Part shown: positions 1 to 64,000 of the stretch, piece by piece | How the letters are laid out: each line of letters opens with the position of its first letter | How positions within the stretch are numbered: the first letter of the stretch is position 1 | Assembly: GCA_026396415.1 (NCBI GenBank) | Contig: JAPLWX010000035.1 | Span: 51,381-115,380 of the forward strand | Length of the DNA stretch: 64,000 bases | Direction: 5' to 3' | From: Candidatus Micrarchaeota archaeon | GTDB taxonomy: Archaea > Micrarchaeota > Micrarchaeia > Anstonellales > Anstonellaceae | Notes under the pieces: model-generated | Told to the model about the DNA's origin: nothing | Seen by the model: only the letters and a program-made list of their open reading frames with translations | Databases searched by the model: none | Translations under genes and position numbers: made by a program

Positions 1-416
1 CGAGAAGGGATGGGCTGCATATTACCTTGCCTCGAACAGGTATTTCGGCGCTGATTGGGCAGTGCTCAATGATTTCCTAAGCCAGCGCGACAGGGACGGG
101 GACTGCTGCTCCGGCAGCACTTCGGGCACCTGCTACCAGCATTACATAGACTACCTGCGCTCGAGAAATACGCCGGATTTGGCACCGCCAGGCAATGACT
201 ACGGCGCGCAGGTGATGAGCCGCTTCCGCGCGGCAGTCACGACTTGCCAAAGCGACTGCCCCAGCTGAATGCGCAGGCACGGGAAGAAATGCTCCGGTGC
301 CCCGCTAGGCGGGAGGAAAAAATGCCTGTTCCCGCTAATCGACAGCCAAAAACCAGAAAAAACTATTCGCCCGCCTTCGCGCCCGGAACAGGCTGCTGCA
401 TGATTCAGGCAAAATC

Positions 417-854
417 CTATTCGCCTGATTTTGCCCTGCTTGACTCCCGCCCGCGTTCAAGCTCGATTATCTGGCGGTTCCTCACCACGTCTTTCGGGAA
501 GTGCCTTCCGCGCATGAAGAAGTTCTTCTCGTATGTCTTTGCCTCGAACCTGGAGGCTATGATGTCCGCCGCCGCCTCGACATCGAAGTCCTTGCAGGAG
601 AAGATGTCAAGCGAGACATAGTTCTTCTCCGGGAAGGTGTGCATGCTGATGTGGGATTCGGCTATCAGCACAATCCCCGATACGCCCCAGTCCTCGGGCT
701 TGAGGCCTGAGTATGAGAACGTATAGGGCGGCATTATCTTGGTCATGCCAATCATTGAAGGCAGCTCATCCAAAAAATTGAAGACAAAACTGACATCCTT
801 AAGCTTCTTCTTGTTGCATCCGTACATATCCATTGTCAAGTGCGGCCCGAACAT
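417..854 (-). CDS. speH: S-adenosylmethionine decarboxylase proenzyme (pyruvoyl-dependent, archaeal SpeH type)
   Basis: 145-aa ORF with the AESHISMHTFPE block (ESHxS self-cleavage serine, HTxPE) typical of class 1 AdoMetDC. Confidence 0.75.
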   Translation of the reverse strand: MFGPHLTMDMYGCNKKKLKDVSFVFNFLDELPSMIGMTKIMPPYTFSYSGLKPEDWGVSGIVLIAESHISMHTFPEKNYVSLDIFSCKDFDVEAAADIIASRFEAKTYEKNFFMRGRHFPKDVVRNRQIIELERGRESSRAKSGE

Positions 855-934
855 TTGTTTCTTTTCCTCCCGTTCCCATGCTAGGGAAACGTGCTATTTC
901 CGTGCGGGTTATCCCTTATAAACGTTTGCAGCCT

Positions 935-1145
935 TGCAGGAAAAAGTGCATTTATAATCGCTTTTGGCTCAAAAGTAGGCATTTATAGCGCTCTTTTTCA
1001 GAAAAAGAGCCTTAATAGCTTCTTTTATTCAATTAGGCATGGCAATAGGCTTTTTGGCATGAAATGGCAATTCTATCCTTGATTTTTTTGAAAAAGGCAA
1101 GCTAATGGCTGATTTAAGCGCAATCAGGCTCATTATAGCTGATTT
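935..1145. repeat. Array of about 7 imperfect ~21-bp direct repeats (GGCATTTATAGCGCTTTTT-like) in the AT-rich divergent intergenic region
   Basis: gcatttataatcgcttttggc / ggcatttatagcgctcttttt / gccttaatagcttctttta / ggcatggcaataggctttttggc / ggcaagctaatggctgattta / caggctcattatagctgattta, read directly from the sequence. Confidence 0.5.
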
Positions 1146-1215
1146 ATTTGCGTTTCAGGCGGAACAGGATTTTCATGGGAAAACTGCACAGGCTGCAAAC
1201 CAATAAATACACCGC

Positions 1216-1923
1216 GTGCGAACGTTTGGCATGACAAGCTGCATAAAATGCGGGGGGTCCATCGGCGACTTTGACGCCGGCGGCGACATGATTTGCCAGA
1301 ACTGCGAAGCCGCAGGCGCTGGAGGGGCAGGCGCGGCTGCAAACGTCCCGTGCCAGCGCTGCGGGATGTACCTGCCGTCCCATGAGCTTCGCATGTTCAA
1401 TTCGCGCCTCTACTGCTCATACTGCATCATGGACATGCAGGATGAGGAAAAGAGGGGCAAGGCTGCAGAAGGGAAGGGCACGGGCAAAGAGGAAAGGAAT
1501 GCCTCGGGAACCTGCGAGCGGTGCGGCAGGAGCACGGACACGCTTTATTCCATCCAGGGGAGGAGGCTTTGCTCGAGCTGCTTTTCCCTCGAAAGCGGGA
1601 GCAGCGGCGGCTCGCCGTCAATGATCGGCATGATTTTGGAAAGAGTGGCGCTTGCGCTTGGCGTGAGGCAGAAGCCAAAGCCAATCACCGTGCTGCCCTT
1701 GGAGAAACTGCGCGCCAGGGAGGCAGGCGGGCCGGAGGAGGAGCTGGCGCGGAAGAAGGCAATGGAGAAGTTCGACTTGAAGGAAAGGAGGATGATGGAA
1801 GAGGAGGAGGGTGAGATTGGCACCGTGGAGCCGCTCTCGGAAGAGCGCACCGGCGAGAAAAAGCCGTCGCCCGAGGCGAGGAGGAAATTCTTCCCCAAGC
1901 TTGGCGGGGAAAAGAAGGATTAG
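1216..1923 (+). CDS. Zinc-ribbon protein with three CxxC...CxxC units and a charged Lys/Glu/Arg-rich C-terminal tail
   Basis: CIKCGG...CQNC, CQRCG...CSYC and CERCG...CSSC motifs. The start could be M1 or M6. Confidence 0.5.
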   Translation: MRTFGMTSCIKCGGSIGDFDAGGDMICQNCEAAGAGGAGAAANVPCQRCGMYLPSHELRMFNSRLYCSYCIMDMQDEEKRGKAAEGKGTGKEERNASGTCERCGRSTDTLYSIQGRRLCSSCFSLESGSSGGSPSMIGMILERVALALGVRQKPKPITVLPLEKLRAREAGGPEEELARKKAMEKFDLKERRMMEEEEGEIGTVEPLSEERTGEKKPSPEARRKFFPKLGGEKKD

Positions 1924-2014
1924 CGCGCGACTGCAAGTGACATCAAAGGCGCGACCATGCAACCAGTACACCATTTTTAAGCATCCATCCGCAAAAATAA
2001 CTCTTGGTGAGAAA

Positions 2015-2704
2015 ATGGCATCGGCAACCAAAACCAGGCAGGCCGCCCCTGATTTATCTGATGAGCAGATTGAAAAGCTGAATTCGTCTATCTTGGGCTT
2101 CACTGTACCAACGATAAGCCTGCCTGCAAAGCCGCAGCAGCAGGAAAAAACATGCCCGGTCAGAGAGGATAAGCGATTATTCCAAATTGAATACGACAGA
2201 GATGACAAGCAGGGCTACGAGCGGTCGCTTATCGAGAAAGCGAAAGAACACGGGCTAAAATTCGCGAAAAGCGACATCCGGGGGGAAAAATATTACAGCG
2301 GCGAGCTGACTGATTCCGAAGGCAAGCAGTATTCGCTTTCGATACATGACAGTTATTTATACGAAGTGCTGACACTGAAGGACTTCCAAAAATTACTGAG
2401 TGAAAACAAATACGTTGTTGTGACAGACGGCTCACCGACATGCACCCCTTGCGTGGCTGCAAAGGAAGCAGTAGACAAAATGCGCAATGACCCGCGGCTT
2501 GTTCAGCTTGGCATTGCATTCGTCAAGACCACTGCAGTTTCACCGCTGGAAGACATGTTTCATAAAGCACAGATTGGCTATGAAAAGGTCGGCATCTATG
2601 ACCAGAGCGGCAGACTTCTTGGTTTATTTGACATTATCAAGGATAAAAAAGACCCGGCAGGCGCACTCCTCAAAGCCATAGAAGCCTATGAACAAAAGAA
2701 TTGA
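2015..2704 (+). CDS. Hypothetical protein with a possible thioredoxin-like CxxC motif (VVVTDGSPTCTPC)
   Basis: The ORF 1811-2704 overlaps the previous gene, so the internal ATG at 2015 (MASATKT) is the chosen start. The CTPC motif follows a hydrophobic strand, as in the thioredoxin fold. Confidence 0.45.
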   Translation: MASATKTRQAAPDLSDEQIEKLNSSILGFTVPTISLPAKPQQQEKTCPVREDKRLFQIEYDRDDKQGYERSLIEKAKEHGLKFAKSDIRGEKYYSGELTDSEGKQYSLSIHDSYLYEVLTLKDFQKLLSENKYVVVTDGSPTCTPCVAAKEAVDKMRNDPRLVQLGIAFVKTTAVSPLEDMFHKAQIGYEKVGIYDQSGRLLGLFDIIKDKKDPAGALLKAIEAYEQKN

Positions 2705-2722
2705 CTGAGATGGGCAGAGTTC

Positions 2723-3034
2723 CTACAGCCTCTTTATCGTGCCGCTTGTTGACAATGGCTTGATCCTTGCAATCGCGCCCTTCCATCCAGCCAGGCATGC
2801 CATGCAAAAAATTGCCTCGTCGGTGCGCGAGCGCTCGCAGCGGAGGATGCCCCTGCCGGAAATGGCATCGTATTTCACCAGCTTGAAGGCGAGCGAGGAT
2901 ACGCCGCTCTCGCCGAAAAACGAGAGGAAGTGGGAGTGCACGATTTCCTTTGCCTCGTTATAAGCCGGGGGCTTGTCCGAGAGGGAAAGTGAAAACGATA
3001 TGTAGCGGCGCTTGAAGCGCTCTGTCGGCTTCAT
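2723..3034 (-). CDS. rnp2: RNase P protein component Pop5 (Rnp2)
   Basis: 103 aa. The KRRYISF start, GILRCERSRTDEAIF and the C-terminal STSGTIKRL match archaeal Pop5 (compare Pyrococcus GIIRCDRNHV...VSGTIKRLK). Confidence 0.7.
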   Translation of the reverse strand: MKPTERFKRRYISFSLSLSDKPPAYNEAKEIVHSHFLSFFGESGVSSLAFKLVKYDAISGRGILRCERSRTDEAIFCMACLAGWKGAIARIKPLSTSGTIKRL

Positions 3035-3495
3035 TTTCCCACCTTGCCCCCTGTGAGGCTAAGCAGTTTTTTCTCCGCGCCCTTCCTTTCAACGTCGGAC
3101 ATGCCAAGCACGGCTGCAAACGCGGAAATCTCGCGTGCGCTGCGCAATTCATTTGCGTCCTTTGCAAGGGTGGCAAAAACGAAACTTGTGCCGCGCTTGC
3201 GGCAGGCGGCGAGGGCCAGCCTCATCTTGGAGAGCAATATTGCGCGGCGGAAGCCCGACTCGGACAGGATGTCCGATAGGGAAAAGACAAGCGCGCCGCC
3301 TGCGCGCGCAAGCTCAAGCAAATCGCCCTCGTCAATCTCGCATGAGCTGACGTGGAGCAATATGCCCTTCTTCCTGCAGAGGGGCTTTGCGGCCCTGGCG
3401 TCTGGCGCAGAAAAAAAATTTGAAAGCGAGCCTGAAAAAATCTTGCCTTCGGCTGCGCTTGTTTCCAGCCCCTGGAAAAGCACGATGTCGACCAT
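3031..3495 (-). CDS. rnp3: Probable RNase P subunit Rpp30 (Rnp3), unusually short
   Basis: It lies directly upstream of Pop5 with a 4-nt ATGA overlap, the canonical superoperon position of Rpp30. The call is weak on sequence alone (154 aa against about 210 aa for a typical Rpp30). Confidence 0.4.
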   Translation of the reverse strand: MVDIVLFQGLETSAAEGKIFSGSLSNFFSAPDARAAKPLCRKKGILLHVSSCEIDEGDLLELARAGGALVFSLSDILSESGFRRAILLSKMRLALAACRKRGTSFVFATLAKDANELRSAREISAFAAVLGMSDVERKGAEKKLLSLTGGKVGK

Positions 3496-3498
3496 GGC

Positions 3499-3969
3499 TT
3501 ACCTTCTTCCCTTCTTGCCGGCAGAGGTCAGCCCGCGGAAAGCCCTGCCCTTCGCGTTCTGAAGGAGCTTCTTGTCCGCAAGTATTACCTCGAAATATTT
3601 CTTCATGCCGTCCTGGCCCACCCAGTAGGAGTTCACCACTTCAAGGTTCCGAAAGACGCGGGCGACCTTTTCCTCCCCCTGGCGCTGGAGCGACTTCCCA
3701 GGCGAGAGATAAGCGACATTTTTTGCAGGCTTCCTGCCGCCCCATGGGTGCGGCCTCTTGCGCGAGCCCCTTCCCACGGCGACGCGCGCCATGTAGATGC
3801 CTTCCTTTGCCTTGTATCCGAGCGAGCGGGCGCGGGAGAGGTTGGTGGGCCTTTCAATGCGTGACACCGTCCCCTGCTTCCTCCATTCGGTGATTCTCTT
3901 GCGCAGTATCATGCTCCGCTCGTGGTATTCCTTCTCAAAAGTCTCCGTGATGTACTTGTACATTCCCAT
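3499..3969 (-). CDS. rpl15e: 50S ribosomal protein L15e
   Basis: The MGMYKYI...RIERPTNL...[23 protein letters not shown]...SYWVGQDG...[15 protein letters not shown] blocks match archaeal L15e. The start is the internal ATG at 3969 within ORF 3499-4008. Confidence 0.9.
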
Positions 3970-4182
3970 TTTTTCACCGTCCTCTTGGTTGTTCTCACTG
4001 ATGCCCATTCGCGTGACTCACCTGATTAAATCAGGGGTCCGGCGCGCGAGCGCCTGGACGAACCGCACATATCAGGCATCTAAAAGTCTGCGGACAGACT
4101 TTTGGATAAGTGGAATCGCGATTCCACTGCACTCTCGTATGTGCCCCAAAACCTATAATAAGCTTGCCGTGGCAGGCAAAAT

Positions 4183-4596
4183 ATGGCGTCGGCATTCCAG
4201 CTTATTGGCTATCTCTTCCAGATAGCGGGGATGCTCGTAATGTTCTATGCGTTTGTGATGCTGGCGGCTGGCATCCAACAAGTGACTGGCGGCGTGACAA
4301 GCTCTGCAGGGCAGTCGGCTGGCTTGCCATCCGCCTCCCAGCAGCAAAATTGCACTGCCGATGGCGCTGAAGCCGGCGAGTGCGAGGACTTCTCAACTCC
4401 AGATGGGTTTAATGCCGCGCTTACCAAGAGAATTGTCAATTTTGGATATTGGCTGGCAGGAGGCTTGGCGCTGCTTTTTATCGGCTTGGGAATGCGGGCA
4501 GGCGGGGAAATTGGCGGCTTTTTCGCCAAGCTTCTCGGAAAGGAGAAGAACATGGAAAAGGCGCCGGTTGGCTTGCGCGGGCGGGATATTTCCTGA
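4183..4596 (+). CDS. Small membrane protein with two predicted TM helices
   Basis: The termini are hydrophobic (LIGYLFQIAGMLVMFYAFVMLAAG and YWLAGGLALLFIGLG). There is no family match. Confidence 0.35.
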   Translation: MASAFQLIGYLFQIAGMLVMFYAFVMLAAGIQQVTGGVTSSAGQSAGLPSASQQQNCTADGAEAGECEDFSTPDGFNAALTKRIVNFGYWLAGGLALLFIGLGMRAGGEIGGFFAKLLGKEKNMEKAPVGLRGRDIS

Positions 4597-4604
4597 TTGC
4601 GCGC

Positions 4605-5546
4605 CTATTCCACCAAAAACGTTTTCTCGCGGTACACTATGGTGTTCCCCACCACTGCACGCTCGCCGATGCTTATCCTTGCCCCGCCATTGTGCCCCTC
4701 GAAGCTCCCTATCACGACCGCGCTCTTCCCCACGTTGTCAAGGAGCCTGTCCATTGGCACCATGTCCTCCATGCAGAAGCGCGTCACCTGGGAAAACGGA
4801 AGTGAAATCGAGTCCTTGCCTGAGCGGAACGTGAGATGCTTGTGGTCAAGGAAGATCCTGCCGCTGCCATTGCGGCGCATGAAGGAAAGTATTTCCGCTT
4901 TTGATGCGCGTATCTTCCCCTTGAGCCGTGAGCGAGTCATTAGAAGCAGCGTCTCGTCCACTCCGGAAAGCAGCTCATGCGCCTCGCTTTTCGCCTCGAA
5001 AAGCCGAGCATGCGCGCGGCTGTCCTTTGTTGTGAGCAGCTTGCCCAATCGTGAGAGCTTGGATTTGCAGAGCTTGGCAGAGTTTGAAAATGAAAGCAGG
5101 GCGATTTTGCCAGGGGCCAGGCGGGTTTTTCTTGAGCGCTTTGCCATTTCATTCAGCGTTGCCTGCATTTTCCCCAGGAGGGAGCGAAGCTCCCTAAATT
5201 CGCGCGCTACATAGATGCCCTCGCCTGCCACTGCAGCGCCTGTTGCCAGCGGGGCAAGCGTGCCAAGCTCGTCCAGTATTTTTTTCGCCATCACCGCGGT
5301 TTCATTGAGCTCAAGGTCAGTGCCTGCGCGCGCAAGCCGCGCCTGAGCCCTGCCGAGCTGGTCCTCTAGGTTGTCCATTGAGCGTGAAAACCCTGATGAG
5401 GCTTTTGCTGCAGACAGAAGCGCGCGCCTAAGCCCGCGCGACTCGCGCGAGAGGGAGGAAATTTCCTTTTCGCATTTTTCCATGGAACTGGTTGATTTCG
5501 AGATCTGGCTCGAGAGCCCACCAGCTTTGCTGTTGGTCGCATTCAT
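4605..5546 (-). CDS. Hypothetical coiled-coil protein with a C-terminal bactofilin-like beta-helical segment
   Basis: The N-terminal 230 aa are rich in Leu, Ala, Lys, Arg and Ser in a heptad-like pattern. The C-terminus (SAVVIGSFEGHNGGARISIGERAVVGNTIVY) resembles the bactofilin/DUF583 repeat. Confidence 0.45.
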   Translation of the reverse strand: MNATNSKAGGLSSQISKSTSSMEKCEKEISSLSRESRGLRRALLSAAKASSGFSRSMDNLEDQLGRAQARLARAGTDLELNETAVMAKKILDELGTLAPLATGAAVAGEGIYVAREFRELRSLLGKMQATLNEMAKRSRKTRLAPGKIALLSFSNSAKLCKSKLSRLGKLLTTKDSRAHARLFEAKSEAHELLSGVDETLLLMTRSRLKGKIRASKAEILSFMRRNGSGRIFLDHKHLTFRSGKDSISLPFSQVTRFCMEDMVPMDRLLDNVGKSAVVIGSFEGHNGGARISIGERAVVGNTIVYREKTFLVE

Positions 5547-5561
5547 GATAATCTACCCGAT

Positions 5562-6578
5562 TCATTCTTTATTAACCTTCTTTTGCCGCCTGCTTCCCAT
5601 CCCGAAAAACTCCGCTGACGGGAAATAGACTATCTTGTGCTCCGCAGACCACATGTAATAGCTGTACGTCCGAATCGCAGGCGCAAATTTCGTGCGGAAG
5701 CCGTCTATTACCTTGCGGAACTCCTCGTGGCTCTCCACTTCCATCTCCATCTCAAGCTCGGTGCCGCCGCCAATGCTTTCGTAAGCGTATAATATGTTCT
5801 TGTGCGCGCCAAAGTAAGCCAGCATCGCCTTCTTTTTCGAATTGTCTTCGAGCTGGAACTCGACCTTGTACCAGTAAACGCCTATTTTTTCCATCCCAAT
5901 CTTCGGACGGAAGCCAAGAAGCACTTTTTCCTTTTCCAGCCTCTTGAGCCGGTATTTTGCAGTGTTCACGGACAGCCCCGCTGCTTTGGCAAGCTCCACA
6001 AGGGGCATGCGCGCGTTGCCTGAAAGCGCGGAAAGAAGCCACACGTCCTCCTCGTCAAACTCCACCGGCCTGCTGCTTCCTGCAATCAGGTCGTACTTCG
6101 GCGCTTCCTCGCGCGCAGAAAGGTAATTCCGTCTCCATACGTGGAAGCCGGAGTAGAACGATTCCCGGTAGCTTTCGATTTTGCCCCGGTACTTGTTCAG
6201 CAGTTCCTCCTTCACAGCATGGAAGTCCGCAACGTCCTTCACCCAGTAGGCAATGCCCATGTCGGCAAATGAGCCCGATATGGAATTCACCCACCAGGAG
6301 CGGGGTTCGCGCGCAAACTCCTCCACCATGGCAAGCTCGTCTGCAGGCGACGCGCCCTTCAGCTTTATGAAAACCCTGCCGTTCAGATAACCTAGTTTTG
6401 TGATATCCACAAGCGCATAATAGCCCTGAATTATCCCCTCGCGCTCCATCCTTGCAATCCTGTAGCCCACCACTTCCTTGCTCAGCCTCACCTTCTTCGC
6501 AATCCTCGAGTTCGGCTGCCGCGCATCCAGGTCAAGCTGGTAAAGTATTTCCCTGTCCTTGCGGTCAAGCGTGAGCAT
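5562..6578 (-). CDS. Tandem-duplicated Lrp/AsnC-family transcriptional regulator (two HTH plus RAM units)
   Basis: There are two HTH_AsnC-like segments (DRKDREILYQLDLDARQPNSRIAKKVRLSKEVVGYRIARMEREGII and EDVWLLSALSGNARMPLVELAKAAGLSVNTAKYRLKRLEKEKVL), each followed by a RAM-like domain. The start is the ATG at 6578 within ORF 5562-6701. Confidence 0.8.
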   Translation of the reverse strand: MLTLDRKDREILYQLDLDARQPNSRIAKKVRLSKEVVGYRIARMEREGIIQGYYALVDITKLGYLNGRVFIKLKGASPADELAMVEEFAREPRSWWVNSISGSFADMGIAYWVKDVADFHAVKEELLNKYRGKIESYRESFYSGFHVWRRNYLSAREEAPKYDLIAGSSRPVEFDEEDVWLLSALSGNARMPLVELAKAAGLSVNTAKYRLKRLEKEKVLLGFRPKIGMEKIGVYWYKVEFQLEDNSKKKAMLAYFGAHKNILYAYESIGGGTELEMEMEVESHEEFRKVIDGFRTKFAPAIRTYSYYMWSAEHKIVYFPSAEFFGMGSRRQKKVNKE

Positions 6579-6672
6579 AATCTCATTTTCAATCAAATAT
6601 TTATAAGCATTTGGCTTTTTGAGAAAAAATCTGCTAAGAATTTTTATATATAACATATGCCATAGCGAAAGC

Positions 6673-7416
6673 ATGGGACTTTCAGATTCCTTCAAATCCA
6701 CCTGCCGCGTGCTGTTCGGGCAGGAGATAGGCGAGCTTTCAGGCTACAAGAACTATCTTCTTGACATGGTCGACCAGCCATCGCTTGCCACGTCCGCGCT
6801 TTCAGGCAAGCCAATCCATCTTTCCCGCCCGCATTATGCTAAGAGCGCGCGCTTCGTCGACGTATCCGAAGCATCCGCGCCTTCAGCGGCCGGCGCGCTT
6901 TCCATCAATGATATTAAGGATGTGGACTCGGCGCTTGCTGCTCTCTCTGAGAAAATGGCATACTGCGGCAACAAGAACCTTGGAAGGTCGATGGATGTTC
7001 TGGAATCAGACATGTGCCAGGACTCTATGTACGTGCTTTCCTCCCAGAATGTTATCGAGTCAAAGCACGTTGCCTACTGCAACGGGATAAGGCAGAGCGA
7101 GAACACCTATGGCTGCCAGCTCGGCGGCGAGGTGGGCTTTTCCATCCATTCCCAGGTGTTCTTCTATTCCACGCGCTGCTTTGACGCCTACCTTTGCGTG
7201 AAGTCATCAGACCTTTACTCGTGCTTCAACTGCAAGAACTCGTTTGACGCCATGTTCTGCTTCAACCAGAACTCGGCGAGGTGCGCAATAGGCAACCTGC
7301 AGCTCCCCAAGGAGAAATACATTGAGCTCAAGAAGAAGCTGCTTTCCGAAATAGCGCAGGAACTTGAGGCAAAAAAGAGATTCCCCTCTATATTCGAGGC
7401 GGCGGGAGGCGCTTGA
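6673..7416 (+). CDS. Octapeptide-repeat Cys-rich protein, A-type half (family I cannot place)
   Basis: 247 aa. It has an N-terminal CRVLFGQEIGEL..Y..L motif and a C-terminal CFNCKNSFDAMFCFNQNSARCAIGNLQLPKEKY block. It is homologous to the N halves of 9510-11087 and 33258-34874. Confidence 0.7.
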   Translation: MGLSDSFKSTCRVLFGQEIGELSGYKNYLLDMVDQPSLATSALSGKPIHLSRPHYAKSARFVDVSEASAPSAAGALSINDIKDVDSALAALSEKMAYCGNKNLGRSMDVLESDMCQDSMYVLSSQNVIESKHVAYCNGIRQSENTYGCQLGGEVGFSIHSQVFFYSTRCFDAYLCVKSSDLYSCFNCKNSFDAMFCFNQNSARCAIGNLQLPKEKYIELKKKLLSEIAQELEAKKRFPSIFEAAGGA

Positions 7417-7417
7417 G

Positions 7418-8179
7418 ATGGCTGATAAGCTTGAAGAGGCATTCTCAAATGCCACCCGGCTTCTTTTCGGCAAGCCCCTCTCCCCAATCGCAAAATACGA
7501 GAAGTGGCTCTCGCAGCGGGTGCCTCGCGGCAGGCGCGTGAAATCCTGCTTTGGCACGGGCGAGGCATACCTTCCTGATTACGGATTCTTCAGGAAAATG
7601 CCGCAGACAAAGGTGGCGTCGCTTGAAGACGAGGCAAAGGCAAGCCAGCCTCTTCTCAAAAGCGCGGAAGGGGTGTCCCTATCAGGCATAAGACAGGCGG
7701 TTGCAGCAGGCGCCTATTTCGTGCCCACTTACTCGCAGGGCAACAATATAGGAGTGGAGGATTCGTTCGGCTACATAGACTGCCTCAACGTGAAGCATGC
7801 GTTCGACCCTTTCACCTCTAAAAACTGCGCCTACGCACTTTCCATAATGGAAGCGGAAGGCTCGTTCGGCCTGCACCGCTGCAAGGCGCCGAAATTCTCC
7901 ATCCATCTTTACAATTGCTGGAACGTCCAGCGCTGCTTCGAGATGGACTCGGCGAACAACTGCTCGGACTCTATGTTCTGCCACAACGTGGAGAACCTGC
8001 AGAACTGCCTCTTCTGCTTCAATGTGAAAAGCAAGCGCCATGCAATCGGCAATGTGGAAGTGGGAAAGGAAAAATACTTCGAATTCCGCGCGAAACTCTG
8101 CGCAGAGATGGTGCGCCAGCTTGAGGCAAGCGGGAAAGTTGCATTTGACATCTATGATGTGCTTGGCAGGAAGGGCTAG
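7418..8179 (+). CDS. Octapeptide-repeat Cys-rich protein, B-type half (same family)
   Basis: 253 aa. Its ATG at 7418 overlaps the upstream stop in a TGAGATG arrangement. The TRLLFGKPLSPIAKYEKWL motif and the C-terminal CSDSMFCHNVENLQNCLFCFNVKSKRHAIGNVEVGKEKY block are homologous to the C halves of the fused paralogs. Confidence 0.7.
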   Translation: MADKLEEAFSNATRLLFGKPLSPIAKYEKWLSQRVPRGRRVKSCFGTGEAYLPDYGFFRKMPQTKVASLEDEAKASQPLLKSAEGVSLSGIRQAVAAGAYFVPTYSQGNNIGVEDSFGYIDCLNVKHAFDPFTSKNCAYALSIMEAEGSFGLHRCKAPKFSIHLYNCWNVQRCFEMDSANNCSDSMFCHNVENLQNCLFCFNVKSKRHAIGNVEVGKEKYFEFRAKLCAEMVRQLEASGKVAFDIYDVLGRKG

Positions 8180-8230
8180 CCCCTCACCGCCCCATTGGCT
8201 TCGGGCTCTTGCAGCAATCAAACTTGTATT

Positions 8231-8254
8231 TTACAAAATGCATGCATTTTGTAA
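8231..8254. promoter_or_regulatory. Perfect 24-bp palindrome TTACAAAATGCATGCATTTTGTAA, followed by a direct repeat of TTTTACAAAAT and a TATA-like TTTATATATT at about -30
   Basis: Read directly from the sequence. It is centred about 69 bp upstream of the ATPase ATG at 8311, and the TATA-like element lies at 8281-8290. Confidence 0.6.
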
Positions 8255-8310
8255 CTTTGATTTTACAAAATACACAAACATTTATATATTTATCTATAGA
8301 AACCATAGCT

Positions 8311-9504
8311 ATGGAAGAGCGCATATTTTCCCGCATCTTGGAGGACAGCCGCGCACGCATCATGGCGGCCGCGGCATTCCCGCACAGGCGCTACCTTTAC
8401 AGGACGCTTGCAGGGGTGCCGAAGGAATACTTTGCCGGCGTGTGCGGATTGCGCGGCATCGGCAAGTCCGTGCTTCTGCTGCAGCTTGCATCAGAAGCCA
8501 AGGATTCGCTTTACCTGTCAGCCGACTCGGCCTATCTCAAAGGAGAGGATTTGTACGAAACAATCCGCTTCTGCGCCGCGCGCGGGTACAAAAGCCTGTT
8601 CATAGATGAGATACACTATTCGGATGAATGGCAGTCTGCGCTCAAGACCGCCTATGATGAAGGGCTGGCAAGGATATTCTTCTCAGGCTCATCCGCGCTT
8701 GAGATAGGCAAGGGCGCGGACCTGTCCAGGCGCGCGCTTGTCTACAAGATGTTGCCGCTTTCCTTTCGGGAGCATCTGACTATAAAGCGCGGCTTCCCGG
8801 AAGCGCAGCCGCTTGCGCCAAGGCAGCTTTTCGACCCAAAAAAGAGGGAGCGTGCCTACCTTGAGAACACCAAGGCATCAGCATTCCTTGGGGATTATTT
8901 CGCATTCGGCGGCACAGCCTACCCTGCGCAGGAAAAAGCCTATTTCCACAAGTCCCTTGAGAACACTGTTGAAAAGATACTGCAGTCCGACCTTGCCCGC
9001 ACAAGGGAAATTGGTGCGGCATCAATAGAGGACGCTAAGAGGATGCTCCACTTCATCGCGCTCTCCCCGGCAGGAGAGCTTTCCTATTCCTCGCTTGCCT
9101 CCAAAGTCTCGGTGTCAAAGCCGACCGTGATGCGCGTGCTTTCTGACCTTGAAAGGCTGGGCATGGTGCTGCGCACGCTGCCCTGCGGGAAAAGCTCTGT
9201 CAGGAAGGAGCCCAAGCTCTACCTTGCATTCCCCTTCAGGAGCTTTTTCTGCGACTCGCTTCTTTCGCAGCCTGACATCGGCGCACTCCGCGAGGAATTT
9301 TTCGTGAACCACGCCTATCCAGAAACATGCTACCTCCAGGGGGCGCGCGGGCAGAAGACACCTGACTTCATGCTTGATGGCAAAAGCGTCGAGGTGGGCG
9401 GCGCTGGCAAGGGCGCTTACCAGATGCCCGATTTCATCATGAAGGAGGGCGGCGAATTCACCGGAAAAAGCATCCCGCTTTTCCTTGCAGGGTATCTTTA
9501 CTGA
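8311..9504 (+). CDS. AAA+ superfamily ATPase with a C-terminal wH/DUF4143-like region
   Basis: It has a Walker A (GLRGIGKSVLLLQ) and a Walker B (SLFIDEIHY). The C-terminal KPTVMRVLSDLERLGMV looks like a winged helix. This is the archaeal AAA_14 plus DUF4143 architecture. Confidence 0.8.
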   Translation: MEERIFSRILEDSRARIMAAAAFPHRRYLYRTLAGVPKEYFAGVCGLRGIGKSVLLLQLASEAKDSLYLSADSAYLKGEDLYETIRFCAARGYKSLFIDEIHYSDEWQSALKTAYDEGLARIFFSGSSALEIGKGADLSRRALVYKMLPLSFREHLTIKRGFPEAQPLAPRQLFDPKKRERAYLENTKASAFLGDYFAFGGTAYPAQEKAYFHKSLENTVEKILQSDLARTREIGAASIEDAKRMLHFIALSPAGELSYSSLASKVSVSKPTVMRVLSDLERLGMVLRTLPCGKSSVRKEPKLYLAFPFRSFFCDSLLSQPDIGALREEFFVNHAYPETCYLQGARGQKTPDFMLDGKSVEVGGAGKGAYQMPDFIMKEGGEFTGKSIPLFLAGYLY

Positions 9505-9509
9505 GGCGG

Positions 9510-11087
9510 CTAGCCCTTTCCCGCGATTCCAAACACGCTCAAGCGCAGCCCCTTGCTTTTCCCAAGCTCGTCGGCAATCTGCCCCACAAGCGCGCCTTTC
9601 ACCTGCGCGTACTGCTCTTTTGGGAGCGCAGTATTCCCAATCGTGTGCCTTGCTCCCTTCATGTTGAAGCAGAACATGCACTCGCTCAGGGCTTCGGAAT
9701 TGTGGCAAAAGTACGAGTCAGCGCACCTGTTGCATGAGTCAAGCTCCATGCACCTGTTGAGGTACTGGGAATTGTAGCACTTGAGCGAGAACTGCGACTC
9801 AAGCACGCGGTGGCAGCCGTAGGCATACTTGGAATTGAGCGCCATGGAGGAAAGCGCCACATTCTCCGCATACACGCCGTCATAGCCCTTGTACGCATTC
9901 ACCACATTGTATGCATGCGGGCAGGCAATGAGATTTGAGTTCTGCCCGTCGCTAAGCTCGTTTGTGAAATATGCCATATCTCCCAGTGCGCCAAGCACTC
10001 CTTCCAAGCCAGTCATGCTCGCCTGCGGCATCTGCAGCTTTGCAAGCTCAAACGATTCGCGCGCAGTCACCAGCCTTTGCCTTGGAAAATCCTTGAGGAC
10101 CGGCATGCTGTCCGGAACATGCGTGATTGAGCCAAAAGAAGTGACAACCTCATGCACGCCAATTGTGCGCGCAGATAGCCAGCCCTCGTAATCCTTTATG
10201 CTTCCAGGCAGGCGCTTGAGCAGGATATTGTAGGTCGTGGCAAATCCCTTCTCAATGGGCGCCATATTCTGCACCTGCTTTTCAGGCGCAAGAGCAAGAG
10301 AAGCAGCGCGCGGCTTCACATTCGGCACAAGCTCGCCTAAAGAGGGGAAGCTTCCCTCCTTTTCCAGAATGTCCGCAACCTCTGCAAGTATTTTTCTCTT
10401 GAGCTCCAGGTACTTTTCCTTTGGAAGCTGCGTGTTGCCTATGCAGTAGCTCTTGTTCCTCTGCCCGAAGGAAAACATCATCTCCCGGCTTCCCAGCACA
10501 TTGTGGCAGAAATAGCAGTCGCTTGACGTTCCCACCATGGAGCTTTCAAGGCTCCGCTTCTGCCCATAGGAGTCTGTGACGCGGATAAGGAATTCTCCGT
10601 TGCCAAGCGCGCCGCAGCCGAATATGTGCTTGCTGCCCTTGCGTATCATGAATGAGGAATCGACGTACTGCGATTCTTCCACATTGGTGGAGTTGCGCAC
10701 GTACTGGGAATCCAGCACAATGTCGGATGACTCCACAAACGCGCTGTTGCCAAGGTGCCGATTGCCAGCATACTCGCATTTTTCCGAAAGCGCGCCAAGC
10801 AGCGAATCCACGTCCTTCATGTCATTCACTGACACGCCATAGCCCCTGTTCAGCTGCAGCTCTTCAGAAGACACGAACCGCGCGCTTGAGGGGAAAGCGT
10901 CGAATGCCACTGCCACATCCTTTCCCGAAAGGTGAGACTTGCGCCTTGCCCCGCGCGGAAGGCTTGCGCCTAGCCATGCCTGGTACTTTGCAAGCGGGCC
11001 GATTTCCCTGCCGAAGATTATCCTGCATGCGCTCCTCCAGGACGAATCGAGCTTTGAGTCTAAAGTATTGCTTGACATGGGCATCAC
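9510..11087 (-). CDS. Octapeptide-repeat Cys-rich protein, fused A+B form (same family)
   Basis: 525 aa. The N half aligns to gene A (SACRIIFGREIGPL, SVNDMKDVDSLLGALSEK, CIGNTQLPKEKYLELK). The C half aligns to gene B (YAYGCHRVLESQFSLKCYNSQYLNRCMELDSCNRCADSYFCHNSEALSECMFCFNMKGARHTIGNTALPKEQY). Confidence 0.75.
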   Translation of the reverse strand: MMPMSSNTLDSKLDSSWRSACRIIFGREIGPLAKYQAWLGASLPRGARRKSHLSGKDVAVAFDAFPSSARFVSSEELQLNRGYGVSVNDMKDVDSLLGALSEKCEYAGNRHLGNSAFVESSDIVLDSQYVRNSTNVEESQYVDSSFMIRKGSKHIFGCGALGNGEFLIRVTDSYGQKRSLESSMVGTSSDCYFCHNVLGSREMMFSFGQRNKSYCIGNTQLPKEKYLELKRKILAEVADILEKEGSFPSLGELVPNVKPRAASLALAPEKQVQNMAPIEKGFATTYNILLKRLPGSIKDYEGWLSARTIGVHEVVTSFGSITHVPDSMPVLKDFPRQRLVTARESFELAKLQMPQASMTGLEGVLGALGDMAYFTNELSDGQNSNLIACPHAYNVVNAYKGYDGVYAENVALSSMALNSKYAYGCHRVLESQFSLKCYNSQYLNRCMELDSCNRCADSYFCHNSEALSECMFCFNMKGARHTIGNTALPKEQYAQVKGALVGQIADELGKSKGLRLSVFGIAGKG

Positions 11088-12022
11088 TGCTCCTCCTTGC
11101 CAAGCTGCTCCAGCTCCTTATTCTCCATTATCTTTGCATATCTCTTTTCAAACGTCTTTGCCAAGCCAGCAATGGCTTGGTATAATGGTCTTTTGGCTTC
11201 TTGGCGCGCAGCAAACTCCCTGTTGTATCTTTGAATGTAGAAATCACTCGGGGCATCGCAGAGATTGTGCGTTGGCGGGAAGTTTGTTTCCGGGTTGTCA
11301 ATTTTGATAAGCTTATAGTCCAAAACTTCGTATTCATACCGAAGATCCAAGTGGAACCTCAATAGCGCATTGTCCTTTGGTTCGGTTGCCAGGAAAGTCA
11401 TGCCGTCGATATCCTGGTTTGTGCTCCAGATTGGATTACTAATACCAGAACCCCCCTCTACAAATCTGATTTCACCAAAGTTTCCTGCGCCCCATATATG
11501 GCCCTGGATGTCAGCCCAAAAGTTCTGCCGACTCGCAACGAATCTAGTCCTCAGGCTTTTTTTGTGGATCTTAACAGTAATTGTAGAATCATTGATGATT
11601 GGCTCTATTGTTAGCTTCCCATCGCGCGCAAAGCCTTGGTGGGCCCAGAAGGTCTGTTCAACGCGCGCGTAATCGATGCCTTCTTTTTTATCCACTTTTC
11701 CAATGGGAGGAATCTGAAAAACCACTTTTGTCCCATTTGTAGTTGACTTGACTATCTCGTCAACCCCACCAAGCGGGCCGAGTGTGGTTGCGATTAGGGT
11801 TCCTGTCCCCAAAGGGAACATTTCATTTAGCCCGCTTATTCCACTATGCCCTTCCTTAAGGGCGCGTATTTCATGTGCGGGCAAAATGACAAGCCTGTTT
11901 TTATTTGCAAACTCAACTGCCTGGACCCAGCCTTTATTGCCGGATATCTGATATAGAGTGGGCATCTTGTAGCCCAAGGTTTGCAAACCCTCAATCTTTT
12001 TCACTTGGTTCATAGTCAACAT
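11084..12022 (-). CDS. Hypothetical protein (unassigned alpha/beta domain)
   Basis: ORF 11084-12199. The start is chosen at the internal ATG at 12022 to avoid a 109-nt overlap with the upstream gene, and is uncertain (12079 and 12013 are alternatives). There is a 4-nt overlap with the Cys-rich gene C downstream. Confidence 0.5.
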   Translation of the reverse strand: MLTMNQVKKIEGLQTLGYKMPTLYQISGNKGWVQAVEFANKNRLVILPAHEIRALKEGHSGISGLNEMFPLGTGTLIATTLGPLGGVDEIVKSTTNGTKVVFQIPPIGKVDKKEGIDYARVEQTFWAHQGFARDGKLTIEPIINDSTITVKIHKKSLRTRFVASRQNFWADIQGHIWGAGNFGEIRFVEGGSGISNPIWSTNQDIDGMTFLATEPKDNALLRFHLDLRYEYEVLDYKLIKIDNPETNFPPTHNLCDAPSDFYIQRYNREFAARQEAKRPLYQAIAGLAKTFEKRYAKIMENKELEQLGKEEQ

Positions 12023-12090
12023 CCCAATCAACCTCCAATTTTTTCCATTTTTCCAAAGTTTACGCTGAGGCTTATGCATTTGGCGCACTC

Positions 12091-13209
12091 CTAACTCTTG
12101 GATATCTCGGCCGCTTTGTCCACTGTCTGTATGGCACCTATTCTTGCACGGATTGCTTTCGCAGCCTCGTCCGCGGCTTGGAATATATCCTGTATGCACC
12201 TCAAAGCGAACTGGGAATGTAAATATTGGGACTGCACATTGTCCAATATTGGCAAAACCGATTCATCCCCAACCCTTCCAAGTATCCGCGCAGCCCATCT
12301 CTTATGGTCGGGCTCGATATCCCTCTCCACAATTATGGCCAGAGTTTTGGTCAATTCTGAGCGCACCAACTCGTCTGTAACCTGGTTTTCAGCAGTAAGT
12401 CTGAGGAGAGCACATATGATGTTGTGTCGGACGTGGCTTGTTTTTCTCAACAGTGCTCTTGTCAATGGTGCAATTGCAGCCGCTGAGCCTGTTCTTTCCA
12501 ATGCCATTGCCGCGCTGCCCCCGTCATATTCGCCCGATTCCACCAGGAGCTTGGCCAAGGCAGGTATCTCGCTTCCGGCGCTTTTGCTATTCCCGATATA
12601 TCTAGCCACCCAGTTATCGATATACATGCGGTGCGGCTTGTTGCCATAAACATAAATAAAACTGGTCAAAGCATTTGTTGCGGTTGGAGAGTCAATCATC
12701 CCAAGAGCCACCACTATGCCGATGTTTGGCTGCCCCCTGCTCTTTTTGAGGCGGTAGGTGAGCTTCCGCAGAATCTTTTCCCCGCCCAGGCTGCCAAGCG
12801 CAATGCCGATTGCCTCTTGAGCGTGCTCGTCACGGGCATATCCCAAATCCAGCGCATCGAAAAGCTTGGAGACAACTTGGGTCTTGTCAATTTTGTACCC
12901 AGTAGCGCTAAGCTCGAGAAGCTCGTAGGCGGCGTCCTTAGCATTATTGCCGTGAAGCTGATTCAGGAGTTCGAACAGCTCTTTTTTCTTTTCTTCGCGT
13001 GCATCTCCCATGAGTTTTTGCCGCTCAAGCAGAGGAAGCGCCTTGAACGTGCTAAGAGCTGTTCCATCAACCTTTCCAAGTATCCCCTTCCGACGCCCAA
13101 GAAAATATTGTTTAGATCCGCCCGCGCCAACTATGGAATGTGTATATGTTTCAGGATTCGCTATTCCAGGCACACGAATCAACCTCTCGCCTTTCACTAT
13201 TATTGCCAT
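12091..13209 (-). CDS. HEAT/PBS-lyase-type repeat protein
   Basis: It has repeated ~30-aa units of the form AxxALGxIGxxxAxxxLxxLL, for example AARILGRVGDESVLPIL and AMALERTGSAAAIAPLTRAL. Confidence 0.65.
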   Translation of the reverse strand: MAIIVKGERLIRVPGIANPETYTHSIVGAGGSKQYFLGRRKGILGKVDGTALSTFKALPLLERQKLMGDAREEKKKELFELLNQLHGNNAKDAAYELLELSATGYKIDKTQVVSKLFDALDLGYARDEHAQEAIGIALGSLGGEKILRKLTYRLKKSRGQPNIGIVVALGMIDSPTATNALTSFIYVYGNKPHRMYIDNWVARYIGNSKSAGSEIPALAKLLVESGEYDGGSAAMALERTGSAAAIAPLTRALLRKTSHVRHNIICALLRLTAENQVTDELVRSELTKTLAIIVERDIEPDHKRWAARILGRVGDESVLPILDNVQSQYLHSQFALRCIQDIFQAADEAAKAIRARIGAIQTVDKAAEISKS

Positions 13210-13344
13210 CCCAATCCACCTCCATTCTGTTTCTTTTCCTGTTCTTGTGTGGTTTAGTGTGGCATAACTTATATATTAAAATTAGCAAGCAAAAATAGCA
13301 CAAAAATGCAAATATTTATAAATAAATTGAGTTATAAGCAACTA

Positions 13345-14319
13345 ATGGCGGAAATGATGGAGCTTGACCTCCTTGACAGGCGCATAATGCACGAGCTGGA
13401 CCTGGACGCGCGCATTTCCGCGTCGCAGCTTGCGCGGAAAGTCAGGAGGAGCAAGGAGACGGTGAACTTCCGCCTCAACAGGCTGCTGCGCGAAGGGTAC
13501 CTGAAGGGATTCTACACCGTCTTTAACACATCCAAGCTAGGCTGGTTCTACGTGAAGCACTACATAAAGTTCAAGGACACCACGCCGAAAAAGGAGGCCG
13601 AGATATTCGAGTACCTGCGCACGCAGCCCAATGTAGCCTACCTGGCGTCTGTTGAGGGAAGGTACGACTGCCTTCTCTTGGTAATAGTGCCCCAGATGGC
13701 GCGCGCGGATGCGTTCCTATCGGCATTCATGGCAAGATACGGCGATTATGTGCAGGCAAAGGACATGACGGTGCTCCTCTCCACGCACAGGCTCAATGCA
13801 AAGTTCCTATTCGCAGGCAAGGAGAGCAGGGACTGGCATTACAAGTATGAGCTGGGAAACTTTACGCCCGACGCAGTGGAGCGCAGGCTATTGGCAGAGC
13901 TTTCCTCAAACGCGAGGATCCAGCTTCTTGAGCTTGCCAAGAAGTGCGGCATCTCGCCTACTGCAGCCGCCTACAGGATGCGAAAGCTGGAGGAGGAGCA
14001 AATCATCCTTGCCTATGTTTCCGAGCCCAATTTCAGCAAGCTGGGACTGCGCTTTGCGCAGGTGAACATCTCGCTTAAGGACCCTGCAGTTAGGAAGCAG
14101 ATAATCTCCTACTTCGACGCCACAAACACGTGCCTGTTCGCAATCGAGATGATGGGAAAGTACGACATCCTTGTGGAGGTGCACACGCAAAGCGAGCAGG
14201 AGCTGCAAAAAATAGTCGACGGCTTCCGCGAGAGGTTCGTGGGCAAGTATGCTGACTACGACGTGTCAACAATAACAAAAGAATACCTCGTGGTGTGGGG
14301 CCCGTTTGCCGAGGGCTAA
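13345..14319 (+). CDS. Tandem-duplicated Lrp/AsnC-family transcriptional regulator (paralog of 5562-6578)
   Basis: There are two HTH_AsnC segments (LDRRIMHELDLDARISASQLARKVRRSKETVNFRLNRLLREGYL and ERRLLAELSSNARIQLLELAKKCGISPTAAAYRMRKLEEEQII), each followed by a RAM-like domain. The start is the ATG at 13345. Confidence 0.8.
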   Translation: MAEMMELDLLDRRIMHELDLDARISASQLARKVRRSKETVNFRLNRLLREGYLKGFYTVFNTSKLGWFYVKHYIKFKDTTPKKEAEIFEYLRTQPNVAYLASVEGRYDCLLLVIVPQMARADAFLSAFMARYGDYVQAKDMTVLLSTHRLNAKFLFAGKESRDWHYKYELGNFTPDAVERRLLAELSSNARIQLLELAKKCGISPTAAAYRMRKLEEEQIILAYVSEPNFSKLGLRFAQVNISLKDPAVRKQIISYFDATNTCLFAIEMMGKYDILVEVHTQSEQELQKIVDGFRERFVGKYADYDVSTITKEYLVVWGPFAEG

Positions 14320-14457
14320 CTCTTTTTCGCCTCGCCACAGCAAAGTCGGTCCAACTTGGCGATGGTTATCTTTCGGTTGCCGTGCCTGTACGTGTGCCGT
14401 TTCGCTATTTTTTTCACTCTCTCCACGTACATCAGTGTCGCTTCTTTTACCATAGAA

Positions 14458-15885
14458 TCAGCCTTTCACAACCCCCATGGGCAGGAGCTTTGCCACGATG
14501 TCGCTGATGCCTGCAGCCTTCACAGAGAGCACCACCTCGTCAACGTCCTTGTAGGCGCCTGGCGCCTCCTCTGCAAGAAGCTCGGACTCGGTGGACTTCA
14601 CAAGTATTCCCCTGCTTGCAAGCTCGCCTGCTATCGCATTGCCCTTCCAGGTGTGGACTGCGCGCGAGCGGCTCATCGCCCTGCCTGCGCCATGGCAGGA
14701 GGAGCCGAACGTGTTTTCCATTGCGCCCTGCTTTCCAACAAGCAGATAGGAGGACGTGCCCATGCTTCCGGGAATGATGACAGGCTGGCCGATGTCCCTG
14801 TAAATGGCTGGAACTTCAATTCGGCCCGCCGCGAATGCGCGCGTGGCGCCCTTCCTGTGCACACACACCTTTTTCCTCTGCCCGTCCACGGTGTGCTCCT
14901 CGAATTTTGCGATGTTGTGGCACACATCATAGACAAGGGGCATCTGCTCCGATGTGCCCTTGCCGAACACCTCGTCAAAAGTTTCCCTTACCCAGTGCAT
15001 CATGATGTGCCTGTTACAGAATGCGTAGTTCACAGCGCAGCGCATGCCCTTGAGGTATTTCTCGGCCTCGGGCGAATTTATGGGCGCGCAGCAAAGCTCA
15101 GGGTCTGGAAGCGGGATGTTGTACTTGCGCGAGGCGGCAAGCATGTCGCGCAGGGAATCGTCGCACACCTGGTGCCCGAACCCGCGCGAGCCGCAGTGCA
15201 GCATCACAACCGCATTCCCTTTCTTCACGCCGAACTTTTCAGCCACGTCGGGAAGCATTATTTCCTGCACATCCTGTATCTCCACGAAATGGTTTCCTGC
15301 GCCTACTGTCCCGAACTGGGGCAAGCCGCGCTTTTTCGCCTTGTCGGTGACCGCGGACGGGTCTGCGCCTTCCATCCTGCCGCCTTCCTCTGTCCTTTCC
15401 TTGTCCTGCCGCGTGCCATAGCCCGAATCAATGGCCCAGTCAATGCCGCGCGTGAGTGCCTCGTCAAGCTCGCGCTCGTTCACGCGCAGCTTGCCTTTCG
15501 AGCCCACGCCCGAAGGGACGTTCTTGAAAAGCAAATCCACAAGCTGGCGCATTTTCGCGCGCACTTCGCTTGAGGTAAGCTGCGTGGAGATGAGCCTCAC
15601 GCCGCAGTTGATGTCATAGCCCACCCCCCCGGGGGACACCACGCCGCCCTGCTCAGGGTCGAATGCCGCCACGCCGCCTATGGGGAATCCGTACCCCTCG
15701 TGCCCGTCTGGCATGAGGCAGGCATTGCCTACTATGCCGGGAAGCGAAGCGACGTTTCGCAGCTGCCCGAAAGTCCTGTCCTTGCCCATGGTGGCGAACA
15801 TCTTGTCGGTTGCGAACACGCGCGCTGCAACCCGCATGGCGCCCTCGCGCGGCATTTCCCAAATCCCGTCGCTTATCTTTTCCAA
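14458..15885 (-). CDS. rtcB: RNA-splicing ligase RtcB
   Basis: 475 aa with the GHEGYGFPIGGVAAFD, NHFVEIQ, HCGSRGFGHQV and SCHGAGR blocks characteristic of RtcB. There is no intein. Confidence 0.9.
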   Translation of the reverse strand: MEKISDGIWEMPREGAMRVAARVFATDKMFATMGKDRTFGQLRNVASLPGIVGNACLMPDGHEGYGFPIGGVAAFDPEQGGVVSPGGVGYDINCGVRLISTQLTSSEVRAKMRQLVDLLFKNVPSGVGSKGKLRVNERELDEALTRGIDWAIDSGYGTRQDKERTEEGGRMEGADPSAVTDKAKKRGLPQFGTVGAGNHFVEIQDVQEIMLPDVAEKFGVKKGNAVVMLHCGSRGFGHQVCDDSLRDMLAASRKYNIPLPDPELCCAPINSPEAEKYLKGMRCAVNYAFCNRHIMMHWVRETFDEVFGKGTSEQMPLVYDVCHNIAKFEEHTVDGQRKKVCVHRKGATRAFAAGRIEVPAIYRDIGQPVIIPGSMGTSSYLLVGKQGAMENTFGSSCHGAGRAMSRSRAVHTWKGNAIAGELASRGILVKSTESELLAEEAPGAYKDVDEVVLSVKAAGISDIVAKLLPMGVVKG

Positions 15886-15897
15886 ATAATCACCATT

Positions 15898-16866
15898 TCA
15901 AGCTGCAAGCCCTTTCTTTATCCTCATCAGCCTCTCCAGCCTTTTCGATGTGAGCGGATGCGTCATGAGAAACTCCATCGCGCCCCCTTTCTTTTCCTTT
16001 TCTATCGCAGAAGCAAGCTCTTCCTCGTTGCCGCTTCTTATTGCGGATGCTATTTCTGCGATGCTCATCTTGCTGCCCGAAGGCTCTGCGATGTAAAGCG
16101 CGCTTGCCATGCTGCCAGTTCCCTGCTTTGCCGCGCCTGCCGCTTGCCCGTAGGTTATTTTCGCAAGCGCAGACATCAGGGGCACTGGGTTGCCTGTGAG
16201 GCGCGCGGAGAACTCGTCCGCGAAATATTCGCGCTGGCGCGATAGCCACATCACCATGAGCTGGCCTATGAACTGTGCCACGAAGGCGCCAAGTATGGTC
16301 ATGATGCTGCTCCTGCCCTCCCTGTCGCTGCCGAAGATGAGGAAGCCGTAGTAGAGCATGACGGGAATGACGGATGCCAAAGTCATCACCGCCACGTCGC
16401 GGTTGTTTATGTGCCCGATTTCGTGCGCAAGCACGCCCTCAACCTCGTCCTTGCTGAGCACGGAAAGCAGCCCTGAATGCACCGCGATGTTGGAGTCGGA
16501 CTGCGTCCTGCCGAAGGCGAATGCGTTTGGCGTCGGGTTGTTCACCATGTAGAGCTTGGGCATTGGAAGGCGCGCTTTCTGCGTGAGCCTCTGCACTATC
16601 TCGAAAAGCTCGGGCGCAGCCTCGCGCGAAAGTGTCTTGGCGCCTGTAGCCCACTTGATGATGGCAGGCCCGAAGTACCACTGCGCGCCTATCATCACAA
16701 ACGAGACCAAAATCCACATTAGGATGCTTCCCGAGCCGCCAAAGCCCAGGTAGTTGAGAAGCAGCCCCATCACTGCCGCCACTAGCCCGAATACAAGCAC
16801 GCTGGTAAGAAGCACGCGGATGCGCATGCCCCACCCTGGATTGAAGCCAACATCAGTACCTGCCAT
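15898..16866 (-). CDS. htpX: Zinc metalloprotease HtpX (M48 family)
   Basis: The HEIGHINNRD zincin motif and four TM segments fit HtpX. A 12-nt gap to rtcB downstream suggests they form an operon. Confidence 0.9.
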   Translation of the reverse strand: MAGTDVGFNPGWGMRIRVLLTSVLVFGLVAAVMGLLLNYLGFGGSGSILMWILVSFVMIGAQWYFGPAIIKWATGAKTLSREAAPELFEIVQRLTQKARLPMPKLYMVNNPTPNAFAFGRTQSDSNIAVHSGLLSVLSKDEVEGVLAHEIGHINNRDVAVMTLASVIPVMLYYGFLIFGSDREGRSSIMTILGAFVAQFIGQLMVMWLSRQREYFADEFSARLTGNPVPLMSALAKITYGQAAGAAKQGTGSMASALYIAEPSGSKMSIAEIASAIRSGNEEELASAIEKEKKGGAMEFLMTHPLTSKRLERLMRIKKGLAA

Positions 16867-17000
16867 GATTTCACCTCTGCAGTGCCTTGATGGGAGAGAA
16901 GGAGTATAAAAAAGTGCCTATCCGGACTTTTCAGGAAGCGCGCCATTGCCCTGCGCGCAAGCCCTTTAATCCTTCCACCCGGAATCTTCCCGGCAATGCC

Positions 17001-18182
17001 ATGGACGAAGATGGGAAAGAGGCGCGCTCCCTTGTGCAGGAGAAGAGGCTGATTGAGGAAAAGCTCAGGCTCGCGGGAGGGGACGATTTTAGCTTCCTGC
17101 TAAAGGATTGCTCGGACCTGTCGGACATAATAGACGAAATAGAGGATGTCAGCAGCCAGATGCACGAAAAGGAGCATGCCGCCTTTGAGGCGAAGATAAA
17201 GTTCTCAAGGAAAATCCGGCGCAAGGCAAAGGACATGTTGAATTTCGAGCAGCAGCTGGTGTCGGAATATGAGAACAAGCACATCACGCTTGAGCACGGG
17301 AAAAGGATGGTGTCCATCATCAAGCTGCTGCGCTCCAAAAGCGTGGACAAGGCCAGGCGCGAAGCCAAGGAATTCTACGGGTTCTTGGAGATGGGCTCGC
17401 GGCTTGAGATAATCAATGACTTGCTTCTGAAGAAAAGGGCGCAGGCTGAGCGCTCCTTGCGCGGCGTGGAGGCTTTGCTGTCGGATTTGGAATGGCTGGC
17501 AAAGGAGCCTGCGGCTGACGAGGAGAAGGTGAAAAGGCATGATGAAAAAGTGCAGATTGGCGTACAGCTTTCAAAAATTTGGCAGGGCCATGTGCAATCG
17601 CTCAAGTCCATGCCCATGCCGGGGCTTCTTGGGAAAATGAGGGAAGATGAACTTGGCAAAATCGGCTTTCCGGAGATAAGCGGCAATGAGGCAGAGGCGC
17701 TGGCGGCATTTTTGGAAAAGTCCGGGCTTGAAACGCGCTCCGCGGAGCAGCTGCATGACATGGCAAGGCAAAGCGAGCAGCTGCTGCGGCATTTGGGGCT
17801 GGACCTGCCGCTCTTCAGGCAGGAAGTGGCGGCAAGGAGGGCGTTCCTGTTTGGCATAATGTCATATTCCGCAGATTCACGCGCGCCAGATCTTGCCTAC
17901 CTGGCAAAGCACGATGAAGCCGCGCGCAGGCTGGCTGAGCGGTTATCAGAGCTTGAGAAGACAGGGGAGCAGGACAAGAGGGAATGGGAGCGCACGGAAA
18001 AGATAAGGCAAATGAAGGAGGAGCTTGCAGGCGCGGACAAGGCAACGTTTGAAAAGTCCCTGCAGGAGCTTCGCGCACTTCTGGATGTGCTGGACGGGAA
18101 AGCCGCGCCTGAAAAGGCAGAGGAAAGCAAAGAAGAAAATGGGCTGATTGGCTCGATATTGAAGCTATTCGGCAAAAAGTGA
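17001..18182 (+). CDS. Hypothetical coiled-coil protein
   Basis: The ORF is rich in Glu, Lys, Leu and Arg. The start is chosen at the ATG at 17001 (ORF 16887) to leave promoter space opposite the divergent htpX. Confidence 0.45.
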   Translation: MDEDGKEARSLVQEKRLIEEKLRLAGGDDFSFLLKDCSDLSDIIDEIEDVSSQMHEKEHAAFEAKIKFSRKIRRKAKDMLNFEQQLVSEYENKHITLEHGKRMVSIIKLLRSKSVDKARREAKEFYGFLEMGSRLEIINDLLLKKRAQAERSLRGVEALLSDLEWLAKEPAADEEKVKRHDEKVQIGVQLSKIWQGHVQSLKSMPMPGLLGKMREDELGKIGFPEISGNEAEALAAFLEKSGLETRSAEQLHDMARQSEQLLRHLGLDLPLFRQEVAARRAFLFGIMSYSADSRAPDLAYLAKHDEAARRLAERLSELEKTGEQDKREWERTEKIRQMKEELAGADKATFEKSLQELRALLDVLDGKAAPEKAEESKEENGLIGSILKLFGKK

Positions 18183-18198
18183 AAGCCCCCGACGAGGA
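18183..18198. repeat. att-like direct repeat AAGCCCCCGACGAGGA, identical to the tRNA-Thr 3' end region at 29877-29892
   Basis: A 16-nt exact match, read from the sequence. Confidence 0.6.
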
Positions 18199-18337
18199 GC
18201 TGCCTTTCGGTTAAACTTAAGGGGGCTACGGCGGGCAAAGCCATAACGCGAAACGACGGTTTTTTGTTGCAGAACGCCCCAAGTTTACTTGCCCCTTTTT
18301 TAATTTATCATGTAAATAATTAGAATAAGGTGGTTTT

Positions 18338-19168
18338 GTGTTCTTGTTTCAAACAAAATTTGAAGTGGTCTTTAAACCTGAATATGAACAGATGATGAAA
18401 ACCCTAAAGGATCCTAAGGCTTCATACAAAACCAAAGCAGATGCTATAGAGCAAGGTGGTTACTCAGTACTCCGAAAAGCGTTAGATGGAAACGTATATT
18501 TTGGTGAAGCAAGAGGAAAAGTCGATCTGTTTAAAGGAACAATGAGCTGCAATTTGATTGGTCTAAATTCGAATGATGCTGCAAAGGCAATTCTGAATAT
18601 TCAGAATGCAATTAACGAACCTCTTAAGTACATTGGATATGAGGCATTTGTGCAAACAGTAACAAACAAACAGGGTAAACTTGATGTTGTTTTTACTATC
18701 ACTAGCGATGTAGAAAAAAAGACAAACAGCAAGACAGCGGCAATAATATCAAGAGAAAAGATAAAGGAAAATGATTTTGTTTTGGTATATATGGCTAAAC
18801 CAGGTGGCAAAACATTGTCTGCTCGTGTTGGGCTCGAATACAAAAACGCAAATGAATTTACAGGACGTGCCCAAGATAGAGAAGAATATCGCCCGGTGAT
18901 TGCACAGTTTAAAGGGTTCGCCGCAAATGGAAATCTCTTATTCGATGTTGGTGGTAACTGGGATATACGGACTAACCTATCTAACGGAGACCTTGGCGAG
19001 ATGTATAAATTAAATGGCACCACAGTCGTAATTAATGATAAAGAAAAGATGACGGTAAGTGGAGGGAAGCTCCCTATAATAGGAACTGACGTGCTTCTCG
19101 GAACAGACAATAATGGCAAGAAAAAAGAGGTAAACATCAATAGCATTAAAGGCATTCAAATTGAATAG
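18338..19168 (+). CDS. Hypothetical protein of the integrated element (AT-rich, Lys/Asn-rich)
   Basis: 276-aa ORF whose composition differs from the host genes. There is no family match. Confidence 0.4.
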   Translation: MFLFQTKFEVVFKPEYEQMMKTLKDPKASYKTKADAIEQGGYSVLRKALDGNVYFGEARGKVDLFKGTMSCNLIGLNSNDAAKAILNIQNAINEPLKYIGYEAFVQTVTNKQGKLDVVFTITSDVEKKTNSKTAAIISREKIKENDFVLVYMAKPGGKTLSARVGLEYKNANEFTGRAQDREEYRPVIAQFKGFAANGNLLFDVGGNWDIRTNLSNGDLGEMYKLNGTTVVINDKEKMTVSGGKLPIIGTDVLLGTDNNGKKKEVNINSIKGIQIE

Positions 19169-20275
19169 ATATGTGAACCTGCTAACTACAGACAAAAAAA
19201 GGCAAAAAAAAAGAGACGTCTTAGCATACCCTAGCCTTCATCATGTGTCATTCTAACCTCACATAAAGAGCTATTACCTGGGCTTTCTCCTCGAGCTTGC
19301 AGGGTACTCCCTGCGCCTTATATTCCCCCATAAGCTGGCGCAGAGCGTCGCACTTTTGCTCGTTGTCGATGCCGGCAACGGCAGCAAGCCCATACGGCTT
19401 GCCTGAAAAAGCCCGTATTTGCTTTAGCCCCTCTGCTGCCAGCATCTCTATATCTTCCGGGGAAACTCCCCCTATTTTTTCCGATTCATCTTCTTGCATA
19501 CAATACACCTCTTTTTCCGACCACCTGCGGAGTGCGGGTGGTCTGTGGAAAAGCGCAGGGCAGGAGGAAGCCGTGAATGGTTGGGAGCTTCCTCTTCCCT
19601 GCGTGAACATTTGGCCAGACAGCAGACTTACTGCTGTCTTATAGCCTGTTTTGCGGCTCTAGGTGGTGGTTTCCTAGATGCTAGCCCGAACCTCGCCAAG
19701 CTTTTTTGTATGGTTTCCTCCCTGCTTTTTCGGTTTTTTGTTTTGTCTTTGCTCTCGCGGAAAGAGATACAGCCCATTGGTGCAAGAAAGTGGTACGTTG
19801 CTTCGCACCCAAGCCCATGCGAATCTACGCGATACAAGACATACCCTTTATACAGCAGCAGATCTGCCCACGCGAATTGTTACAGCGCAGTCGTCTTCTG
19901 TAAAGTATACTAGAAGCTCCTGCTCGTTTTCGTCTATTTTCAAGGTATCTACCTCCACTTATACGCTCTCTACCGCCTGCGGACTGGCAGTCTCCTATAG
20001 TTGGTAGCTGGCTCTCCCAGCCTCCCTGCCGCCTTTACTAGCCCCTTTCTCGCGCGGGGCAGGCGTTATTGTGGCTTGTTTTCCAAGCCGCCCTAGGGCA
20101 ACTTTCCGAAAAATTCGGAAAAAAATATGCCTATGCCCGCACGGTTTTACGGTTTAACGGTTTTACCCAGCACCCCCATTGTGCCCGCTTGCGCTAGGGA
20201 GCACAGGGTAAAAGCATAAAACCGAAATACCGCCCCACTAGGAGCAGTAAGCCTGGTTTTAGTGCCTTTAATGCC

Positions 20276-21595
20276 CTAGCCATTGCCCTCCGCTAGAGAC
20301 ACTAGCTTAACATTATCCTCGTTGCCTTCTGTAATTTTTAGCTTGCCATCTGCCACAAACTCGTCGAGCAGCTTGCGGACGTTGTTTACGCCCATGTCTA
20401 GCTTGCCCTTCACTCGCAGGGCTTCTACTAGCTTGCCTTTTGGCACCTGCCCGCCGCAGCCCAGTATAACGTCCCTTATAACCCGGAAATACTCTGCGCT
20501 TTGGCCCGCGGAGAGTGCGCGGTTGTGGTAGAGGAGCAGGTTGTTTACGGCAATAAGGTGGTTCTCCCACATGCCAAAACCAAAATCAAGCTCTTCCTGG
20601 CCCACAACAGCCTTGCCGTTTGCGGCAGCCAGCATGCCAGCAATCATAAAAATCTGGCTGTTCCTGGTTGTAAACGTCCGCATTATTTGCCAGCGCGCAT
20701 CGGTCTTTACAAAATTCCGCAAAGAATCCCGCGTTTTCGCAGCCAATTTTTTGCAAAGATTGCGGACAGCGTGCAGATCGTACTCGACAACGCGATAGCC
20801 GCCATCATTCCTTAGTGCCCCTAGGTCAATGGCATCAATCTTTTCTTTAAAGTCCTGCATAAGCTTTTGTCGATCCGCAAGAGTGGCAGCAATAAGGTCT
20901 GCCTTCTGCGCGTTAAAGTCGATAGTCTCCTGCTCCGGGACGATACGGTAAACAAGCAGCATTCGCTGGAATAACCCTTTTTCTAACAACGCGGTGTTTA
21001 TGTGCGACTCCATGTAGCTCCCTGCACAGATGGCAGTGTGCGATTGGTAGCTAAGTTTTCCCAGCGCCAGTACTTTAGTTATTATTCCTTCATCGTCTGT
21101 TGCCATCTGCAAGTTGTCCTGCAGGTTTTCAGAGTGCGGGCTGCTCTTAAGCAGGATCGAGCCTTCGTCCCAGAAAAGATAGTCTTCGCTACCGAGCAGA
21201 CCAACAATTATTTCGATTTCACCACCCGGCAGAGGCTTTATTGTGCCGAGCAGGGCTGCGTCCGTTGTCTTGGCGATATACTCTCCGCGTGCCCCGAGAT
21301 GCCGGAGCATGCTGCGAGTTGTTTTCATTGCCTCGCCCTTTCCCGAACCAGATTGCTGTATAAAGAAAAGGTGTATGCGCGGATAGTTGTATCTGCCTTG
21401 ATAGTGCAACCGAACATTTCTTTTTCCAAGCACAATACCAAGCATTTGCACGAACAGCGGAAGTGCTAGGTGCTCGTTTCCCCAGACACTCTTGCTATAA
21501 TACTGCAGCCAGATTGTGTATTGTTGCGCCACGTTTCCACCTAGTCTTTCCACATCCCAAACGTCATCCACCATATATTCACCTCTAATTTTCAC
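20276..21595 (-). CDS. Putative P-loop NTPase of the integrated element (replication or packaging-type ATPase, family unassigned)
   Basis: 439 aa with a Walker A-like FFIQQSGSGKGEAM and a plausible Walker B (LFWDEGSIL). Confidence 0.55.
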   Translation of the reverse strand: MKIRGEYMVDDVWDVERLGGNVAQQYTIWLQYYSKSVWGNEHLALPLFVQMLGIVLGKRNVRLHYQGRYNYPRIHLFFIQQSGSGKGEAMKTTRSMLRHLGARGEYIAKTTDAALLGTIKPLPGGEIEIIVGLLGSEDYLFWDEGSILLKSSPHSENLQDNLQMATDDEGIITKVLALGKLSYQSHTAICAGSYMESHINTALLEKGLFQRMLLVYRIVPEQETIDFNAQKADLIAATLADRQKLMQDFKEKIDAIDLGALRNDGGYRVVEYDLHAVRNLCKKLAAKTRDSLRNFVKTDARWQIMRTFTTRNSQIFMIAGMLAAANGKAVVGQEELDFGFGMWENHLIAVNNLLLYHNRALSAGQSAEYFRVIRDVILGCGGQVPKGKLVEALRVKGKLDMGVNNVRKLLDEFVADGKLKITEGNEDNVKLVSLAEGNG

Positions 21596-21993
21596 TAACT
21601 ACTTACTTCCTGCACCTGTCCGTTCCGGGACAGCCCTTTGCCCCAGCGCTGGGGTTTTCGCGCCCTTTATTCCGGGGCTTTTCTGGGAAAATTAGTAGGT
21701 CGTTTCCGCGACCGATTTTTCCTATACCTATCCTATGCCCAATCTTGTATATATAGTTATGTCTTCTTTTTACGTCGTAGGATTAATCAATCCTAAAAGT
21801 ATTTTGCGCAAAGCAAAGTAGGCAAACCTATGTGAAGCGCCAAGATTATTTTTTGCAAGCGAACGATCCTAAGCGTGCAACCAGCATCGATTTTCTATAC
21901 GCGAGTAGAAAAAAGAGGGCTATTTGTACTTTGGTGTAATTCTGTGTAACAATTTATTTTCTAGAACGCATTAGAACACACGGAGCGGGGCGG

Positions 21994-23334
21994 TCAAGCG
22001 CGTTGCGGCTCCTTCTTGGTGGCTTGCGGCAGGCTCTGCCAATCAAAGTTTATTTCTTTTAGCAACTGCATCGCTTCCTTGTCCTGCGGGCTGTTCGGGT
22101 CGAGGCTCTTATAGGCATTTAGCTGGTCTGCCATCGCTTGCATATACTGCTCGACCCTGTCTACGCGCAGCTGCATCCCCGCCATTGCGCTTGGTGCCTT
22201 GTTAATATAGGTATTTGTCTCGAAGTCGTAGCCGCAGCCAGTGCAGATTGCTTCGCCCAGTGGGTTTTGCCTGTGGCAGACTACGCACTCTCTGTTAACC
22301 TGTATTACAGCCTGCTCTTTTTTCTCGTAGCCATAGGTGCGCATCACTGCGCGCTTTACCTGCTCGTCTGTTATATGGCAGTAAGTTGCAGCCATCTTAG
22401 ACGTTAAAGTCCAACCCATTAATTTACATAGCAAAATCTCGTTTATACCTGGTTGCGCACCAAGCTCGGTTGCCCTGCTGTGCCGGAAGTTGTGCGGGTT
22501 CACCGATTTGGTAAAAAGCGGCACACCCATCTTCTTGCGGTAAGCATTAAGCCGCCCCACCACCATGCGAATACGCTTGGCAAGTCCGGCAGATCCTATT
22601 TGGGTAAGCGTCTGCTGCGAAACCCAAAGAGGCGCGTCGGGATCCTTGGGCAAGGGGTGCACAGCCAGCCACGCTTTTAGGTAGGCCACTGGCTCTATGC
22701 AGGTTACTAACCTCTCCCCCGTCTTGCCAGCAGGCACCTTTACCTCTATAAGCTCGACCATCTTGCGCTTGGCAGTACTGTCCTGCATCGGCTCCTCTTC
22801 TTTTACGAAGTTTAGGTTGCCTTTGCGCAGCATCTCGAATTCGCCCATGCGCATGCCCGAGTCGAAAAGCAAACTTAAAATTGCCTTGTCGAGCACGTCG
22901 CCATGCTTTAGCAGCGCCCGCATCTCCTCGCGGGATAATACTGGCTTGGCAATGCGCTTGTCTGCGCCGGATGCCCTGTGCTGCACCAGCTGCCTTATGC
23001 TCCTGTCGGCTACCTCCATGCTCCTGTCGCCCAAATGCACAAGGCAGTAAAGGCTGCCCAGGGTGCGCTTGGCACCTTTCTTTGTTTCGAACATATATTT
23101 TGCGGATCGGTTTATTTTTGCGACCGCGCTGCTTAGGTGCGCCTTGTCCCGCACCATCTCGGCTAAGCCCATTCCCGAAATAGTGGTGCAGAGGGCTAGG
23201 TCGCCAAAATACTTTAGTATGCGGACGTCGCCAATATTGTGCTCGACCGCATCTCGTGCGAAACGGAGGAAAAGTTCCTTGTCCTCCTCGGTAAAGGCGG
23301 TTTGCGACGCCAAGCGCTTTTCCCAATAAGCCAT
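21994..23334 (-). CDS. int: Tyrosine recombinase/integrase with a C-terminal zinc ribbon
   Basis: Catalytic-domain motifs NPHNFRHSRATEL and LMGWTLTSKMAATYCH (R..HxxR..Y), and a C-terminal CVVCHRQNP...CTGCGYDF. Confidence 0.85.
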   Translation of the reverse strand: MAYWEKRLASQTAFTEEDKELFLRFARDAVEHNIGDVRILKYFGDLALCTTISGMGLAEMVRDKAHLSSAVAKINRSAKYMFETKKGAKRTLGSLYCLVHLGDRSMEVADRSIRQLVQHRASGADKRIAKPVLSREEMRALLKHGDVLDKAILSLLFDSGMRMGEFEMLRKGNLNFVKEEEPMQDSTAKRKMVELIEVKVPAGKTGERLVTCIEPVAYLKAWLAVHPLPKDPDAPLWVSQQTLTQIGSAGLAKRIRMVVGRLNAYRKKMGVPLFTKSVNPHNFRHSRATELGAQPGINEILLCKLMGWTLTSKMAATYCHITDEQVKRAVMRTYGYEKKEQAVIQVNRECVVCHRQNPLGEAICTGCGYDFETNTYINKAPSAMAGMQLRVDRVEQYMQAMADQLNAYKSLDPNSPQDKEAMQLLKEINFDWQSLPQATKKEPQRA

Positions 23335-23413
23335 GTTGTAAATTATGGGCAGAAAAGGAGATAATCCTTTGGCTTTTTACCTCGTAGCAGACCAAAGTTT
23401 AACTTAAAGCTAC

Positions 23414-23425
23414 AAGCCCCCGACG
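23414..23425. repeat. Second att-like partial copy AAGCCCCCGACG of the tRNA-Thr 3' end
   Basis: A 12-nt exact match adjacent to the E1 integrase end, followed by a degenerate continuation (ttgaac shared). Confidence 0.45.
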
Positions 23426-23513
23426 CTCGTCTTGAACGGCTCAAGAAGCACCCATCTGCTTCGTCGATGACTGGTCTTGCTCAAGAGGTTTATAAGGACT
23501 GCTCTATTTCGGG

Positions 23514-23783
23514 CTAGTGAACGAAGATTATCAAAAACCCAACGACAATTGAACAATATGCCCAGCTAATCTTGTAGTATATTTGGGGCAAGGTTGTGCT
23601 GCTGCCATAGGCAAATAATCCAATAATACCCATAACCAGTCCGATGTTTGCGTACCAGACAAGCCAAGTGGCTGGATTGACCAATAAGATGGCGTACAAG
23701 TTTATGGCCAACGTGTTGGCAAATGTAGAGATTCTGCCTACAAACTGTTTTTCGACTAGATAGCCTGCAACCACTAATGACAA
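23514..23783 (-). CDS. Small membrane protein (about 3 TM helices)
   Basis: 89 aa, hydrophobic. It is the last gene of the RM plus membrane-protein string. Confidence 0.4.
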   Translation of the reverse strand: MSLVVAGYLVEKQFVGRISTFANTLAINLYAILLVNPATWLVWYANIGLVMGIIGLFAYGSSTTLPQIYYKISWAYCSIVVGFLIIFVH

Positions 23784-23844
23784 AGCAGGAAGCGTTTTGA
23801 CGAAAAAGTCTGGTAATTGAGAAACCCAAAGGTCAGAGATGTTA

Positions 23845-24729
23845 TCACCTTATTTCAGATAGACACTTCTTTATGCATGCCCTCACGCGGGTGACTTTTG
23901 CCATAAATCCAATCTGTTCCTTTGGCGGCTCAACCTCTCGTTTTGGATAATCAATTCGTAGTATCCTCGATTTGGGTATTATACGCGAAGAAGCATCGCG
24001 TGGAACGACACGGATACAATCATTTTCCCAGCGGATAAAGAAGGCTTCAAACGGCTTCTTTTGAAAATCAGTGTAGATGAAGATTTTTGGCTTTTGCTGA
24101 CATTGACCATGTATTATTGCAGTGGCTAGAAGAATAAACAACATGATTATTCCATTTGCAGCGATTGAAACTGCGTCGAAAATTCCAAACGGTGCGAGTG
24201 TGTGTGCATAACAAAGTAGCGCAAAAAGAATGAAGGCGAGTGGCGCCCACCAATAGCTCCAAACTTGAATTTGATTGTTATTCTTTAGATTGTTTTTTGC
24301 GTATTCTTCATGTTTCTCAAAAAAATCAAGGCGTTCGGCGTGGCGCTTTAGCTCCTTTTGAGTCATTTGTAGCAAGACATTGGAGAGTATAAACAGCATA
24401 AACAAGTCTAAGATAAGAAGCCAATTTCCATAAAGAAAAACAAACAGAGCAGCTAGTACTTGGCTGTCACTTGCGCCTAGTTGAGGTGGAAGTTGTAAAA
24501 GATGAAACAGAAACCTTAACAATAAGATTATAACTGCGGGCACGTAAAAAATTCGAGTAAAAAAACCAAGGCCGGTAACATAATCATTTTCTTTCGCATT
24601 GGAATAAAATGACCATTCGTCATTGATAACCTTTCCGAATAGATATAATATGAAGCCGAAAAAACCCGCTATTATCAAGATTGCCTCTTTGTATGTCTGT
24701 ACAAATGAAATAATCTCTGTGCCGTTCAT
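23845..24729 (-). CDS. Polytopic membrane protein, translationally coupled to the RM enzyme
   Basis: 294 aa with about 6 TM segments. Its ATG overlaps the RM stop in a TGATG arrangement at 24727-24731. Confidence 0.6.
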   Translation of the reverse strand: MNGTEIISFVQTYKEAILIIAGFFGFILYLFGKVINDEWSFYSNAKENDYVTGLGFFTRIFYVPAVIILLLRFLFHLLQLPPQLGASDSQVLAALFVFLYGNWLLILDLFMLFILSNVLLQMTQKELKRHAERLDFFEKHEEYAKNNLKNNNQIQVWSYWWAPLAFILFALLCYAHTLAPFGIFDAVSIAANGIIMLFILLATAIIHGQCQQKPKIFIYTDFQKKPFEAFFIRWENDCIRVVPRDASSRIIPKSRILRIDYPKREVEPPKEQIGFMAKVTRVRACIKKCLSEIR

Positions 24730-27700
24730 CAGTCAACCGCCTTCTCAATGACCTTGCGCTCTTCTGAACTTATTCCATAAAGCTCGAAGACAAGGTCATC
24801 GATTTCATCCTCAAGCTTCATGGTATCCGCATTTGCATCTTTCTTTTTGAGTTTGACTAGTTCTTTGACTGTGGAGATTATTTTTTCGGAAATTACTTCT
24901 TCAGCTTTGTTAGAGGGAAACTTAATTGGTAATTTTTCAACGTAGCCTTTGCTATAATTATAATATTTGCCTTGAACAAACGGCGATATCGCAGTAATGT
25001 ATACTCCAAGAAGTTTTGAGTTCAACAACCCCAAAAGAAGATATATGTTGATTTTTTTTGGGATAATCGCAACTGATGAGTCTGACAAATAGGCGCCAGT
25101 GTCATCAAGAGCAAATCTATTCTTTTCAGCTATCCTCGGGCAGACTATTTTTTGCTTTTCAAAAAATTCTGGTTCTCTGGCTCTCCAGAGCTCAAACCAT
25201 TCCTTATTCCACTGCATAAACCCCTTTCCATCTAGTACCCTGCCACTTAGCTTGTCCTTGAATTGAGCGAGATATTTTGCAGCACCCGGATAGAGACGCA
25301 GGTCAACTGGTGTCGCGTTTGCTTCATAAGGAAACAACAGCTCTTCGCTACAAAACGAAGCCGAGTATTTTCGAATATTTTTGCCTCGTATAACTTTTTT
25401 CAAGATGCGTTCTTCGATTTTATATGATTCGATATTCTGTTTGAGCACATAATAAATATCATCCGAACCTTCTCCACCGCAAGTAACGCCTTGCATTATT
25501 TTCTCAGTATAATTCGCAAGTGTATCGAGTTCTTTGAGCCGATTAATCAGGAAACCTTTTCCAACCGAACTTATATTCCATCCAGCGCTATTCAGAGTTT
25601 CTTGTTTTATAGTGCTGAGTTTGAAGTAATCATCATTGTATTTTATTTCAGACCACTGTCTCCGAACGATAGACAATAGTTCTTCGGGGGCTATTTCTTC
25701 TGCCTTTGATTTAAATTCAACGTAAATGAATGAACTTGGCGTGTCATTTTCAAAGATAATTATGCACGGGTAATTTGTTGCATCTGTGAATATTTTTATG
25801 TCTCCAAAGTCAGTAATCTGCTTGAGCGCGACATTCTTTTGGAGATAGTCTCGTAATGCTTCAGCATAACCAACTTTAAGAAAACGATTTTGAGTAATAT
25901 ATCCTAATTTTCCATTTTTGTTAAGCATCTTTGCTCCAAGTTCGATGAAAAGGACGTAAATGTCAAACTTTCCTTTAGCAGAAAGATAGTTCATGTAAGC
26001 CGCCATTGTCTGCTTCTGCATTTTCAATATTCCTAGCCAAGGCGGATTTCCCACCACAAAATCGTACTTCTTTTTTTTCATCTCGTCGCTCGCGTCCTTG
26101 TCCTTTGCAAGGCTTTTTCCTGTAGCGCCGTAGAAGTGCGCGAGGCTTGTCTGCTCGGTGGGCATCTCAAGCGAATCGGTTTCGTAAATCTTGAAGCGTG
26201 GAATCTTGAAGCCCCTGTTTTCCTTGACGGCTTTTGAGTAAAGGTCAATTATCTGGAAAAGCAGATTCATTTCGGTAATATTCACCGCGAACGGATTTAT
26301 GTCAAAGCCATGTACATGCATGGCAACGGAGTTTACAATCTCCTCGCACTCTTTGGGAGATAGACGCGCGTACACTTCTGGCCAGCGCTTGTTGTCGAGC
26401 GCCTCCTTCGGAGTCGCCTTTTCGAATTTCACTGCCTGCCGCGCAATCAGCCTGCGCGCGGCACGGACAAGGAAGCCACCTGAACCACAGGCAGGGTCTA
26501 TCAGGTCCTTATTCTCAATCGCCTTGGATGGGATGTAATCCACAGCGTCAAGTATGTAGTCGATAACCTCGTCAGGAGTGTAAAACTCGCCAAGTCTCTT
26601 CCTTTCATCCTTGGGCAGGTATTTCTCGTAAAGCTTGCCAAGAATGTCCCTGTCCACCTTGGCGAAGTTGAATTGGTTAAGAATCCAAAGCACACGGTTG
26701 AGTGCCCTGTCAAGTTCGCCATCGCCGCTTTCGTACCAGTCAAGCGGGTTGTCTTTTTCGTAAAAGTGCCCGTAGATGTTCTTTGCCCCGTTATAGGAAA
26801 ACTGGACAATCTGCTTGAATACGCCGGTTTCCCCAAGAATGGGCTCGGCAAGCTGCTCGCGCAGCCTTTCAATGCCTCCGTTGGATATTTTCTTGCCAAG
26901 AAGAATCTTGTCCTCGCAAATCCTGATGAAAAGCAGCCTGTTTATGAGCAGGTAGATTGATTCCTTGCAGAACACTTGCTTGTTTTCCTCTTCCTTGTCA
27001 TCAGGGCGGTTGGAGAGTGCTTTCCAAATAAAGTAACCTGAAAAGTCTGCATATTTCTTGTACTTGCCTTCCGTCTTCAGCTCATAGCGAGCTATGTCCG
27101 CAGCGTGCTTTGTGTTGTTGCCGTTCGCCTTTTTTATCTCCTCAAGCTCGCCCTTTGTCTGCTTGTACTGTGCATAACCTGCATAATATTCGTCAAAAGC
27201 TGCATAAGTGTACTGCCTCATAAGGTCATTTGAAATGTAGTTAAGCTGCTCAATGAGTCTTTCAAACCCCTTTTCTTCCGCAACATCTATTGTCGCATAA
27301 TACTCGTCGAATTTGTCGTATTTTGCCTCGCTCCAAACCTGCTCCTTGGTTATGTTACCAAGGGAGAGAATCTGCTCGGCTTCTCTAGTGGATATTTTGT
27401 CTTCCGATGCCCTCTTCGCGTCAATCATTGCCTTGAAATCCAGGTCTGCTCGAAGAAGCCTGCCCTGTTTTGTGGCTTCCCAGAGAAGGAAACGATAACC
27501 GTTGGTCAGCCCCACAAACCGAGTGGAGGTGTCCGCGTATTTGCCTGCCTGGTCGCGCCATTTCTCAGCGTCTAAGCTTTCCTTCGGACGCTTGGTTTCA
27601 ATAAGAACGGCACGAGCGCCGTTCTCATCCAGCATGGTAACATCAGTGCGGCTACGCTCGTAGCGTATGAGCTTGCTGTCAAATCCCAAGACTTCCTCGC

Positions 27701-27824
27701 AGAAAAACCTGCCAAGGCGCGGGCTGAAGTCATGTTCGAGGGTGTCTATGGTTATCTCTGAGTTTATTCTCTTGAACGCCTTGAGAACCTTTTCAGTGAA
27801 GCTGATATCTGCCTTTGGAACCAT
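24729..27824 (-). CDS. Type IIG (MmeI-like) fused restriction endonuclease plus N6-adenine methyltransferase plus target-recognition domain
   Basis: 1031 aa. The N-terminus has a PD-(D/E)xK-like TDVTMLD...VLIETKRP. Gamma-class MTase motif I (IDPACGSGGFLVRAA) precedes motif IV (FDFVVGNPPW), and about 430 aa of C-terminal TRD follow. Confidence 0.85.
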   Translation of the reverse strand: MVPKADISFTEKVLKAFKRINSEITIDTLEHDFSPRLGRFFCEEVLGFDSKLIRYERSRTDVTMLDENGARAVLIETKRPKESLDAEKWRDQAGKYADTSTRFVGLTNGYRFLLWEATKQGRLLRADLDFKAMIDAKRASEDKISTREAEQILSLGNITKEQVWSEAKYDKFDEYYATIDVAEEKGFERLIEQLNYISNDLMRQYTYAAFDEYYAGYAQYKQTKGELEEIKKANGNNTKHAADIARYELKTEGKYKKYADFSGYFIWKALSNRPDDKEEENKQVFCKESIYLLINRLLFIRICEDKILLGKKISNGGIERLREQLAEPILGETGVFKQIVQFSYNGAKNIYGHFYEKDNPLDWYESGDGELDRALNRVLWILNQFNFAKVDRDILGKLYEKYLPKDERKRLGEFYTPDEVIDYILDAVDYIPSKAIENKDLIDPACGSGGFLVRAARRLIARQAVKFEKATPKEALDNKRWPEVYARLSPKECEEIVNSVAMHVHGFDINPFAVNITEMNLLFQIIDLYSKAVKENRGFKIPRFKIYETDSLEMPTEQTSLAHFYGATGKSLAKDKDASDEMKKKKYDFVVGNPPWLGILKMQKQTMAAYMNYLSAKGKFDIYVLFIELGAKMLNKNGKLGYITQNRFLKVGYAEALRDYLQKNVALKQITDFGDIKIFTDATNYPCIIIFENDTPSSFIYVEFKSKAEEIAPEELLSIVRRQWSEIKYNDDYFKLSTIKQETLNSAGWNISSVGKGFLINRLKELDTLANYTEKIMQGVTCGGEGSDDIYYVLKQNIESYKIEERILKKVIRGKNIRKYSASFCSEELLFPYEANATPVDLRLYPGAAKYLAQFKDKLSGRVLDGKGFMQWNKEWFELWRAREPEFFEKQKIVCPRIAEKNRFALDDTGAYLSDSSVAIIPKKINIYLLLGLLNSKLLGVYITAISPFVQGKYYNYSKGYVEKLPIKFPSNKAEEVISEKIISTVKELVKLKKKDANADTMKLEDEIDDLVFELYGISSEERKVIEKAVD

Positions 27825-28071
27825 GGAACTCCCTACTGCTTTCCCATGTTCCCATTTTTAAAGCTAATTAGACGTGGATGCCGGTGGAATTTGAACAGCT
27901 TATGCGCGAGGTGTGACGCGAGGGCTTTGCCTGCGACCTCTCGCGCGGGACTATTTAAAGAAATGACGCGACTTTTGCGCGAGATTTTCAGCACTCCACC
28001 GAATAGGAACTTTATAGGATGTACCTCTAAAAATCCCTATGAATTATTGTCTGCTACTATCAGCGTATAAC

Positions 28072-28216
28072 ATTGAGCAGCTTTGAGCAGCTGCGCAGCA
28101 TTGATATACTGGAGGCGATAGCTGCTCAAATATCAACGTTTGGATAGCGTTTATCGCGCAGGAAACGGCGTTTGAGCTGCTCAAAGTTGTTTATATATGA
28201 TTGAGCAGCTCCGGCT
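28072..28216. repeat. Iteron cassette A: five copies of TTGAGCAGCT/AGCTGCTCAA in both orientations around a conserved core ACGTTTGGATAGCGTTTATCGCG...GAAACGGCGTTTGAGCTGC
   Basis: Sites at about 28075, 28084, 28131, 28175 and 28202, read directly. Confidence 0.7.
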
Positions 28217-28340
28217 TTGCGCCTGTTTCTACGCCTAATTTTTTCTGCTAGCTGGAAAAGCTTGACAGACGATGAAACTTGCGCCTATTCTGCGCCTAAA
28301 ATGGCGTTCTGGCTGCCAATTGCGCCTGATTCAAGCGAAT
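28217..28340. repeat. Five copies of a (T)TGCGCCTR motif between the two cassettes
   Basis: ttgcgcctg, acgcctaa, ttgcgcctatt, ctgcgcctaaa and ttgcgcctgatt. Confidence 0.5.
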
Positions 28341-28370
28341 CGGCTCCAGATAATATTTCTCTGCTAGTTT

Positions 28371-28518
28371 GATTGCGCAGCTTGCACGCACATGTATACT
28401 GGAGGCGCGAGCTGCGCAACCTTTAACGTTTGGATAGCGTTTATCGCGTGAGAAACGGCGTTTGAGCTGCGCAACTTCCTTTATATACGATTGCGCAGCT
28501 CTGCTAGCTGCGCAACGT
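28371..28518. repeat. Iteron cassette B: paralog of cassette A with every site changed coordinately to TTGCGCAGCT/AGCTGCGCAA
   Basis: Sites at about 28375, 28411, 28467, 28491 and 28507. The core ACGTTTGGATAGCGTTTATCGCG and GAAACGGCGTTTGAGCTGC is identical to cassette A. Confidence 0.7.
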
Positions 28519-29739
28519 TCAGAGCCGTTCCGAAAGGTTGAGCGCGACCAGCTTTCTTGCGAGAAAATCACGCGTTTCGTTGTCCTTCATCAGCTCGTTC
28601 AGAACATCGTTGCCTTTCTTGCACTCGTTTTCTATTTGGAGCGCAACTTCAAGCTGGAGAACGGTGCCGCACTTTGTGCAGAATTTGGAAGTTGGCGAAT
28701 TTGGCTGCTTGCAGCGGTGGCAATCTTTTGCGCGGAAGCTATCCTCTTTCTTTTCCTGCCCGTTTTTCAGCCCGTGGAGCTGGAGAATCGCGGAATCCAC
28801 ATCTCGCCCTGACAAATGGACATAAACCGAAGCCATTTCGCTGCTTTGGGTCCAGCCGAAATATTCCTTCATCTGCGCCTCTGTCAGTTTGTTTGCCAAA
28901 GCGGTTGCGCGCGAGTGGCGGAAGAGGTGCGGATTCACCCTTTTCTTTATCCCTGCCTTTTTTGCCAGCCTGCGAAGGAGAATGTTCGCGGTTGAGTAGT
29001 TGAAAGGGAGCAGGATTTTCCTGCTCGCCCTGGACAACCACAGCGGGCATTCTGAATCGTTTCTTTTTGGGTGGATATCGAGCCAACTGGCAAGAGAAGG
29101 GGCTGAAGCGACAATCCTGACGCGCCTGTCGCCCGTTTTGCCGCTTACCCTAAGGATTGCGCCGTAATCGTCAAAAGAGACATTCCTTATGCGAAGGGTA
29201 AGAAGCTCGGCTATTCGGCAGCCGCTTTCATAGAGGATTTGCACAAAAGCCTTGTCGCGTGGATGTTCAGCCTGCTCTGAAAGCGCCTTTACCTCCTCTT
29301 CCGTGAGAAGTTCTTCCGGCAGCTTGTGCTTGGCGTTGCGAACGCTTGCCTTTATCCATTTCACGCTTGCGGGATAGTCCTCGCCGCCGCCAAGCCATTT
29401 GTAAAAGCATTTTATTGCGACTTTGAAGTCCTTTTTGCTCCATTCGGAATACTTGCTTTGTTCGATTTTTACGACAATATCCTTTATCCGTTCCTTTTTG
29501 GCGTTCTTCAGGCCGGTTTTAATCATTCCCGAAAGCTGCGAAAGCAAAATCAGATATTTGATGTTCCTAGCTATGGAAAGTCCCCTTGACACGCCGTCCT
29601 TGTAAAAGCCAAGAATGAGCTTTTTGTCGTTTGGCGAGACGTCTTTCGTCTTTTCTAGCCAAAGGAGCTTTGCCTCTAGCGTCCGCTTCAGGTGGTGTAT
29701 ATCGAATGGTTCCATGCTGAATCCCTCTGACGAAACCAC
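28519..29739 (-). CDS. int: Tyrosine recombinase/integrase with a C-terminal zinc ribbon (paralog of 21994-23334)
   Basis: NPHLFRHSRATALA, YFGWTQSSEMASVYVH and a C-terminal CHRCKQPN...CTKCG. It is adjacent to the tRNA-Thr att site. Confidence 0.85.
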   Translation of the reverse strand: MVSSEGFSMEPFDIHHLKRTLEAKLLWLEKTKDVSPNDKKLILGFYKDGVSRGLSIARNIKYLILLSQLSGMIKTGLKNAKKERIKDIVVKIEQSKYSEWSKKDFKVAIKCFYKWLGGGEDYPASVKWIKASVRNAKHKLPEELLTEEEVKALSEQAEHPRDKAFVQILYESGCRIAELLTLRIRNVSFDDYGAILRVSGKTGDRRVRIVASAPSLASWLDIHPKRNDSECPLWLSRASRKILLPFNYSTANILLRRLAKKAGIKKRVNPHLFRHSRATALANKLTEAQMKEYFGWTQSSEMASVYVHLSGRDVDSAILQLHGLKNGQEKKEDSFRAKDCHRCKQPNSPTSKFCTKCGTVLQLEVALQIENECKKGNDVLNELMKDNETRDFLARKLVALNLSERL

Positions 29740-29877
29740 TTCATTATGCTTGGTGTATCATGCTACATTTTCATGCCATGCCAAGCTGATGCTTCTTGAG
29801 CCGGAAAAGACGCGCCTTCCCATGCGGGGCTACGAAAAAAGCCCTTTTTGGGGTGGGGAATGCTGACTGCTGTCAGA

Positions 29878-30076
29878 AGCCCCCGACGAGGATTGAACTC
29901 GTGACCTCGTGCTTTGTGGCTGGGATAAGCTTCTCTTTCTTTTCCCAGGGCTCCCGATTGTTCGGATTACCGAACAATGGGCACATTTTCCCCCTGGGAA
30001 AATGTCGTTTCTTTCTCCGCAGAAGAGAAAGAAAAGGCCTTACCATGCACGCGCTCTACCGCTGAGCTACAGGGGC
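29878..30076 (-). tRNA. tRNA-Thr (anticodon GGU) interrupted by a ~127-nt intron at the canonical 37/38 position
   Basis: Manual folding gives acceptor GCCCCUG/CGGGGGC, D arm GCUC-AGCGGUA-GAGC, anticodon stem CGUGC/GCACG with loop AUGGUAA, variable loop AGGUC and T arm ACGAG-UUCAAUC-CUCGU. The 3' exon begins at AGCACG after a hairpin-rich intron. Confidence 0.7.
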
Positions 30077-30195
30077 ATGACCAATTTGCCGCAGCAAATT
30101 GGGCATAGGTTGTGCCGCGGCACAACCGTATCGTCAAGTTGCGACAGCAACTTGGCGAGCTTCGCCAGAATCGCGCTGGCGATTTGGCGAATTTT

Positions 30196-31509
30196 CTAGG
30201 CTTTCTTTGAAAACACTTCTTTTAAAACAATCGTATCTTCCCTGCCCGCGCCCACGCCAATCACATAGATGGGCACCCTGACTTCGCCTGAGATGAACTT
30301 GAGGTAGGCCTGCGCCCGGGCGGGAAGGGACTTCATGCCGCCTTTTGCGCACGCGCGCCACTTGTCAGCCCCGATGTCGTCCCAGCCTGCGAAGGATTTG
30401 TAGATTGGCCTGCAGCGCGCGATGTCAGTGTAGGAAGCGGGGGGAATGAGCAGCTTCTTCCCGTCAAGCTCATAGTGCGTGCAAACCTGCACCTTCTGCA
30501 TCCCTGAAAGCGTGTCAAGCCTGGTGAATGCCAGGCCGGTAAGCCCGTTCACGTGCGCTGCGTAGCGCAATGTGGGAAGGTCGAGCCAGCCTATGCGCCT
30601 TGGGCGGCCGGTGGTGGTGCCGTATTCCCCGCCCTTGTCGCGTATGGCCTGCCCTGTTGCATCGTTAAGCTCAGTTGGAAGCGGGCCTGCGCCCACCCGG
30701 CTGGTGTAGACTTTCACCACGCCTATCACTTCATCGATTGCCGTGGGGCCTATGCCCGAGCCTGTGCATGCACCGCCCGCAGAGGTGTTTGACGAGGTGC
30801 CAAAGGGATACATGCCATGGTCGATGTCAAGCATGGTGGCCTGCGCGCCTTCGAAGAGCACCTGCTTTTTCTTCGAAAGCGCATCCGAGAGGATTTCGCC
30901 TGTGTCTGCCACAAAGGGCGCGAGCCGCTTGCCGTACTCAGTGTACAGCTTGCAAATCTCGTCTTCGCTTTGAGTGAAGTCCACGCCGTAAACTTCCTTG
31001 AGGAGCTTCACTTTCAGGGTGTGCATGGTGTGGAGCTTTTCGCGGAACAGCTCAGGCTGCAACAGCTCCCCCACGCGTATGCCGAATCGCGCGGCCTTGT
31101 CAGAGTAGCACGGGCCTATGCCGCGCTTCGTGGTGCCCGCTGCAAGCGCGCCTTTCCTCCCCTCCTCTGCCCCGTCCTGGGCAACATGGTAGGGCATCAC
31201 AAGGTGCACACGAGGCGAGATTTTGATGTTGGGCTTTATCCCAACTGCGTCAAGCTGCCCCAACTCCTCGAAGAATTTTTTCGGCTCCAGCACCACGCCG
31301 TTTCCTATGATGTTTATCTTCTCCGGGTAAAGCACGCCGGACGGGACGTGGTGGAAGGCGAACTTCCTGCCGCCAGAGACTATGGTATGCCCGGCATTCG
31401 CGCCGCCGCAGTAGCGCACCACGATGTCTGCCTGCGCCGCGTAATAGTCCACTACCTTGCCCTTGCCCTCGTCGCCCCACTGCGTTCCCACCACTATTGC
31501 AAATGTCAT
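30196..31509 (-). CDS. purA: Adenylosuccinate synthetase
   Basis: N-terminal VVGTQWGDEGKGK P-loop, and GIGPCYSDK and TTGRPRR motifs. The start is the ATG at 31509. Confidence 0.9.
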   Translation of the reverse strand: MTFAIVVGTQWGDEGKGKVVDYYAAQADIVVRYCGGANAGHTIVSGGRKFAFHHVPSGVLYPEKINIIGNGVVLEPKKFFEELGQLDAVGIKPNIKISPRVHLVMPYHVAQDGAEEGRKGALAAGTTKRGIGPCYSDKAARFGIRVGELLQPELFREKLHTMHTLKVKLLKEVYGVDFTQSEDEICKLYTEYGKRLAPFVADTGEILSDALSKKKQVLFEGAQATMLDIDHGMYPFGTSSNTSAGGACTGSGIGPTAIDEVIGVVKVYTSRVGAGPLPTELNDATGQAIRDKGGEYGTTTGRPRRIGWLDLPTLRYAAHVNGLTGLAFTRLDTLSGMQKVQVCTHYELDGKKLLIPPASYTDIARCRPIYKSFAGWDDIGADKWRACAKGGMKSLPARAQAYLKFISGEVRVPIYVIGVGAGREDTIVLKEVFSKKA

Positions 31510-31520
31510 GTTACCACCAT

Positions 31521-32249
31521 TCACTTTTCGATTACCCACACCATTTCCTGCTTGGATGATTTCAGCTTCTGTTTTTTAAACCCGCCGAAAACTTGCCATC
31601 TTGAAAAGCCTGCGAGGCGCAGCAAAAGCTCGAATTCGCGCTTGTAGATGAAGGCTATCTTTACGCTGTACGAGCCGAATTTCCTGCCATTTTTCATTGC
31701 CCAATAGCAAGATGAGACGATTTGCTCGGTTTCATCTGAAAAAGCGCTGAAGTCCTTCCTCACAATGCCGCCTTTCCTGTACCTGACCACCTCGTGCCCG
31801 TAGTCATTCACCATCACATCGTGGGATGGATAGAAGAAATTGAGCACGAGCTTCCCGCCCGGGGCAAGGTGGCTGCGGAGGCATTTGAGGGACGACAGCT
31901 GGTCGTCAATGGTGAGATTGTGCAGGAACGCGCGGAAAGGCACGATGATGAGCGCAAACTTCTGGCGCAGGCTGAAATTGCGCATGTCCGCAAGCTTCAC
32001 GCGCGATTTGAGCCCGCGAGCCCCTGCTTTTTTTTCAAGCGCACGAAGCATTCCGCGGGAAATGTCAATCCCGTACGCGTCTATCCCTGCCGCAAGCAGG
32101 GGAAGATACACCCTGCCTGTGCCGCAGCCGACCTCAAGCACTTTTCCGCGCGCCTTTTTTGCCTCGCGCAGGTAAAAGCTTGTGTCGCCCATGAATTCCG
32201 CAGGGCAGCTGACATCGTAGATTTTCACCGCCTTGTCGAACTCCGCCAT
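31521..32249 (-). CDS. Class I SAM-dependent methyltransferase
   Basis: VLEVGCGTGR motif I. An 11-nt gap to purA downstream. Confidence 0.8.
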   Translation of the reverse strand: MAEFDKAVKIYDVSCPAEFMGDTSFYLREAKKARGKVLEVGCGTGRVYLPLLAAGIDAYGIDISRGMLRALEKKAGARGLKSRVKLADMRNFSLRQKFALIIVPFRAFLHNLTIDDQLSSLKCLRSHLAPGGKLVLNFFYPSHDVMVNDYGHEVVRYRKGGIVRKDFSAFSDETEQIVSSCYWAMKNGRKFGSYSVKIAFIYKREFELLLRLAGFSRWQVFGGFKKQKLKSSKQEMVWVIEK

Positions 32250-32253
32250 GGGC

Positions 32254-33213
32254 TCACCATTCTATTTTCCTTATTTTCGCGCGCTCGCTTGACAGTATCT
32301 GCTGCTCTGCGAACTTCTTGCAGACGGCAAGCGATTCGCGCACGCTGCCTTTTTCGCCTGTTGCGGCTGCAGCTGTTTCATGCCCGCCGCCGCTGCCACC
32401 CATCACTTTGCCCACTTCGGACATTATCCTGTCAAGGCGCACCTGCCCGCGAAGCGAGTCGCGTGCGCGCGCGGAAATCCTGCCATCTTCAGCCTCGCAG
32501 CCCACGAATGCCGCGTCTGCGCCGAGAGAAACCAGGATGTCCGCGAAATGCGCCTCGTGCGACTTTGCCATGGCAAGCGCGATGATATGCTCCCCTGCGC
32601 GCTCTGCAGACACCGAGGCGCAGGAGCGCACTGCTTCCAGCCGCTCGGAAAAAGAGTCAGGAGCGTGGGAAAGCGAAAGAAGTTCTGAATAGGAAATGGC
32701 TGACCGCGCCAGCAGGTCGGATGCCGCCCTGAAAGTGGCTGGCGTTGCGCTCTTGAAGTTCGCGCTGTCCGAGATTATGCCAAGCAGGAGGGCAATGCAG
32801 GAGAGCCTGTCCTTTGGCTTGAGCATGAAGTAGAGGATTTCGCACGTGGAGGATGCCGACGGGTCGTTAATCACTTTTTTTGCAGCCACTTCCCCGCCCA
32901 GCCGCGAGTGATGGTCAACCATCAGGTCTGGCTGGATGCCGGTGAGGTGCGCTAGCATTTGCGGGGAGGAGGAATCAAGGACGATGATGAAGTCGTTTGG
33001 CGCGCGCTTGATTTCCGGGAAGAGAGAATAAGGGGTGCCGGTGTAATCCAGGAGCTTGCGTGCTGCAGAAGCTGGCTTGTCAGGCGCTGCTATGACTGCT
33101 TTCCTGCCAAGCGCGCGCGAAAGCGCAATCGCCCCGCCCACTGCGTCCAGGTCGCCGCCCGAGTGGAAGGTGATGATTATGCGCTTTGAGGATATCTTTG
33201 GAAATCTTGCCAT
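32254..33213 (-). CDS. DHH-family phosphoesterase (NrnA-like, DHH plus DHHA1)
   Basis: FHSGGDLDAVGG, VDHH and the DHHA1 GGGH motif (MGGSGGGHETAAA). Confidence 0.8.
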   Translation of the reverse strand: MARFPKISSKRIIITFHSGGDLDAVGGAIALSRALGRKAVIAAPDKPASAARKLLDYTGTPYSLFPEIKRAPNDFIIVLDSSSPQMLAHLTGIQPDLMVDHHSRLGGEVAAKKVINDPSASSTCEILYFMLKPKDRLSCIALLLGIISDSANFKSATPATFRAASDLLARSAISYSELLSLSHAPDSFSERLEAVRSCASVSAERAGEHIIALAMAKSHEAHFADILVSLGADAAFVGCEAEDGRISARARDSLRGQVRLDRIMSEVGKVMGGSGGGHETAAAATGEKGSVRESLAVCKKFAEQQILSSERAKIRKIEW

Positions 33214-33257
33214 TTTCTCCCGCCAAAGAAACTGAGGGGAAGTTTAAAATTGCTCTT

Positions 33258-34874
33258 ATGCGAAACAATCATATGCAAACGCAAACCGAAACGCCAGTAT
33301 ACAACGAACTTGACAAGTCGTGGAAAACCACCTGCAAGGTGCTGTTCGGCAGGGAAGTGGGAGAGCTTAATCTTTTCCAGGAATGGCTAGCCTCGCAAAA
33401 TCCCCGGCTTGCCCACGCGCCCTCATCGCTTACAGGCAAGGACATCACGTATTTCATCACCGACTATTGCGAGGGCTCCAAAAGGGCATCCTTGGACGAG
33501 GTCTGGAAGCTCAAGAAGTTCCCTGCCCTTTCCATCAATGAAATCAAGGACGTGGATTCCCTGGTGGAGGCTATCCAGGACAGGGCTTATTACACCGGCG
33601 ACGTGGTGCTGGGCAACTCGAAATTCATAGAGGCAAGCTCGAACTGCAAGGATTCCTACTATGTGCTTGGCTCCGGCGCAATCAGCGATTCGAAGTACAT
33701 CTGCAACTCGGCCAGGCTGAAGGAATGCGAATTTGCATTTGGCTGCGACGGCGTGGGCGAGTCCAGGTTCCAGGCCAGGGGCTATGAGGGCTACAGGCTG
33801 ATGCGCTGCCTGGAGGCCTGGAAATCCCAGACGAGCTCGGACTGCTATTATGTCAACGGGGTGCTTGACTCCTCCAACTGCATGTTCTGCTTCAACGTGA
33901 GGAACAAGAGATATGCCATCGGCAACCTTGAGCTTCCCAAGGAAAAATACCTTTCAATAAAGCAGGGGCTGGTTGCCGAGATGGCGGAGCAGCTTGAAAA
34001 AAAGCATTCGCTGCCCTCCCTGGTCGAGATAGTTGGGAAATGCAAGGGGCATGGTTATCGGGAGATATTGCCTGAGCTTAAGAAGCTGGAGAAAGCGGCC
34101 AAGCCAGACATGGCAAAGATAGAATCCATTTTCGGGAATACTACCGAAATGCTGCTTGGAAAGAGGCTGGGCGGGATTGATGGCTACTCGGACTGGCTAC
34201 GAAAGCATGTGCTGAAAATGGATGTCGGCAAATCCATCATAAGCGGCAAGCCCATGCTTCTGGCAGACTACTCAAATTACCTTCTCTACCCAAGGAACCG
34301 GCTGGTGACCATGCTGGAGGCTGAGTACATTGGCGACCATTTGCGCCTTGACCCTGCAGAGGCGGAAAAGCTGTCTTTCGCCTCGATTTCAGAGGGCATT
34401 TCCAAAATCGCCTATCTTTCGCCCGAATTTTTCTTCGGCGAGAACATCAATGTCACGGAATGCTCCACGCAATACCAGTCCATGAACGCCTACCGCTCGC
34501 CAGGCGCATCCTTCACCAAGAACACCGCGTATTCGTTCTGGCCAAGGAAAGGGGACTGCATATTCGGCTCCTCCATGGCATTCGAATGCTTTTTCTGCAT
34601 CAACTGCTACTACTCGGAAAACCTGAACAGGTGCTTTGAGGTGGACAGCTCGAAATCGTGCAGCGACTCGTATTACCTGCACAATTGCGAGAATGTCCGC
34701 TCCTCCATGCTCTGCTTCAATGCCAAGAACCTGGCTTATGCCGTGGGGAATACGGTCGTGGGCAAGGAGCAGTTCGGCAGGGCAAAGCGGATGCTTCTCG
34801 AGTGGGCAAACGAAAAGCTTGCCAGGAAAAAAGAGGTGCCCTTAAGCATTTTTGATGTGGGATGCCGCCAGTAA
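33258..34874 (+). CDS. Octapeptide-repeat Cys-rich protein, second fused A+B paralog with a ~150-aa linker
   Basis: N half: TTCKVLFGREVGEL, SINEIKDVDSLVEAIQDRAYYTG and CMFCFNVRNKRYAIGNLELPKEKY. C half: CFEVDSSKSCSDSYYLHNCENVRSSMLCFNAKNLAYAVGNTVVGKEQF. The start is the ATG at 33258 or 33273. Confidence 0.75.
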   Translation: MRNNHMQTQTETPVYNELDKSWKTTCKVLFGREVGELNLFQEWLASQNPRLAHAPSSLTGKDITYFITDYCEGSKRASLDEVWKLKKFPALSINEIKDVDSLVEAIQDRAYYTGDVVLGNSKFIEASSNCKDSYYVLGSGAISDSKYICNSARLKECEFAFGCDGVGESRFQARGYEGYRLMRCLEAWKSQTSSDCYYVNGVLDSSNCMFCFNVRNKRYAIGNLELPKEKYLSIKQGLVAEMAEQLEKKHSLPSLVEIVGKCKGHGYREILPELKKLEKAAKPDMAKIESIFGNTTEMLLGKRLGGIDGYSDWLRKHVLKMDVGKSIISGKPMLLADYSNYLLYPRNRLVTMLEAEYIGDHLRLDPAEAEKLSFASISEGISKIAYLSPEFFFGENINVTECSTQYQSMNAYRSPGASFTKNTAYSFWPRKGDCIFGSSMAFECFFCINCYYSENLNRCFEVDSSKSCSDSYYLHNCENVRSSMLCFNAKNLAYAVGNTVVGKEQFGRAKRMLLEWANEKLARKKEVPLSIFDVGCRQ

Positions 34875-34877
34875 GCC

Positions 34878-35234
34878 TTAACGGAGCTTTCCCTCTCTTA
34901 ATGCCTTCTCAAGCCCCGTGCGCAATTCGTCGTATTTCGGGCGCATCTTGGTCTCCTGCTTCTCAAGCACTCCCACGCGCATCTCGAACAGCTCGCGCTT
35001 GTCCTTCAGGTCCGCGCCGGCATCCGTCTTGTTGGTCTCGATGAGAAGCGGGCCCACGTAGCGGTAGATTGTCTTGTCGGATTTTGCAAGCTCGTTCTCT
35101 GCCATCTTTATCTCCTCGACCTGCATGATGAGCTGCTGCTTCTGGCTTGACACCATCTGGAGCTGGCGCTGCAGATCCTGGAATTCCGCAAGGTTCTTCT
35201 GAAGCTCGTCCGCATTGCGAAGCTGCTCTGCCAT
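34878..35234 (-). CDS. pfdB: Prefoldin beta subunit
   Basis: 118 aa. It has two coiled-coil arms around a beta-hairpin (YRYVGPLLIE). Confidence 0.8.
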   Translation of the reverse strand: MAEQLRNADELQKNLAEFQDLQRQLQMVSSQKQQLIMQVEEIKMAENELAKSDKTIYRYVGPLLIETNKTDAGADLKDKRELFEMRVGVLEKQETKMRPKYDELRTGLEKALREGKLR

Positions 35235-35265
35235 AAATATCCCCCCTTTTCATCCGTACGCAATA

Positions 35266-35520
35266 TCATTCCGTATTTTCCTCTACAGATTTAATAATGT
35301 GCATGAGCCTCAGGTAGGAATTGAGCGAGGCGCGCAGCGACACCGGGTCGTCCGCCTTTATCTCCACCCGCACGCTTTTCCCCGAAAGGGATACATGCGA
35401 CCCCCCGCGGTGGGAAAAGTCAGCCTCGGACAGGAGCGCATCGTATGCTGCTTTTGCAGGCGCAATGGAAGGGAATGTGAGGCAAAGCACGGCGCTTCCT
35501 GACACGGTTCCTTTTTCCAT
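35266..35520 (-). CDS. pcc1: KEOPS complex subunit Pcc1
   Basis: The 84-aa product from the ATG at 35520 has VRVEIKADDPVSLRASLNSYLRLMHIIKSVEE, which matches the Pcc1 C-terminal pattern. Confidence 0.6.
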   Translation of the reverse strand: MEKGTVSGSAVLCLTFPSIAPAKAAYDALLSEADFSHRGGSHVSLSGKSVRVEIKADDPVSLRASLNSYLRLMHIIKSVEENTE

Positions 35521-35690
35521 CAAAGACACCTGGCATGGGCATCTTGCGCGCCCCATTCCCATCAGAGCACCATTGCAGCGCAAGGCGGCAGGCGCAGCGC
35601 ACGCAAGCGCTTTGGCGCGCTTCCCTTTCCCATCGGCACGCCATTGCGGCGCATGGCGCGGCACTTGAACCTGCCATCCGCCCTTGGCTC

Positions 35691-35823
35691 TCAGTCCGTC
35701 TTGACTTCGCGCGCGAGGGGCTCCCTCACCTTGTAAAGCACGCGGTGCGCGCAGTGCGGGCAGCGCGTCGACTTGGCGTCAAGCGACTCTATCCTCTTCT
35801 TGCATTTTGGGCAAACGTACATC
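35691..35823 (-). CDS. rpoP: DNA-directed RNA polymerase subunit P (Rpo12/RpoP)
   Basis: The 43-aa ORF MYVCPKCKKRIESLDAKSTRCPHCAHRVLYKVREPLAREVKTD has the CxxC...CxxC zinc ribbon. It was below the ORF-track size cutoff and abuts the L37ae stop. Confidence 0.8.
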
Positions 35824-36066
35824 TTATGACCTCGTCTTGTATTCCTTTATCAGGCGCGCCGCCACATCCCCGGAGGGCGTGGACAGGGAGTAGGTGCCGC
35901 CCGCGAAAACCGCGCCGCAGGATTTGCATTCCCACAGCGAGTTGCCCTTGCGCTTCACCTTCTTCTTGCCGCATGCGCCGCACACGAAAAGCGTGCGCTT
36001 CTGCACATCCATGCGGTCTGCGCGCTTGCGCAGCTCAGCGCCGGATCTTACATCTCTTTTTGACAT
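35824..36066 (-). CDS. rpl37ae: 50S ribosomal protein L37ae
   Basis: CGACGKKKVKRKGNSLWECKSCGAVFAGGTYSLSTPSG is the zinc-ribbon core of L37ae. Confidence 0.9.
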   Translation of the reverse strand: MSKRDVRSGAELRKRADRMDVQKRTLFVCGACGKKKVKRKGNSLWECKSCGAVFAGGTYSLSTPSGDVAARLIKEYKTRS

Positions 36067-36094
36067 ACAAAATCACCAACAATCGCTGACTGTT

Positions 36095-36871
36095 TCAATC
36101 GTTAAGAAGGGCGCGGAGTTCCTTGCCCTTCTCAAGCGAAATGTCGAATAGCTCCATCAGGTCCTTCTCGCTCACCGCGCCCCAGCCGCCCTTCTGCGCC
36201 GCGCAGAGGTGCCCGGGCGTGGTGGCAAGCGTGAGGCGGCAGTCCATGCCCTTCTCCTCGTCAAGCGAGGGGTCGAGGAATGCCTTGTCGCCAAGCTTCC
36301 CGAAAGTGCAGGTGACCACTTTCTCCTTTATCGGCACCTTGCCTGTGAACTCGCCGCGGATTATCTTGCCTTCCTCCACCTTGGGCATGCGCGCGGAAAG
36401 AAGGGCGCCCATAGCCGCAAGAGCGGCGGTGTCGATGAGGTTGCCGTCGTGGTCCAGTATGAACAGGTCGATGTAGACCGCGAGGACCTTCTCGTCGTCT
36501 ATGTAAAACGAGCTTAGGTCTATGATGTTCGCGCTCCGAATACCCCTGTCCACCACGCGCGCAAGCTCGATTGCCTCGTCGGATGGCGGGCCCGTCTCGA
36601 ACAGGTGCGAGGCAAGCGGCAGCAGGTCTGCTGATGTCGACAGCACGCCTTCCTTTGGCCTGTCGGGGAACGGCTTTGCGATGTCGAACTTTATCCCGGC
36701 CATCACCTGGCTCTTGCCTATCGAGACGATTGCCGAGCCTTCGGGGTTCTGCAGTATGCCGCCCTGGACGTTTATTTTCCTGTAGTCGAGCATTCCGCGC
36801 CCGTCGCCTCGCTTGCCCTGGGATATCAGTGCGCCAAGCGTGTCGCGCTTTATTTCGTTCATGGATTCCAT
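36095..36871 (-). CDS. rrp42: Exosome complex component Rrp42 (RNase PH-like, non-catalytic)
   Basis: RNase PH fold blocks (RGDGRGMLDYRKINVQ...EGSAIVSIGKSQVMAGIK). It sits immediately downstream of rrp41. Confidence 0.85.
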   Translation of the reverse strand: MESMNEIKRDTLGALISQGKRGDGRGMLDYRKINVQGGILQNPEGSAIVSIGKSQVMAGIKFDIAKPFPDRPKEGVLSTSADLLPLASHLFETGPPSDEAIELARVVDRGIRSANIIDLSSFYIDDEKVLAVYIDLFILDHDGNLIDTAALAAMGALLSARMPKVEEGKIIRGEFTGKVPIKEKVVTCTFGKLGDKAFLDPSLDEEKGMDCRLTLATTPGHLCAAQKGGWGAVSEKDLMELFDISLEKGKELRALLND

Positions 36872-36883
36872 AATAGCACCTTT

Positions 36884-37636
36884 TCAGCCTATGAGGAGGA
36901 ACCTGTCCTCCTTCGGCTCGTCGTAAACCTTCCTGATTGCCTCCATCTGGGCCTCGCGTATCTTCATGGATGCCTTTCTTGCAAGCTCAAGCCCGCGCGC
37001 AAGCTCCTCGCGCGTGAGAAGCCCGTCCATCTGGAAAAGCAGCACGTCGCCGGTCCTGGGCGAGAACGCAATCGGCATGTCTGATTCGCCGAAATTGTCC
37101 TCCTCCTTGCCCGGGTCCACTGCCATCTGGCCGTCTATCTTGCAGACGGCAACCGCGCCTATGAGGTCCTTCATGGGGATGCCTGCGTCAGCAAGCGCCA
37201 CAGCCGCAGCCGTGACCGCGGCGCAGCGCGTCCCGCCGTCAGACTGGAGCACCTCGACAAATATGGAGATTTCGGTCTTGGGGAAGTTCTCCGAGATTAT
37301 CACGTTCTCGAACGCCTCCTTTATCACTTTCGAGATTTCCTTGCTGCGCCTGTTCGGCCCGCTCCTGCCGTGCTCCTCGGCGCCTGAGAAAGGCGCCATG
37401 TTGTAGCGGCACTTCACCACCGCGCGGTAAAGCGACTGGTCGTGGCGCGGGATGCATTCGCGCGGCCCGTACACGCCGGCAAGCACCTTGTTCTTGCCCC
37501 ATTCCACGTATGCCGAGCCTTCCGCGTCGTTGAGCACGCGCGCGACGATTTTCAGGGGGCGCACGTCTTCCACGCCCCTTCCGTCCACTCGCCTGCCGCC
37601 CACCAAAAGTGCCGGCTTTTCTCCTTGTCCACCCAT
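36884..37636 (-). CDS. rrp41: Exosome complex exonuclease Rrp41 (RNase PH)
   Basis: GRRVDGRGVEDVRPLKIVARVLNDAEGSAYVEWGKNKVLAGVYGP and the C-terminal MDGLLTREE resemble catalytic Rrp41. Confidence 0.9.
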   Translation of the reverse strand: MGGQGEKPALLVGGRRVDGRGVEDVRPLKIVARVLNDAEGSAYVEWGKNKVLAGVYGPRECIPRHDQSLYRAVVKCRYNMAPFSGAEEHGRSGPNRRSKEISKVIKEAFENVIISENFPKTEISIFVEVLQSDGGTRCAAVTAAAVALADAGIPMKDLIGAVAVCKIDGQMAVDPGKEEDNFGESDMPIAFSPRTGDVLLFQMDGLLTREELARGLELARKASMKIREAQMEAIRKVYDEPKEDRFLLIG

Positions 37637-37662
37637 TTTATCACCGTTTAAAAGTTATCTTC

Positions 37663-38274
37663 CTAAGCTTTCTTCTGCGACTTGAGGTACGCGGCCACGC
37701 GGTCGGTAAGCCCGTGCGTGTGCGCCTGCGCCTCTATCATCCTTATCGCCTTCTCGGCCAAGTTAGAGTCGCCCTTGCCTGTAATCCAGACATAGCCGTT
37801 CCTGCCAGCAATAACCTCGCAGCCCGTGTTCGCGCGTATCATGTCCACCATGGAGTTCTTCTTGCCGATGATGCGCGGGATTTTCACTGCGGACACACGC
37901 ACAAGCCTGCCCTCGGGAAGCTTTTTCGCCTCCCCAAGCTCGATGCTGCGCGTCTCGTCGGTCTTTTGGATGCGCGCAAATATCATGTCGCCCATCTCGT
38001 ACCTCTCGCGGATTTCGCGCGATGAGAGGAAGGCTGCATATGCCGAGTTCGTGTCCACGCTGTAGCCGGAGAAGCGCACCTCGGAGACGATGCCCACTAT
38101 CATGTCGTCGGGCAGGGGCTCGTACGGGCCTTCAAGCGGCACGAGCTTGCCCTCGGAGTAAAGCCCCACCACCGTGGAGTAGGTCCTGCCCTTGTCCACG
38201 AATGCGTAGCCTATCCGCTCAGGCTTGTCCGAGACTTGCTCGCCCGGCATCACTATCCTGCTTTCCCTTTCCAT
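37663..38274 (-). CDS. rrp4: Exosome complex RNA-binding subunit Rrp4 (S1 plus KH)
   Basis: An S1-like central domain and a KH GxxG loop (IPRIIGKKNSMVDMI). It is short at 203 aa. Confidence 0.75.
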   Translation of the reverse strand: MERESRIVMPGEQVSDKPERIGYAFVDKGRTYSTVVGLYSEGKLVPLEGPYEPLPDDMIVGIVSEVRFSGYSVDTNSAYAAFLSSREIRERYEMGDMIFARIQKTDETRSIELGEAKKLPEGRLVRVSAVKIPRIIGKKNSMVDMIRANTGCEVIAGRNGYVWITGKGDSNLAEKAIRMIEAQAHTHGLTDRVAAYLKSQKKA

Positions 38275-38292
38275 TGTACCACCGTGAAATCC

Positions 38293-38985
38293 TTACTTCA
38301 TCAGCTTAGTCTCAGCCGCTCCCGCGGTCGCGCGGTTTATCTTGTCGTAGAACTCCCCCTGCATGCCAGCTGGCATTTCCAGCACCACTATGAGGCTCCC
38401 GTCGCGCGCCCATTCCTCCTTCTGTATCCCGTACCCTTTCAGCATGCCGTACACGCGCTGAGCGTGCTCGGGGGGCACTTTCACCGCCACGCGGGCGCGC
38501 TCCACCTTGAGGGGAATGATGGGACGCAGCGCCTTCATCACGTCCTCAACCTGCGAGGCCGCATCCTTGAAGCCGTCGATGTGCACGCGGGCGGCATCCA
38601 TCGACTGCTCCAGGCGCAGCTGCGTGTGCGGCGCCCCGGTCCTTGGGTCTATGCACTCGCGCATCAATATCGCGACTATCTGCTTGCGCTTCTCCTCGAG
38701 CATCTTCCTCTTCTGGTCCGTGGTGAGCGCCAATTCGCCGTTCTTCACAATGCGCTCGGCAATGGCGAACACGTCGGTGGTGCCAAACGCCTTTTGGAGC
38801 GAGCTGGTGGTGTGCCGCTCGCCTTTCCTGAAGTTCTTGAAGACTTCCTCCACCGTGAGCACGTTGTTGAGCTCCTTTTTCTGCCCAAGGCGGTATGCAA
38901 GCGCGAGGTCGGGATCCACCATCACCTCGAAGCGCTCGCCCGCTATTTCCATGTGCGCTGTTATGGAGTTGTCAAGGCTCGCCAT
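38293..38985 (-). CDS. sdo1: Ribosome maturation protein SBDS/Sdo1
   Basis: 230 aa with the N-terminal FYSN-like domain. It sits between psmA and rrp4, as in other archaea. Confidence 0.8.
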   Translation of the reverse strand: MASLDNSITAHMEIAGERFEVMVDPDLALAYRLGQKKELNNVLTVEEVFKNFRKGERHTTSSLQKAFGTTDVFAIAERIVKNGELALTTDQKRKMLEEKRKQIVAILMRECIDPRTGAPHTQLRLEQSMDAARVHIDGFKDAASQVEDVMKALRPIIPLKVERARVAVKVPPEHAQRVYGMLKGYGIQKEEWARDGSLIVVLEMPAGMQGEFYDKINRATAGAAETKLMK

Positions 38986-39000
38986 ATTCCCATCTTCTGG

Positions 39001-39717
39001 TTACTTGATGTATTTTTCGATTTCTTTGGGCGATAGTATGGTGAATTCCTTGGTCTTCATGGTGGCGACCGCGATTTCGACCGTTTCGGGGGTCACCTTG
39101 AGGTCCGCGGACTTCCGAAGCGCCTTCATGGCAAGCGCTATCGCTTCCTCCTGCGCCATGCCTGGCTTGTATTCCTTCTCGAAGAATTCCTCGACCTCCT
39201 TCTTGCCAGATCCCACCGCGTCGGCGAGGTAGCCTGTGAGCGCTCCTGACGGCTCTGCCTCGTACAGGCGCGGCTTGTCGTCTACGCCTGCGACAAGCAG
39301 GGAAACGCCGAACGGGCGGATGCCGCCGTACTGGGTGTATACCTGCATGAGGTCGCAAAGCTCTTTCGTGATGGCCTCGACCGAGGCGGGCTCTGAGTAT
39401 GCCAGCTTGTGGCGCTGGGCTTCCATGCGCGCAAGCTCCACCAGCCTCCTGGCGTCTGCAATGAGGCCCGATGCGGTTGCAGCGATATGCTTGTCTATCT
39501 CGAACACTTTTTTCATGGATTCAGGGACCAGGAGCTTGGAGTTCGCGTTCTTGTATGCAACGAGGAGCACGCCCCCATCGAAGACCATGCCTATCGCGGT
39601 AGCCCCCCGCTTCACTGCCTCCTTGGCGTATTCCACCTGGAATAGCCTGCCGTCGGGCGAGAAGACAGTTATCGCGCGGTCATATGCCTGCTGTGCGGGT
39701 GGGTACATAAGTTTCAC
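39001..39717 (-). CDS. psmA: Proteasome alpha subunit
   Basis: YDRAITVFSPDGRLFQVEYAKEAVKRGATAIG is the hallmark alpha-subunit N-terminus. Confidence 0.9.
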   Translation of the reverse strand: MKLMYPPAQQAYDRAITVFSPDGRLFQVEYAKEAVKRGATAIGMVFDGGVLLVAYKNANSKLLVPESMKKVFEIDKHIAATASGLIADARRLVELARMEAQRHKLAYSEPASVEAITKELCDLMQVYTQYGGIRPFGVSLLVAGVDDKPRLYEAEPSGALTGYLADAVGSGKKEVEEFFEKEYKPGMAQEEAIALAMKALRKSADLKVTPETVEIAVATMKTKEFTILSPKEIEKYIK

Positions 39718-39885
39718 CTCAATATTCGCATTATTGCTCTGAAGAAGACAAAACGGGAAATTCTTCGCAGGAAAAGCTTGTCTCCTTTTTTGTGGATGTG
39801 TACGCCCTCTATTTCAAGGCTGAGGGTTTAAAAGGGTTGCGGGGCATATGCAAGACGGAGAGAAAAGATAGTAAAAGGTGGTAAA

Positions 39886-40566
39886 ATGTTAGTGTTCCAG
39901 ACAGGTCCGGGCAAAAATGAGCCTCTTCGCATAGACTACAACAATGTTGGCTTTGGGGGTTATACCAACGAGAGGGCGGATGAGCACTATGTTTTCCAGG
40001 TGATAGTGCCCCCAACCAGCCCACTTTACAAGGACCTGAAGGAGCCGGACATAAAAGGGATGTGCAGTTCGCAATATAACAGCACTATAAATAACGGTCC
40101 GAAGATGGAGCAGGAGGCCACCAAGCTATACAACGCGGCGTTGGAATATATTGATAGGCGCTCGACTCTGCCAACAAAATATGAGCTAGACAACATGGAT
40201 GATGATGAGAGGAAAAAAATGTTGACTGAGGCTGTCAATAAGGTGGAAGGAAAATTTAGCAAAGCCAAGGCAGAGTTCATGACCCAGACCACATATGCAA
40301 CGCAACCTGGGACAAGCAAGGCGATAAGCGACCAGATTACGAGCTTTGCAAACAACCATGTAAACTTCATCAAAAACATGAATAACGAGAAATACACTGC
40401 CAAGAATCAACTGCAAACCAGCATATACGTGACAGACAAGACCAGGATGGCGGACGCGCCGGCGAACTACAAGAATGGCCCATCGCAAGGGCAGACCAAT
40501 AATATGGTTCCGATAACTCCGCAAGAGCATCAGAAGAGGGTGGCGCCTCCGCAAGGGCAGTACTGA
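39886..40566 (+). CDS. Hypothetical Asn/Gln/Thr-rich protein in a lower-GC patch next to the IS element
   Basis: 226-aa ORF with no family match. The composition is atypical for this genome. Confidence 0.4.
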   Translation: MLVFQTGPGKNEPLRIDYNNVGFGGYTNERADEHYVFQVIVPPTSPLYKDLKEPDIKGMCSSQYNSTINNGPKMEQEATKLYNAALEYIDRRSTLPTKYELDNMDDDERKKMLTEAVNKVEGKFSKAKAEFMTQTTYATQPGTSKAISDQITSFANNHVNFIKNMNNEKYTAKNQLQTSIYVTDKTRMADAPANYKNGPSQGQTNNMVPITPQEHQKRVAPPQGQY

Positions 40567-40599
40567 AAAAGCCAAAGCCAGTTTTCTCGCAATAGGTGT

Positions 40600-41195
40600 G
40601 GCGTGAACTACCCACGCCTGAAGGCGTGGGCTTCTTGGGAAATTAACAGAATGCAACCAGGCGCATCTGCATAGCTTCGCTTTTTGCTTCTCTGATTGAC
40701 TGGTTCAGCTCCTTGAACTGATGCTTTTCGATATAGCGCCTTATTGTGTCTGCCTTGACGTTGCTGATGCTCCTGCAGAACTTGCCAGGGCTCCAAAAAT
40801 GCCCCTTCCTGAAAATCAGCCTGAAGCTTGGGAAGGCCGAAAACAGCTCGTGCGCAGACCTTCCCTTGAAAAGCTGGAAAGCCTTTGAAATGCTGAGGTC
40901 AAAGGGAAGAGAGACAAAGAGGTGGATGTGATCGACTGCAACATGCATGCTGTGGATGAGAATCTTGTATAGTTGGGCGGTCCTGATGAGTGATTCCTCC
41001 ACGAATTTTATGACATTCCTGTTGTCAAAGGCATCGTTCCTATATTTTGGGCACCACTCAAAATGGAACTGATTTAAGCCTACGCTGCGGTTTCCTGATA
41101 CAAAGTTTCCACTGGTCATTGACTCGACTCCAGTAGCGGTGATAAACTGATGGGCCGCCGAAGGCGGCCGCGCCGCTACTGGCAACTATTTTTCA
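40600..41195. mobile_element. IS200/IS605-family insertion sequence carrying tnpA only, bounded by subterminal hairpins
   Basis: The right hairpin is CCCACGCC-TGAA-GGCGTGGG (40610-40629). The left hairpin is GGCCGCC-GAA-GGCGGCC (41162-41178), nested in CCAGTAGCGG...CCGCTACTGG. Confidence 0.7.
40643..41119 (-). CDS. tnpA: IS200/IS605 family transposase TnpA (HUH Y1)
   Basis: HUH motif HVAVDHIHLFVSLP, and the catalytic region GRSAHELF...GHFWSPGKF. The start is the ATG at 41119. Confidence 0.8.
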   Translation of the reverse strand: MTSGNFVSGNRSVGLNQFHFEWCPKYRNDAFDNRNVIKFVEESLIRTAQLYKILIHSMHVAVDHIHLFVSLPFDLSISKAFQLFKGRSAHELFSAFPSFRLIFRKGHFWSPGKFCRSISNVKADTIRRYIEKHQFKELNQSIREAKSEAMQMRLVAFC

Positions 41196-41322
41196 AGCAC
41201 AGAATAAGAGATATTGGGCGCTTTCATCCAATGTCTGAAGACATTGGGTTTCCCGCGCCTAGGCAACTAATTTTGGCGCTACCATAGGTATATATACTTA
41301 ATGTTGTATAAATTATAACAAG

Positions 41323-42378
41323 TTGGCGGATTATATGAGATTCGGGAGCAAGGCAGTAATAATGCTTGCATTGGCAGTGGGCGCGCACGGCCTTTTTGCA
41401 CAGAAGCCATTCTCGGCAATCAGGACAAAAACAGATTCAATCATCCGGGATAGCTCGCTGCAGCTGCCATATAGGGGAAAAAAAGCATCAAGCTGCCTCA
41501 TGCTGACATCAATTGAAGACGATAAACGTTCTGGGTCCGGAGGCTATGTACCCTCTAGGGGCTACGAACCTGAGAATGATTATGCCCGCATTTTTGAGGC
41601 AGTGGTCGATTCCCTCGCATCAAGAGGGATAGAAAAGGGAAAGTGCGTGGAATTCGCTGACGGCATGATAAATGCGCTTTATGATGACCAAAAAATCAGG
41701 GCTGGCAACGGGATTATCGGCCTTTTTGCTGACGCGTTCAAGTACACGCAATTTGACTGCAAGAATTTTGCCGTTTTTGCCGCTGAATGCGCAGACTACT
41801 TTGGGTTCAGCTATGAATATGTCTGCCTGCGCCACCACATGGTTCTGCAGGTGGACACTGTTTATCTGGACCTGGTCGAAGGCACATATTACACATCAAG
41901 GAGAGCCCTGGAAGACAAGCACGGCAAAGTTTTCCTAACCATCAATGGGAAAGACACCTGCAAGCTGAAATTCTCATCCTATGAAAACCTTGGGCACATG
42001 CACTATTATCTTGGGCAAAAGCACATTATAGCAGGCGATACTGCAGGCGCTGCAGAAGAATATGACACTGCGAGAATTTGCATCCAGAAATCGCTGGAAA
42101 TCGCCCCAGAGTTGCCAGACCTTTGGAAGATGCTTGGAAAAATTTACCTGGCCTTGAATAGGCTGGATGATGCCCTGGGGGCTTATTTGCGCGAGGCGCA
42201 GCTGGACCCTGATTCGTGGGACGTGCATTACAGGAGGGGGAATATTTATTGCGACCTAAAGAATTACAAGATGGCGCTTAAGGAATATGAAGAGGCAAAA
42301 AATGCAGGATGCCGCTTTGTGGACAAAGATATATCCAGAATAAGGCAGCTCTTGGTGCTCAGCACCAACAAAAAGTAA
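41323..42378 (+). CDS. Secreted TPR-repeat protein
   Basis: N-terminal signal-like AVIMLALAVGAHGLFA, and C-terminal TPR units (WKMLGKIYLALNRLDDALGAY, HYRRGNIYCDLKNYKMALKEYEEA). Confidence 0.65.
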   Translation: MADYMRFGSKAVIMLALAVGAHGLFAQKPFSAIRTKTDSIIRDSSLQLPYRGKKASSCLMLTSIEDDKRSGSGGYVPSRGYEPENDYARIFEAVVDSLASRGIEKGKCVEFADGMINALYDDQKIRAGNGIIGLFADAFKYTQFDCKNFAVFAAECADYFGFSYEYVCLRHHMVLQVDTVYLDLVEGTYYTSRRALEDKHGKVFLTINGKDTCKLKFSSYENLGHMHYYLGQKHIIAGDTAGAAEEYDTARICIQKSLEIAPELPDLWKMLGKIYLALNRLDDALGAYLREAQLDPDSWDVHYRRGNIYCDLKNYKMALKEYEEAKNAGCRFVDKDISRIRQLLVLSTNKK

Positions 42379-42437
42379 AGGAAAGATGAAGCCGGGCGCC
42401 AAGAGCCAGGCTACTCAAAAAGAAAAGAAGTAAAAAC

Positions 42438-43013
42438 CTAGAGCACTTTGGTGATGAGGTTGGCGCTCACCACCCTGAATGGGTAGTCCGAGCCATCCTC
42501 GCTGTTCTTGTAGTACACCCAAATCTTGCCCGAGAAGTCAGTGCCTGCGATGGTCGATGCGTCGGGGCATGCGACTTCGTGGGTGGAGCCAGCCGTAACG
42601 TTAAATAGGAATGCGCCCTGGCGGCCTATTGTGTCCAGCTTTGCCGCAGCGATGGCAGGCGCGGCAGGCTTGGCTGCAGACGACTTGAGGCAGGATACGC
42701 CGTAGATGTCCACTGCGTTGTTGTTGCCGTTGATGATGCTGCCCACGAGAAGGTGGTCGGACGCCCGGATGGCTATGTTGTCGCAGGCAAACCCTATCTG
42801 GTCGAACTTGCAGCTCTGCGGCGCAGAGAACGGGTTCATGATGAGAAGGATTGCAATCACGACGACAATGACGAGCAATGCCCATCCGTATGTCATGAGA
42901 TATTCCATCGCCGCCTGCCCGAGCAGGGGGCGAGCAGTCGGCGCAGCCGACTCAATGGCAGCCTGCCCGGTTTTTTTTCCAATCATCAAACCACCTGTTT
43001 TGCCTATTTTCAC
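42438..43013 (-). CDS. Class III signal peptide (archaeal type IV pilin-like) protein
   Basis: LLGQAAMEYLMTYGWALLVIVVVIAILLI is a prepilin-peptidase-type motif (G | QAAMEY followed by a hydrophobic helix). The N-terminal extension is uncertain. Confidence 0.65.
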   Translation of the reverse strand: MKIGKTGGLMIGKKTGQAAIESAAPTARPLLGQAAMEYLMTYGWALLVIVVVIAILLIMNPFSAPQSCKFDQIGFACDNIAIRASDHLLVGSIINGNNNAVDIYGVSCLKSSAAKPAAPAIAAAKLDTIGRQGAFLFNVTAGSTHEVACPDASTIAGTDFSGKIWVYYKNSEDGSDYPFRVVSANLITKVL

Positions 43014-43023
43014 ATTATTCGCA

Positions 43024-44091
43024 TTAAATATATATATTCGACAGCAGCGTGTCGAGCAGGAAGCCCATCAGGAAAAATATCACAAGCGACCCTATCAGCA
43101 GGAAAGGCAGGTATGCCATCCCGTCCTTTTTGCTCCCCTTGGAAATCACGCCGATTATGAGCGACGAGAAAATTGCGGTCATGATGCAGCAGAGCACAGT
43201 GAAAATGAAGAACTCGGACGACGTGATGAGCGGCTTTTGGGGCATGATGAACGAGCCCGAGTAGCCTGCCGCGCTGACATCCGACAGGTTGATGTTCAGG
43301 AACACCCCTTCGATAAGCGCCACAAGCTTGCCGGAAATGGCAAACAGGAAAGGCGTGCCTATCGCCCCTGCAAACACTATGAATATCACGTACATTATGA
43401 GCGAGGTGGCAATCTCCTTCCGAAGCGTTGCCATCTGGCGCGTGTCATCAGCTGTCCTCTCGAGTATGTCCGCAAGCTTGCCGCCCGATGCGATGCCCTG
43501 CTTTATGAGCGCGACCGTCCTTCTTATTGCCTTGGAATTGAAGCGCTCGGTGAGCTGGTCGATTGCCAGGTTGAACGGGACGCCTCCGAATGCCTTTTTC
43601 GCGACCGTGGACACCTCGTCGGACAGTATGCCGAACTCCGGCTTTGCGGCATACCACATCGCCTGGTCAATGGTCATCCCGGCGCGCACGTTCGCCGCGG
43701 AGAGGGACAGGAATTCCGGGAGCACGTCCTCCACCCTGCGCCTGCGCTCGTCGGCCATGAGAAGGAGCGAGACATATGCGATGAGGCAGACGATGCCGGT
43801 TGCAAGCGCAATGGAAAAGAGCGCGGCAAACAGCGTCAGGAAGTCGGGCGAGGAGACGACCAGGCTTGAATCTATCATGATTGCGAGCTTGAAAAGCACG
43901 CTCCGCAGGGGCGCCACGCCGACAAAGAGAAGGTACGTGATGATGGAGGTGAGCGCGCAGAGGATGACCACGAAGCCTGCGAATGCCTCTGGGACGAAGT
44001 CCATGCCGGAAGCCTCGAGCATGTGCCCTAGCTGGCGCGTCTGCTCGCGGCTGAAAATCCGCCCCACCATCTCGTATAATCTTATCGCCAT
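43024..44091 (-). CDS. TadC/FlaJ-like (T2SS protein F family) polytopic membrane protein
   Basis: Hydrophobic helices flank a cytoplasmic domain, the GspF/TadC architecture. Confidence 0.7.
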   Translation of the reverse strand: MAIRLYEMVGRIFSREQTRQLGHMLEASGMDFVPEAFAGFVVILCALTSIITYLLFVGVAPLRSVLFKLAIMIDSSLVVSSPDFLTLFAALFSIALATGIVCLIAYVSLLLMADERRRRVEDVLPEFLSLSAANVRAGMTIDQAMWYAAKPEFGILSDEVSTVAKKAFGGVPFNLAIDQLTERFNSKAIRRTVALIKQGIASGGKLADILERTADDTRQMATLRKEIATSLIMYVIFIVFAGAIGTPFLFAISGKLVALIEGVFLNINLSDVSAAGYSGSFIMPQKPLITSSEFFIFTVLCCIMTAIFSSLIIGVISKGSKKDGMAYLPFLLIGSLVIFFLMGFLLDTLLSNIYI

Positions 44092-44101
44092 AAGAGCACC
44101 G

Positions 44102-45028
44102 TCAAACTATGTCGAACTTCGGCCTTGACGATTCCACTACGGAAAGGAAAATGAACTGGATTATGCCTATGCAGGCAAGTATCCCGAAAAGCGCGGCAGG
44201 CCCGAATGATATGCCTGAGCCGCCCAGGAAGGACACAAGCATTATCATGAATGCCACCCCCAGCGAGGGCATGATTATGCCGAAAATCATGAAGAACATC
44301 ACCAGGGGGTTGAGCTTCTGCCCGTATGCCTTGAGGTCGAGTATCTGCTCCTTTGATATCTGGTCAAGCGACGATTCCAGCGTGAGGGCGACGTCCGCGC
44401 CCGATGCCAGCGAGTTTGCAAGCTGGAGCACGAGGCGGTTGAAATAGGCGGAGGGGTTGTTCTCCGCGACCTCGTGGAGCGCGGCGCCGAGCGGCACGCC
44501 GAGCGTGACTTTCTCCACTATCTTGTTGAACTCCTCGGACACGGGCCCGTAGTCGCGGCTTATGCCCAGCATCGCGTCGAAAAGCGGCACGCCCGACTGC
44601 AGCTCGATGAGCATGTGCCTGCCTGCGAAGACAATCTCCTGGTCTATCCTCTTCGCGCGCTGCCTTGCTTTCACCAGCGGGAACTGCATGAGGTAGATGA
44701 ACATGGCAGCGTACACTATGGGCGCAAGCACAAGAAGAAGCAGCATGGAAAAGTCAGTGGAGCGGAGCAGGAGCCACAGCACCAGGAGCAAAACGGCGGT
44801 GATGTAAACTGCGCTGGAAAGGGCGTAGCTGACAAAGCCGGCAGGCGTGTAGTTCATCTGGGCCTGGATGAGCTGGCGCCGAAGGAGGGGGAAACTGAGC
44901 GAGATTGACCTGAAAAACGTGCGGAACTGGCGCGGGTCAGAGGCGCCCTCTGTTTCGCGCAGTGGCTGCGCCACCAATGGATGATGGGACCGGGGCGCCA
45001 TTGTCGCGTTCTTGTCGTTTTGTTCCAT
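44102..45028 (-). CDS. TadB/FlaJ-like (T2SS protein F family) membrane protein
   Basis: Same architecture as its neighbour, so the pair is a split FlaJ/TadBC. Confidence 0.7.
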   Translation of the reverse strand: MEQNDKNATMAPRSHHPLVAQPLRETEGASDPRQFRTFFRSISLSFPLLRRQLIQAQMNYTPAGFVSYALSSAVYITAVLLLVLWLLLRSTDFSMLLLLVLAPIVYAAMFIYLMQFPLVKARQRAKRIDQEIVFAGRHMLIELQSGVPLFDAMLGISRDYGPVSEEFNKIVEKVTLGVPLGAALHEVAENNPSAYFNRLVLQLANSLASGADVALTLESSLDQISKEQILDLKAYGQKLNPLVMFFMIFGIIMPSLGVAFMIMLVSFLGGSGISFGPAALFGILACIGIIQFIFLSVVESSRPKFDIV

Positions 45029-45091
45029 CCATTTCCCTCGCTTGAACTTAATTCCAATGTAATTTATTAAAAGGCACCTGTTGGCGCGGAT

Positions 45092-47851
45092 TTATTTTTT
45101 GTCTTTCTTTTCAATTTCCTTGGAAAGGGCGGCAAGCGCAGGATTCGGGGGCGCGTCATTGCCAGCCCCTGCTGCGGGCGCCGGGTCGGCATTTTGCGCC
45201 TCGGAATATTTTTCCGAGGCCTTTTGCATGAAATCCTCCCTGCCCATGCCGCCCATCTTGTATATCTCGTAAAGCCACACCAGGTGGTCCTTTGCATACT
45301 GCTCGACAAGCGCCTCGTCCTCCTGCTTCACCTTGCGCGCCGTCTCCTCGTGCTCGAGCGTCTTGCGCAGGCTTTCCTTCGCCTGCTCGTATTCCCCGGG
45401 CTTTGGCACCTCGTCCTCGCTTTCATCGGGAAGCGGGACATCCTCCTCCTCGGCGGGCAGTGCCGCGGTGCCTGCCACTTCCTTCACTTTGCCAGCCTCA
45501 AGCCTTGCAAGCTGCTCGGCCATTTTTGCCATCTTCTGGTCCTGCAGAAGCTGCTCGGGGGTTTTTTCCGATGCCAATAGGGCTTCATCTGAAACAAGCT
45601 TCCTTGGCTTGAGAGGCGCAATGCGGGGGGAAATGCCGGCTTGCTCTGCCGCAGGCTCAATTTGCTCTGCCGCAGGCTCCTCTTGCATTTCCTTTTCCCC
45701 CTGCCCGGCACGGGGAAGCGCGATTTGCTTCCTCTCCCTCGCAGGAGGCACGTATGTTTGCGGAGTGGAAGGCAGTGTGCGCCCCATGCCGGGCAATATC
45801 CTTCGCCGCAGGGATGGAGCCTGAATGGGCGGCGCTTCCTCTTCCTGCCCTTCGCCCTCCTCGTTTTCCTCCTCGCGCGCAGCAAATTTTGGCGCAAGCT
45901 TCCTTGGCGCGGGCGGCTTCACGCCTGCCGCTTCCCTTTCCTCTTCAGGCCCTCCGGGCTCATCCGCAGGAATAACTGACGCCGGGGCTGTCTTTTCCGC
46001 CTTGGGAGCCGTTTCTGCTTTTTCTTCAGGCAATTCTTCAGCCTTGGCCTTGCTTGGCACTTTTTTCGCAGAAGCCGCCTTTTGCCTGGCTTCCGGATTG
46101 GAGCCTTCGGCGCCGCCATTGGCGGTGCCTGATGCAAAATGCCTTACATTTTGCACATCGGCCCCAATGGGCGCAGTTTTGCGCTGCAAAACTGCCGTTG
46201 GCGGTTCCTTTTCCTGCGCAGCCGCTGCTTTTTTCTTCCGCGCTCCTGCGGATTTTTTCAGGGGCTCGGGCCGGTTTTTGGATTTTTTGCCATGAGCTGC
46301 CTTTTGCGGCGCAATGGCGGCTTGTTCCGGCCCTTTTTCACCCTCGTTTCCCTCGAATGAAGCTTCCTCCCGCCTTGGCTGCGCGCGCATCTTGTCAGGG
46401 GACAATTCCTCGATTATCCTTTGGATGCGGCGCATGCGGTCCGAGTCTTCATTGCGGGATATCTCTTGCGAAGGCCCGGAAACGGCGGCATCGGGAAACA
46501 TGGGCTTTATCGTGATTGGCCCCGCTTGAGAGTCTCTCCGGGCACTGGGAATCCGCCCGTCTTTTTCTTCAGGAACGGCTTGCAGGGGCATTTGCTTTTC
46601 TTTTTCCTCTTCATCCGGCGCCGGCGCTTCCTCATCGCCCTGCGGCGAAGGTCCCCCCTCCTTATCCGGCATGGGGGCGATTTCATCTTCCACTTTGCGG
46701 AGCGGCATCCTGCGCGGGCTTTCTCCGCGAACGGGTTTGGGAATGGGTTCGAGCTCGATTTCCCCGCGCTCGCCCTCGGCAGGCCCAGGCGGCGGCAGTT
46801 TCTTATCCTTGCCGCGCGCATTTTGCAAATCGCCCGCGCCTTTGCCCTCGGCTTCTTCATCATCATGCAGGTTCCATGCATTGGGCGCGTCCACGCCCTC
46901 CTGCTGCTCCTGTCCAGGCTCCGCCCCCCCAGATTCTTCCTCTGGGGGCTGCGGCGGGGGTGTTTTGAATATGTCTGCATCTTCGCGGGCAATTTTTGCC
47001 TTTTCCTCCTCGCGGCGGAGCTTCTGCTCGATGAGCGCCTGCAGGCGGGGGGACAGCTTGGAATAGGAGGAGATTCCTGCCGGCGGCTTTTTTTCAGCCC
47101 CGGCTGGTGCGCCGGGAGATGGCACTGGCGCATTTGAATTTGAAAATGATAACGGGAGCTTGATGAGCTCGGAAGGCTCGGGCGCACCTTGCCAGGAGGG
47201 CGTTTCAATCGGCGTTTGCTGCATGGGCAAGGCGGGCGGAGCTGCCGATGGAATCCGCGGCGCGCCTGGCACCCTTGGGGGCAGCACGCGCGGCTTTGCC
47301 TGCGGCAGGGAGGGGATTTCCCCGCTATTATCAGGAGGCTTGGCAGGCTCTTCCCTTTCCGGGGAATTGGGGGCTTCACCAGGGGCAATCATGCCATCGC
47401 CTTTTGCAGGCACGCGGGAATTCGGATTCCTGATTTCGTAATCTGCCACCTCGCCAGGCGCTTGCGGCTCAGGCGCCTTCCTTTCCCGAAGCGGCTGCAG
47501 GAGGCGGGCATTTTCATCATCACGCGCCGCCTGTTCCTGCGCCGAGACGAACTTGTGGAGGTCGTTTCGCATCTGCTCCGCGGGCGTGGGAAGGCGCGCG
47601 CTTGCAGCCGTGTCTTGCTGCGCGGAAGCGATTGCATCCGCACTGAGCCGGCGCTCGATTTTCTGCGCCTCGAAAAGCAGGAAACTGTAGGTATAGTCCT
47701 CGAACTCGCGCGGGAAAATGCCGAAGTTCTCGTCAACCACGAGCTTGCCGTCAATCGGGCGCGGGGGGATGGAAAGCGGCTTTTTCCCCATATCGCGGGC
47801 AGCGGCGCAAAGCTCGGAAAATGTGGGGAATAGGTCGGTTTTTGCGCCCAT
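45092..47851 (-). CDS. Giant (919 aa) Pro/Glu/Ala/Lys-rich intrinsically disordered protein with short ordered N and C termini
   Basis: Long minus-strand ORF between the pilus ATPase and the membrane genes. Low-complexity PEE, KAE and PAP runs dominate. The N-terminal 70 aa and C-terminal 60 aa look globular. Confidence 0.55.
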   Translation of the reverse strand: MGAKTDLFPTFSELCAAARDMGKKPLSIPPRPIDGKLVVDENFGIFPREFEDYTYSFLLFEAQKIERRLSADAIASAQQDTAASARLPTPAEQMRNDLHKFVSAQEQAARDDENARLLQPLRERKAPEPQAPGEVADYEIRNPNSRVPAKGDGMIAPGEAPNSPEREEPAKPPDNSGEIPSLPQAKPRVLPPRVPGAPRIPSAAPPALPMQQTPIETPSWQGAPEPSELIKLPLSFSNSNAPVPSPGAPAGAEKKPPAGISSYSKLSPRLQALIEQKLRREEEKAKIAREDADIFKTPPPQPPEEESGGAEPGQEQQEGVDAPNAWNLHDDEEAEGKGAGDLQNARGKDKKLPPPGPAEGERGEIELEPIPKPVRGESPRRMPLRKVEDEIAPMPDKEGGPSPQGDEEAPAPDEEEKEKQMPLQAVPEEKDGRIPSARRDSQAGPITIKPMFPDAAVSGPSQEISRNEDSDRMRRIQRIIEELSPDKMRAQPRREEASFEGNEGEKGPEQAAIAPQKAAHGKKSKNRPEPLKKSAGARKKKAAAAQEKEPPTAVLQRKTAPIGADVQNVRHFASGTANGGAEGSNPEARQKAASAKKVPSKAKAEELPEEKAETAPKAEKTAPASVIPADEPGGPEEEREAAGVKPPAPRKLAPKFAAREEENEEGEGQEEEAPPIQAPSLRRRILPGMGRTLPSTPQTYVPPARERKQIALPRAGQGEKEMQEEPAAEQIEPAAEQAGISPRIAPLKPRKLVSDEALLASEKTPEQLLQDQKMAKMAEQLARLEAGKVKEVAGTAALPAEEEDVPLPDESEDEVPKPGEYEQAKESLRKTLEHEETARKVKQEDEALVEQYAKDHLVWLYEIYKMGGMGREDFMQKASEKYSEAQNADPAPAAGAGNDAPPNPALAALSKEIEKKDKK

Positions 47852-47932
47852 TGTATCAGCCGGGAAATGACTGCAGCCGCGCGTTGTGCGGCATGCCGCT
47901 CATTCTTGTGAATGACTGCGGGCTGAAAGCCC

Positions 47933-48285
47933 GCCCACTTTTTGCCCGAGGCAAAAAGGGGCCCCTTTTTCGCTGCGGCGAAAAAGTGGGCAGCTTCCGA
48001 TGAATTCGACCGAAGGCGCAAGCAGAACGTCGCAACGTTCTGCTGCGCACCAGAACGGTTCGCCGTTCTGGTCGCGCCCCGCTCCAAGGAGCGGGGTATC
48101 ATCGCCATTCGGTCGAAATATTGCCAGTTGGGCCCGCTGCAAGCAGCGGGGTATTGCCCAACTGGCAATGAATGTGCGCTTCAGGCGGGAAGCTGCTGGG
48201 TGCGCTCCTCTGCTGGCTCAAGCCAGCATCTCCGATTCGTCGCCACTGCGACGAATGGACCACTTGTCGGTGCGCCGACAAGTCG
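47933..48285. other. Array of at least 8 consecutive stable hairpins (9-14 bp stems, 3-4 nt loops including UUCG), candidate structured RNA or palindromic-element cluster
   Basis: For example CTTTTTGCC-CGA-GGCAAAAAG and CTTTTTCGC-TGCG-GCGAAAAAG nested in GCCCAC/GTGGGC, GCAGAACGT-CGCA-ACGTTCTGC, ACCAGAACGG-TTCG-CCGTTCTGGT, CCCCGCTCC-AAG-GGAGCGGGG, ATTCGTCGC-CACT-GCGACGAAT and ACTTGTCGG-TGCG-CCGACAAGT. Confidence 0.6.
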
Positions 48286-48347
48286 GTCCCGTGCACCCGC
48301 AGTCATTCGGCGGATTCGCCTTTGCGCCGCTCAGGCTTGGTCGCAGC

Positions 48348-49871
48348 CTACTCTGGCCCGTTCCAGTCGGCGTTCTTTGAGGCCATCGCCACCACGGCGT
48401 CGGGGTTCATGTAGTATTGCGATACCAGCGCCCCCACCGTGTTCACGCTCTTGTAGCCTTTCTTCACCATCCAGGAGAAAATCTTCGCCTTGTCCGACAC
48501 GTCAGAGTCTATCTCGCGCTGGGTGAGCCCGGAGTAGAGGGAAATGGTGGCCGAGAGTGAAACCATCTTCCCTACCTCGTTTATCCTGTCGCTCTTCACG
48601 TCCCAGCGGTAAAGCGAGTTGATGTCGCCGCCTTTCTGCACCTCCGCGAATTCGAGCGTGCGGCGGATGTTCAATCGCCTGTGGCGGAACTGCACCACCA
48701 CGCCTGCAAGCGCGGAGAGGGACTCGCGCGGCATCGAGATGGGGGGCGTGGTGAGCCTTGTCACAGCCTCTGCCGCGTTGTCCGCGTGCAGCGTTGCATA
48801 GACCGAATGCCCCGTGTGCATCGCCTCGAAGAGTATCTCCGCCTCGCGCTGCTTCCTCACCTCCCCGACGATTATCCTGTCGGGGCGCTGGCGCAGCGAG
48901 TTCACCAGCAGGTCGAGCATGGTTATCTCGCCCTTGCCCTCCGCGTTGGGCTCGCGCGTCACCATGGGCACCCATTGCAGGAAGGTGGGGAGCGTCAGTT
49001 CGCGCGTGTCCTCGATGGAGATGATGCGCTGGTTTGCCGGGATGAGGCAGGACATTGCATTCAGGAAGGATGTCTTTCCTGAGCCCGTGCCGCCTGCCAC
49101 CAGGAGGGACAGCTCGTTTTGCATGCAGAGCCAGATGAGGCCCGCCACCTGCGGCGAGATGCAGTTGAGCTCGATGAAGTACGGAATGGTCCAGGGGTTG
49201 CGCGAGAATTTCCTGATGGTGATGGTGTTCCCGAAGCTGGAGACCGGGAACATGGTGGCGTTCACGCGGTCGCCGGAGGAGAGATGGGCGTCCATCACGG
49301 GGTTCAGCGTGTTTATCTGCTTGCCAATCCTCCTGCCTATCATTGCCGAGATGTCGTATATCGACTCCTCGTTCTTGAGGCGCACATTCGTCTTGCACCA
49401 GCCGTATTTCTTGTGGTATACCCACACGGGCTCGGCGGAGGAATTTATCGCCACCTCTTCAAGCGCATTGTCGTGCATGAGGGGCTCCAGGTCGCCCAAT
49501 CCCAGGCTGTTCTGGAGAAGGTATGCCGTTAGCACGTGCTTGTCCGCCTCGGAAAGCGTCGGGAAGTGCTTGGAAAGCAGGAAATTCGCGCGCGCCTCGA
49601 ACTTGTTCCTCACCTCGTCGCGCTTCTTCGGGTCTATGATGTCGGTGATGTCGAGCTTCACCGTGGTGATGAGCTCGCCTTTCAGCGTGTTGAGCACCAG
49701 GCGCGTGCCCTCGGACAGCTCGCGCACGTTCACCTCGTACTGCGGCACGTATTCCCCGCTTTTCGTGAATATCTTCGCGAGCACCTGTATGCCCTCGTTG
49801 TCATATACGTATGAATCGAGCACGCCTTCCTTTTCCGGCATGCGTTTTTTCAAATCAGCCATGGGAAACAC
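48348..49871 (-). CDS. Type II/IV secretion system ATPase (FlaI/TadA/VirB11 family), archaeal pilus assembly ATPase
   Basis: Walker A VAGGTGSGKTSFLNAM, an Asp box, a Walker B and a His box (HTGHSVYATLHA). Confidence 0.9.
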   Translation of the reverse strand: MFPMADLKKRMPEKEGVLDSYVYDNEGIQVLAKIFTKSGEYVPQYEVNVRELSEGTRLVLNTLKGELITTVKLDITDIIDPKKRDEVRNKFEARANFLLSKHFPTLSEADKHVLTAYLLQNSLGLGDLEPLMHDNALEEVAINSSAEPVWVYHKKYGWCKTNVRLKNEESIYDISAMIGRRIGKQINTLNPVMDAHLSSGDRVNATMFPVSSFGNTITIRKFSRNPWTIPYFIELNCISPQVAGLIWLCMQNELSLLVAGGTGSGKTSFLNAMSCLIPANQRIISIEDTRELTLPTFLQWVPMVTREPNAEGKGEITMLDLLVNSLRQRPDRIIVGEVRKQREAEILFEAMHTGHSVYATLHADNAAEAVTRLTTPPISMPRESLSALAGVVVQFRHRRLNIRRTLEFAEVQKGGDINSLYRWDVKSDRINEVGKMVSLSATISLYSGLTQREIDSDVSDKAKIFSWMVKKGYKSVNTVGALVSQYYMNPDAVVAMASKNADWNGPE

Positions 49872-50135
49872 CCGCCGCGCCCGTGCGCGATGCTAACGCT
49901 GAAGCGATATTCGCCGGGATTGTTTAAAAGCGTTGGTGTGCGCAACGAGGGGAAATGCGCGGGCTGAAAGCCTGCAAAAGAAGCGCAGGCGCATCTTCGC
50001 GCGTGGAAAGAAAAAAGGGGAAACCGGAGGGCGCTGCTGTTGCCTTGGAATGACAAATTTCCAGAGAAATTTGTCCGCGTTGGAATATAGGAATTCCAAT
50101 ACAAAGAAAAGGAAAAGAAAGAAGGCGGGAATGGG

Positions 50136-51539
50136 CTACTTCTTTGCGCTGTTGAAATCCTCAAGCGCTTTCTCGAAATCCTCGACTGCCTTGTTTATCG
50201 CCTTGCGCTTTCCGAATCTTCCTGCCTTGGAAAGGTCGTCCTTGGTCCCCGCAAGGCTTGTGAGGGCATTTGTGGCAAGAGCGTGCTTCTCTTCAGCAGC
50301 CCTGACGGTTGCCCGGTAGATTTCAATCTTATCCCGAAGCTCGCGCACTTCCCCGGAAAGCGCCTGTTTTGCCGCCTCAAGCTCCGTGTTTTTCCGCACA
50401 AGGAGCTTGTTCACCTTGGATGTGCTGGTTTTCCTGTTTTCCTTGCGCTCGCCGTGGATGGCAGGGCTTGGCAGCACATTGAGGACGCCTGCATCATCGT
50501 GCAGGAATTTCGCAGTTTCGTTCACATAGGCATTCATTTCGTACGATGTGCTCACCAGGAAGACCATGGTATTGATGTCGGTTGCCAGGCGCGCAGCGCT
50601 TGACCCCACGTGCTGGTCGCGTTCCTTGTAGTAAGGGTCAAGAGTCCAATATTTATCGCTATATTGGTCCCTTAGATGCCCTGCAAGGAGATAGACTGCG
50701 TCCTGCCCGCTTGAAAATTGTAGCAGGGAGAAAATGCCTGTTTTTATCTTGGTTTCGTGGGTTTCATTGGCTGTTTGGCTTTCTTTGGAAATGCCGTCGA
50801 AAAAGTTCGCAAGCGCCCACTCTATGTTTTGCCTGTGCGCATCAGGAAGCTCTTTCCTGACAACTAGAATATCAAAATAGTGAGACCCGTCCCCTTTAGG
50901 GAGCTCGAGCGTATATTCGCGGCCTTGCTTGTCAGTGAAAGCAATATGCTCGCCAAGGAGGATTTTCCAAGCGTTTTTGGCTATTTCCATCTGGTCGGGC
51001 TCGAGATAGATGTCATTCTGGGCAAGCATGGGAAGGATGTTTACTGCGTCTTTTTTTATGGAGAGGAGGAAACCTTGGTATTCGCCTGGCGATTTATGCT
51101 GGTCGTGAATGCTGCGGAAAATGAAAAGGTGCTCGCCTTTGGCGAACCATTTCCCGCTTTTCAGGTCAATGATGTCGAGAGCATCAGGGGTGAATGTGAG
51201 CTCTTTCCAGGGCTCTCTTGTAAGGAGTACGCGTATGCTTCGCGGGCTTTTCTCGTTCAGCCAATAGTTTTCTTCCGAAGCGTTGAAAGAAGCCTTGCAG
51301 GCCGTTTTGGTCCCATTTGAAACAATGCTGTTCGAGAATGTGCGCTTTTCCCGGTCATAGTTCAGGTAGAGGTAGCTCTCTACGAACCGATAGTTGAGCA
51401 CGGCAAGCGTGGGGATGTTTTTCAAATCAGGATAGACATATTTCTTGAACGTTTCCTTTTTCCTCTCTTCAGGGGAGAGGTTCTGGCGCGGATTGGTTTG
51501 TGGAACATGTGTTATGGGCATTGGCATCACCTTGTGCAA
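50136..51539 (-). CDS. Hypothetical protein with a C-terminal coiled coil, first gene of the pilus-like operon
   Basis: 467-aa ORF with no family match. The last ~90 aa are heptad-rich. Confidence 0.5.
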   Translation of the reverse strand: MHKVMPMPITHVPQTNPRQNLSPEERKKETFKKYVYPDLKNIPTLAVLNYRFVESYLYLNYDREKRTFSNSIVSNGTKTACKASFNASEENYWLNEKSPRSIRVLLTREPWKELTFTPDALDIIDLKSGKWFAKGEHLFIFRSIHDQHKSPGEYQGFLLSIKKDAVNILPMLAQNDIYLEPDQMEIAKNAWKILLGEHIAFTDKQGREYTLELPKGDGSHYFDILVVRKELPDAHRQNIEWALANFFDGISKESQTANETHETKIKTGIFSLLQFSSGQDAVYLLAGHLRDQYSDKYWTLDPYYKERDQHVGSSAARLATDINTMVFLVSTSYEMNAYVNETAKFLHDDAGVLNVLPSPAIHGERKENRKTSTSKVNKLLVRKNTELEAAKQALSGEVRELRDKIEIYRATVRAAEEKHALATNALTSLAGTKDDLSKAGRFGKRKAINKAVEDFEKALEDFNSAKK

Positions 51540-51621
51540 TAGTGTGTTAGAAAGAGTTTATAAATGTATTGGATGGGAAAGGGACAGAAAAGGATATTTA
51601 CCTAGCGCATGAAAGAGGGGC

Positions 51622-52602
51622 ATGGACCTTTTTGCAATAGGCACGCCAGTCATGGACCTGTTCGCGCGCGTGGGCGAGAGGGAGCTTGCCGCGCTTGGCG
51701 CCACGAAAGGCGCAACCAACTTCTATTCCGTCTCGGAGCTTGCGAAAATCGAGCGGAGCATTTCCAGGAAAATATCATACCGCTACCCGGGCGACAATGC
51801 GAGGAACGTGTGCGAGGGGTTTGCCGCGCTTGGCGGCTTTTGCGGCTATGCAGGCACTGTTGGCGATGACTTGGCAGGCGCAGAGTTTGCTGCAAACCTG
51901 CAGGAGTGCGGAGTGGGCAACTTCCTTCAGGAGAAGCGCGGGGCAACCGGGAAAATACTTGCGCTTGTGACGCCTGACAAGCAGAGGACGTTCTGCGCGC
52001 ATTTGGGGGTTTCCACGGAATATGGCGGGGCTGATGGCATTGCCGCGAAAAACGCGCGCATGCTCTACGTTTCCTCAATCACTCTTTGCGGCGACCATCC
52101 TGCCTCGCGCGCATGCCGCGCATGCATGGAGGAATTCAGGAAAGCCGGGAAAAAAATCGCGCTGGCGCTTGAGAGCCCGCCCATGGTGGAAAAAAACAGG
52201 GAGATGCTGCTTGCGCTTGTGAAAAAATATGCAAGCGTGCTTTTCCTGAATGAGGACGAGGCAGCTGCCCTGCTCGGGGCGGGAAAGAATATGGAAAAAA
52301 AGCTTGCCGCGCTCATCCCCAATATGCCGGTTTACCTCAAGCGCGGAGGGAACGGCTCCACGCTTTTCATTCATGGCCGCGCGCACCACCTTGAGGCAAT
52401 GAAGGCGCGCGCGCTTGACACCACAGGCGCAGGGGACGCGTATGCCGCAGGCGCGCTTTACGGGCTTGCGCGCGGCTACACGCCGCTCTCGTCCGCGAAA
52501 ATCGGCTGCTACCTCGCGACAAAAGTCGTTGAGAAATTCGGCGCAGGCGTGCCGCTGAGGCATGCGAGGATGGCGATTAAGCATCAAAGAGGAAAGCGAT
52601 AA
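51622..52602 (+). CDS. PfkB-family carbohydrate/nucleoside kinase
   Basis: C-terminal DTTGAGDAYAAG anion-hole motif and an N-terminal GG dipeptide region. Confidence 0.85.
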   Translation: MDLFAIGTPVMDLFARVGERELAALGATKGATNFYSVSELAKIERSISRKISYRYPGDNARNVCEGFAALGGFCGYAGTVGDDLAGAEFAANLQECGVGNFLQEKRGATGKILALVTPDKQRTFCAHLGVSTEYGGADGIAAKNARMLYVSSITLCGDHPASRACRACMEEFRKAGKKIALALESPPMVEKNREMLLALVKKYASVLFLNEDEAAALLGAGKNMEKKLAALIPNMPVYLKRGGNGSTLFIHGRAHHLEAMKARALDTTGAGDAYAAGALYGLARGYTPLSSAKIGCYLATKVVEKFGAGVPLRHARMAIKHQRGKR

Positions 52603-52641
52603 AAACACTATTTATAATACTTTCCAACACTAGTTTAAGCG

Positions 52642-54162
52642 ATGGGAGACCAACAGAAACAGCTATTCACAGTATATGGCGGGGGCTATACAAAAGACCA
52701 GATGGGCGGCAAGGGATTCGCTATCTATACACGGCAAGATGCTTTACTGCAAGTTAGTCTCTCCCTTGTGGAAAGGCACATTCTTTCAGTGGATTTCATA
52801 AATTATTTCCTCAAGCGCTGTGGGGCTACAGATGCATGGGCGCGCGGGGCAAACTATGAAGAAGTAGCCAGGCTTATTGACAGGGGGAAGTTCAGCAAAG
52901 GTGAGCTGAAAATATTGGAAGGAATATGCAAGCTTTTGAGCAGGGAGCCTGCGCTTGCCATCCGTTCGTCAGCGCACGGGGACTCGAAAGGCACCGGCGC
53001 ATACGATTCATTTTTTGCCATGAATACCCCAGAGGCAGTGGAGCATTTTGTGAAAGAGGTGCTCAAGAGCCACTTTGCCACTGATGCGGTGAACTTCAGG
53101 AAGAGCCTGGGCTTTCCAGACGGGATGGCAGTCATGGTGGAGCCGTTTGTTGCTGAAAAAGTAGGGACTTATGAAGGTTTTTCAGGCTTTGCCCCGCGCC
53201 TGTCAGGCAATCTGTCCATGTCGTCTTATTTGGGCAAGAACATCCCGCAGATCAATGCATTTGAGGGGCTTGCCAACCTTAAGGAAATGGATGCTGGGCT
53301 CATGGTGGAAATAGACGACCGCTATGACACTGTCCATGACCTTGTGTTTGACAAGGGAAGGGTGGAAGCACGGATGGTGAGGGAGCTTATAAAAAAGGGG
53401 GAGGATTGCGCACTTGACAACATGGCTGCAATAAGCTTCCTGGGGCATGCGCGCGTCGTGCGGGCGGATGGAAGCATTGCCGAGGTTACCCCGAAATGGG
53501 ATTTTGATGTGGACTTTTACCATATGGACCTGACTTTTGACTGGGTATTCAACGCCCTGCTCGAATATAGCAGGCTGGGCTATCATAATGAAAAGATGGA
53601 ATGGTCAATGCGCGCTGAAAAGGGAAAGCCGGTCTTTTACATAAACCAGTGTTCGAGCGGCTCAGGGGTTGAAATATTCCATTTTGACCTGGCAGGCAAG
53701 CGTCTGGGCACAGGGGTGCTTACCCAGGTAGATGGGAAGGTGGAGTCCCCGCTCCTGGTCAGGATAACTGGATTGGGGGGCTGGTTCAATATCAGGAAGA
53801 TAAACCAGGCCAACAAGAGCTACATACTCCTTTTGGACTATGACATGTTCAAGTCCAAATGGCTAGCCGAGCTGCTTCTTAAAATGGATGACATAAGCAA
53901 TGCCAAAGGCGTGGTATTTGTTCCGCCGGAAAGCGCTGGGGAAAAATACGATGCATCCGCGAAATTCCTGGACACCATGCTTGGGCACAGGCAGGGGATT
54001 TTTGCGGGATATGGGAAGATAATGGCGGAGCTGCAAAAGTTCGACTGGGGCGCAATAGCGCATTTGAAGAAGGACTTCGAAGGGTATTGCACCTACCAGG
54101 TGGACACCAGGCTCCTTTCAAGCGAGCGCGACAGCCGCGTGCACCTATACATGGCTGAATGA
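52642..54162 (+). CDS. Standalone PEP-utilising enzyme / PPDK N-terminal (ATP-binding) domain protein
   Basis: GGKGFAI, IRSSAHGDSKGTGAYDSFFAMNTPE (compare PpsA [25 protein letters not shown]), MAVMVEPFV and the C-terminal EWSM...VFYINQ (compare IEWA...LFIVQARP). It has no phospho-His or PEP-utiliser domains. Confidence 0.65.
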   Translation: MGDQQKQLFTVYGGGYTKDQMGGKGFAIYTRQDALLQVSLSLVERHILSVDFINYFLKRCGATDAWARGANYEEVARLIDRGKFSKGELKILEGICKLLSREPALAIRSSAHGDSKGTGAYDSFFAMNTPEAVEHFVKEVLKSHFATDAVNFRKSLGFPDGMAVMVEPFVAEKVGTYEGFSGFAPRLSGNLSMSSYLGKNIPQINAFEGLANLKEMDAGLMVEIDDRYDTVHDLVFDKGRVEARMVRELIKKGEDCALDNMAAISFLGHARVVRADGSIAEVTPKWDFDVDFYHMDLTFDWVFNALLEYSRLGYHNEKMEWSMRAEKGKPVFYINQCSSGSGVEIFHFDLAGKRLGTGVLTQVDGKVESPLLVRITGLGGWFNIRKINQANKSYILLLDYDMFKSKWLAELLLKMDDISNAKGVVFVPPESAGEKYDASAKFLDTMLGHRQGIFAGYGKIMAELQKFDWGAIAHLKKDFEGYCTYQVDTRLLSSERDSRVHLYMAE

Positions 54163-54216
54163 CAAGGCAAGCGCGCGCAATACTGTTTTTATACCTTTTG
54201 CAACAGGAAAGGGGAT

Positions 54217-55752
54217 ATGCTGCATCTTCTGAAAAAAGGGGAACTTTTCGCCTCCGCGGGAGGGGGCAGCTCCGGAGGGAAGTTCCTGAGCCTTCAGGTC
54301 GCCAAGGACCATGCGATGGAGGCTGGATTTGCGCTCAAGCCCAGGATTGAGGTGAAGACCGGCTTTTTCCCTCGCCTCCTCAAGGATTCGGGCATGGCAG
54401 AGGCATGCAAAAGCCAGGAGCCGTTTGAAAAAATCAGCGCTCTTGCATCGAAGGCAAGCTGGAACAAGAGCGAATTTGGGCTGTTTGAGCAGATAAGCGA
54501 GGAATACCGCATGCTTGGCGAGCAGGTTATCATGGTGCGCGCGAACTCGGTGCTCGCGGATGCAGGGGGCAATGGCATCTACCTTTCAAAGGCAGTGCTC
54601 AACACCCCGGAGAATCTCGCTGATGCTGCAAAGGAAGTCCTGCTCAGCTTCTTTTTAGACAAGGCAAGGATGGCAAGGGAGATGGCAGGCATCCAGGAAG
54701 ACAGGATGGCACTGATGTTCGAGCCGATGGTGCATGACAGCGGAGGACTGATGGTTTCCGGTCACCACCGTAACCCGACAACCAATTTTTACAAGGAAGA
54801 CTTTGGCCCAATGTATGCGCCGAGGCTCTCCGGGGTCGGAAGGACCATGACGCCCTACGGGGTGGCGCGCATAGGCTTTGTGGCAGGGCTGGCGTTCAAT
54901 TATATGGAAAATCCCAGAAGCGGCATGGCATTGAACTACTATCAGAAGGACACCACGCTGGAAATGATTGTGCTTGCCGATTCCATGTCGCCATTCAAGC
55001 GCGGCACTGCATATAATGAGGATGTTACCGGAGGGACAGGTACCTACATGACGCCTGCAGGCGGAATCTTCAATGGCAAGATGCTGTTCCCCCAATATTA
55101 CCTGGAGTGGCAGGAGTGGACATCTGCACAGCTTTTCGACATGATGGAAAGGCTGGAGAAAACAATGGGCAGGGAGCAGGCAATCGAGTGGGCAATGGTG
55201 CGGGACAATAAAATGAATCCGATTTACTACCTGAACCAAAGGGCGGATTATGACCAGCCGTTTTTCGATGTAAGCAGAGATGTGGATAAGGAATTGGTTG
55301 CCGGGACGGACGGTCTGGTCATGGGTGCTGGCAGGGTGAGAATCAGGCACATTGCCAGGATAATCCAGCCCCGTGCATGGAGTGACTTGCAGATAGTGAA
55401 CGAAAAATACCCGGGCTATGCCCTTTCGATAGGGGAGGAGTCGGACAGCTTCAACATCCTTCCGCCAAGCGTGGACATAAGTTTCAGGAACCTTTCCAAT
55501 TCCTCCGCCCTGCTTGCAGACAGCGGCTGCGAAGGCCTGATAGGACTGGTGGAGGCGCATGTTGGAGGAAGCCTTACCTTGACAAAAAAAATGGTGGTGG
55601 CGTTTGATGAATTCAGCTGGGATTTGGTCAGAAAAAATGCCGAGCGCGTTGATAGAATGCCCCATGGGATAGACATCTATGAAACCGACCTAATTCTTGA
55701 GGCAAGCGAAAAAGGCCAGAAGGCGGTGCTGTACCTGAACAAGCAGGGCTAG
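54217..55752 (+). CDS. Second standalone PPDK_N-domain protein (paralog of 52642-54162)
   Basis: Aligns to its neighbour over GGK..., RANSVLADAGGNGIYLSKAVLNTPE, ALMFEPMV, YAPRLSG and IEWAMVRDNKMNPIYYLNQ. Confidence 0.65.
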   Translation: MLHLLKKGELFASAGGGSSGGKFLSLQVAKDHAMEAGFALKPRIEVKTGFFPRLLKDSGMAEACKSQEPFEKISALASKASWNKSEFGLFEQISEEYRMLGEQVIMVRANSVLADAGGNGIYLSKAVLNTPENLADAAKEVLLSFFLDKARMAREMAGIQEDRMALMFEPMVHDSGGLMVSGHHRNPTTNFYKEDFGPMYAPRLSGVGRTMTPYGVARIGFVAGLAFNYMENPRSGMALNYYQKDTTLEMIVLADSMSPFKRGTAYNEDVTGGTGTYMTPAGGIFNGKMLFPQYYLEWQEWTSAQLFDMMERLEKTMGREQAIEWAMVRDNKMNPIYYLNQRADYDQPFFDVSRDVDKELVAGTDGLVMGAGRVRIRHIARIIQPRAWSDLQIVNEKYPGYALSIGEESDSFNILPPSVDISFRNLSNSSALLADSGCEGLIGLVEAHVGGSLTLTKKMVVAFDEFSWDLVRKNAERVDRMPHGIDIYETDLILEASEKGQKAVLYLNKQG

Positions 55753-55804
55753 CCAGCCAGCTTTTCCACTTCCTTCTGCGCACACCTAACCCTTCTTCCG
55801 CGCC

Positions 55805-57067
55805 TCACGCAACAAGCCTCTCCGCCTCCTTCTGCGCGCGCTCGACAACTTTTTCCTCGTCAAGCGTGAGAAGCTTCCTCTCGCGCATCACCACTTTGCC
55901 GTTGATGATGCTGTCAGTCACATTGCCTGCGTGCGCTGAGTAGACGAGGTTTGCGGCGATATTGTGTGCAGGCACCAGGTTGGGTGCGCGCGCGTCAAGG
56001 AGTATGATGTCGGCAAGCTTCCCGGCGGCAAGGGCGCCGGCGTTTATGCCAAGCGCGGCAGCGCCGCCCTCTGTTGCCGCGAAAAGCATCTGCTGCGCAG
56101 TCGCCGCAGTTGCGTCCCAGCGCGCGTTCTTCACACTTAGCGCGAGGAATTTCATTGTCTCGAACATGGAAAGCGAGTCGTTGCTTGCGCTTCCGTCGGT
56201 CCCCAATGAAACGTTCATGCCAAGCTGCTGTATTTCAGGCAATGGCGCGATTGCGCCGCCTGCAAGCTTCATGTTGGAGACTGGGCAGAGCGAGGCGGAG
56301 ACCTTGCGATTCGCAAGCAGGCGCACCTCCTCCTTTGTGAGCCAGACGCAGTGCGCGGCAATTGTGCGCGAAGATAGGAGGCCAAGCGAGTCCAGGTAGG
56401 GAACCGGGCGCAGCTTGTGAGCAGAGAGGCAGTCAAATACTTCCTTGCGCGTCTCGGACAGATGGATGTGGAGGGGCACGCTGTATTTTTTGCTGAGGGC
56501 TTCGCTTGCCGCCAAAAGTTCCTTGGAGCAAAGGTATAGGGAGTGCGGAGGCACGGATGCGCTGATGCGCCCGTCCGCTTTCCCTTGCCAGTCCTTTATG
56601 AATTGCTCGCAAATTTTCAATTCACTTTTTCTCTTGCCAACATCGCCCATGTCCACCATGGAGTAGCCCAGCACCGCGCGCATGCCGCTTTCCTGCACTG
56701 CCTCCGCAACCTCATCCATGAAAAAATACATGTCATTGAAGCACGTGGTGCCGCTCCTTATCATTTCCGCCGTAGCAAGAGCACTGCCTGCGCGGATTTG
56801 CCGGGGCGTGACTTTCACTTCCACTGCGCGCACTGCAGCAAGCCAGTCGTGGAGCGTTGCATCCTCGCCAATGCCGCGGAAAAGGGTCATTGCCGCGTGC
56901 GTGTGCGTGTTTATGAGGCCTGGAAGCGCGATTTTGCCGCTGGCATCTATCTTTTCCTCTGTGCGCGCTGTTATGGAAGGCGCCATTTTCGAGATAAGGC
57001 TGTCCTCGATTAAGATGTCTGACTTTTTGCCTGAGGGCAGCGTTGCATTTTTTACCAGGAGGGACAT
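55805..57067 (-). CDS. Amidohydrolase-family deaminase (MTA/SAH deaminase-like)
   Basis: GLINTHTHAAMTLFRG metal-binding HxH start, plus internal His/Asp ligands of the amidohydrolase fold. Confidence 0.8.
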   Translation of the reverse strand: MSLLVKNATLPSGKKSDILIEDSLISKMAPSITARTEEKIDASGKIALPGLINTHTHAAMTLFRGIGEDATLHDWLAAVRAVEVKVTPRQIRAGSALATAEMIRSGTTCFNDMYFFMDEVAEAVQESGMRAVLGYSMVDMGDVGKRKSELKICEQFIKDWQGKADGRISASVPPHSLYLCSKELLAASEALSKKYSVPLHIHLSETRKEVFDCLSAHKLRPVPYLDSLGLLSSRTIAAHCVWLTKEEVRLLANRKVSASLCPVSNMKLAGGAIAPLPEIQQLGMNVSLGTDGSASNDSLSMFETMKFLALSVKNARWDATAATAQQMLFAATEGGAAALGINAGALAAGKLADIILLDARAPNLVPAHNIAANLVYSAHAGNVTDSIINGKVVMRERKLLTLDEEKVVERAQKEAERLVA

Positions 57068-57106
57068 GAGGGGATTTTAAGCTTCCGGCTTTAAAGTGTT
57101 TGTGCT

Positions 57107-57445
57107 ATGGAGCTTGATGAGCGAAAGATTGCGCTTGCCGCTGCTGTTTTTGCAGTGGCAGGCATAGCCCTCCTTTTCCTCCTTTCAGAGACCCCTCGCG
57201 AGGCAAGCATCGCCGAGGCATTGGTTGCGCCTGCAAATTCCTACCTAAGCCTGTCAGGCGCCGCGCAGAACATCACCGCAGACAAATTCTACCTCTGCCA
57301 GCGCGAACTTTGCATAAGCATGAAAAAAGGCGGGCTTGTTTCCGCGCAGCTGGTGTCGGATGGGAGCGGATTGCAGGTGCTTGGCAGGGTGAAGGAATAC
57401 AAGGGAAGCAGGTATTTCGAGGCGGAAAGCATTGAAGCGAAGTGA
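57107..57445 (+). CDS. Membrane-anchored small protein with a possible OB-fold
   Basis: N-terminal TM (IALAAAVFAVAGIALLFLL). 4-nt overlap with the next gene. Confidence 0.4.
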   Translation: MELDERKIALAAAVFAVAGIALLFLLSETPREASIAEALVAPANSYLSLSGAAQNITADKFYLCQRELCISMKKGGLVSAQLVSDGSGLQVLGRVKEYKGSRYFEAESIEAK

Positions 57446-58695
57446 AGAGGGGCGCAGGCAGCTGGCTTGCGAAAGAGGTGTTGGCACGCAGAGGGCAATG
57501 GAATCCTGCTGCCAATGAAGATGATAATGTGTTTGCCGCAGTTCCAATTGTAGCGGGAATCCTTCTGGGCATTTTCTCAGGCATGCTGCCGGGCATCCAC
57601 TCGAACACAGTGGCGTCCGTGCTTGCCACCTTGCCCATCCCTCCGGATGCGCTTTCGCTTGCAGTCGTTGCGGTGGTGGGTGCGCACCTGCTTTTCCAGT
57701 TCCTTCCCTCGATATTCCTGTCCATTCCGGATGACACTGTCGTCGCATCCGTGCTGCCGGGGCACAGGCTGGCACTTTCCGGAAGGGGGCGCGAGGCGAT
57801 AACCGTATGCGCATTTTCCACGCTTGCCGCGGCGGGCGCATCAGTTCTCCTCATCCCTGTTTCGGTTGTGGTGCTGCCTGCCGCATATGCGATAATAGAG
57901 CCCCAGATGGCGCTTGTGCTGGTTGCCGCTTCCATATTCCTCCTTTCCAGCGAAAAAGAATGGAGGAAAATCGCAATTGCCGCGCTTGTTTTCCTGCTTT
58001 CAGGCGCGCTTGGCATTGCCACGCTTCGCGGCGCGATAAACGACCCGCTCTTCCCGGCATTCTCAGGCCTGTTCGCGGGAAGCGGCATCCTTCTTTCCTT
58101 CACGTCGCGCACAAGGCTGCCTGTGCAGAAAAGCGAGAGGACCGAGCTTGATTTCCTGCCATACGTCGCGGCAGGGGTGCTTTTTGGCATGCTCTCCGAC
58201 CTGCTCCCAGGCCTGGCGGCGCCAGCGCAGATTGCGGTGTTTGCCTCCGCCGTATTTGCCACCGATGATGCAAGGAAGTTCCTCGCGCTCGTCTCCTCCA
58301 TCGCAGCCTCGCACGCTGTGTTTGCCTTCTCTTCGCTCCTATCCATAGGGAAGGCGCGCGAGGGCGCGCTTGCGATAATAAACGGCGTGAAGCCCGTCAC
58401 TGCCGGCGATTTGCCCGTGCTTTTGGGCGTGCTCCTCCTTTCAGCAGGCATAAGCGCTTTCCTTCTCATGAGGCTGTCCAGGCACGCCTCCTCGCTTTCC
58501 TCATTTGACACGCGCGCGCTGAACCTCGGCGTGCTTGCCTACCTTGTATGCGCGGTCGCAATAATTTCAGGCGGCGAGGGGCTGCTGCTGTTTGCCACTG
58601 CCACTGCCGTGGGCTTGCTGCCGCCCCTTCTCGGCGTGAGAAGGACGCACGTGATGGGGCTTATCATCGTGCCGTCGGTATTGCTTGCGCTGTAG
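57442..58695 (+). CDS. TctA/DUF112-family polytopic membrane protein
   Basis: Multiple TM helices with the GMLPGIHSN signature loop of the TctA family. Confidence 0.65.
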   Translation: MKRGAGSWLAKEVLARRGQWNPAANEDDNVFAAVPIVAGILLGIFSGMLPGIHSNTVASVLATLPIPPDALSLAVVAVVGAHLLFQFLPSIFLSIPDDTVVASVLPGHRLALSGRGREAITVCAFSTLAAAGASVLLIPVSVVVLPAAYAIIEPQMALVLVAASIFLLSSEKEWRKIAIAALVFLLSGALGIATLRGAINDPLFPAFSGLFAGSGILLSFTSRTRLPVQKSERTELDFLPYVAAGVLFGMLSDLLPGLAAPAQIAVFASAVFATDDARKFLALVSSIAASHAVFAFSSLLSIGKAREGALAIINGVKPVTAGDLPVLLGVLLLSAGISAFLLMRLSRHASSLSSFDTRALNLGVLAYLVCAVAIISGGEGLLLFATATAVGLLPPLLGVRRTHVMGLIIVPSVLLAL

Positions 58696-58734
58696 GCAAA
58701 AAAAATAACAAAAGCAGAAAAAATTCAGGAAAAT

Positions 58735-59115
58735 TCAGAGAAGCTTCCCATTAACCACGCCGTCCTGACCTACCCTGTTTGTTATCTTGACTTTCCCTAT
58801 TTCCGTGTCCACCACCGCGCCGCGCGTGATAATGTTCTGGCGCGCGTAGTGGCGGTTGTCGAGCGTTTCGAGCACCGTCCTCAGCGTGACTTTCTTCATC
58901 CCTTCCTTTGTGAGCACATTGACGAACTTGGCCGTGCGCAGCTTCACCTTTGCCGTGTTCCCGCGCCCGCGCCTCAGCGTGCGCTGCTCCTTTGCGCCCA
59001 CCTTGGTCGCAGTGAACGTCCCGCCCACGAAGCGGAGCTTCTTGTCCGCAGCCTTTCCGCGCTTGCCGCCCGTGCCTTTTGTAGTCGAGCCGCGTGCGCC
59101 GTGATAGTTTTCCAT
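58735..59115 (-). CDS. rps8e: 30S ribosomal protein S8e
   Basis: The 126-aa product from the ATG at 59115: MENYHGARGSTTKGTGGKRGKAADKKLRFVGG...ITRGAVVDTEIGKVKITNRVGQDGVVNG matches S8e. Confidence 0.85.
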   Translation of the reverse strand: MENYHGARGSTTKGTGGKRGKAADKKLRFVGGTFTATKVGAKEQRTLRRGRGNTAKVKLRTAKFVNVLTKEGMKKVTLRTVLETLDNRHYARQNIITRGAVVDTEIGKVKITNRVGQDGVVNGKLL

Positions 59116-59189
59116 AATGATTCCTCCGCATGAGTGTAGGCAGTATATTCGGAGTTGTGTTTTTAAATGTTCGGGCGCCCCAGTGCTGC

Positions 59190-59630
59190 ATGCTTGTGCT
59201 GCACTGCTCGTCTGGAAAGCCGCTTGGCGCCATTGTGGAGGCTGCCGAGGCGCATTTCGCGCCCTGCCTTCTGCTTTCCCCGGAGGCAGTGAAAGGAAGG
59301 ACAGGAATGGAGCTTGAGGCCGCGTTCTACCTAGCCGGCCGCACATTTGCGGGGAAGAGCAACATCTCTTCCAAGCTTTCAAACGAGACGCTGCTTTTCC
59401 TCGCGCGCGAGATGAACTTTGCCTCCGCCCTGCGGAAAATCGGGGCGAAGGATGCGCGCGCGTTTGTTTTTGTGTGCGGAAAGGGCATGCCTATTGCCAA
59501 AATGAAGAAAACGCTTGGGCTAACTTCGGCAAAACCAATTGCGCTTTCAAAAATGGGAAAGAAGAAGGGAAACTACTTCGAGGGCGAGCTTGCGTTCGAG
59601 CAGATGGCGCTTGCAAGGGCGAGGAACTAA
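59190..59630 (+). CDS. cgi121: KEOPS complex subunit Cgi121 (probable)
   Basis: ETLLFLAREMNFASALRKIGAKDARAFVFVCGKG matches the Cgi121 pattern (EIL..AS.Q..AI...GAKDG.V.L.C). The start is the ATG at 59190. Confidence 0.5.
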   Translation: MLVLHCSSGKPLGAIVEAAEAHFAPCLLLSPEAVKGRTGMELEAAFYLAGRTFAGKSNISSKLSNETLLFLAREMNFASALRKIGAKDARAFVFVCGKGMPIAKMKKTLGLTSAKPIALSKMGKKKGNYFEGELAFEQMALARARN

Positions 59631-59700
59631 TTCCAATCGTCCACGTAAAGCATTAAAAAACCATCTATGCATGAACCGCTGGAAGAAGCGGTGAAGTGAT

Positions 59701-60426
59701 ATGACCAAGCAAGTTTTGAAAGAACGCTATTTGGATACGTTGGCAAGCTCGTGGCAAGAGCTGAAGCGCATGAGGGAAAGGCCCGGAATCTATGACAATG
59801 CATTGGAAAAGCTTGTGCACCCCATAGATACCAAAACCATCCCGGGCTTCGGGCAGTGGCTCTTTCTGAACGGCTACCGATACCCGAATTGGGGCCACGC
59901 AGCATTCGATTTTTCAGCCTGGAAAGATGAGAAGGGCAGGATAATGCTTGGGCTGCCGAGGGGGACGCCTGTCTTTTCACCCCTCCCAGGGGTTGTGGCA
60001 GAATCCTCGTATTACAGTTACAGGAGTGCGGAGAAAGAGTTTGACAAATACCAGGCAGGCGTCAAGATAATCCACAATGCGACTGGAACGATTGCCACTA
60101 GCTTGTGGCACATCATGCCACTAGTCGAGCCAGGGGAAACTGTAGATGCCGGGCAAAAAGTCGGCGAAGTATATTCCACTAAAGGGACGAAAAAGGGCTG
60201 TTTGATTCACCTGCATGTGGCAATGAGGCCCCTGTGGCCAGGCTCGTATGCCCCGCGTGATGGCGACGGGAACATCGATCCGTTGGAAATATTATATCCA
60301 AGCGGCCCGGGTTTCGAACGCTTGGCGCTTCCTTCAAACGGCCCGGATATAAAAAAGGCAGAACTGACCAGGAACGGCATTCATGTGGAATACGAAGTAT
60401 TGATGTATCAGCATATCGTAGATTAG
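59701..60426 (+). CDS. M23-family (LytM-like) metallopeptidase
   Basis: HxxxD (GHAAFDF) and HxH (LIHLHVAM) zinc-ligand motifs with the intervening glycine-rich beta core (GTPVFSPLPGVV...GQKVGEV). Confidence 0.7.
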   Translation: MTKQVLKERYLDTLASSWQELKRMRERPGIYDNALEKLVHPIDTKTIPGFGQWLFLNGYRYPNWGHAAFDFSAWKDEKGRIMLGLPRGTPVFSPLPGVVAESSYYSYRSAEKEFDKYQAGVKIIHNATGTIATSLWHIMPLVEPGETVDAGQKVGEVYSTKGTKKGCLIHLHVAMRPLWPGSYAPRDGDGNIDPLEILYPSGPGFERLALPSNGPDIKKAELTRNGIHVEYEVLMYQHIVD

Positions 60427-60430
60427 ATGC

Positions 60431-61816
60431 CTATTTCTTCAAGCCAATCTGCCTGTAAATGAGGTCGCGGTCGAGCGGGATGTCAAGCCCGAGCACCTTG
60501 TGGATGAACGAAAAGATGTCAATCGCGCGGTCAGGGTCCACCCTGCTTTTCAGTATGATGTCGCGCAAGGACGCCTCCTTGCCGATCATTTCGTAGATGA
60601 GGAGCCCGTCCCTTCCGAAGCGCTTGTAGATGGCGAACCCGTCCTCGCCGTACCTGTCGCGTATCTCGTTCCTGTCAAGCTGCCGGAATGAGATGAAGCC
60701 CTTCTTGCCGAAATATGCCATTGCGGAGTCTATGTCAAACAGCGGCATTCCGGTTGACAGCGAAAGCCCCACAAAGTCGCGCTTGCCGTCGGCCATGTCG
60801 AAAAGCTGGCGCGCCATGGGGGGGAACTTGGTGGAAAGCTCGGTGAACATCATTGCCTTTTGCAGCATGGAAAGCCGCGCCACGACAGGCACGTCCACCA
60901 TCACGATGTCCTCGCCGGGCTCGTCTATTTCCTCCTTTTTCTGCTTTTCCTCCTTTTTAGGCGCCTCGGGCGGCTGGAAAGGCTTGCCTTCGGGCACGTC
61001 CTCCACGATGGGCTTGAAGCGCGGCTCGCGCGCCGGCTTGTCGGAGCCCTCCTCGGAATCGTCGCCCTTATCGTCCCCGTCCTCGCCGCCCCCCTTGTCT
61101 TTGAAATCGCCCCCCGCGTCTCCGCCTCCGATTTCAGGCGCATCCTCATTTGCCGTTCCCTTGCCCGCGCCGCTTTCAGGCGCGGCTTTCTCTTCCGGCT
61201 TTTCGAGCTTGATGATGCCCTGCTCGTCCATGAACTCGAGTATCTCGACAAGCTTTGCCTCGGACACGCCGGTCTCGCGCAGAATCTCCTCGGCTGTTTT
61301 CTCCCCGTCAATCAGGTTGTATATCCTGACGCCAATCGAGCCATGCTTCCTGTAAAGCACCTTTTCAAGCGGGGAAAGCGAGTCCTCGTCAACCTCCTTT
61401 TCCGCAGGCGCAGATGGCGGGGCGCCAGCAGGGGGCTTGCCGCCAGGGGCAATTTGCTCGCCTGGCGCGCTGGCTTCGTCTTCAGAGGCGCTAGTTGCAC
61501 GCTCGCTCTCAGTGGTTTTCGTTGCACGCTCGCCACCCGCAGCAGCATGCCAATCCTGCTTTTCAGGGGCCCCCGATGGGACAATGCTCACCATGGCATT
61601 GTTGTTCATGAATTCCAATATCTCGACGAATGCTTCCTCCTTCATGCCAAGCTCGGACATCATCCCAGACGCGGTCTTGCCGCTGTCCACCAGGTTGTAA
61701 AGCTTGACCGCATCGTCGCCGAATTTGCGGCGGAGGAGCGACTGGTCGCGGAATGCCTGAAGCGAGGATTTTGCCTCCTTTTTCAGCCGCATGTCAAAAT
61801 CCATGTCTGCCATCAA
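60431..61816 (-). CDS. Hypothetical protein with three winged-helix-like modules separated by acidic low-complexity linkers
   Basis: Repeated units (VKLYNLVDSGKTASGMMSELGMKEEAFVEILEFM, VRIYNLIDGEKTAEEILRETGVSEAKLVEILEFMDEQGIIKL, FAIYKRFGRDGLLIYEMIGKEASLRDIIL). Confidence 0.55.
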   Translation of the reverse strand: MMADMDFDMRLKKEAKSSLQAFRDQSLLRRKFGDDAVKLYNLVDSGKTASGMMSELGMKEEAFVEILEFMNNNAMVSIVPSGAPEKQDWHAAAGGERATKTTESERATSASEDEASAPGEQIAPGGKPPAGAPPSAPAEKEVDEDSLSPLEKVLYRKHGSIGVRIYNLIDGEKTAEEILRETGVSEAKLVEILEFMDEQGIIKLEKPEEKAAPESGAGKGTANEDAPEIGGGDAGGDFKDKGGGEDGDDKGDDSEEGSDKPAREPRFKPIVEDVPEGKPFQPPEAPKKEEKQKKEEIDEPGEDIVMVDVPVVARLSMLQKAMMFTELSTKFPPMARQLFDMADGKRDFVGLSLSTGMPLFDIDSAMAYFGKKGFISFRQLDRNEIRDRYGEDGFAIYKRFGRDGLLIYEMIGKEASLRDIILKSRVDPDRAIDIFSFIHKVLGLDIPLDRDLIYRQIGLKK

Positions 61817-61889
61817 TATCCCCGCTGGCCGTGACGCGCTTGCGGACGGTTCAACTGACGATAGCCTTCAGCACAAATCTTTATAAGGA

Positions 61890-63404
61890 TTGGATTTGCA
61901 GGAAACTGCCATGGCGCTTGACGACTTGCTCATCTCAACCGGCGTAGACAACCTGATACGCCTTGTCAAGGAACGGGGCAGGGTGGAGATAGGCGCAGCC
62001 GCAAAGGAGCTCAAGATCCCTGCACGGACAACCGAGGATTGGGCGCACGTCCTTGAGGAGGAGGGCATAATCACCATCGAGTACAAGCTCACCAAGGTCT
62101 ACCTTGTGTGGCGCACGCCCGCGATAAAGGAGGTCGAGCAGAAGCGCGAAAAGCTCGAGGAGAAGGCAACCGATGTCCGGGGGGAGATTGAGCAGCTTTT
62201 GACGCGCGTGGAGGAAGGGGGGAAGAGCCTCTCTGCGATGCAGGAGGAGATCGCCAACCTCACCACAAGGCCCATGTCGGCGTCAGAAGTGGAATTGCTC
62301 AAGCGGGAACTTTCAAGCCTCCAGGAAACATATGCCGGAAAGATAAAGTCGACTTCGGGCAAGCTTGACGCGCTTAGGAAAAAGGCGATTGCGGCCGGGC
62401 AGAGGGCAGGGGAGAGGAGCGGAATCGGCGATGACGAGCGATCCGCCGCGGGCGAGCTGACAAATGAGCTTGAAGTCCTCAAGAAATTCGAGGAGACCTT
62501 AAGGTCGCAGCAGTCGGACACGGAGATGTTCTTCGAGGCTTTTGAGACCCGCGTGGACGACTTGCAGAAACAGGTCGAGGAGGGCAGGAACTCAAATGCG
62601 GTGGAGGAGCTCAAGGCGGAAATCGCGGACACGCAGGCGCAGAAAAAGGAGCTTGCGGAGGCGGTGGAAGCCGTGCTTGAGGAGCAGAAGTCGCTTGAAG
62701 GCAAAATCGCGGGCATGGAAAAAAAGCTCACTGAGCTGACCGAAGGGGAAAACTCGCTTTCGGCCTCCAGGAAAAAAATCGCGGAGATACGGAGAATGGC
62801 GGAGGAGGCAAGGAAGCAGAAGAAGGCGGTGCAGGGCCACCTGTCGGATTCCGTTTCGCTCATAAAGAAGCAGTCGTCCAAGATCGAGGCCATGCTCAAG
62901 AAATATTCCAGCGTTGACGACGGCTCGAAAACGCTTGTTGACGAGTATGTCGAGATATCCGAGGAGATGAGCCGCGCGAACGAGGAGCTTGCCGCGCGCC
63001 AGAAGGACATCGGCCGCAAAATTGCAGAGCAGGTCTCGGCGCTCGAGGCCGCAAAGTCGGCGCAGGCAGGCGGCAGCTTCTCGAAGGAGGAGATACAGAA
63101 GGTTTCCTTCCTGCTTCGCGAGCTTTCCCACGAGCAGGAAATGCTGGAGGACAAGGTAAAGGTGCTTGCCAAGGAGTCGGACATCCTCAAGATGGAATCC
63201 CAGCCGGGCGCACAGGGCAAAGGGGCGGATGCAACGCCCGGAGCGGAAACATCGGAAGGGGCGGGGGATGGCGCGGCGCCCGCTCTTGTGGAAAGGGTGA
63301 AGCTGTCCCAGAAGGACGAGGCGGAGTTCGAAAGGAAGCGCGACGAGCTGCGCTCGCTCATCAGGAAGATGTGGGAAGATGGGAAAGGCGGCCGGGGAAG
63401 CTAA
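61890..63404 (+). CDS. N-terminal winged-helix plus long coiled-coil protein
   Basis: wH-like LIRLVKERGRVEIGAAAKELKIPARTTEDWAHVLEEEGIITIEY, followed by about 400 aa of Glu/Lys/Leu heptads. Confidence 0.6.
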   Translation: MDLQETAMALDDLLISTGVDNLIRLVKERGRVEIGAAAKELKIPARTTEDWAHVLEEEGIITIEYKLTKVYLVWRTPAIKEVEQKREKLEEKATDVRGEIEQLLTRVEEGGKSLSAMQEEIANLTTRPMSASEVELLKRELSSLQETYAGKIKSTSGKLDALRKKAIAAGQRAGERSGIGDDERSAAGELTNELEVLKKFEETLRSQQSDTEMFFEAFETRVDDLQKQVEEGRNSNAVEELKAEIADTQAQKKELAEAVEAVLEEQKSLEGKIAGMEKKLTELTEGENSLSASRKKIAEIRRMAEEARKQKKAVQGHLSDSVSLIKKQSSKIEAMLKKYSSVDDGSKTLVDEYVEISEEMSRANEELAARQKDIGRKIAEQVSALEAAKSAQAGGSFSKEEIQKVSFLLRELSHEQEMLEDKVKVLAKESDILKMESQPGAQGKGADATPGAETSEGAGDGAAPALVERVKLSQKDEAEFERKRDELRSLIRKMWEDGKGGRGS

Positions 63405-63453
63405 AGCGCCTGCAAGCCCACCATTATTAACCATTTGCTTTGAAGGTTTAGCC

Positions 63454-63999
63454 ATGGCAAACGTTTATCTCAAGGCAGCGATGCTGACGGCGGCACTGGC
63501 GCTTCTGGGGTTTTTCTTCATAAGCCAGCTGGACGCCATGAGGACAAATGAGCTGAAGAGGGAGGTCGGCAACCTTGCGATGCAGGCAGAGTCTGAAAGG
63601 CAGATGTTCCTTTACTGGCAGCTCCTGGGCAACGGCAGCGGCGAAATGTGCTCCTATTTCTCAGGGGAGGCGGGCAGGCGCGCGTCCGCGACTTATGACC
63701 TGACGCAGAAAATCTCAGCGTACGAGAAAAGCAACGTGCTGGGCTCCGAGTACGACGGCATCCGCAGGCAGTATTACATCTCCAATGCAGGGCTCTACAT
63801 AAATCTCCTGGCAGCAGAGAAATACTGCGGCACAGCGCCTTACAAGACGATACTTTTCTTCTACAGGATAGGAACTGATTGCCCTGAATGCCGCGCGCAG
63901 GGAGGGGTGCTGGACAGCCTGCAGGCGGGGCGGAGCGACATCCGCGTGTTCGCGTTCCCGATTGACAGCGGCGAGCCGGTGATAGGCATGCTTGCAAAC
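63454..63999 (+). CDS. Partial membrane-anchored protein with a CxxC motif, running off the window end
   Basis: ATG at 63454, N-terminal TM (AAMLTAALALLGFFFI), and DCPECRAQ. It is preferred over the antisense ORF 63518-63997. Confidence 0.4.
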   Translation, partial: MANVYLKAAMLTAALALLGFFFISQLDAMRTNELKREVGNLAMQAESERQMFLYWQLLGNGSGEMCSYFSGEAGRRASATYDLTQKISAYEKSNVLGSEYDGIRRQYYISNAGLYINLLAAEKYCGTAPYKTILFFYRIGTDCPECRAQGGVLDSLQAGRSDIRVFAFPIDSGEPVIGMLAN

Positions 64000-64000
64000 A

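Follow-up and report, generated by a model that had tools for sequence, protein, structure and literature searches.

In the genome of a tiny symbiotic archaeon of the Micrarchaeota (DPANN), two tyrosine integrase genes and several partial copies of a tRNA 3' end lie between a tRNA-Thr gene and the chromosomal gene orf431. Does this DNA represent one genomic island, the remains of former elements, a provirus, or separate mobile elements that used the same target? The window, i.e., the whole stretch of DNA that was analysed, covers 64 kb. The best explanation is that its positions 18183-29892 consist of two separate elements, E1 and E2, each site-specifically integrated at the 3' end of tRNA-Thr(GGU); we give this reading a probability of about 0.85.

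The tRNA-Thr site and its occupancy

The locus reads tRNA - E2 - 12-nt copy - E1 - 16-nt copy - orf431 and comprises the following landmarks:

16887-18182, plus strand: flank gene orf431, chromosomal, no Pfam family; its stop codon is followed directly by the distal att copy
18183-18198: distal att copy, the same 16 nt as 29877-29892, covering the tRNA-Thr 3' end and one further base
23414-23425: middle att copy, 12 nt, at the E2/E1 junction; homology to a sister element in genome G017 ends exactly there
29877-29892: tRNA-proximal att copy, likewise the tRNA 3' end and one further base
29878-30076, minus strand: tRNA-Thr(GGU) with a structured intron of ~127 nt at about 29912-30038 (Rfam, ARAGORN, contig joint)
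30196-31539, minus strand: flank gene purA (adenylosuccinate synthetase), chromosomal, Pfam 556 bits

The intron-containing tRNA-Thr put forward in the original prediction is real. At full length it scores 44.5 bits against the Rfam tRNA model (gathering threshold 29) with about 130 nt inserted, and ARAGORN, which misses it at default settings, reports tRNA-Thr(ggt), interrupted at position 37 by an intron of 127 nt, when introns are allowed. In addition, a contig joint of run X5 passes from 29911 to 30039, skipping 127 nt of the intron span. Position 29877 lies one base past the discriminator base. The matches of 16 and 12 nt to the tRNA 3' end, also foreseen, exceed chance: the 12-mer AAGCCCCCGACG is present in exactly three copies in the window (18183, 23414 and 29877), all on the plus strand, against a shuffle mean of 0.27 per window, and none of 100 shuffles reached three. 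Direct repeats of the tRNA target (16 nt, 12 nt and 29877-29892) flank both elements. The core common to the att copies and to a tRNA-Thr(UGU) gene of G017 is only 9 nt, and the strand-exchange region measures at most about 9 bp (CGGGGGCTT). As was also claimed at the outset, the interval is AT-richer than its flanks, with a GC content per 1-kb window of 0.38-0.54 compared to 0.55-0.60. The integrated form is seen in contigs of three sequencing runs, which span all three junctions.

The original prediction called for a search of relatives for their tRNA-Thr sites. A purA match adjoins the tRNA-Thr gene in all 12 relatives' loci (62-89% amino acid identity in the same genus, n=10; about 30% in other genera, n=2), and in 11 of these 12 no integrase lies within about 9 kb of the tRNA-Thr or up to the contig end. 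In G022, for example, the order is purA, tRNA-Thr, two genes of chromosomal GC, orf431, M48 and RtcB, with no integrase. The same site in G005 is occupied by one different element of 6.4 kb, whose integrase is 40% identical to that of E2 and which reaches from the tRNA-Thr to a 17-nt repeat of the tRNA end adjoining the orf431 stop. Orthologues of orf431 (69-72% amino acid identity) adjoin the tRNA-Thr island in G005, G022 and G017. Since the distal att copy abuts orf431 both here (G000) and in G005, this copy may predate the present elements.

A sister of E2 is found on contig C130 of G017, a different species of the same genus, where a tRNA-Thr(UGU) gene is followed by an integrase 98% identical in amino acids to that of E2 and then by cassettes; this region matches window positions 27904-29901 with 93.0% nucleotide identity over 1999 nt. 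Its cargo differs from that of E2, being a gene for a 962-aa FHA-domain protein. Past the cargo, homology resumes at 23414-23504 and halts exactly at the att core. The chromosomal flanks of G017 and of the window are more diverged (orf431 75%, purA region 81% nucleotide identity) than the ends of the E2-like element (93-97%), and such a conserved backbone between less conserved flanks points to recent movement. G017 is a metagenome-assembled genome with about 5% contamination, so that its two E2-like contigs need not share one cell, and its assembly may be chimeric at the repeated integrase. Taken together, the G017 sister ending at the middle repeat and the single different element in G005 uphold the proposal of serial integration at one tRNA.

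Two integrases and their elements

E1 (18199-23413, 5.2 kb) contains:

18204-18243: terminal arm, partner of 23370-23409 in inverted repeat I1
18338-19168, plus strand: 276-aa protein, near-orphan
19248-19610, minus strand: 120-aa protein, no family match (Pfam, PHROGs, NCBIfam)
19611-20275: non-coding, with ACGGTTT(T/A) repeated three times in tandem and its inverted partner (20141-20232)
20276-21595, minus strand: P-loop ATPase, DUF3987-like (helicase-type), Walker A GSGKG, Walker B WDEG
21994-23334, minus strand: Int1, 446-aa tyrosine integrase with C-terminal Cys4 ribbon (predicted)
23370-23409: terminal arm on the integrase side, inverted repeat I1

E2 (23426-29876, 6.5 kb) contains, together with its distal att copy:

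23414-23504: distal arm, conserved backbone, holding the inverted-repeat arm 23425-23450
23514-23783, minus strand: cargo, 89-aa hydrophobic protein (translation), a possible membrane protein by its sequence
23845-24729, minus strand: cargo, 294-aa predicted multi-pass membrane protein (translation)
24729-27824, minus strand: cargo, 1031-aa Type IIG restriction-modification enzyme (predicted)
27904-28065: non-coding backbone with GCGCGAG-type repeats, cargo-side edge of the conserved backbone
28066-28530: two ~130-nt non-coding cassettes built on TTGAGCAGCT / TTGCGCAGCT sites
28519-29739, minus strand: Int2, 406-aa tyrosine integrase with C-terminal Cys4 ribbon (predicted)
29790-29815: integrase-side arm, partner of 23425-23450 in inverted repeat I2
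29863-29876: dyad CTGAC-N4-GTCAG where E2 begins, beside the core

Each interval had been predicted to end in a tyrosine integrase gene beside the repeat, the two being paralogous with a C-terminal Cys4 motif, and this is what we find. Int1 and Int2 score 42.0 and 77.6 bits against Pfam Phage_integrase (cut-off 27.1) and are 30% identical to each other (E 9e-33). Both reading frames are whole and without stops, and the att copies lie outside both genes: Int1 starts 79 nt from the middle repeat and Int2 138 nt from the tRNA end. R175, H271, R274, W296 and Y306 show no variation in 44 sequences, Int1 and Int2 among them; both proteins are probably catalytic. After the catalytic tyrosine both carry CxxC-x10-CxxC, and none of the four cysteines (C340, C343, C354 and C357) varies in any of the 44 integrase sequences. 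Of the 17 integrase paralogues of the source genome, 16 have the Cys4 motif, as do 75 of the 77 complete ORFs of the family in other genomes. In the AlphaFold integrase model (mean pLDDT 83.3), whose nearest solved folds are XerA (5hxy, E 1.5e-10; 4a8e), then XerH, IntI4, Cre and lambda Int, residues 338-360 form short strands with a pLDDT of about 58-84. The modelled C-terminal module fits a predicted zinc ribbon, with two CxxC knuckles on short beta-hairpins; Pfam zinc-ribbon models score it under their cut-off (22.6 vs 25). The family of Int1 and Int2 is XerA-like, extends across the Micrarchaeota and has four C-terminal cysteines that are invariant. Among the 68 family loci in other genomes with enough upstream DNA, 32 have a co-directional tRNA ending at most 500 nt upstream of the integrase. 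The four closest relatives of Int2 (98, 98, 80 and 69% identity) all follow a tRNA-Thr gene, and five of eight loci of the Int1 subfamily follow a co-directional tRNA.

The P-loop ATPase expected in E1, and the restriction-modification gene and two cassettes expected in E2, are likewise present. E1 is plasmid-like, with Int1, the helicase-type ATPase and two orphan genes, and its inverted repeat I1 (40 nt, 70% complementary) lies just inside both ends. The ATPase scores 21.3 bits against Pfam DUF3987, under the cut-off of 27, and no primase domain was found; in a feature search, 23 of its 30 nearest Atlas clusters are DUF3987-type viral clusters (score 0.98). It has only three relatives in 5.8 billion proteins, one of which carries PF13148, and none of the 175 other genomes of the order has it. 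The 276-aa protein has no family in Pfam, PHROGs, NCBIfam or PADLOC and four matches among 1.84 billion representatives; a 34% paralogue resides in the integrase region on contig C21 of the same genome. Similarly, the 120-aa protein has a 37% paralogue within a tRNA-Ala element on C7. The absence of the ATPase from the order and the paralogues of the small genes in other integrase regions suggest that the cargo is foreign. The repeat-bearing stretch 19611-20275, beside the ATPase gene, is a candidate origin. For E1, two metagenome scans yielded no more than two matches, both partial and to residues 45-91, and no sister element of E1 was found anywhere searched, so that its right boundary rests on the E2 sister and its left one on the repeat and the orf431 stop.

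E2 is composed of a 2.1-kb backbone (Int2, two non-coding cassettes and two att arms) and a 4.4-kb exchangeable cargo slot. Its distal arm is 96.7% identical over 91 nt to that of the G017 sister and has an 81% copy on contig C15 of the same genome. Inverted repeat I2 (23425-23450 / 29790-29815) spans 26 nt with 85% complementarity, and the dyad is kept, with altered sequence, in the four closest Int2-type elements. The cassettes, putatively binding sites, are kept in G017, are repeated at least four times in G007 and are 85-89% identical to cassettes of tRNA-Leu elements on contig C29 of the same genome. In the cargo slot, the restriction-modification enzyme matches Pfam Eco57I (110.6 bits), N6_Mtase (79.1), TaqI_C (64.1) and also MmeI_Mtase, as well as PADLOC REase_MTase_IIG (197.6 bits); its N-terminal nuclease domain is weak (HSDR_N_2, 18.4 bits vs a cut-off of 25). 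With nuclease, gamma-class N6-adenine methyltransferase and target-recognition domain predicted in one polypeptide, it would be a Type IIG enzyme. Its stop is overlapped by the start of the 294-aa gene. Neither the 294-aa nor the 89-aa protein has a family match in Pfam, PHROGs, NCBIfam or PADLOC, and no recognisable replication or transfer gene was found in E2 with Pfam, PHROGs and NCBIfam.

Integration, mobility and alternative readings

Each element encodes its own 'classical' XerA-like tyrosine integrase, whose gene is whole in the integrated state. Starting probably from a circular intermediate, the integrase would recombine attP of the element with that end of the tRNA gene which encodes the acceptor stem. 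A copy of the last bases of the tRNA would come with the element; hence, the tRNA would stay whole and a partial copy would be left at the far junction. Two elements using one core would give the tandem order tRNA - E2 - E1 - orf431. The arrival order of E1 and E2 cannot be read from the junctions, since either order yields identical sequences. The two elements have no DNA in common beyond the att core and, as their integrases are only 30% identical, they represent two subfamilies rather than close relatives.

Are these elements still mobile? Conceivably, though doubtfully, E1 and E2 are fossils that integrated and can no longer excise or transfer, forming a fixed genomic island. No joint of an excised circle or an empty site was found in the Logan contigs of four runs, the E1 genes are near-orphans with no sister element, E2 lacks a replication gene, and the distal repeat beside orf431 is common in position to G005. 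However, contigs drop rare variants, and rare excision would be invisible in such data. Moreover, both integrase ORFs are whole with all invariant catalytic and cysteine residues, the att arms and inverted repeats are all kept, and the E2 backbone has diverged less between species (93-97% identity) than the flanking genes (75-81%). Judged from these sequences, E1 and E2 may be mobile at the present day.

It is very improbable that E1, E2 or both are proviruses belonging to a group of archaeal viruses not yet recognised. The Atlas clusters nearest the E1 ATPase are labelled 89-95% Viruses, and several genes of E1 and E2 have no assignable function. However, PHROGs with a stated function match only the integrases of both elements and, as DNA methyltransferase and restriction endonuclease, the restriction-modification gene. 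No capsid, portal, terminase or other structural gene was found in E1 or E2 with PHROGs, Pfam, NCBIfam and PADLOC, a result in which orphans could hide novel ones. The two E1 proteins tried, the ATPase and the 276-aa protein, have no relatives among IMG/VR viral contigs. In addition, both elements measure only 5-6.5 kb, and the modules in sister elements of the genome are of plasmid type (a D5-like helicase, a TraG/HerA-type ATPase, restriction-modification systems). Since no virion gene was detected, 'integrative plasmid / cargo element' describes E1 and E2 better than 'provirus'. The original prediction of a family of related integrative plasmids or proviruses consequently holds better for the integrative plasmid than for the provirus, and does not extend to close kinship, given the two subfamilies.

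Finally, that the interval is a composite island moved as a unit, with the middle 12-mer a chance match or a relic, is scarcely credible: the middle repeat is short (12 nt) and the tandem arrangement is the same in all three runs, but this reading is largely refuted, as the G017 homology ends exactly there, the 12-mer is expected only 0.27 times in the shuffled window and lies 79 nt upstream of Int1, mirroring the tRNA/Int2 layout, and each half has its own terminal inverted-repeat pair and no DNA in common with the other beyond the core.

Comparison with known systems

SSV1-type ('suicidal', type I) integrases are likewise tyrosine recombinases that integrate at archaeal tRNA genes. According to the 2021 review 'Archaeal tyrosine recombinases', the integrase gene of SSV-type elements contains attP and is split upon integration (PMC8371274). 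An element of this kind is ruled out here by the two whole integrase genes and by att copies 79-138 nt outside them. The classical type II 'pNOB8-type' / XerA-related integrases of the same review resemble those here, with a whole gene, a tRNA target and direct repeats of the tRNA at the ends (PMC8371274). Here the catalytic residues follow the XerA pattern, R..HxxR..Y, in contrast to R..YxxR..Y of pNOB8, and the classical type II integrases described there differ in the invariant Cys4 module and two helices that follow the catalytic tyrosine here, and in the Micrarchaeota host (PMC8371274).

Archaeal XerA (5hxy, 4a8e), which resolves chromosome dimers, is the best match in both sequence and fold (phmmer E 6.6e-17 and 1.3e-15; Foldseek E 1.5e-10). 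NCBIfam XerA_Arch is also the top model for the integrases, yet at 112.7 bits it stays far under the equivalog cut-off of 220. Unlike housekeeping XerA, the family is present in about 17 copies per genome, beside tRNAs in low-GC islands, and has an extra C-terminal module of ~70 residues. Proteins of the Int1/Int2 type are mobile-element integrases and not a housekeeping resolvase. The words 'zinc', 'DPANN' and 'Micrarchaeota' are absent from the review (PMC8371274), and an integrase type with the Cys4 module appears to be previously undescribed.

Among the cargo, the restriction-modification gene resembles Type IIG enzymes (Eco57I / MmeI type) in combining Eco57I, N6_Mtase, MmeI_Mtase and TaqI_C domains in a single polypeptide. 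A tRNA-Leu stack in the same genome has the same integrase family (47% amino acid identity to Int2) and the same order of a tRNA followed by tandem integrase units; the tRNA-Thr stack differs from it by its target tRNA, its two integrase subfamilies and its substantial cargo (restriction-modification enzyme, helicase-like ATPase). The review reports att sites of 8, 11 and 13 bp for other archaeal elements and states that tandem integrants at one locus permit module exchange (PMC8371274). Serial integration at one tRNA is a textbook mechanism, while the integrase and the element family look new.

The tRNA-Thr gene and the copies of its 3' end

Within the 64-kb window there are three copies of the 12-mer AAGCCCCCGACG, lying at 18183, 23414 and 29877 and each on the plus strand, against a mean of 0.27 in dinucleotide-preserving shuffles, none of 100 of which reached three copies. 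The copy at 29877 is the 3' end of a minus-strand tRNA gene, and the copy at 18183 is identical over 16 nt to 29877-29892. The arrangement, from one chromosomal flank gene to the other, is the following:

16887-18182, plus strand: orf431, a flank gene of 431 aa
18183-18198, plus strand: distal 16-nt copy of the tRNA end
18199-23413: element E1
21994-23334, minus strand: Int1, the integrase of E1
23414-23425, plus strand: middle 12-nt copy of the tRNA end
23426-29876: element E2
28066-28530: cassettes, two non-coding repeats of about 130 nt in E2
28519-29739, minus strand: Int2, the integrase of E2
29878-30076, minus strand: tRNA-Thr(GGU)
30196-31539, minus strand: purA, the opposite flank gene

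The Rfam tRNA model matches 29878-30076 from end to end at 44.5 bits (gathering threshold 29); the anticodon loop contains an insertion of about 130 bases. ARAGORN, when introns are allowed, reports a tRNA-Thr(ggt) that is interrupted at position 37 by an intron of 127 nt. ARAGORN in default mode made no tRNA call, a limit of the tool that these two results settle. The precursor folds as a cloverleaf round an intron of four hairpins (29912-30038, minus strand), with z = -5.0 relative to shuffles. Among congeners the intron is absent in several (e.g. G010, G005 and G009), roughly 20–90 nt long in others and about 146 nt in G013, where the alignment spans the whole tRNA at 68 %. Contigs of sequencing runs X5 and X7, from co-occurring relatives, carry tRNA-Thr alleles that are intron-less or shorter. 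Introns also occur in about 15 of the 32 tRNAs used by the integrase family in other genomes, and an intron is thus no shield against 3'-end integration; even a large one gives no protection because the crossover lies at the 3' acceptor end.

The GC content per 1-kb window is 0.55–0.60 in the flanks and 0.38–0.54 in the interior. By Pfam, the flanks consist of housekeeping genes: beside orf431, which is unassigned, these are RtcB and an M48 peptidase, and beyond the tRNA come purA, a methyltransferase and a DHH phosphoesterase. The original prediction had described partial repeats of the 3' end of an intron-containing tRNA-Thr, enclosing an interval richer in AT than its surroundings, and these descriptions, like every other observation in it, are accurate.

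Two elements at one attachment site

As predicted, each interval ends in a tyrosine integrase gene near a repeat. Int1 and Int2 score 42.0 and 77.6 bits, respectively, with Pfam PF00589; the start of Int1 is 79 nt away from the middle repeat, that of Int2 138 nt from the tRNA end. They are paralogous (30 % identity, E 9e-33), and both carry CxxC-x10-CxxC (hereafter Cys4) behind the catalytic Tyr. A self-comparison of 17–31 kb revealed inverted repeats just inside the proposed ends of E1 (18204-18243 with 23370-23409) and E2 (23425-23450 with 29790-29815) but no similarity between the halves beyond the att core, so that E1 and E2 are not duplicates. The junctions, in tRNA sense, read:

tRNA/E2: tRNA ...TCCTCGTCGGGGGCTT, then E2
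E2/E1: E2 ...GACGAGCGTCGGGGGCTT, then E1
E1/chromosome: E1 ...CAGCTCCTCGTCGGGGGCTT, then TCA (stop of orf431)

An order of arrival was not retained, since both orders predict exactly these three sequences.

The limits of E2 emerge most clearly from a sister element in G017, a genome of the same genus. On contig C130, an intron-less tRNA-Thr(UGU) is followed by an integrase 98 % identical to Int2 in amino acids and then by the cassettes, the whole stretch being 93.0 % identical to window 27904-29901 over 1999 nt. Next comes a different cargo gene, encoding a 962-aa FHA-domain protein, and after it 91 nt that are 96.7 % identical to window 23414-23504 and end exactly at the att core. A second G017 contig holds an Int2-like gene and a tRNA 3' exon that are 94 % identical. 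E2 is therefore a discrete unit, bounded on the left by the middle 12-mer and on the right by the tRNA end. Compared with the host genes, with only 75 % nucleotide identity for orf431 on C130 and 81 % for the purA side on the second contig, the E2 backbone is far less diverged. G017 is a metagenome-assembled genome (MAG) with about 5 % contamination, and its two E2-like contigs thus need not share one cell. Its Int2-type integrases (98 % in amino acids) adjoin two tRNA-Thr isoacceptors, UGU (L042, C130 9774-14934) and GGU (L010, C143); one integrase clade therefore uses several isoacceptors with a common 3' core. Such copies could, by recombining, rearrange the chromosome; alternatively, the contigs of the MAG may be chimeras.

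The tRNA-Thr(UGU) occupied by the sister element ends in ...TCTCGGCGGGGGCT and its distal copy in ...GAGCGTCGGGGGCTT. Since CGGGGGCTT is the sole stretch common to both, strand exchange is placed within about 9 bp at the end of the acceptor stem, and the 12- and 16-nt identities simply show the amount of tRNA sequence that each element happens to carry. In a review of archaeal tyrosine recombinases, att sites of other archaeal elements measure 8, 11 and 13 bp (PMC8371274), so that a short core is not unusual. A small dyad directly follows the tRNA in all four closest Int2-type elements (CTGAC-N4-GTCAG in the window, with altered letters elsewhere); it may terminate the tRNA transcript or bind the integrase.

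Occupancy was compared at 12 tRNA-Thr loci from relatives (10 of the same genus, two of other genera). A purA match adjoins the tRNA in all 12, at 62–89 % amino acid identity in the same-genus loci and about 30 % in the other two, and an integrase lies nearby in one, G005. Here a single 6.4-kb element, with an integrase 40 % identical to Int2, runs from tRNA-Thr to a 17-nt copy of the tRNA end, which abuts the stop of orf431 exactly as the distal copy of the window does. The order in G022 is purA, tRNA-Thr, a second tRNA-end copy 87 nt away, an NYN-domain gene, a 597-aa gene, orf431, M48 and RtcB; no integrase was found at this locus. The geneless interval between the two copies (L035, G022:C3 9096-9200) may be the scar of a lost element. 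The 597-aa gene, which is not present in the genome of the window (G000), has chromosomal GC and, at the corresponding position in G017, an orthologue with 76 % amino acid identity. In G022 and G017 this conserved chromosomal gene of 570–600 aa stands between orf431 and the tRNA-Thr island (L035 10262-12055, L042 15006-16715); its absence from G000 and from the G005 locus points to gene loss beside an integration hotspot. The mixed occupancy among relatives means that the tRNA-Thr site is variably occupied, as a hotspot predicts.

That two different elements inserted serially into one tRNA gene by site-specific recombination is thus supported, both by the sister element that ends at the middle 12-mer and by the variable occupancy that the search for empty sites brought to light. 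Composition does shift at the repeats, and the relatives that lack an integrase did not present a syntenic flank that was fully occupied. Three runs have Logan assembled contigs that span every junction and show the elements integrated in tandem; two of these runs are flagged as possible sources, the third is not. Joints of excised or circular forms were not seen in contigs of X1, X3, X5 and X7, a data type that drops rare variants. Runs X7–X17 contribute small shares (0.05–0.09), and no habitat claim rests on them.

Cargo, backbone and integrase family

The main features carried by the elements are listed here.

E1: P-loop ATPase, 439 aa, Walker A GSGKG, Walker B WDEG
E1: non-coding stretch of 665 nt adjoining the ATPase gene, in which ACGGTTT(T/A) occurs as three tandem units and has an inverted partner
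E2: Type IIG restriction-modification enzyme, 1031 aa
E2: multi-pass membrane protein, 294 aa, whose start overlaps the stop of the restriction-modification gene
E2: hydrophobic protein, 89 aa

The ATPase announced for E1 and the restriction-modification module and cassettes announced for E2 are thus in place. The ATPase resembles DUF3987 (21.3 bits, under the Pfam cut-off), and in the Atlas (score 0.98) 23 of the 30 nearest clusters are DUF3987-type, mostly labelled viral. In the primase-helicases of phages and plasmids, DUF3987 is usually the helicase part. Relatives of the ATPase number three among 5.8 billion proteins, and none was found in 175 other genomes of the order or in viral contigs. 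A first metagenome scan gave no relative, a second (alignment A2) gave two matches covering residues 45–91 only, around the Walker A motif, and a PDB sequence search gave no match at E up to 1. The 665-nt stretch is a candidate origin. Contigs of X1, X3 and X5 contain 14 extra bases within it, after window 19874, which reflects either the assembly or a length difference in a tandem repeat.

The 276-aa and 120-aa genes of E1 are near-orphans with paralogues inside G000 integrase regions on C21 and C7; the 276-aa protein has four matches among 1.84 billion representatives and no relative in viral contigs. The C21 and C7 regions hold a TraG/HerA-type ATPase, a D5-like helicase and a Type III restriction-modification system. 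L132 (G000:C7:31023-47949), a low-GC element of about 17 kb at tRNA-Ala(UGC), is bounded by a 14-nt repeat and encodes an Int1-type integrase (53 %), a D5_N/DUF5906 primase-helicase-type protein, a retropepsin-like aspartyl protease domain and a Type III pair (ResIII helicase and N6_N4 methylase). No virion gene was found in Pfam, PHROGs, NCBIfam or PADLOC, and PADLOC assigned no defence family to the E1 genes, the E2 membrane proteins or the FHA cargo of G017. Of the two identities first offered, integrative plasmids or proviruses, the former, widened to integrative plasmid or cargo element, therefore fits better and the latter less well.

Comparison with G017 divides E2 into a conserved backbone of about 2.1 kb (23414-23504 and 27904-29888) and 4.4 kb of exchangeable cargo between sharp breakpoints. 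The cassettes are built on TTGAGCAGCT or TTGCGCAGCT sites in both orientations. They are kept in G017, and at least four repeats follow a 69–70 % identical integrase in G007. Moreover, they are 85–89 % identical in nucleotides to the cassettes of the tRNA-Leu mini-elements (G000:C29:17051-17533, 19673-19821), whereas the adjoining integrases are only 47 % identical to Int2 in amino acids. Non-coding DNA that is more conserved than its neighbouring gene speaks either for a role that depends on the sequence or for a recent exchange of modules.

G000 (1.74 Mb, 52 contigs, 92 % complete) has 17 integrase genes of the Int1/Int2 family, 16 of them with Cys4. Its 22 congeners (0.8–1.4 Mb) have 0–10 matches each, with any match in 11; G000 is both the largest genome of the genus sample and the richest in integrases. 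Besides Int2, four G000 integrases follow or adjoin a tRNA (Leu, Trp, Ser, Ala). Rfam placed a full tRNA beside only one of seven other G000 integrase loci, so that an intact-tRNA site is not general to all paralogues. The integrase at C15:29686-30894 has no full tRNA upstream by Rfam, and an ARAGORN 'tRNA-Gly with a 1270-nt intron' over it is probably spurious; its 'tRNA' calls on C15 and C17, which would contain introns of about 1 to 1.3 kb, were treated likewise. A copy of the 90-nt distal arm of E2 (C15:33145-33235), whose core (CGGCGGGGGCTT) is of the tRNA-Thr(UGU) type, is found 2.3 kb beyond the C15 integrase.

A scan of named genome records yielded 80 family loci, nearly all titled Micrarchaeota; the few other titles (Iainarchaeum, Bathyarchaeia, Parvarchaeota, Nanoarchaeia, Methanocellales, bacteria) may reflect binning errors. 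Cys4 is present in 75 of 77 complete ORFs. Of the 68 loci that have 500 nt or more of upstream sequence, 32 show a co-directional tRNA that ends within 500 nt of the integrase match. The four closest relatives of Int2 (98, 98, 80 and 69 %) follow tRNA-Thr(UGU), (GGU), (CGU) and (UGU), the GGU one being mislabelled by ARAGORN. Int1 belongs to a second subfamily, with its nearest relative (53 %) at tRNA-Ala on C7 and a co-directional tRNA upstream at five of eight loci (Ser, Glu, Ala, Ser, Ala).

A proposed platform and its known counterparts

A literature search, with subscription journals outside its scope and 'undescribed' therefore a provisional word, returned no account of the Cys4 integrase type or of integrated elements in Micrarchaeota. 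A 2026 survey of archaeal proviruses identifies none in 1,356 Micrarchaeota genomes (PMC13573593), and the words 'zinc', 'DPANN' and 'Micrarchaeota' are absent from a 2021 review of archaeal tyrosine recombinases (PMC8371274). Against the zero of that survey stand about 17 integrases of one family in the single genome G000, many at tRNA genes. The lineage is little studied, and the tRNA-Thr stack offers a clean example, cross-validated and with boundaries resolved to the base; it displays a recently moved backbone with exchanged cargo, including a restriction-modification system. How DPANN archaea, whose genomes are very small, acquire genes is little known.

We give about three chances in ten to the possibility that the E2-type unit is a widespread, undescribed cargo-shuttling platform of Micrarchaeota, consisting of a Zn-ribbon XerA-like integrase, highly conserved non-coding cassettes of binding sites and two short att arms. 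The 2.1-kb backbone would move between species while restriction-modification or signalling genes are swapped in the sharply bounded slot, and the cassettes would be read by the Zn-ribbon tail or by a factor acting in trans. For reduced symbiont genomes, the repeated arrival of these units would then be a main route of gene gain; G000 has about 17 integrases, against 0–10 matches in its 22 congeners.

In an alignment of 44 sequences including Int1 and Int2, R175, H271, R274, H275, W296, Y306 and the four Cys are invariant. An AlphaFold model (mean pLDDT 83.3) predicts a helical N-domain and a catalytic domain, short strands at 338–360 and, from there to the C-terminus, two helices. Among solved structures archaeal XerA (5hxy, 4a8e) is nearest, followed by XerH, IntI4, Cre and lambda Int; since these are 270–350 residues long, the last ~70 residues are an added module. 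NCBIfam XerA is the best match to the integrase, but at 112.7 bits against a cut-off of 220. The family integrases are not the housekeeping resolvase. The cassettes, about 1.4 kb from the core, are far away for classical arm-type sites. The recombination mechanism itself is textbook, and serial integration at one tRNA is a well-known process. What appears to be variant is the invariant Cys4 module on a XerA-like integrase, a testable addition to the tyrosine-recombinase fold, together with a compact backbone of integrase and cassettes whose cargo is exchangeable and which, judged from its divergence, moved recently between species.

Follow-up and report, generated by a model that had tools for sequence, protein, structure and literature searches.

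A dense array of perfect hairpins fills the spacer between the gene of a pilus ATPase and a 919-aa low-complexity ORF in the stretch of Micrarchaeota DNA analyzed here (64,000 nt in full, hereafter the window). We regard this array, with good though incomplete confidence, as a BIME-like cluster in which small mobile elements of palindromic DNA are nested and which has recently expanded, in one Micrarchaeota lineage, in an operon spacer. Its constituent units are most likely single hairpins of ~20 nt and a double-hairpin element of ~55 to 60 nt. Two insertions of such units were observed directly, one in frame in the DHH phosphoesterase gene of locus L168 and one in the loop of a leader hairpin (hairpin D) of locus L165. 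The original prediction had favored a structured RNA (a 5′ leader, an ncRNA or a processing region), with clustered miniature palindromic elements as its alternative. It is the alternative that our analysis supports, since the units recur at unrelated loci and a second array is present at a tRNA-Thr gene.

When we searched for perfect stems of 7 bp or longer with loops of 3 to 7 nt, we recovered 11 local hairpins between positions 47918 and 48283, with stems of 7 to 10 bp and loops of 3 to 4 nt, in units of 17 to 24 nt. They start at 47918 (GCGGGCT stem, GAA loop), 47938 (CTTTTTGCC stem, CGA loop), 47953 (AAAAAGG stem, GGCC loop), 47965 (CTTTTTCGC stem, TGCG loop), 48021 (AGCAGAACGT stem, CGCA loop), 48049 (ACCAGAACGG stem, TTCG loop), 48077 (CCCCGCTC stem, CAAG loop), 48133 (CCCGCTG stem, CAAG loop), 48211 (TGCTGGC stem, TCAA loop), 48235 (ATTCGTCGC stem, CACT loop), and 48262 (ACTTGTCGG stem, TGCG loop). 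Every hairpin listed in the original prediction, which had claimed at least eight, was found where it had been placed, and the look-alike pairs that it described are present in the array. By first-order Markov simulation of the whole window, 23 such hairpins are expected per 64 kb, or ~0.15 per 410 nt. The window as a whole holds 59 hairpins relative to these 23. Stems of 8 bp or more are found in 32 of them, where 6 are expected; these longer ones are mostly intergenic, with a few inside coding sequence. Both ends of the array are 100% identical to independent Logan assemblies of two other sequencing runs (L081 and L084), whose contigs terminate within array hairpins. Because the ends agree between independent assemblies, the array is not an assembly artifact.

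The local hairpins are parts of a larger organization that the first reading of the sequence had missed, in which a 13-bp closing stem surrounds the whole array and four perfect or near-perfect long-range helices are nested under it, each enclosing one to three small hairpins. The left arm of the closing stem (47910-47922, GAATGACTGCGGG) pairs perfectly over 13 bp with the right arm (48296-48308, CCCGCAGTCATTC). Domain 1, the double-hairpin element, spans 47933-47991; there GCCCAC and GTGGGC enclose the hairpin CTTTTTGCC-CGA-GGCAAAAAG, the linker GGGGCCCC, and the hairpin CTTTTTCGC-TGCG-GCGAAAAAG, a nesting that had been recognized from the start. A perfect 9-bp helix (47990-47998 with 48188-48196) encloses domains 2 and 3. 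In domain 2 (48005-48117), a 14-bp closing stem (48005-48018 with 48103-48117) surrounds three hairpins, hp3 (48021-48044), hp4 (48049-48072), and hp5 (48076-48097). Domain 3 (48119-48170) is a perfect stem of 14 to 15 bp with arms ATTGCCAGTTGGGC and GCCCAACTGGCAAT (48119-48133 and 48156-48170), and its loop carries a copy of the hp5-type unit, CCCGCTGCAAGCAGCGGGGTAT, including the GTAT flank; this copy forms a 22-nt direct repeat with 48078-48099, to which it is 91% identical. Domain 4 (48198-48298) is closed by an 8-bp stem (48198-48205 with 48291-48298) and contains hairpins at 48211-48228, 48235-48256, and 48257-48289. A small terminal hairpin, GGCG-AATC-CGCC, follows at 48309-48320, within the inserted block described below. 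The five perfectly nested helices look more organized than a random pile of repeats, an observation that weighs against a mobile-element origin.

The folding of both strands, as proposed with the original prediction, yielded z = −15.4 on each for 47852-48347, the plus strand reaching −296.5 kcal/mol and the minus strand −282.7 kcal/mol; folding as ssDNA with DNA energy parameters gave z = −15.3. For 47910-48320 alone, the minimum free energy (MFE) was about −260 kcal/mol (z about −15 on both strands), relative to a mean of −137 ± 22 kcal/mol for random 411-nt segments of the window. T5 tracts occur in domain 1 on both strands; a T5 tract is an archaeal transcription termination signal. Such a region might be a functional structured RNA within the operon transcript whose fold is under selection; it could be an intercistronic stabilizer, an insulator, an attenuator, or a 5′ leader to the 919-aa ORF. 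The extreme stability, the proper nesting of all five long-range helices, and the T5 tracts would agree with this explanation, as would the exosome subunits that annotation places in this genome, since stable 3′ hairpins would block the exosome. We nonetheless judge selection for an RNA fold to be unlikely, in part on the base pairs themselves. G-U pairs make up only 0 to 4% of the array fold (6/160 on the plus strand and 0/153 on the minus strand), whereas they account for 11% in 39 control segments of the window (P = 8e-4 and 2e-8 for the plus and minus strands, respectively). Neither strand is preferred, and the one that folds slightly better is antisense to the flanking genes. Arrays at other Micrarchaeota loci have 0 to 10% G-U pairs and an inconsistent strand bias. 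The scarcity of G-U pairs together with equal folding of both strands is the signature of DNA palindromes rather than of selection on one RNA strand.

Comparison with known RNA families also counts against a structured RNA. No family in Rfam 15 reached its gathering threshold for the array, the best being sbcD with 28.7 bits relative to a threshold of 40 and the others falling far short of theirs. Scans of the window, the array, and 15 related loci, run both at gathering thresholds and permissively, returned only tRNA, with sbcD and microRNA matches below threshold. A scan for sigma-70 promoters and intrinsic terminators, with models ill-suited to archaea, found nothing beyond chance.

Several other identities were rejected. 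The array has no repeat-spacer periodicity as in a CRISPR array and no cassettes as in an integron attC array. It is GC-rich and has no orc/cdc6 gene nearby, which argues against a replication origin. A group II intron, a retron, or an omega-RNA of TnpB/IscB was rejected for want of an Rfam match and of a reverse transcriptase or nuclease ORF. The box motifs of a C/D box sRNA are absent, and the closing stem, as it appears in the MFE fold, lacks the bulge-helix-bulge geometry of an archaeal BHB intron.

The array lies between two genes of the minus strand. Upstream is a T2SSE (type II/IV secretion-family, pilus) ATPase (48348-49871; PF00437, E = 5.6e-39), and downstream is the 919-aa ORF (45092-47851), which has no Pfam match and consists of conserved N-terminal and C-terminal regions with a hypervariable center; two T2SSF membrane-protein genes come next. 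These flanking genes are as they had been described, and the earlier remark that they do not explain the hairpins was correct. The ATPase and the 919-aa ORF are separated by 496 nt in the window. L085-L089 are the close relatives whose contigs span this junction, and in them 45 to 95 nt separate the ATPase stop from the conserved GGCTGATACAATG region (GGCTGATACAATGGGCGCAAAA) at which the next gene starts. The ATPases of these relatives are 93 to 97% identical to that of the window, and alignment shows that all five lack the array. The identity of 93 to 97% is that of metagenome contigs; the best GTDB-based species representatives reach 85%. It is these ATPase relatives, together with a tRNA that has a long intron, that mark the window as DNA of a Micrarchaeota (DPANN) archaeon. 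Missing from the relatives is a block of ~415 nt (~47913-48328, with bounds within about 5 nt) between GCGGCGCA and (C)ATTCACAAG. In more distant relatives, the gaps are 20 to 170 nt and hairpins were not found at this position. There is no hairpin cluster 3′ of the ATPase in L001-L018 or L085-L093, and the array is absent from this position in about 160 more distant loci. Because the five close relatives lack it, the array is a young, lineage-specific insertion of ~415 nt. It is not a conserved element of the pilus operon, and its absence from near and distant relatives alike counts against an RNA selected for its fold. The sequence preceding the start of the 919-aa ORF includes GGCTGAT, a possible Shine–Dalgarno-like motif. 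With this motif and with the ATPase and the 919-aa ORF almost contiguous in relatives, the block is probably carried within a polycistronic RNA.

A block that is an insertion relative to its relatives and that has perfect 13-bp inverted repeats at both ends (47910-47922 and 48296-48308) could in principle be a single MITE of ~400 nt, transposed in one piece, and a high MITE density has been reported for some DPANN genomes (PMC11602168). We consider transposition of the whole block to be very improbable. The two flanks of the block differ, and the only direct repeat in them, of 14 nt (47895-47908 and 48326-48339), is already present in relatives without the array. Likewise, the arm at 47910-47922, read on the minus strand, ends in a CATTC that these relatives share. 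As both the flanking repeat and CATTC are ancestral, the block lacks a target-site duplication, and its terminal inverted repeat reaches into pre-existing sequence, which it partly copies. A blastn search of the window and of 2.1 Mb of related loci returned two other assemblies of this same locus but no second copy of the whole block, and the terminal 13-mer does not recur exactly anywhere else in the window. The interior of the block is, moreover, a mosaic of units with separate relatives of their own.

The clearest of these units is the double-hairpin element of domain 1, with the pattern CTTTTTCGC-loop-GCGAAAAAGG..CCCCTTTTTGCC-loop-GGCAAAAAG. We built a covariance model, R1, trained on three copies (window copy on both strands), and compared the window with the relatives L165, L167, and L168, which were obtained through purA. 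R1 scored the window copy (47933-47991) at 84 bits, a copy in a different intergenic spacer of L167 (6629-6692) at 82 bits, a copy in the tRNA-Thr leader of L165 (5441-5508) at 76 bits, and a copy inside the DHH phosphoesterase gene of L168 (3291-3352) at 61 bits. L088 carries variants (4258-4367), of which 4258-4317 scored 42 bits, and the hp9/hp10 pair of the array itself (48229-48292) scored 36 bits. In total, the element has 5 to 6 copies in about 115 kb of three related genomes. Single hairpins recur as well. The 16-nt core of hp3 (GAACGTCGCAACGTTC), loop included, is identical to a hairpin in the tRNA leader of L167; the core of hp4 (GAACGG..CCGTTC) matches leader hairpins of L165 and L168; and GAACG and AAATTTC stems each recur among related loci. 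For most of the 11 hairpins, no relative was detected elsewhere in the 2.1 Mb of related loci, and two array segments had no exact match in viral contigs. A Pfam scan of the ~40 larger ORFs of the window found no Y1/RAYT (IS200/IS605-like) transposase.

Two of the copies document insertion. In the DHH gene of L168, a 54-nt double-hairpin element lies in frame, immediately 3′ of the catalytic DHH motif, and adds 18 aa that are absent from the three orthologs in the window, L165, and L167. This insertion is evidence on the unit family and not on the array at 47.9 kb. In L165, the double-hairpin element lies within the loop of leader hairpin D, creating a long-range stem that encloses two hairpins. 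Insertion into a loop thus produces the building pattern of the array, where domain 3, with an hp5 unit in its loop, is built alike. The occurrence of the same units at unrelated loci, including an insertion in coding sequence, is difficult to reconcile with an RNA selected in the pilus operon. The recurrence of the double-hairpin module and of GAACG hairpins in related genomes resembles that of a generic REP-like repeat, and it largely undercuts the RNA reading of the original prediction.

A second array of four hairpins (30077-30190, minus strand) fills the spacer between purA and the tRNA-Thr gene of the window, that is, the tRNA 5′ leader. Leader hairpins are found at matching positions in L165, L167, and L168, so that their position is kept in four genomes, a point in favor of selection for RNA structure. 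The purA genes of these genomes are only 80 to 89% identical. Since the four leader hairpins persist at this divergence, some arrays may have a functional role. The tRNA-Thr(GGU) gene itself carries a 130-nt intron made up of three perfect hairpins (29913-30042, minus strand); L168 has an intron of 37 nt here, whereas those of L165 and L167 measure about 101 nt. ARAGORN missed this intron-containing tRNA-Thr.

Hairpins also occupy further sites. Two perfect hairpins of 9 to 10 bp lie within the 919-aa ORF (46133-46195), in an indel-rich segment, and are translated in frame (QNVRHFA and AVLQRKTA). A hairpin pair in the spacer upstream of the ATPase (50052-50099) has an AAATTTC stem that is also present at position 6074 of L088 and in the leader of L168. 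Some 2 Mb of sequence from Micrarchaeota and Aenigmatarchaeota loci contained about 10 clusters of a comparable kind, which share an architecture of an outer AT-rich stem, an inner GC-rich stem, and a loop of 3 to 4 nt, often with a long-range closing stem. Arrays lie just upstream of giant ORFs in the window, L012, L030, and L095. This location would suit a leader RNA, but every locus was fetched around the pilus ATPase, so biased sampling is the probable source of this pattern.

The pairing of the stems is well kept. Four look-alike pairs in the array differ by eight two-sided (compensated) changes and by no one-sided change. In four copies of the hairpin with the stem CTTTTTCGC, the 9-bp stem is the same throughout but the loop is different in each. 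The leader hairpins differ in sequence among the four genomes, and all are Watson–Crick paired with the exception of one imperfect stem in L165. That the differences between look-alike hairpins are all compensated speaks for a selected RNA structure; two-sided changes would, however, fit either selection or the conversion of one arm by the other at the DNA level. Because G-U intermediates are nearly absent, a DNA-level process is favored. Template switching has been documented to create hairpins and to maintain their pairing (PMC8794818). The fixed position of the leader hairpins, combined with compensated changes, is what selection on a functional structure would give, and this too weighs against a mobile-element origin.

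Template switching raises the question of whether the array could have arisen purely locally, by repeated fold-back or template-switch errors and tandem duplication, with no mobile element involved. We hold this to be improbable, somewhat more so than a selected RNA, even though several features are suggestive. One arm of the closing stem runs into the ancestral CATTC as if the other arm had been copied from it, the look-alike hairpins are adjacent and form larger palindromes, the stems are perfectly Watson–Crick paired, and the process itself is known to make hairpins and to keep them paired (PMC8794818). Such an origin would not account for the presence of one double-hairpin sequence at no fewer than four unrelated loci across three genomes, among them a clean in-frame insertion of 54 nt, nor for an hp5-type unit that was copied, together with its GTAT flank, into another hairpin's loop. 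Local template switching may, all the same, maintain or extend the cluster, and to this extent a local origin overlaps with the mobile-element model.

Together, these data point to mobile palindromic elements, for which we propose the following course. New units would settle preferentially where DNA is unpaired, for example in the loops of hairpins and in spacers, and successive insertions with local duplications would build up the long-range stems in the manner of a Russian doll. A DNA-level process would then keep the arms complementary while the loops are free to mutate; candidates are template switching, quasi-palindrome correction, and a hairpin-specific enzyme acting in trans. As the flanking genes are probably cotranscribed, the operon RNA would carry the block as a very stable, closed structure of 400 nt with T5 tracts. 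Folded in this way, the block could shield the ATPase message from 3′-to-5′ decay or attenuate read-through into the 919-aa ORF. Stabilization or attenuation of this kind is plausible, and any effect on the operon RNA is probably secondary and not the reason for the array.

The closest bacterial counterparts are REP sequences and BIMEs. As in the array, these are short extragenic palindromes with conserved stems and variable loops that cluster in intergenic and intercistronic operon spacers and differ by presence or absence between close relatives, and transcribed copies form stable hairpins able to stabilize the upstream message. The array differs in that it comprises several small families with no single genome-wide consensus visible, that its stems are perfect whereas REP stems are imperfect, and that its units are nested in each other's loops whereas BIME units stand side by side in alternating orientation. 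The host, moreover, is an archaeon, and no RAYT accompanies the array among the larger window ORFs. REP-like palindromes in archaea have been reported only in general terms (PMC12306157).

The Rickettsia palindromic elements (RPEs) are likewise palindromic selfish elements in the reduced genome of a host-dependent organism, and protein-coding genes survive their in-frame insertion (PMC10969869). The in-frame unit in the DHH phosphoesterase of L168 is a parallel case, as probably are the hairpins in the 919-aa ORF. RPEs measure about 100 to 150 bp and encode a conserved peptide, in contrast to units of 20 to 60 nt here, and sequence kinship between the two is not expected. A further parallel is found in organelles, where double-hairpin elements, GC clusters, and palindromic repeats (fungal, Volvox, and other mitochondrial or plastid) have two adjacent short hairpins as the dispersed unit, colonize intergenic DNA and introns, and inflate spacers. 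These have been interpreted as selfish DNA (PMC2670323, PMC7218506). They belong to organelle genomes of eukaryotes and have a strong family consensus, whereas the units described here are more diverse and reside in a DPANN archaeal chromosome. Archaeal and bacterial MITEs resemble the array in being small and noncoding, with inverted-repeat ends and a location in spacers, and one MITE, Chunjie, is known to have inserted in an operon without destroying it (cited in PMC10969869). Unlike MITEs, the block has no target-site duplication, no second copy, and no relation to a known IS, and the entities that are repeated are subunits of 20 to 60 nt rather than the 400-nt block. In the literature searched, we found no description of hairpin arrays from Micrarchaeota or from any other DPANN archaeon.

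Because DPANN genomes are very small and gene-dense, 400 nt of noncoding palindromes inside an operon are unexpected. We tentatively suggest, as a possibility that we rate somewhat below even, that the units represent a novel class of very small mobile palindromes of Micrarchaeota. The targets of such elements would be single-stranded, namely the loops of hairpins, the leaders and introns of tRNAs, spacers in operons, and protein genes, the last entered in frame. By nesting within themselves, the elements would reach hundreds of nucleotides, with a hairpin-specific DNA mechanism keeping the stems Watson–Crick paired while the loops vary. Some arrays, such as that in the tRNA-Thr leader, may have been co-opted as RNA 3′-end or processing elements.

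The array has practical consequences for annotation and assembly. Fold energy alone is insufficient for calling arrays of this kind ncRNA genes. The arrays also break short-read assemblies, as seen in the two independent contigs that end inside, and this matters for the quality of metagenome-assembled genomes. If the units are truly mobile, they would parallel the palindromic elements of Rickettsia and of organelles. Across all domains of life, reduced genomes that depend on a host would then be susceptible to hairpin elements, which could enter proteins in frame and enlarge tRNA introns. The units would in that case also offer a natural case in which to study how perfect hairpins arise and persist, by template switching or by selection.

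A double-hairpin element of the type found in the main array also occurs within coding sequence. In the relative L168, a 54-nt double-hairpin element (3291–3352) has inserted in frame immediately 3′ of the DHH motif of a DHH-family phosphoesterase, to which it adds the residues PHFAAQNGAPFSQGEKER. The element is missing from the DHH orthologues of the window and of the relatives L165 and L167.

The tRNA-Thr(GGU) gene of the window (29878–30076, minus strand), which was found by Rfam and missed by ARAGORN, is interrupted at the canonical anticodon-loop position by an intron of 130 nt. The intron measures 37 nt in L168 and ∼101 nt in L165 and L167, and has thus grown by the addition of hairpins. 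Directly past tRNA-Thr in L165 (∼5620–5740) is a ∼75-nt block that contains two perfect hairpins and has a duplicated tRNA 3′ end, ATCCTCGTCGGGGGCT, on both sides; the block may be the remnant of an att duplication or a tiny insertion.

In the window, the ∼11.7 kb from 18183 to 29892 constitute a probable integrated element, at whose two boundaries 16 nt of the tRNA 3′ end, AAGCCCCCGACGAGGA, are directly repeated (18183–18198 and 29877–29892). A tyrosine integrase (28519–29739, minus strand) adjoins the 3′ end of tRNA-Thr, and GC content falls to 0.38–0.49 across the element. Its cargo includes an Eco57I/MmeI-like restriction–modification fusion (24729–27824), a second integrase (21994–23334), and a weak DUF3987 match.

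Elsewhere in the window, an isolated, perfect 24-nt palindrome, TTACAAAATG-CATG-CATTTTGTAA (8231–8254), falls barely within an AAA_14/DUF4143 ATPase ORF, close to the start listed for it; this candidate could be an operator-like site. The 919-aa ORF beside the main array (45092–47851, minus strand) has well-conserved N-terminal (∼100 aa) and C-terminal (∼190 aa) regions around a centre with abundant Pro, Glu, Ala, and Lys residues and many indels. This centre is strongly divergent even among close relatives, whose versions of the whole ORF range from 884 to 1002 aa.

Short-read contig ends fall within hairpin arrays in L081 (1–77) and L084 (11516–11738), which are the same locus from other sequencing runs, and in L048 (11239–11809). 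It is likely that hairpin arrays are under-represented in Micrarchaeota MAGs or split contigs there.

Two low-GC Micrarchaeota, L043 (2340–2440) and L066 (3480–3560), have in common a two-hairpin intergenic element with the layout TGTC..GAACGN-loop-NCGTTC..ATGATCAAG..hairpin..TGACA, in which stem differences between the two copies are compensated. In L066, the element is followed by an ORF beginning MVIRAYKFRLYPNKEQ, which we take to encode a putative protein resembling the TnpB type. In L030, another Micrarchaeota MAG, hairpin arrays (5352–5580 and 12348–12640) flank a pilus locus. Both contain the same two adjacent hairpins (TGCGCAAC.. and TCGCCAAC..) as an inverted copy, which demonstrates exchange between arrays 7 kb apart.
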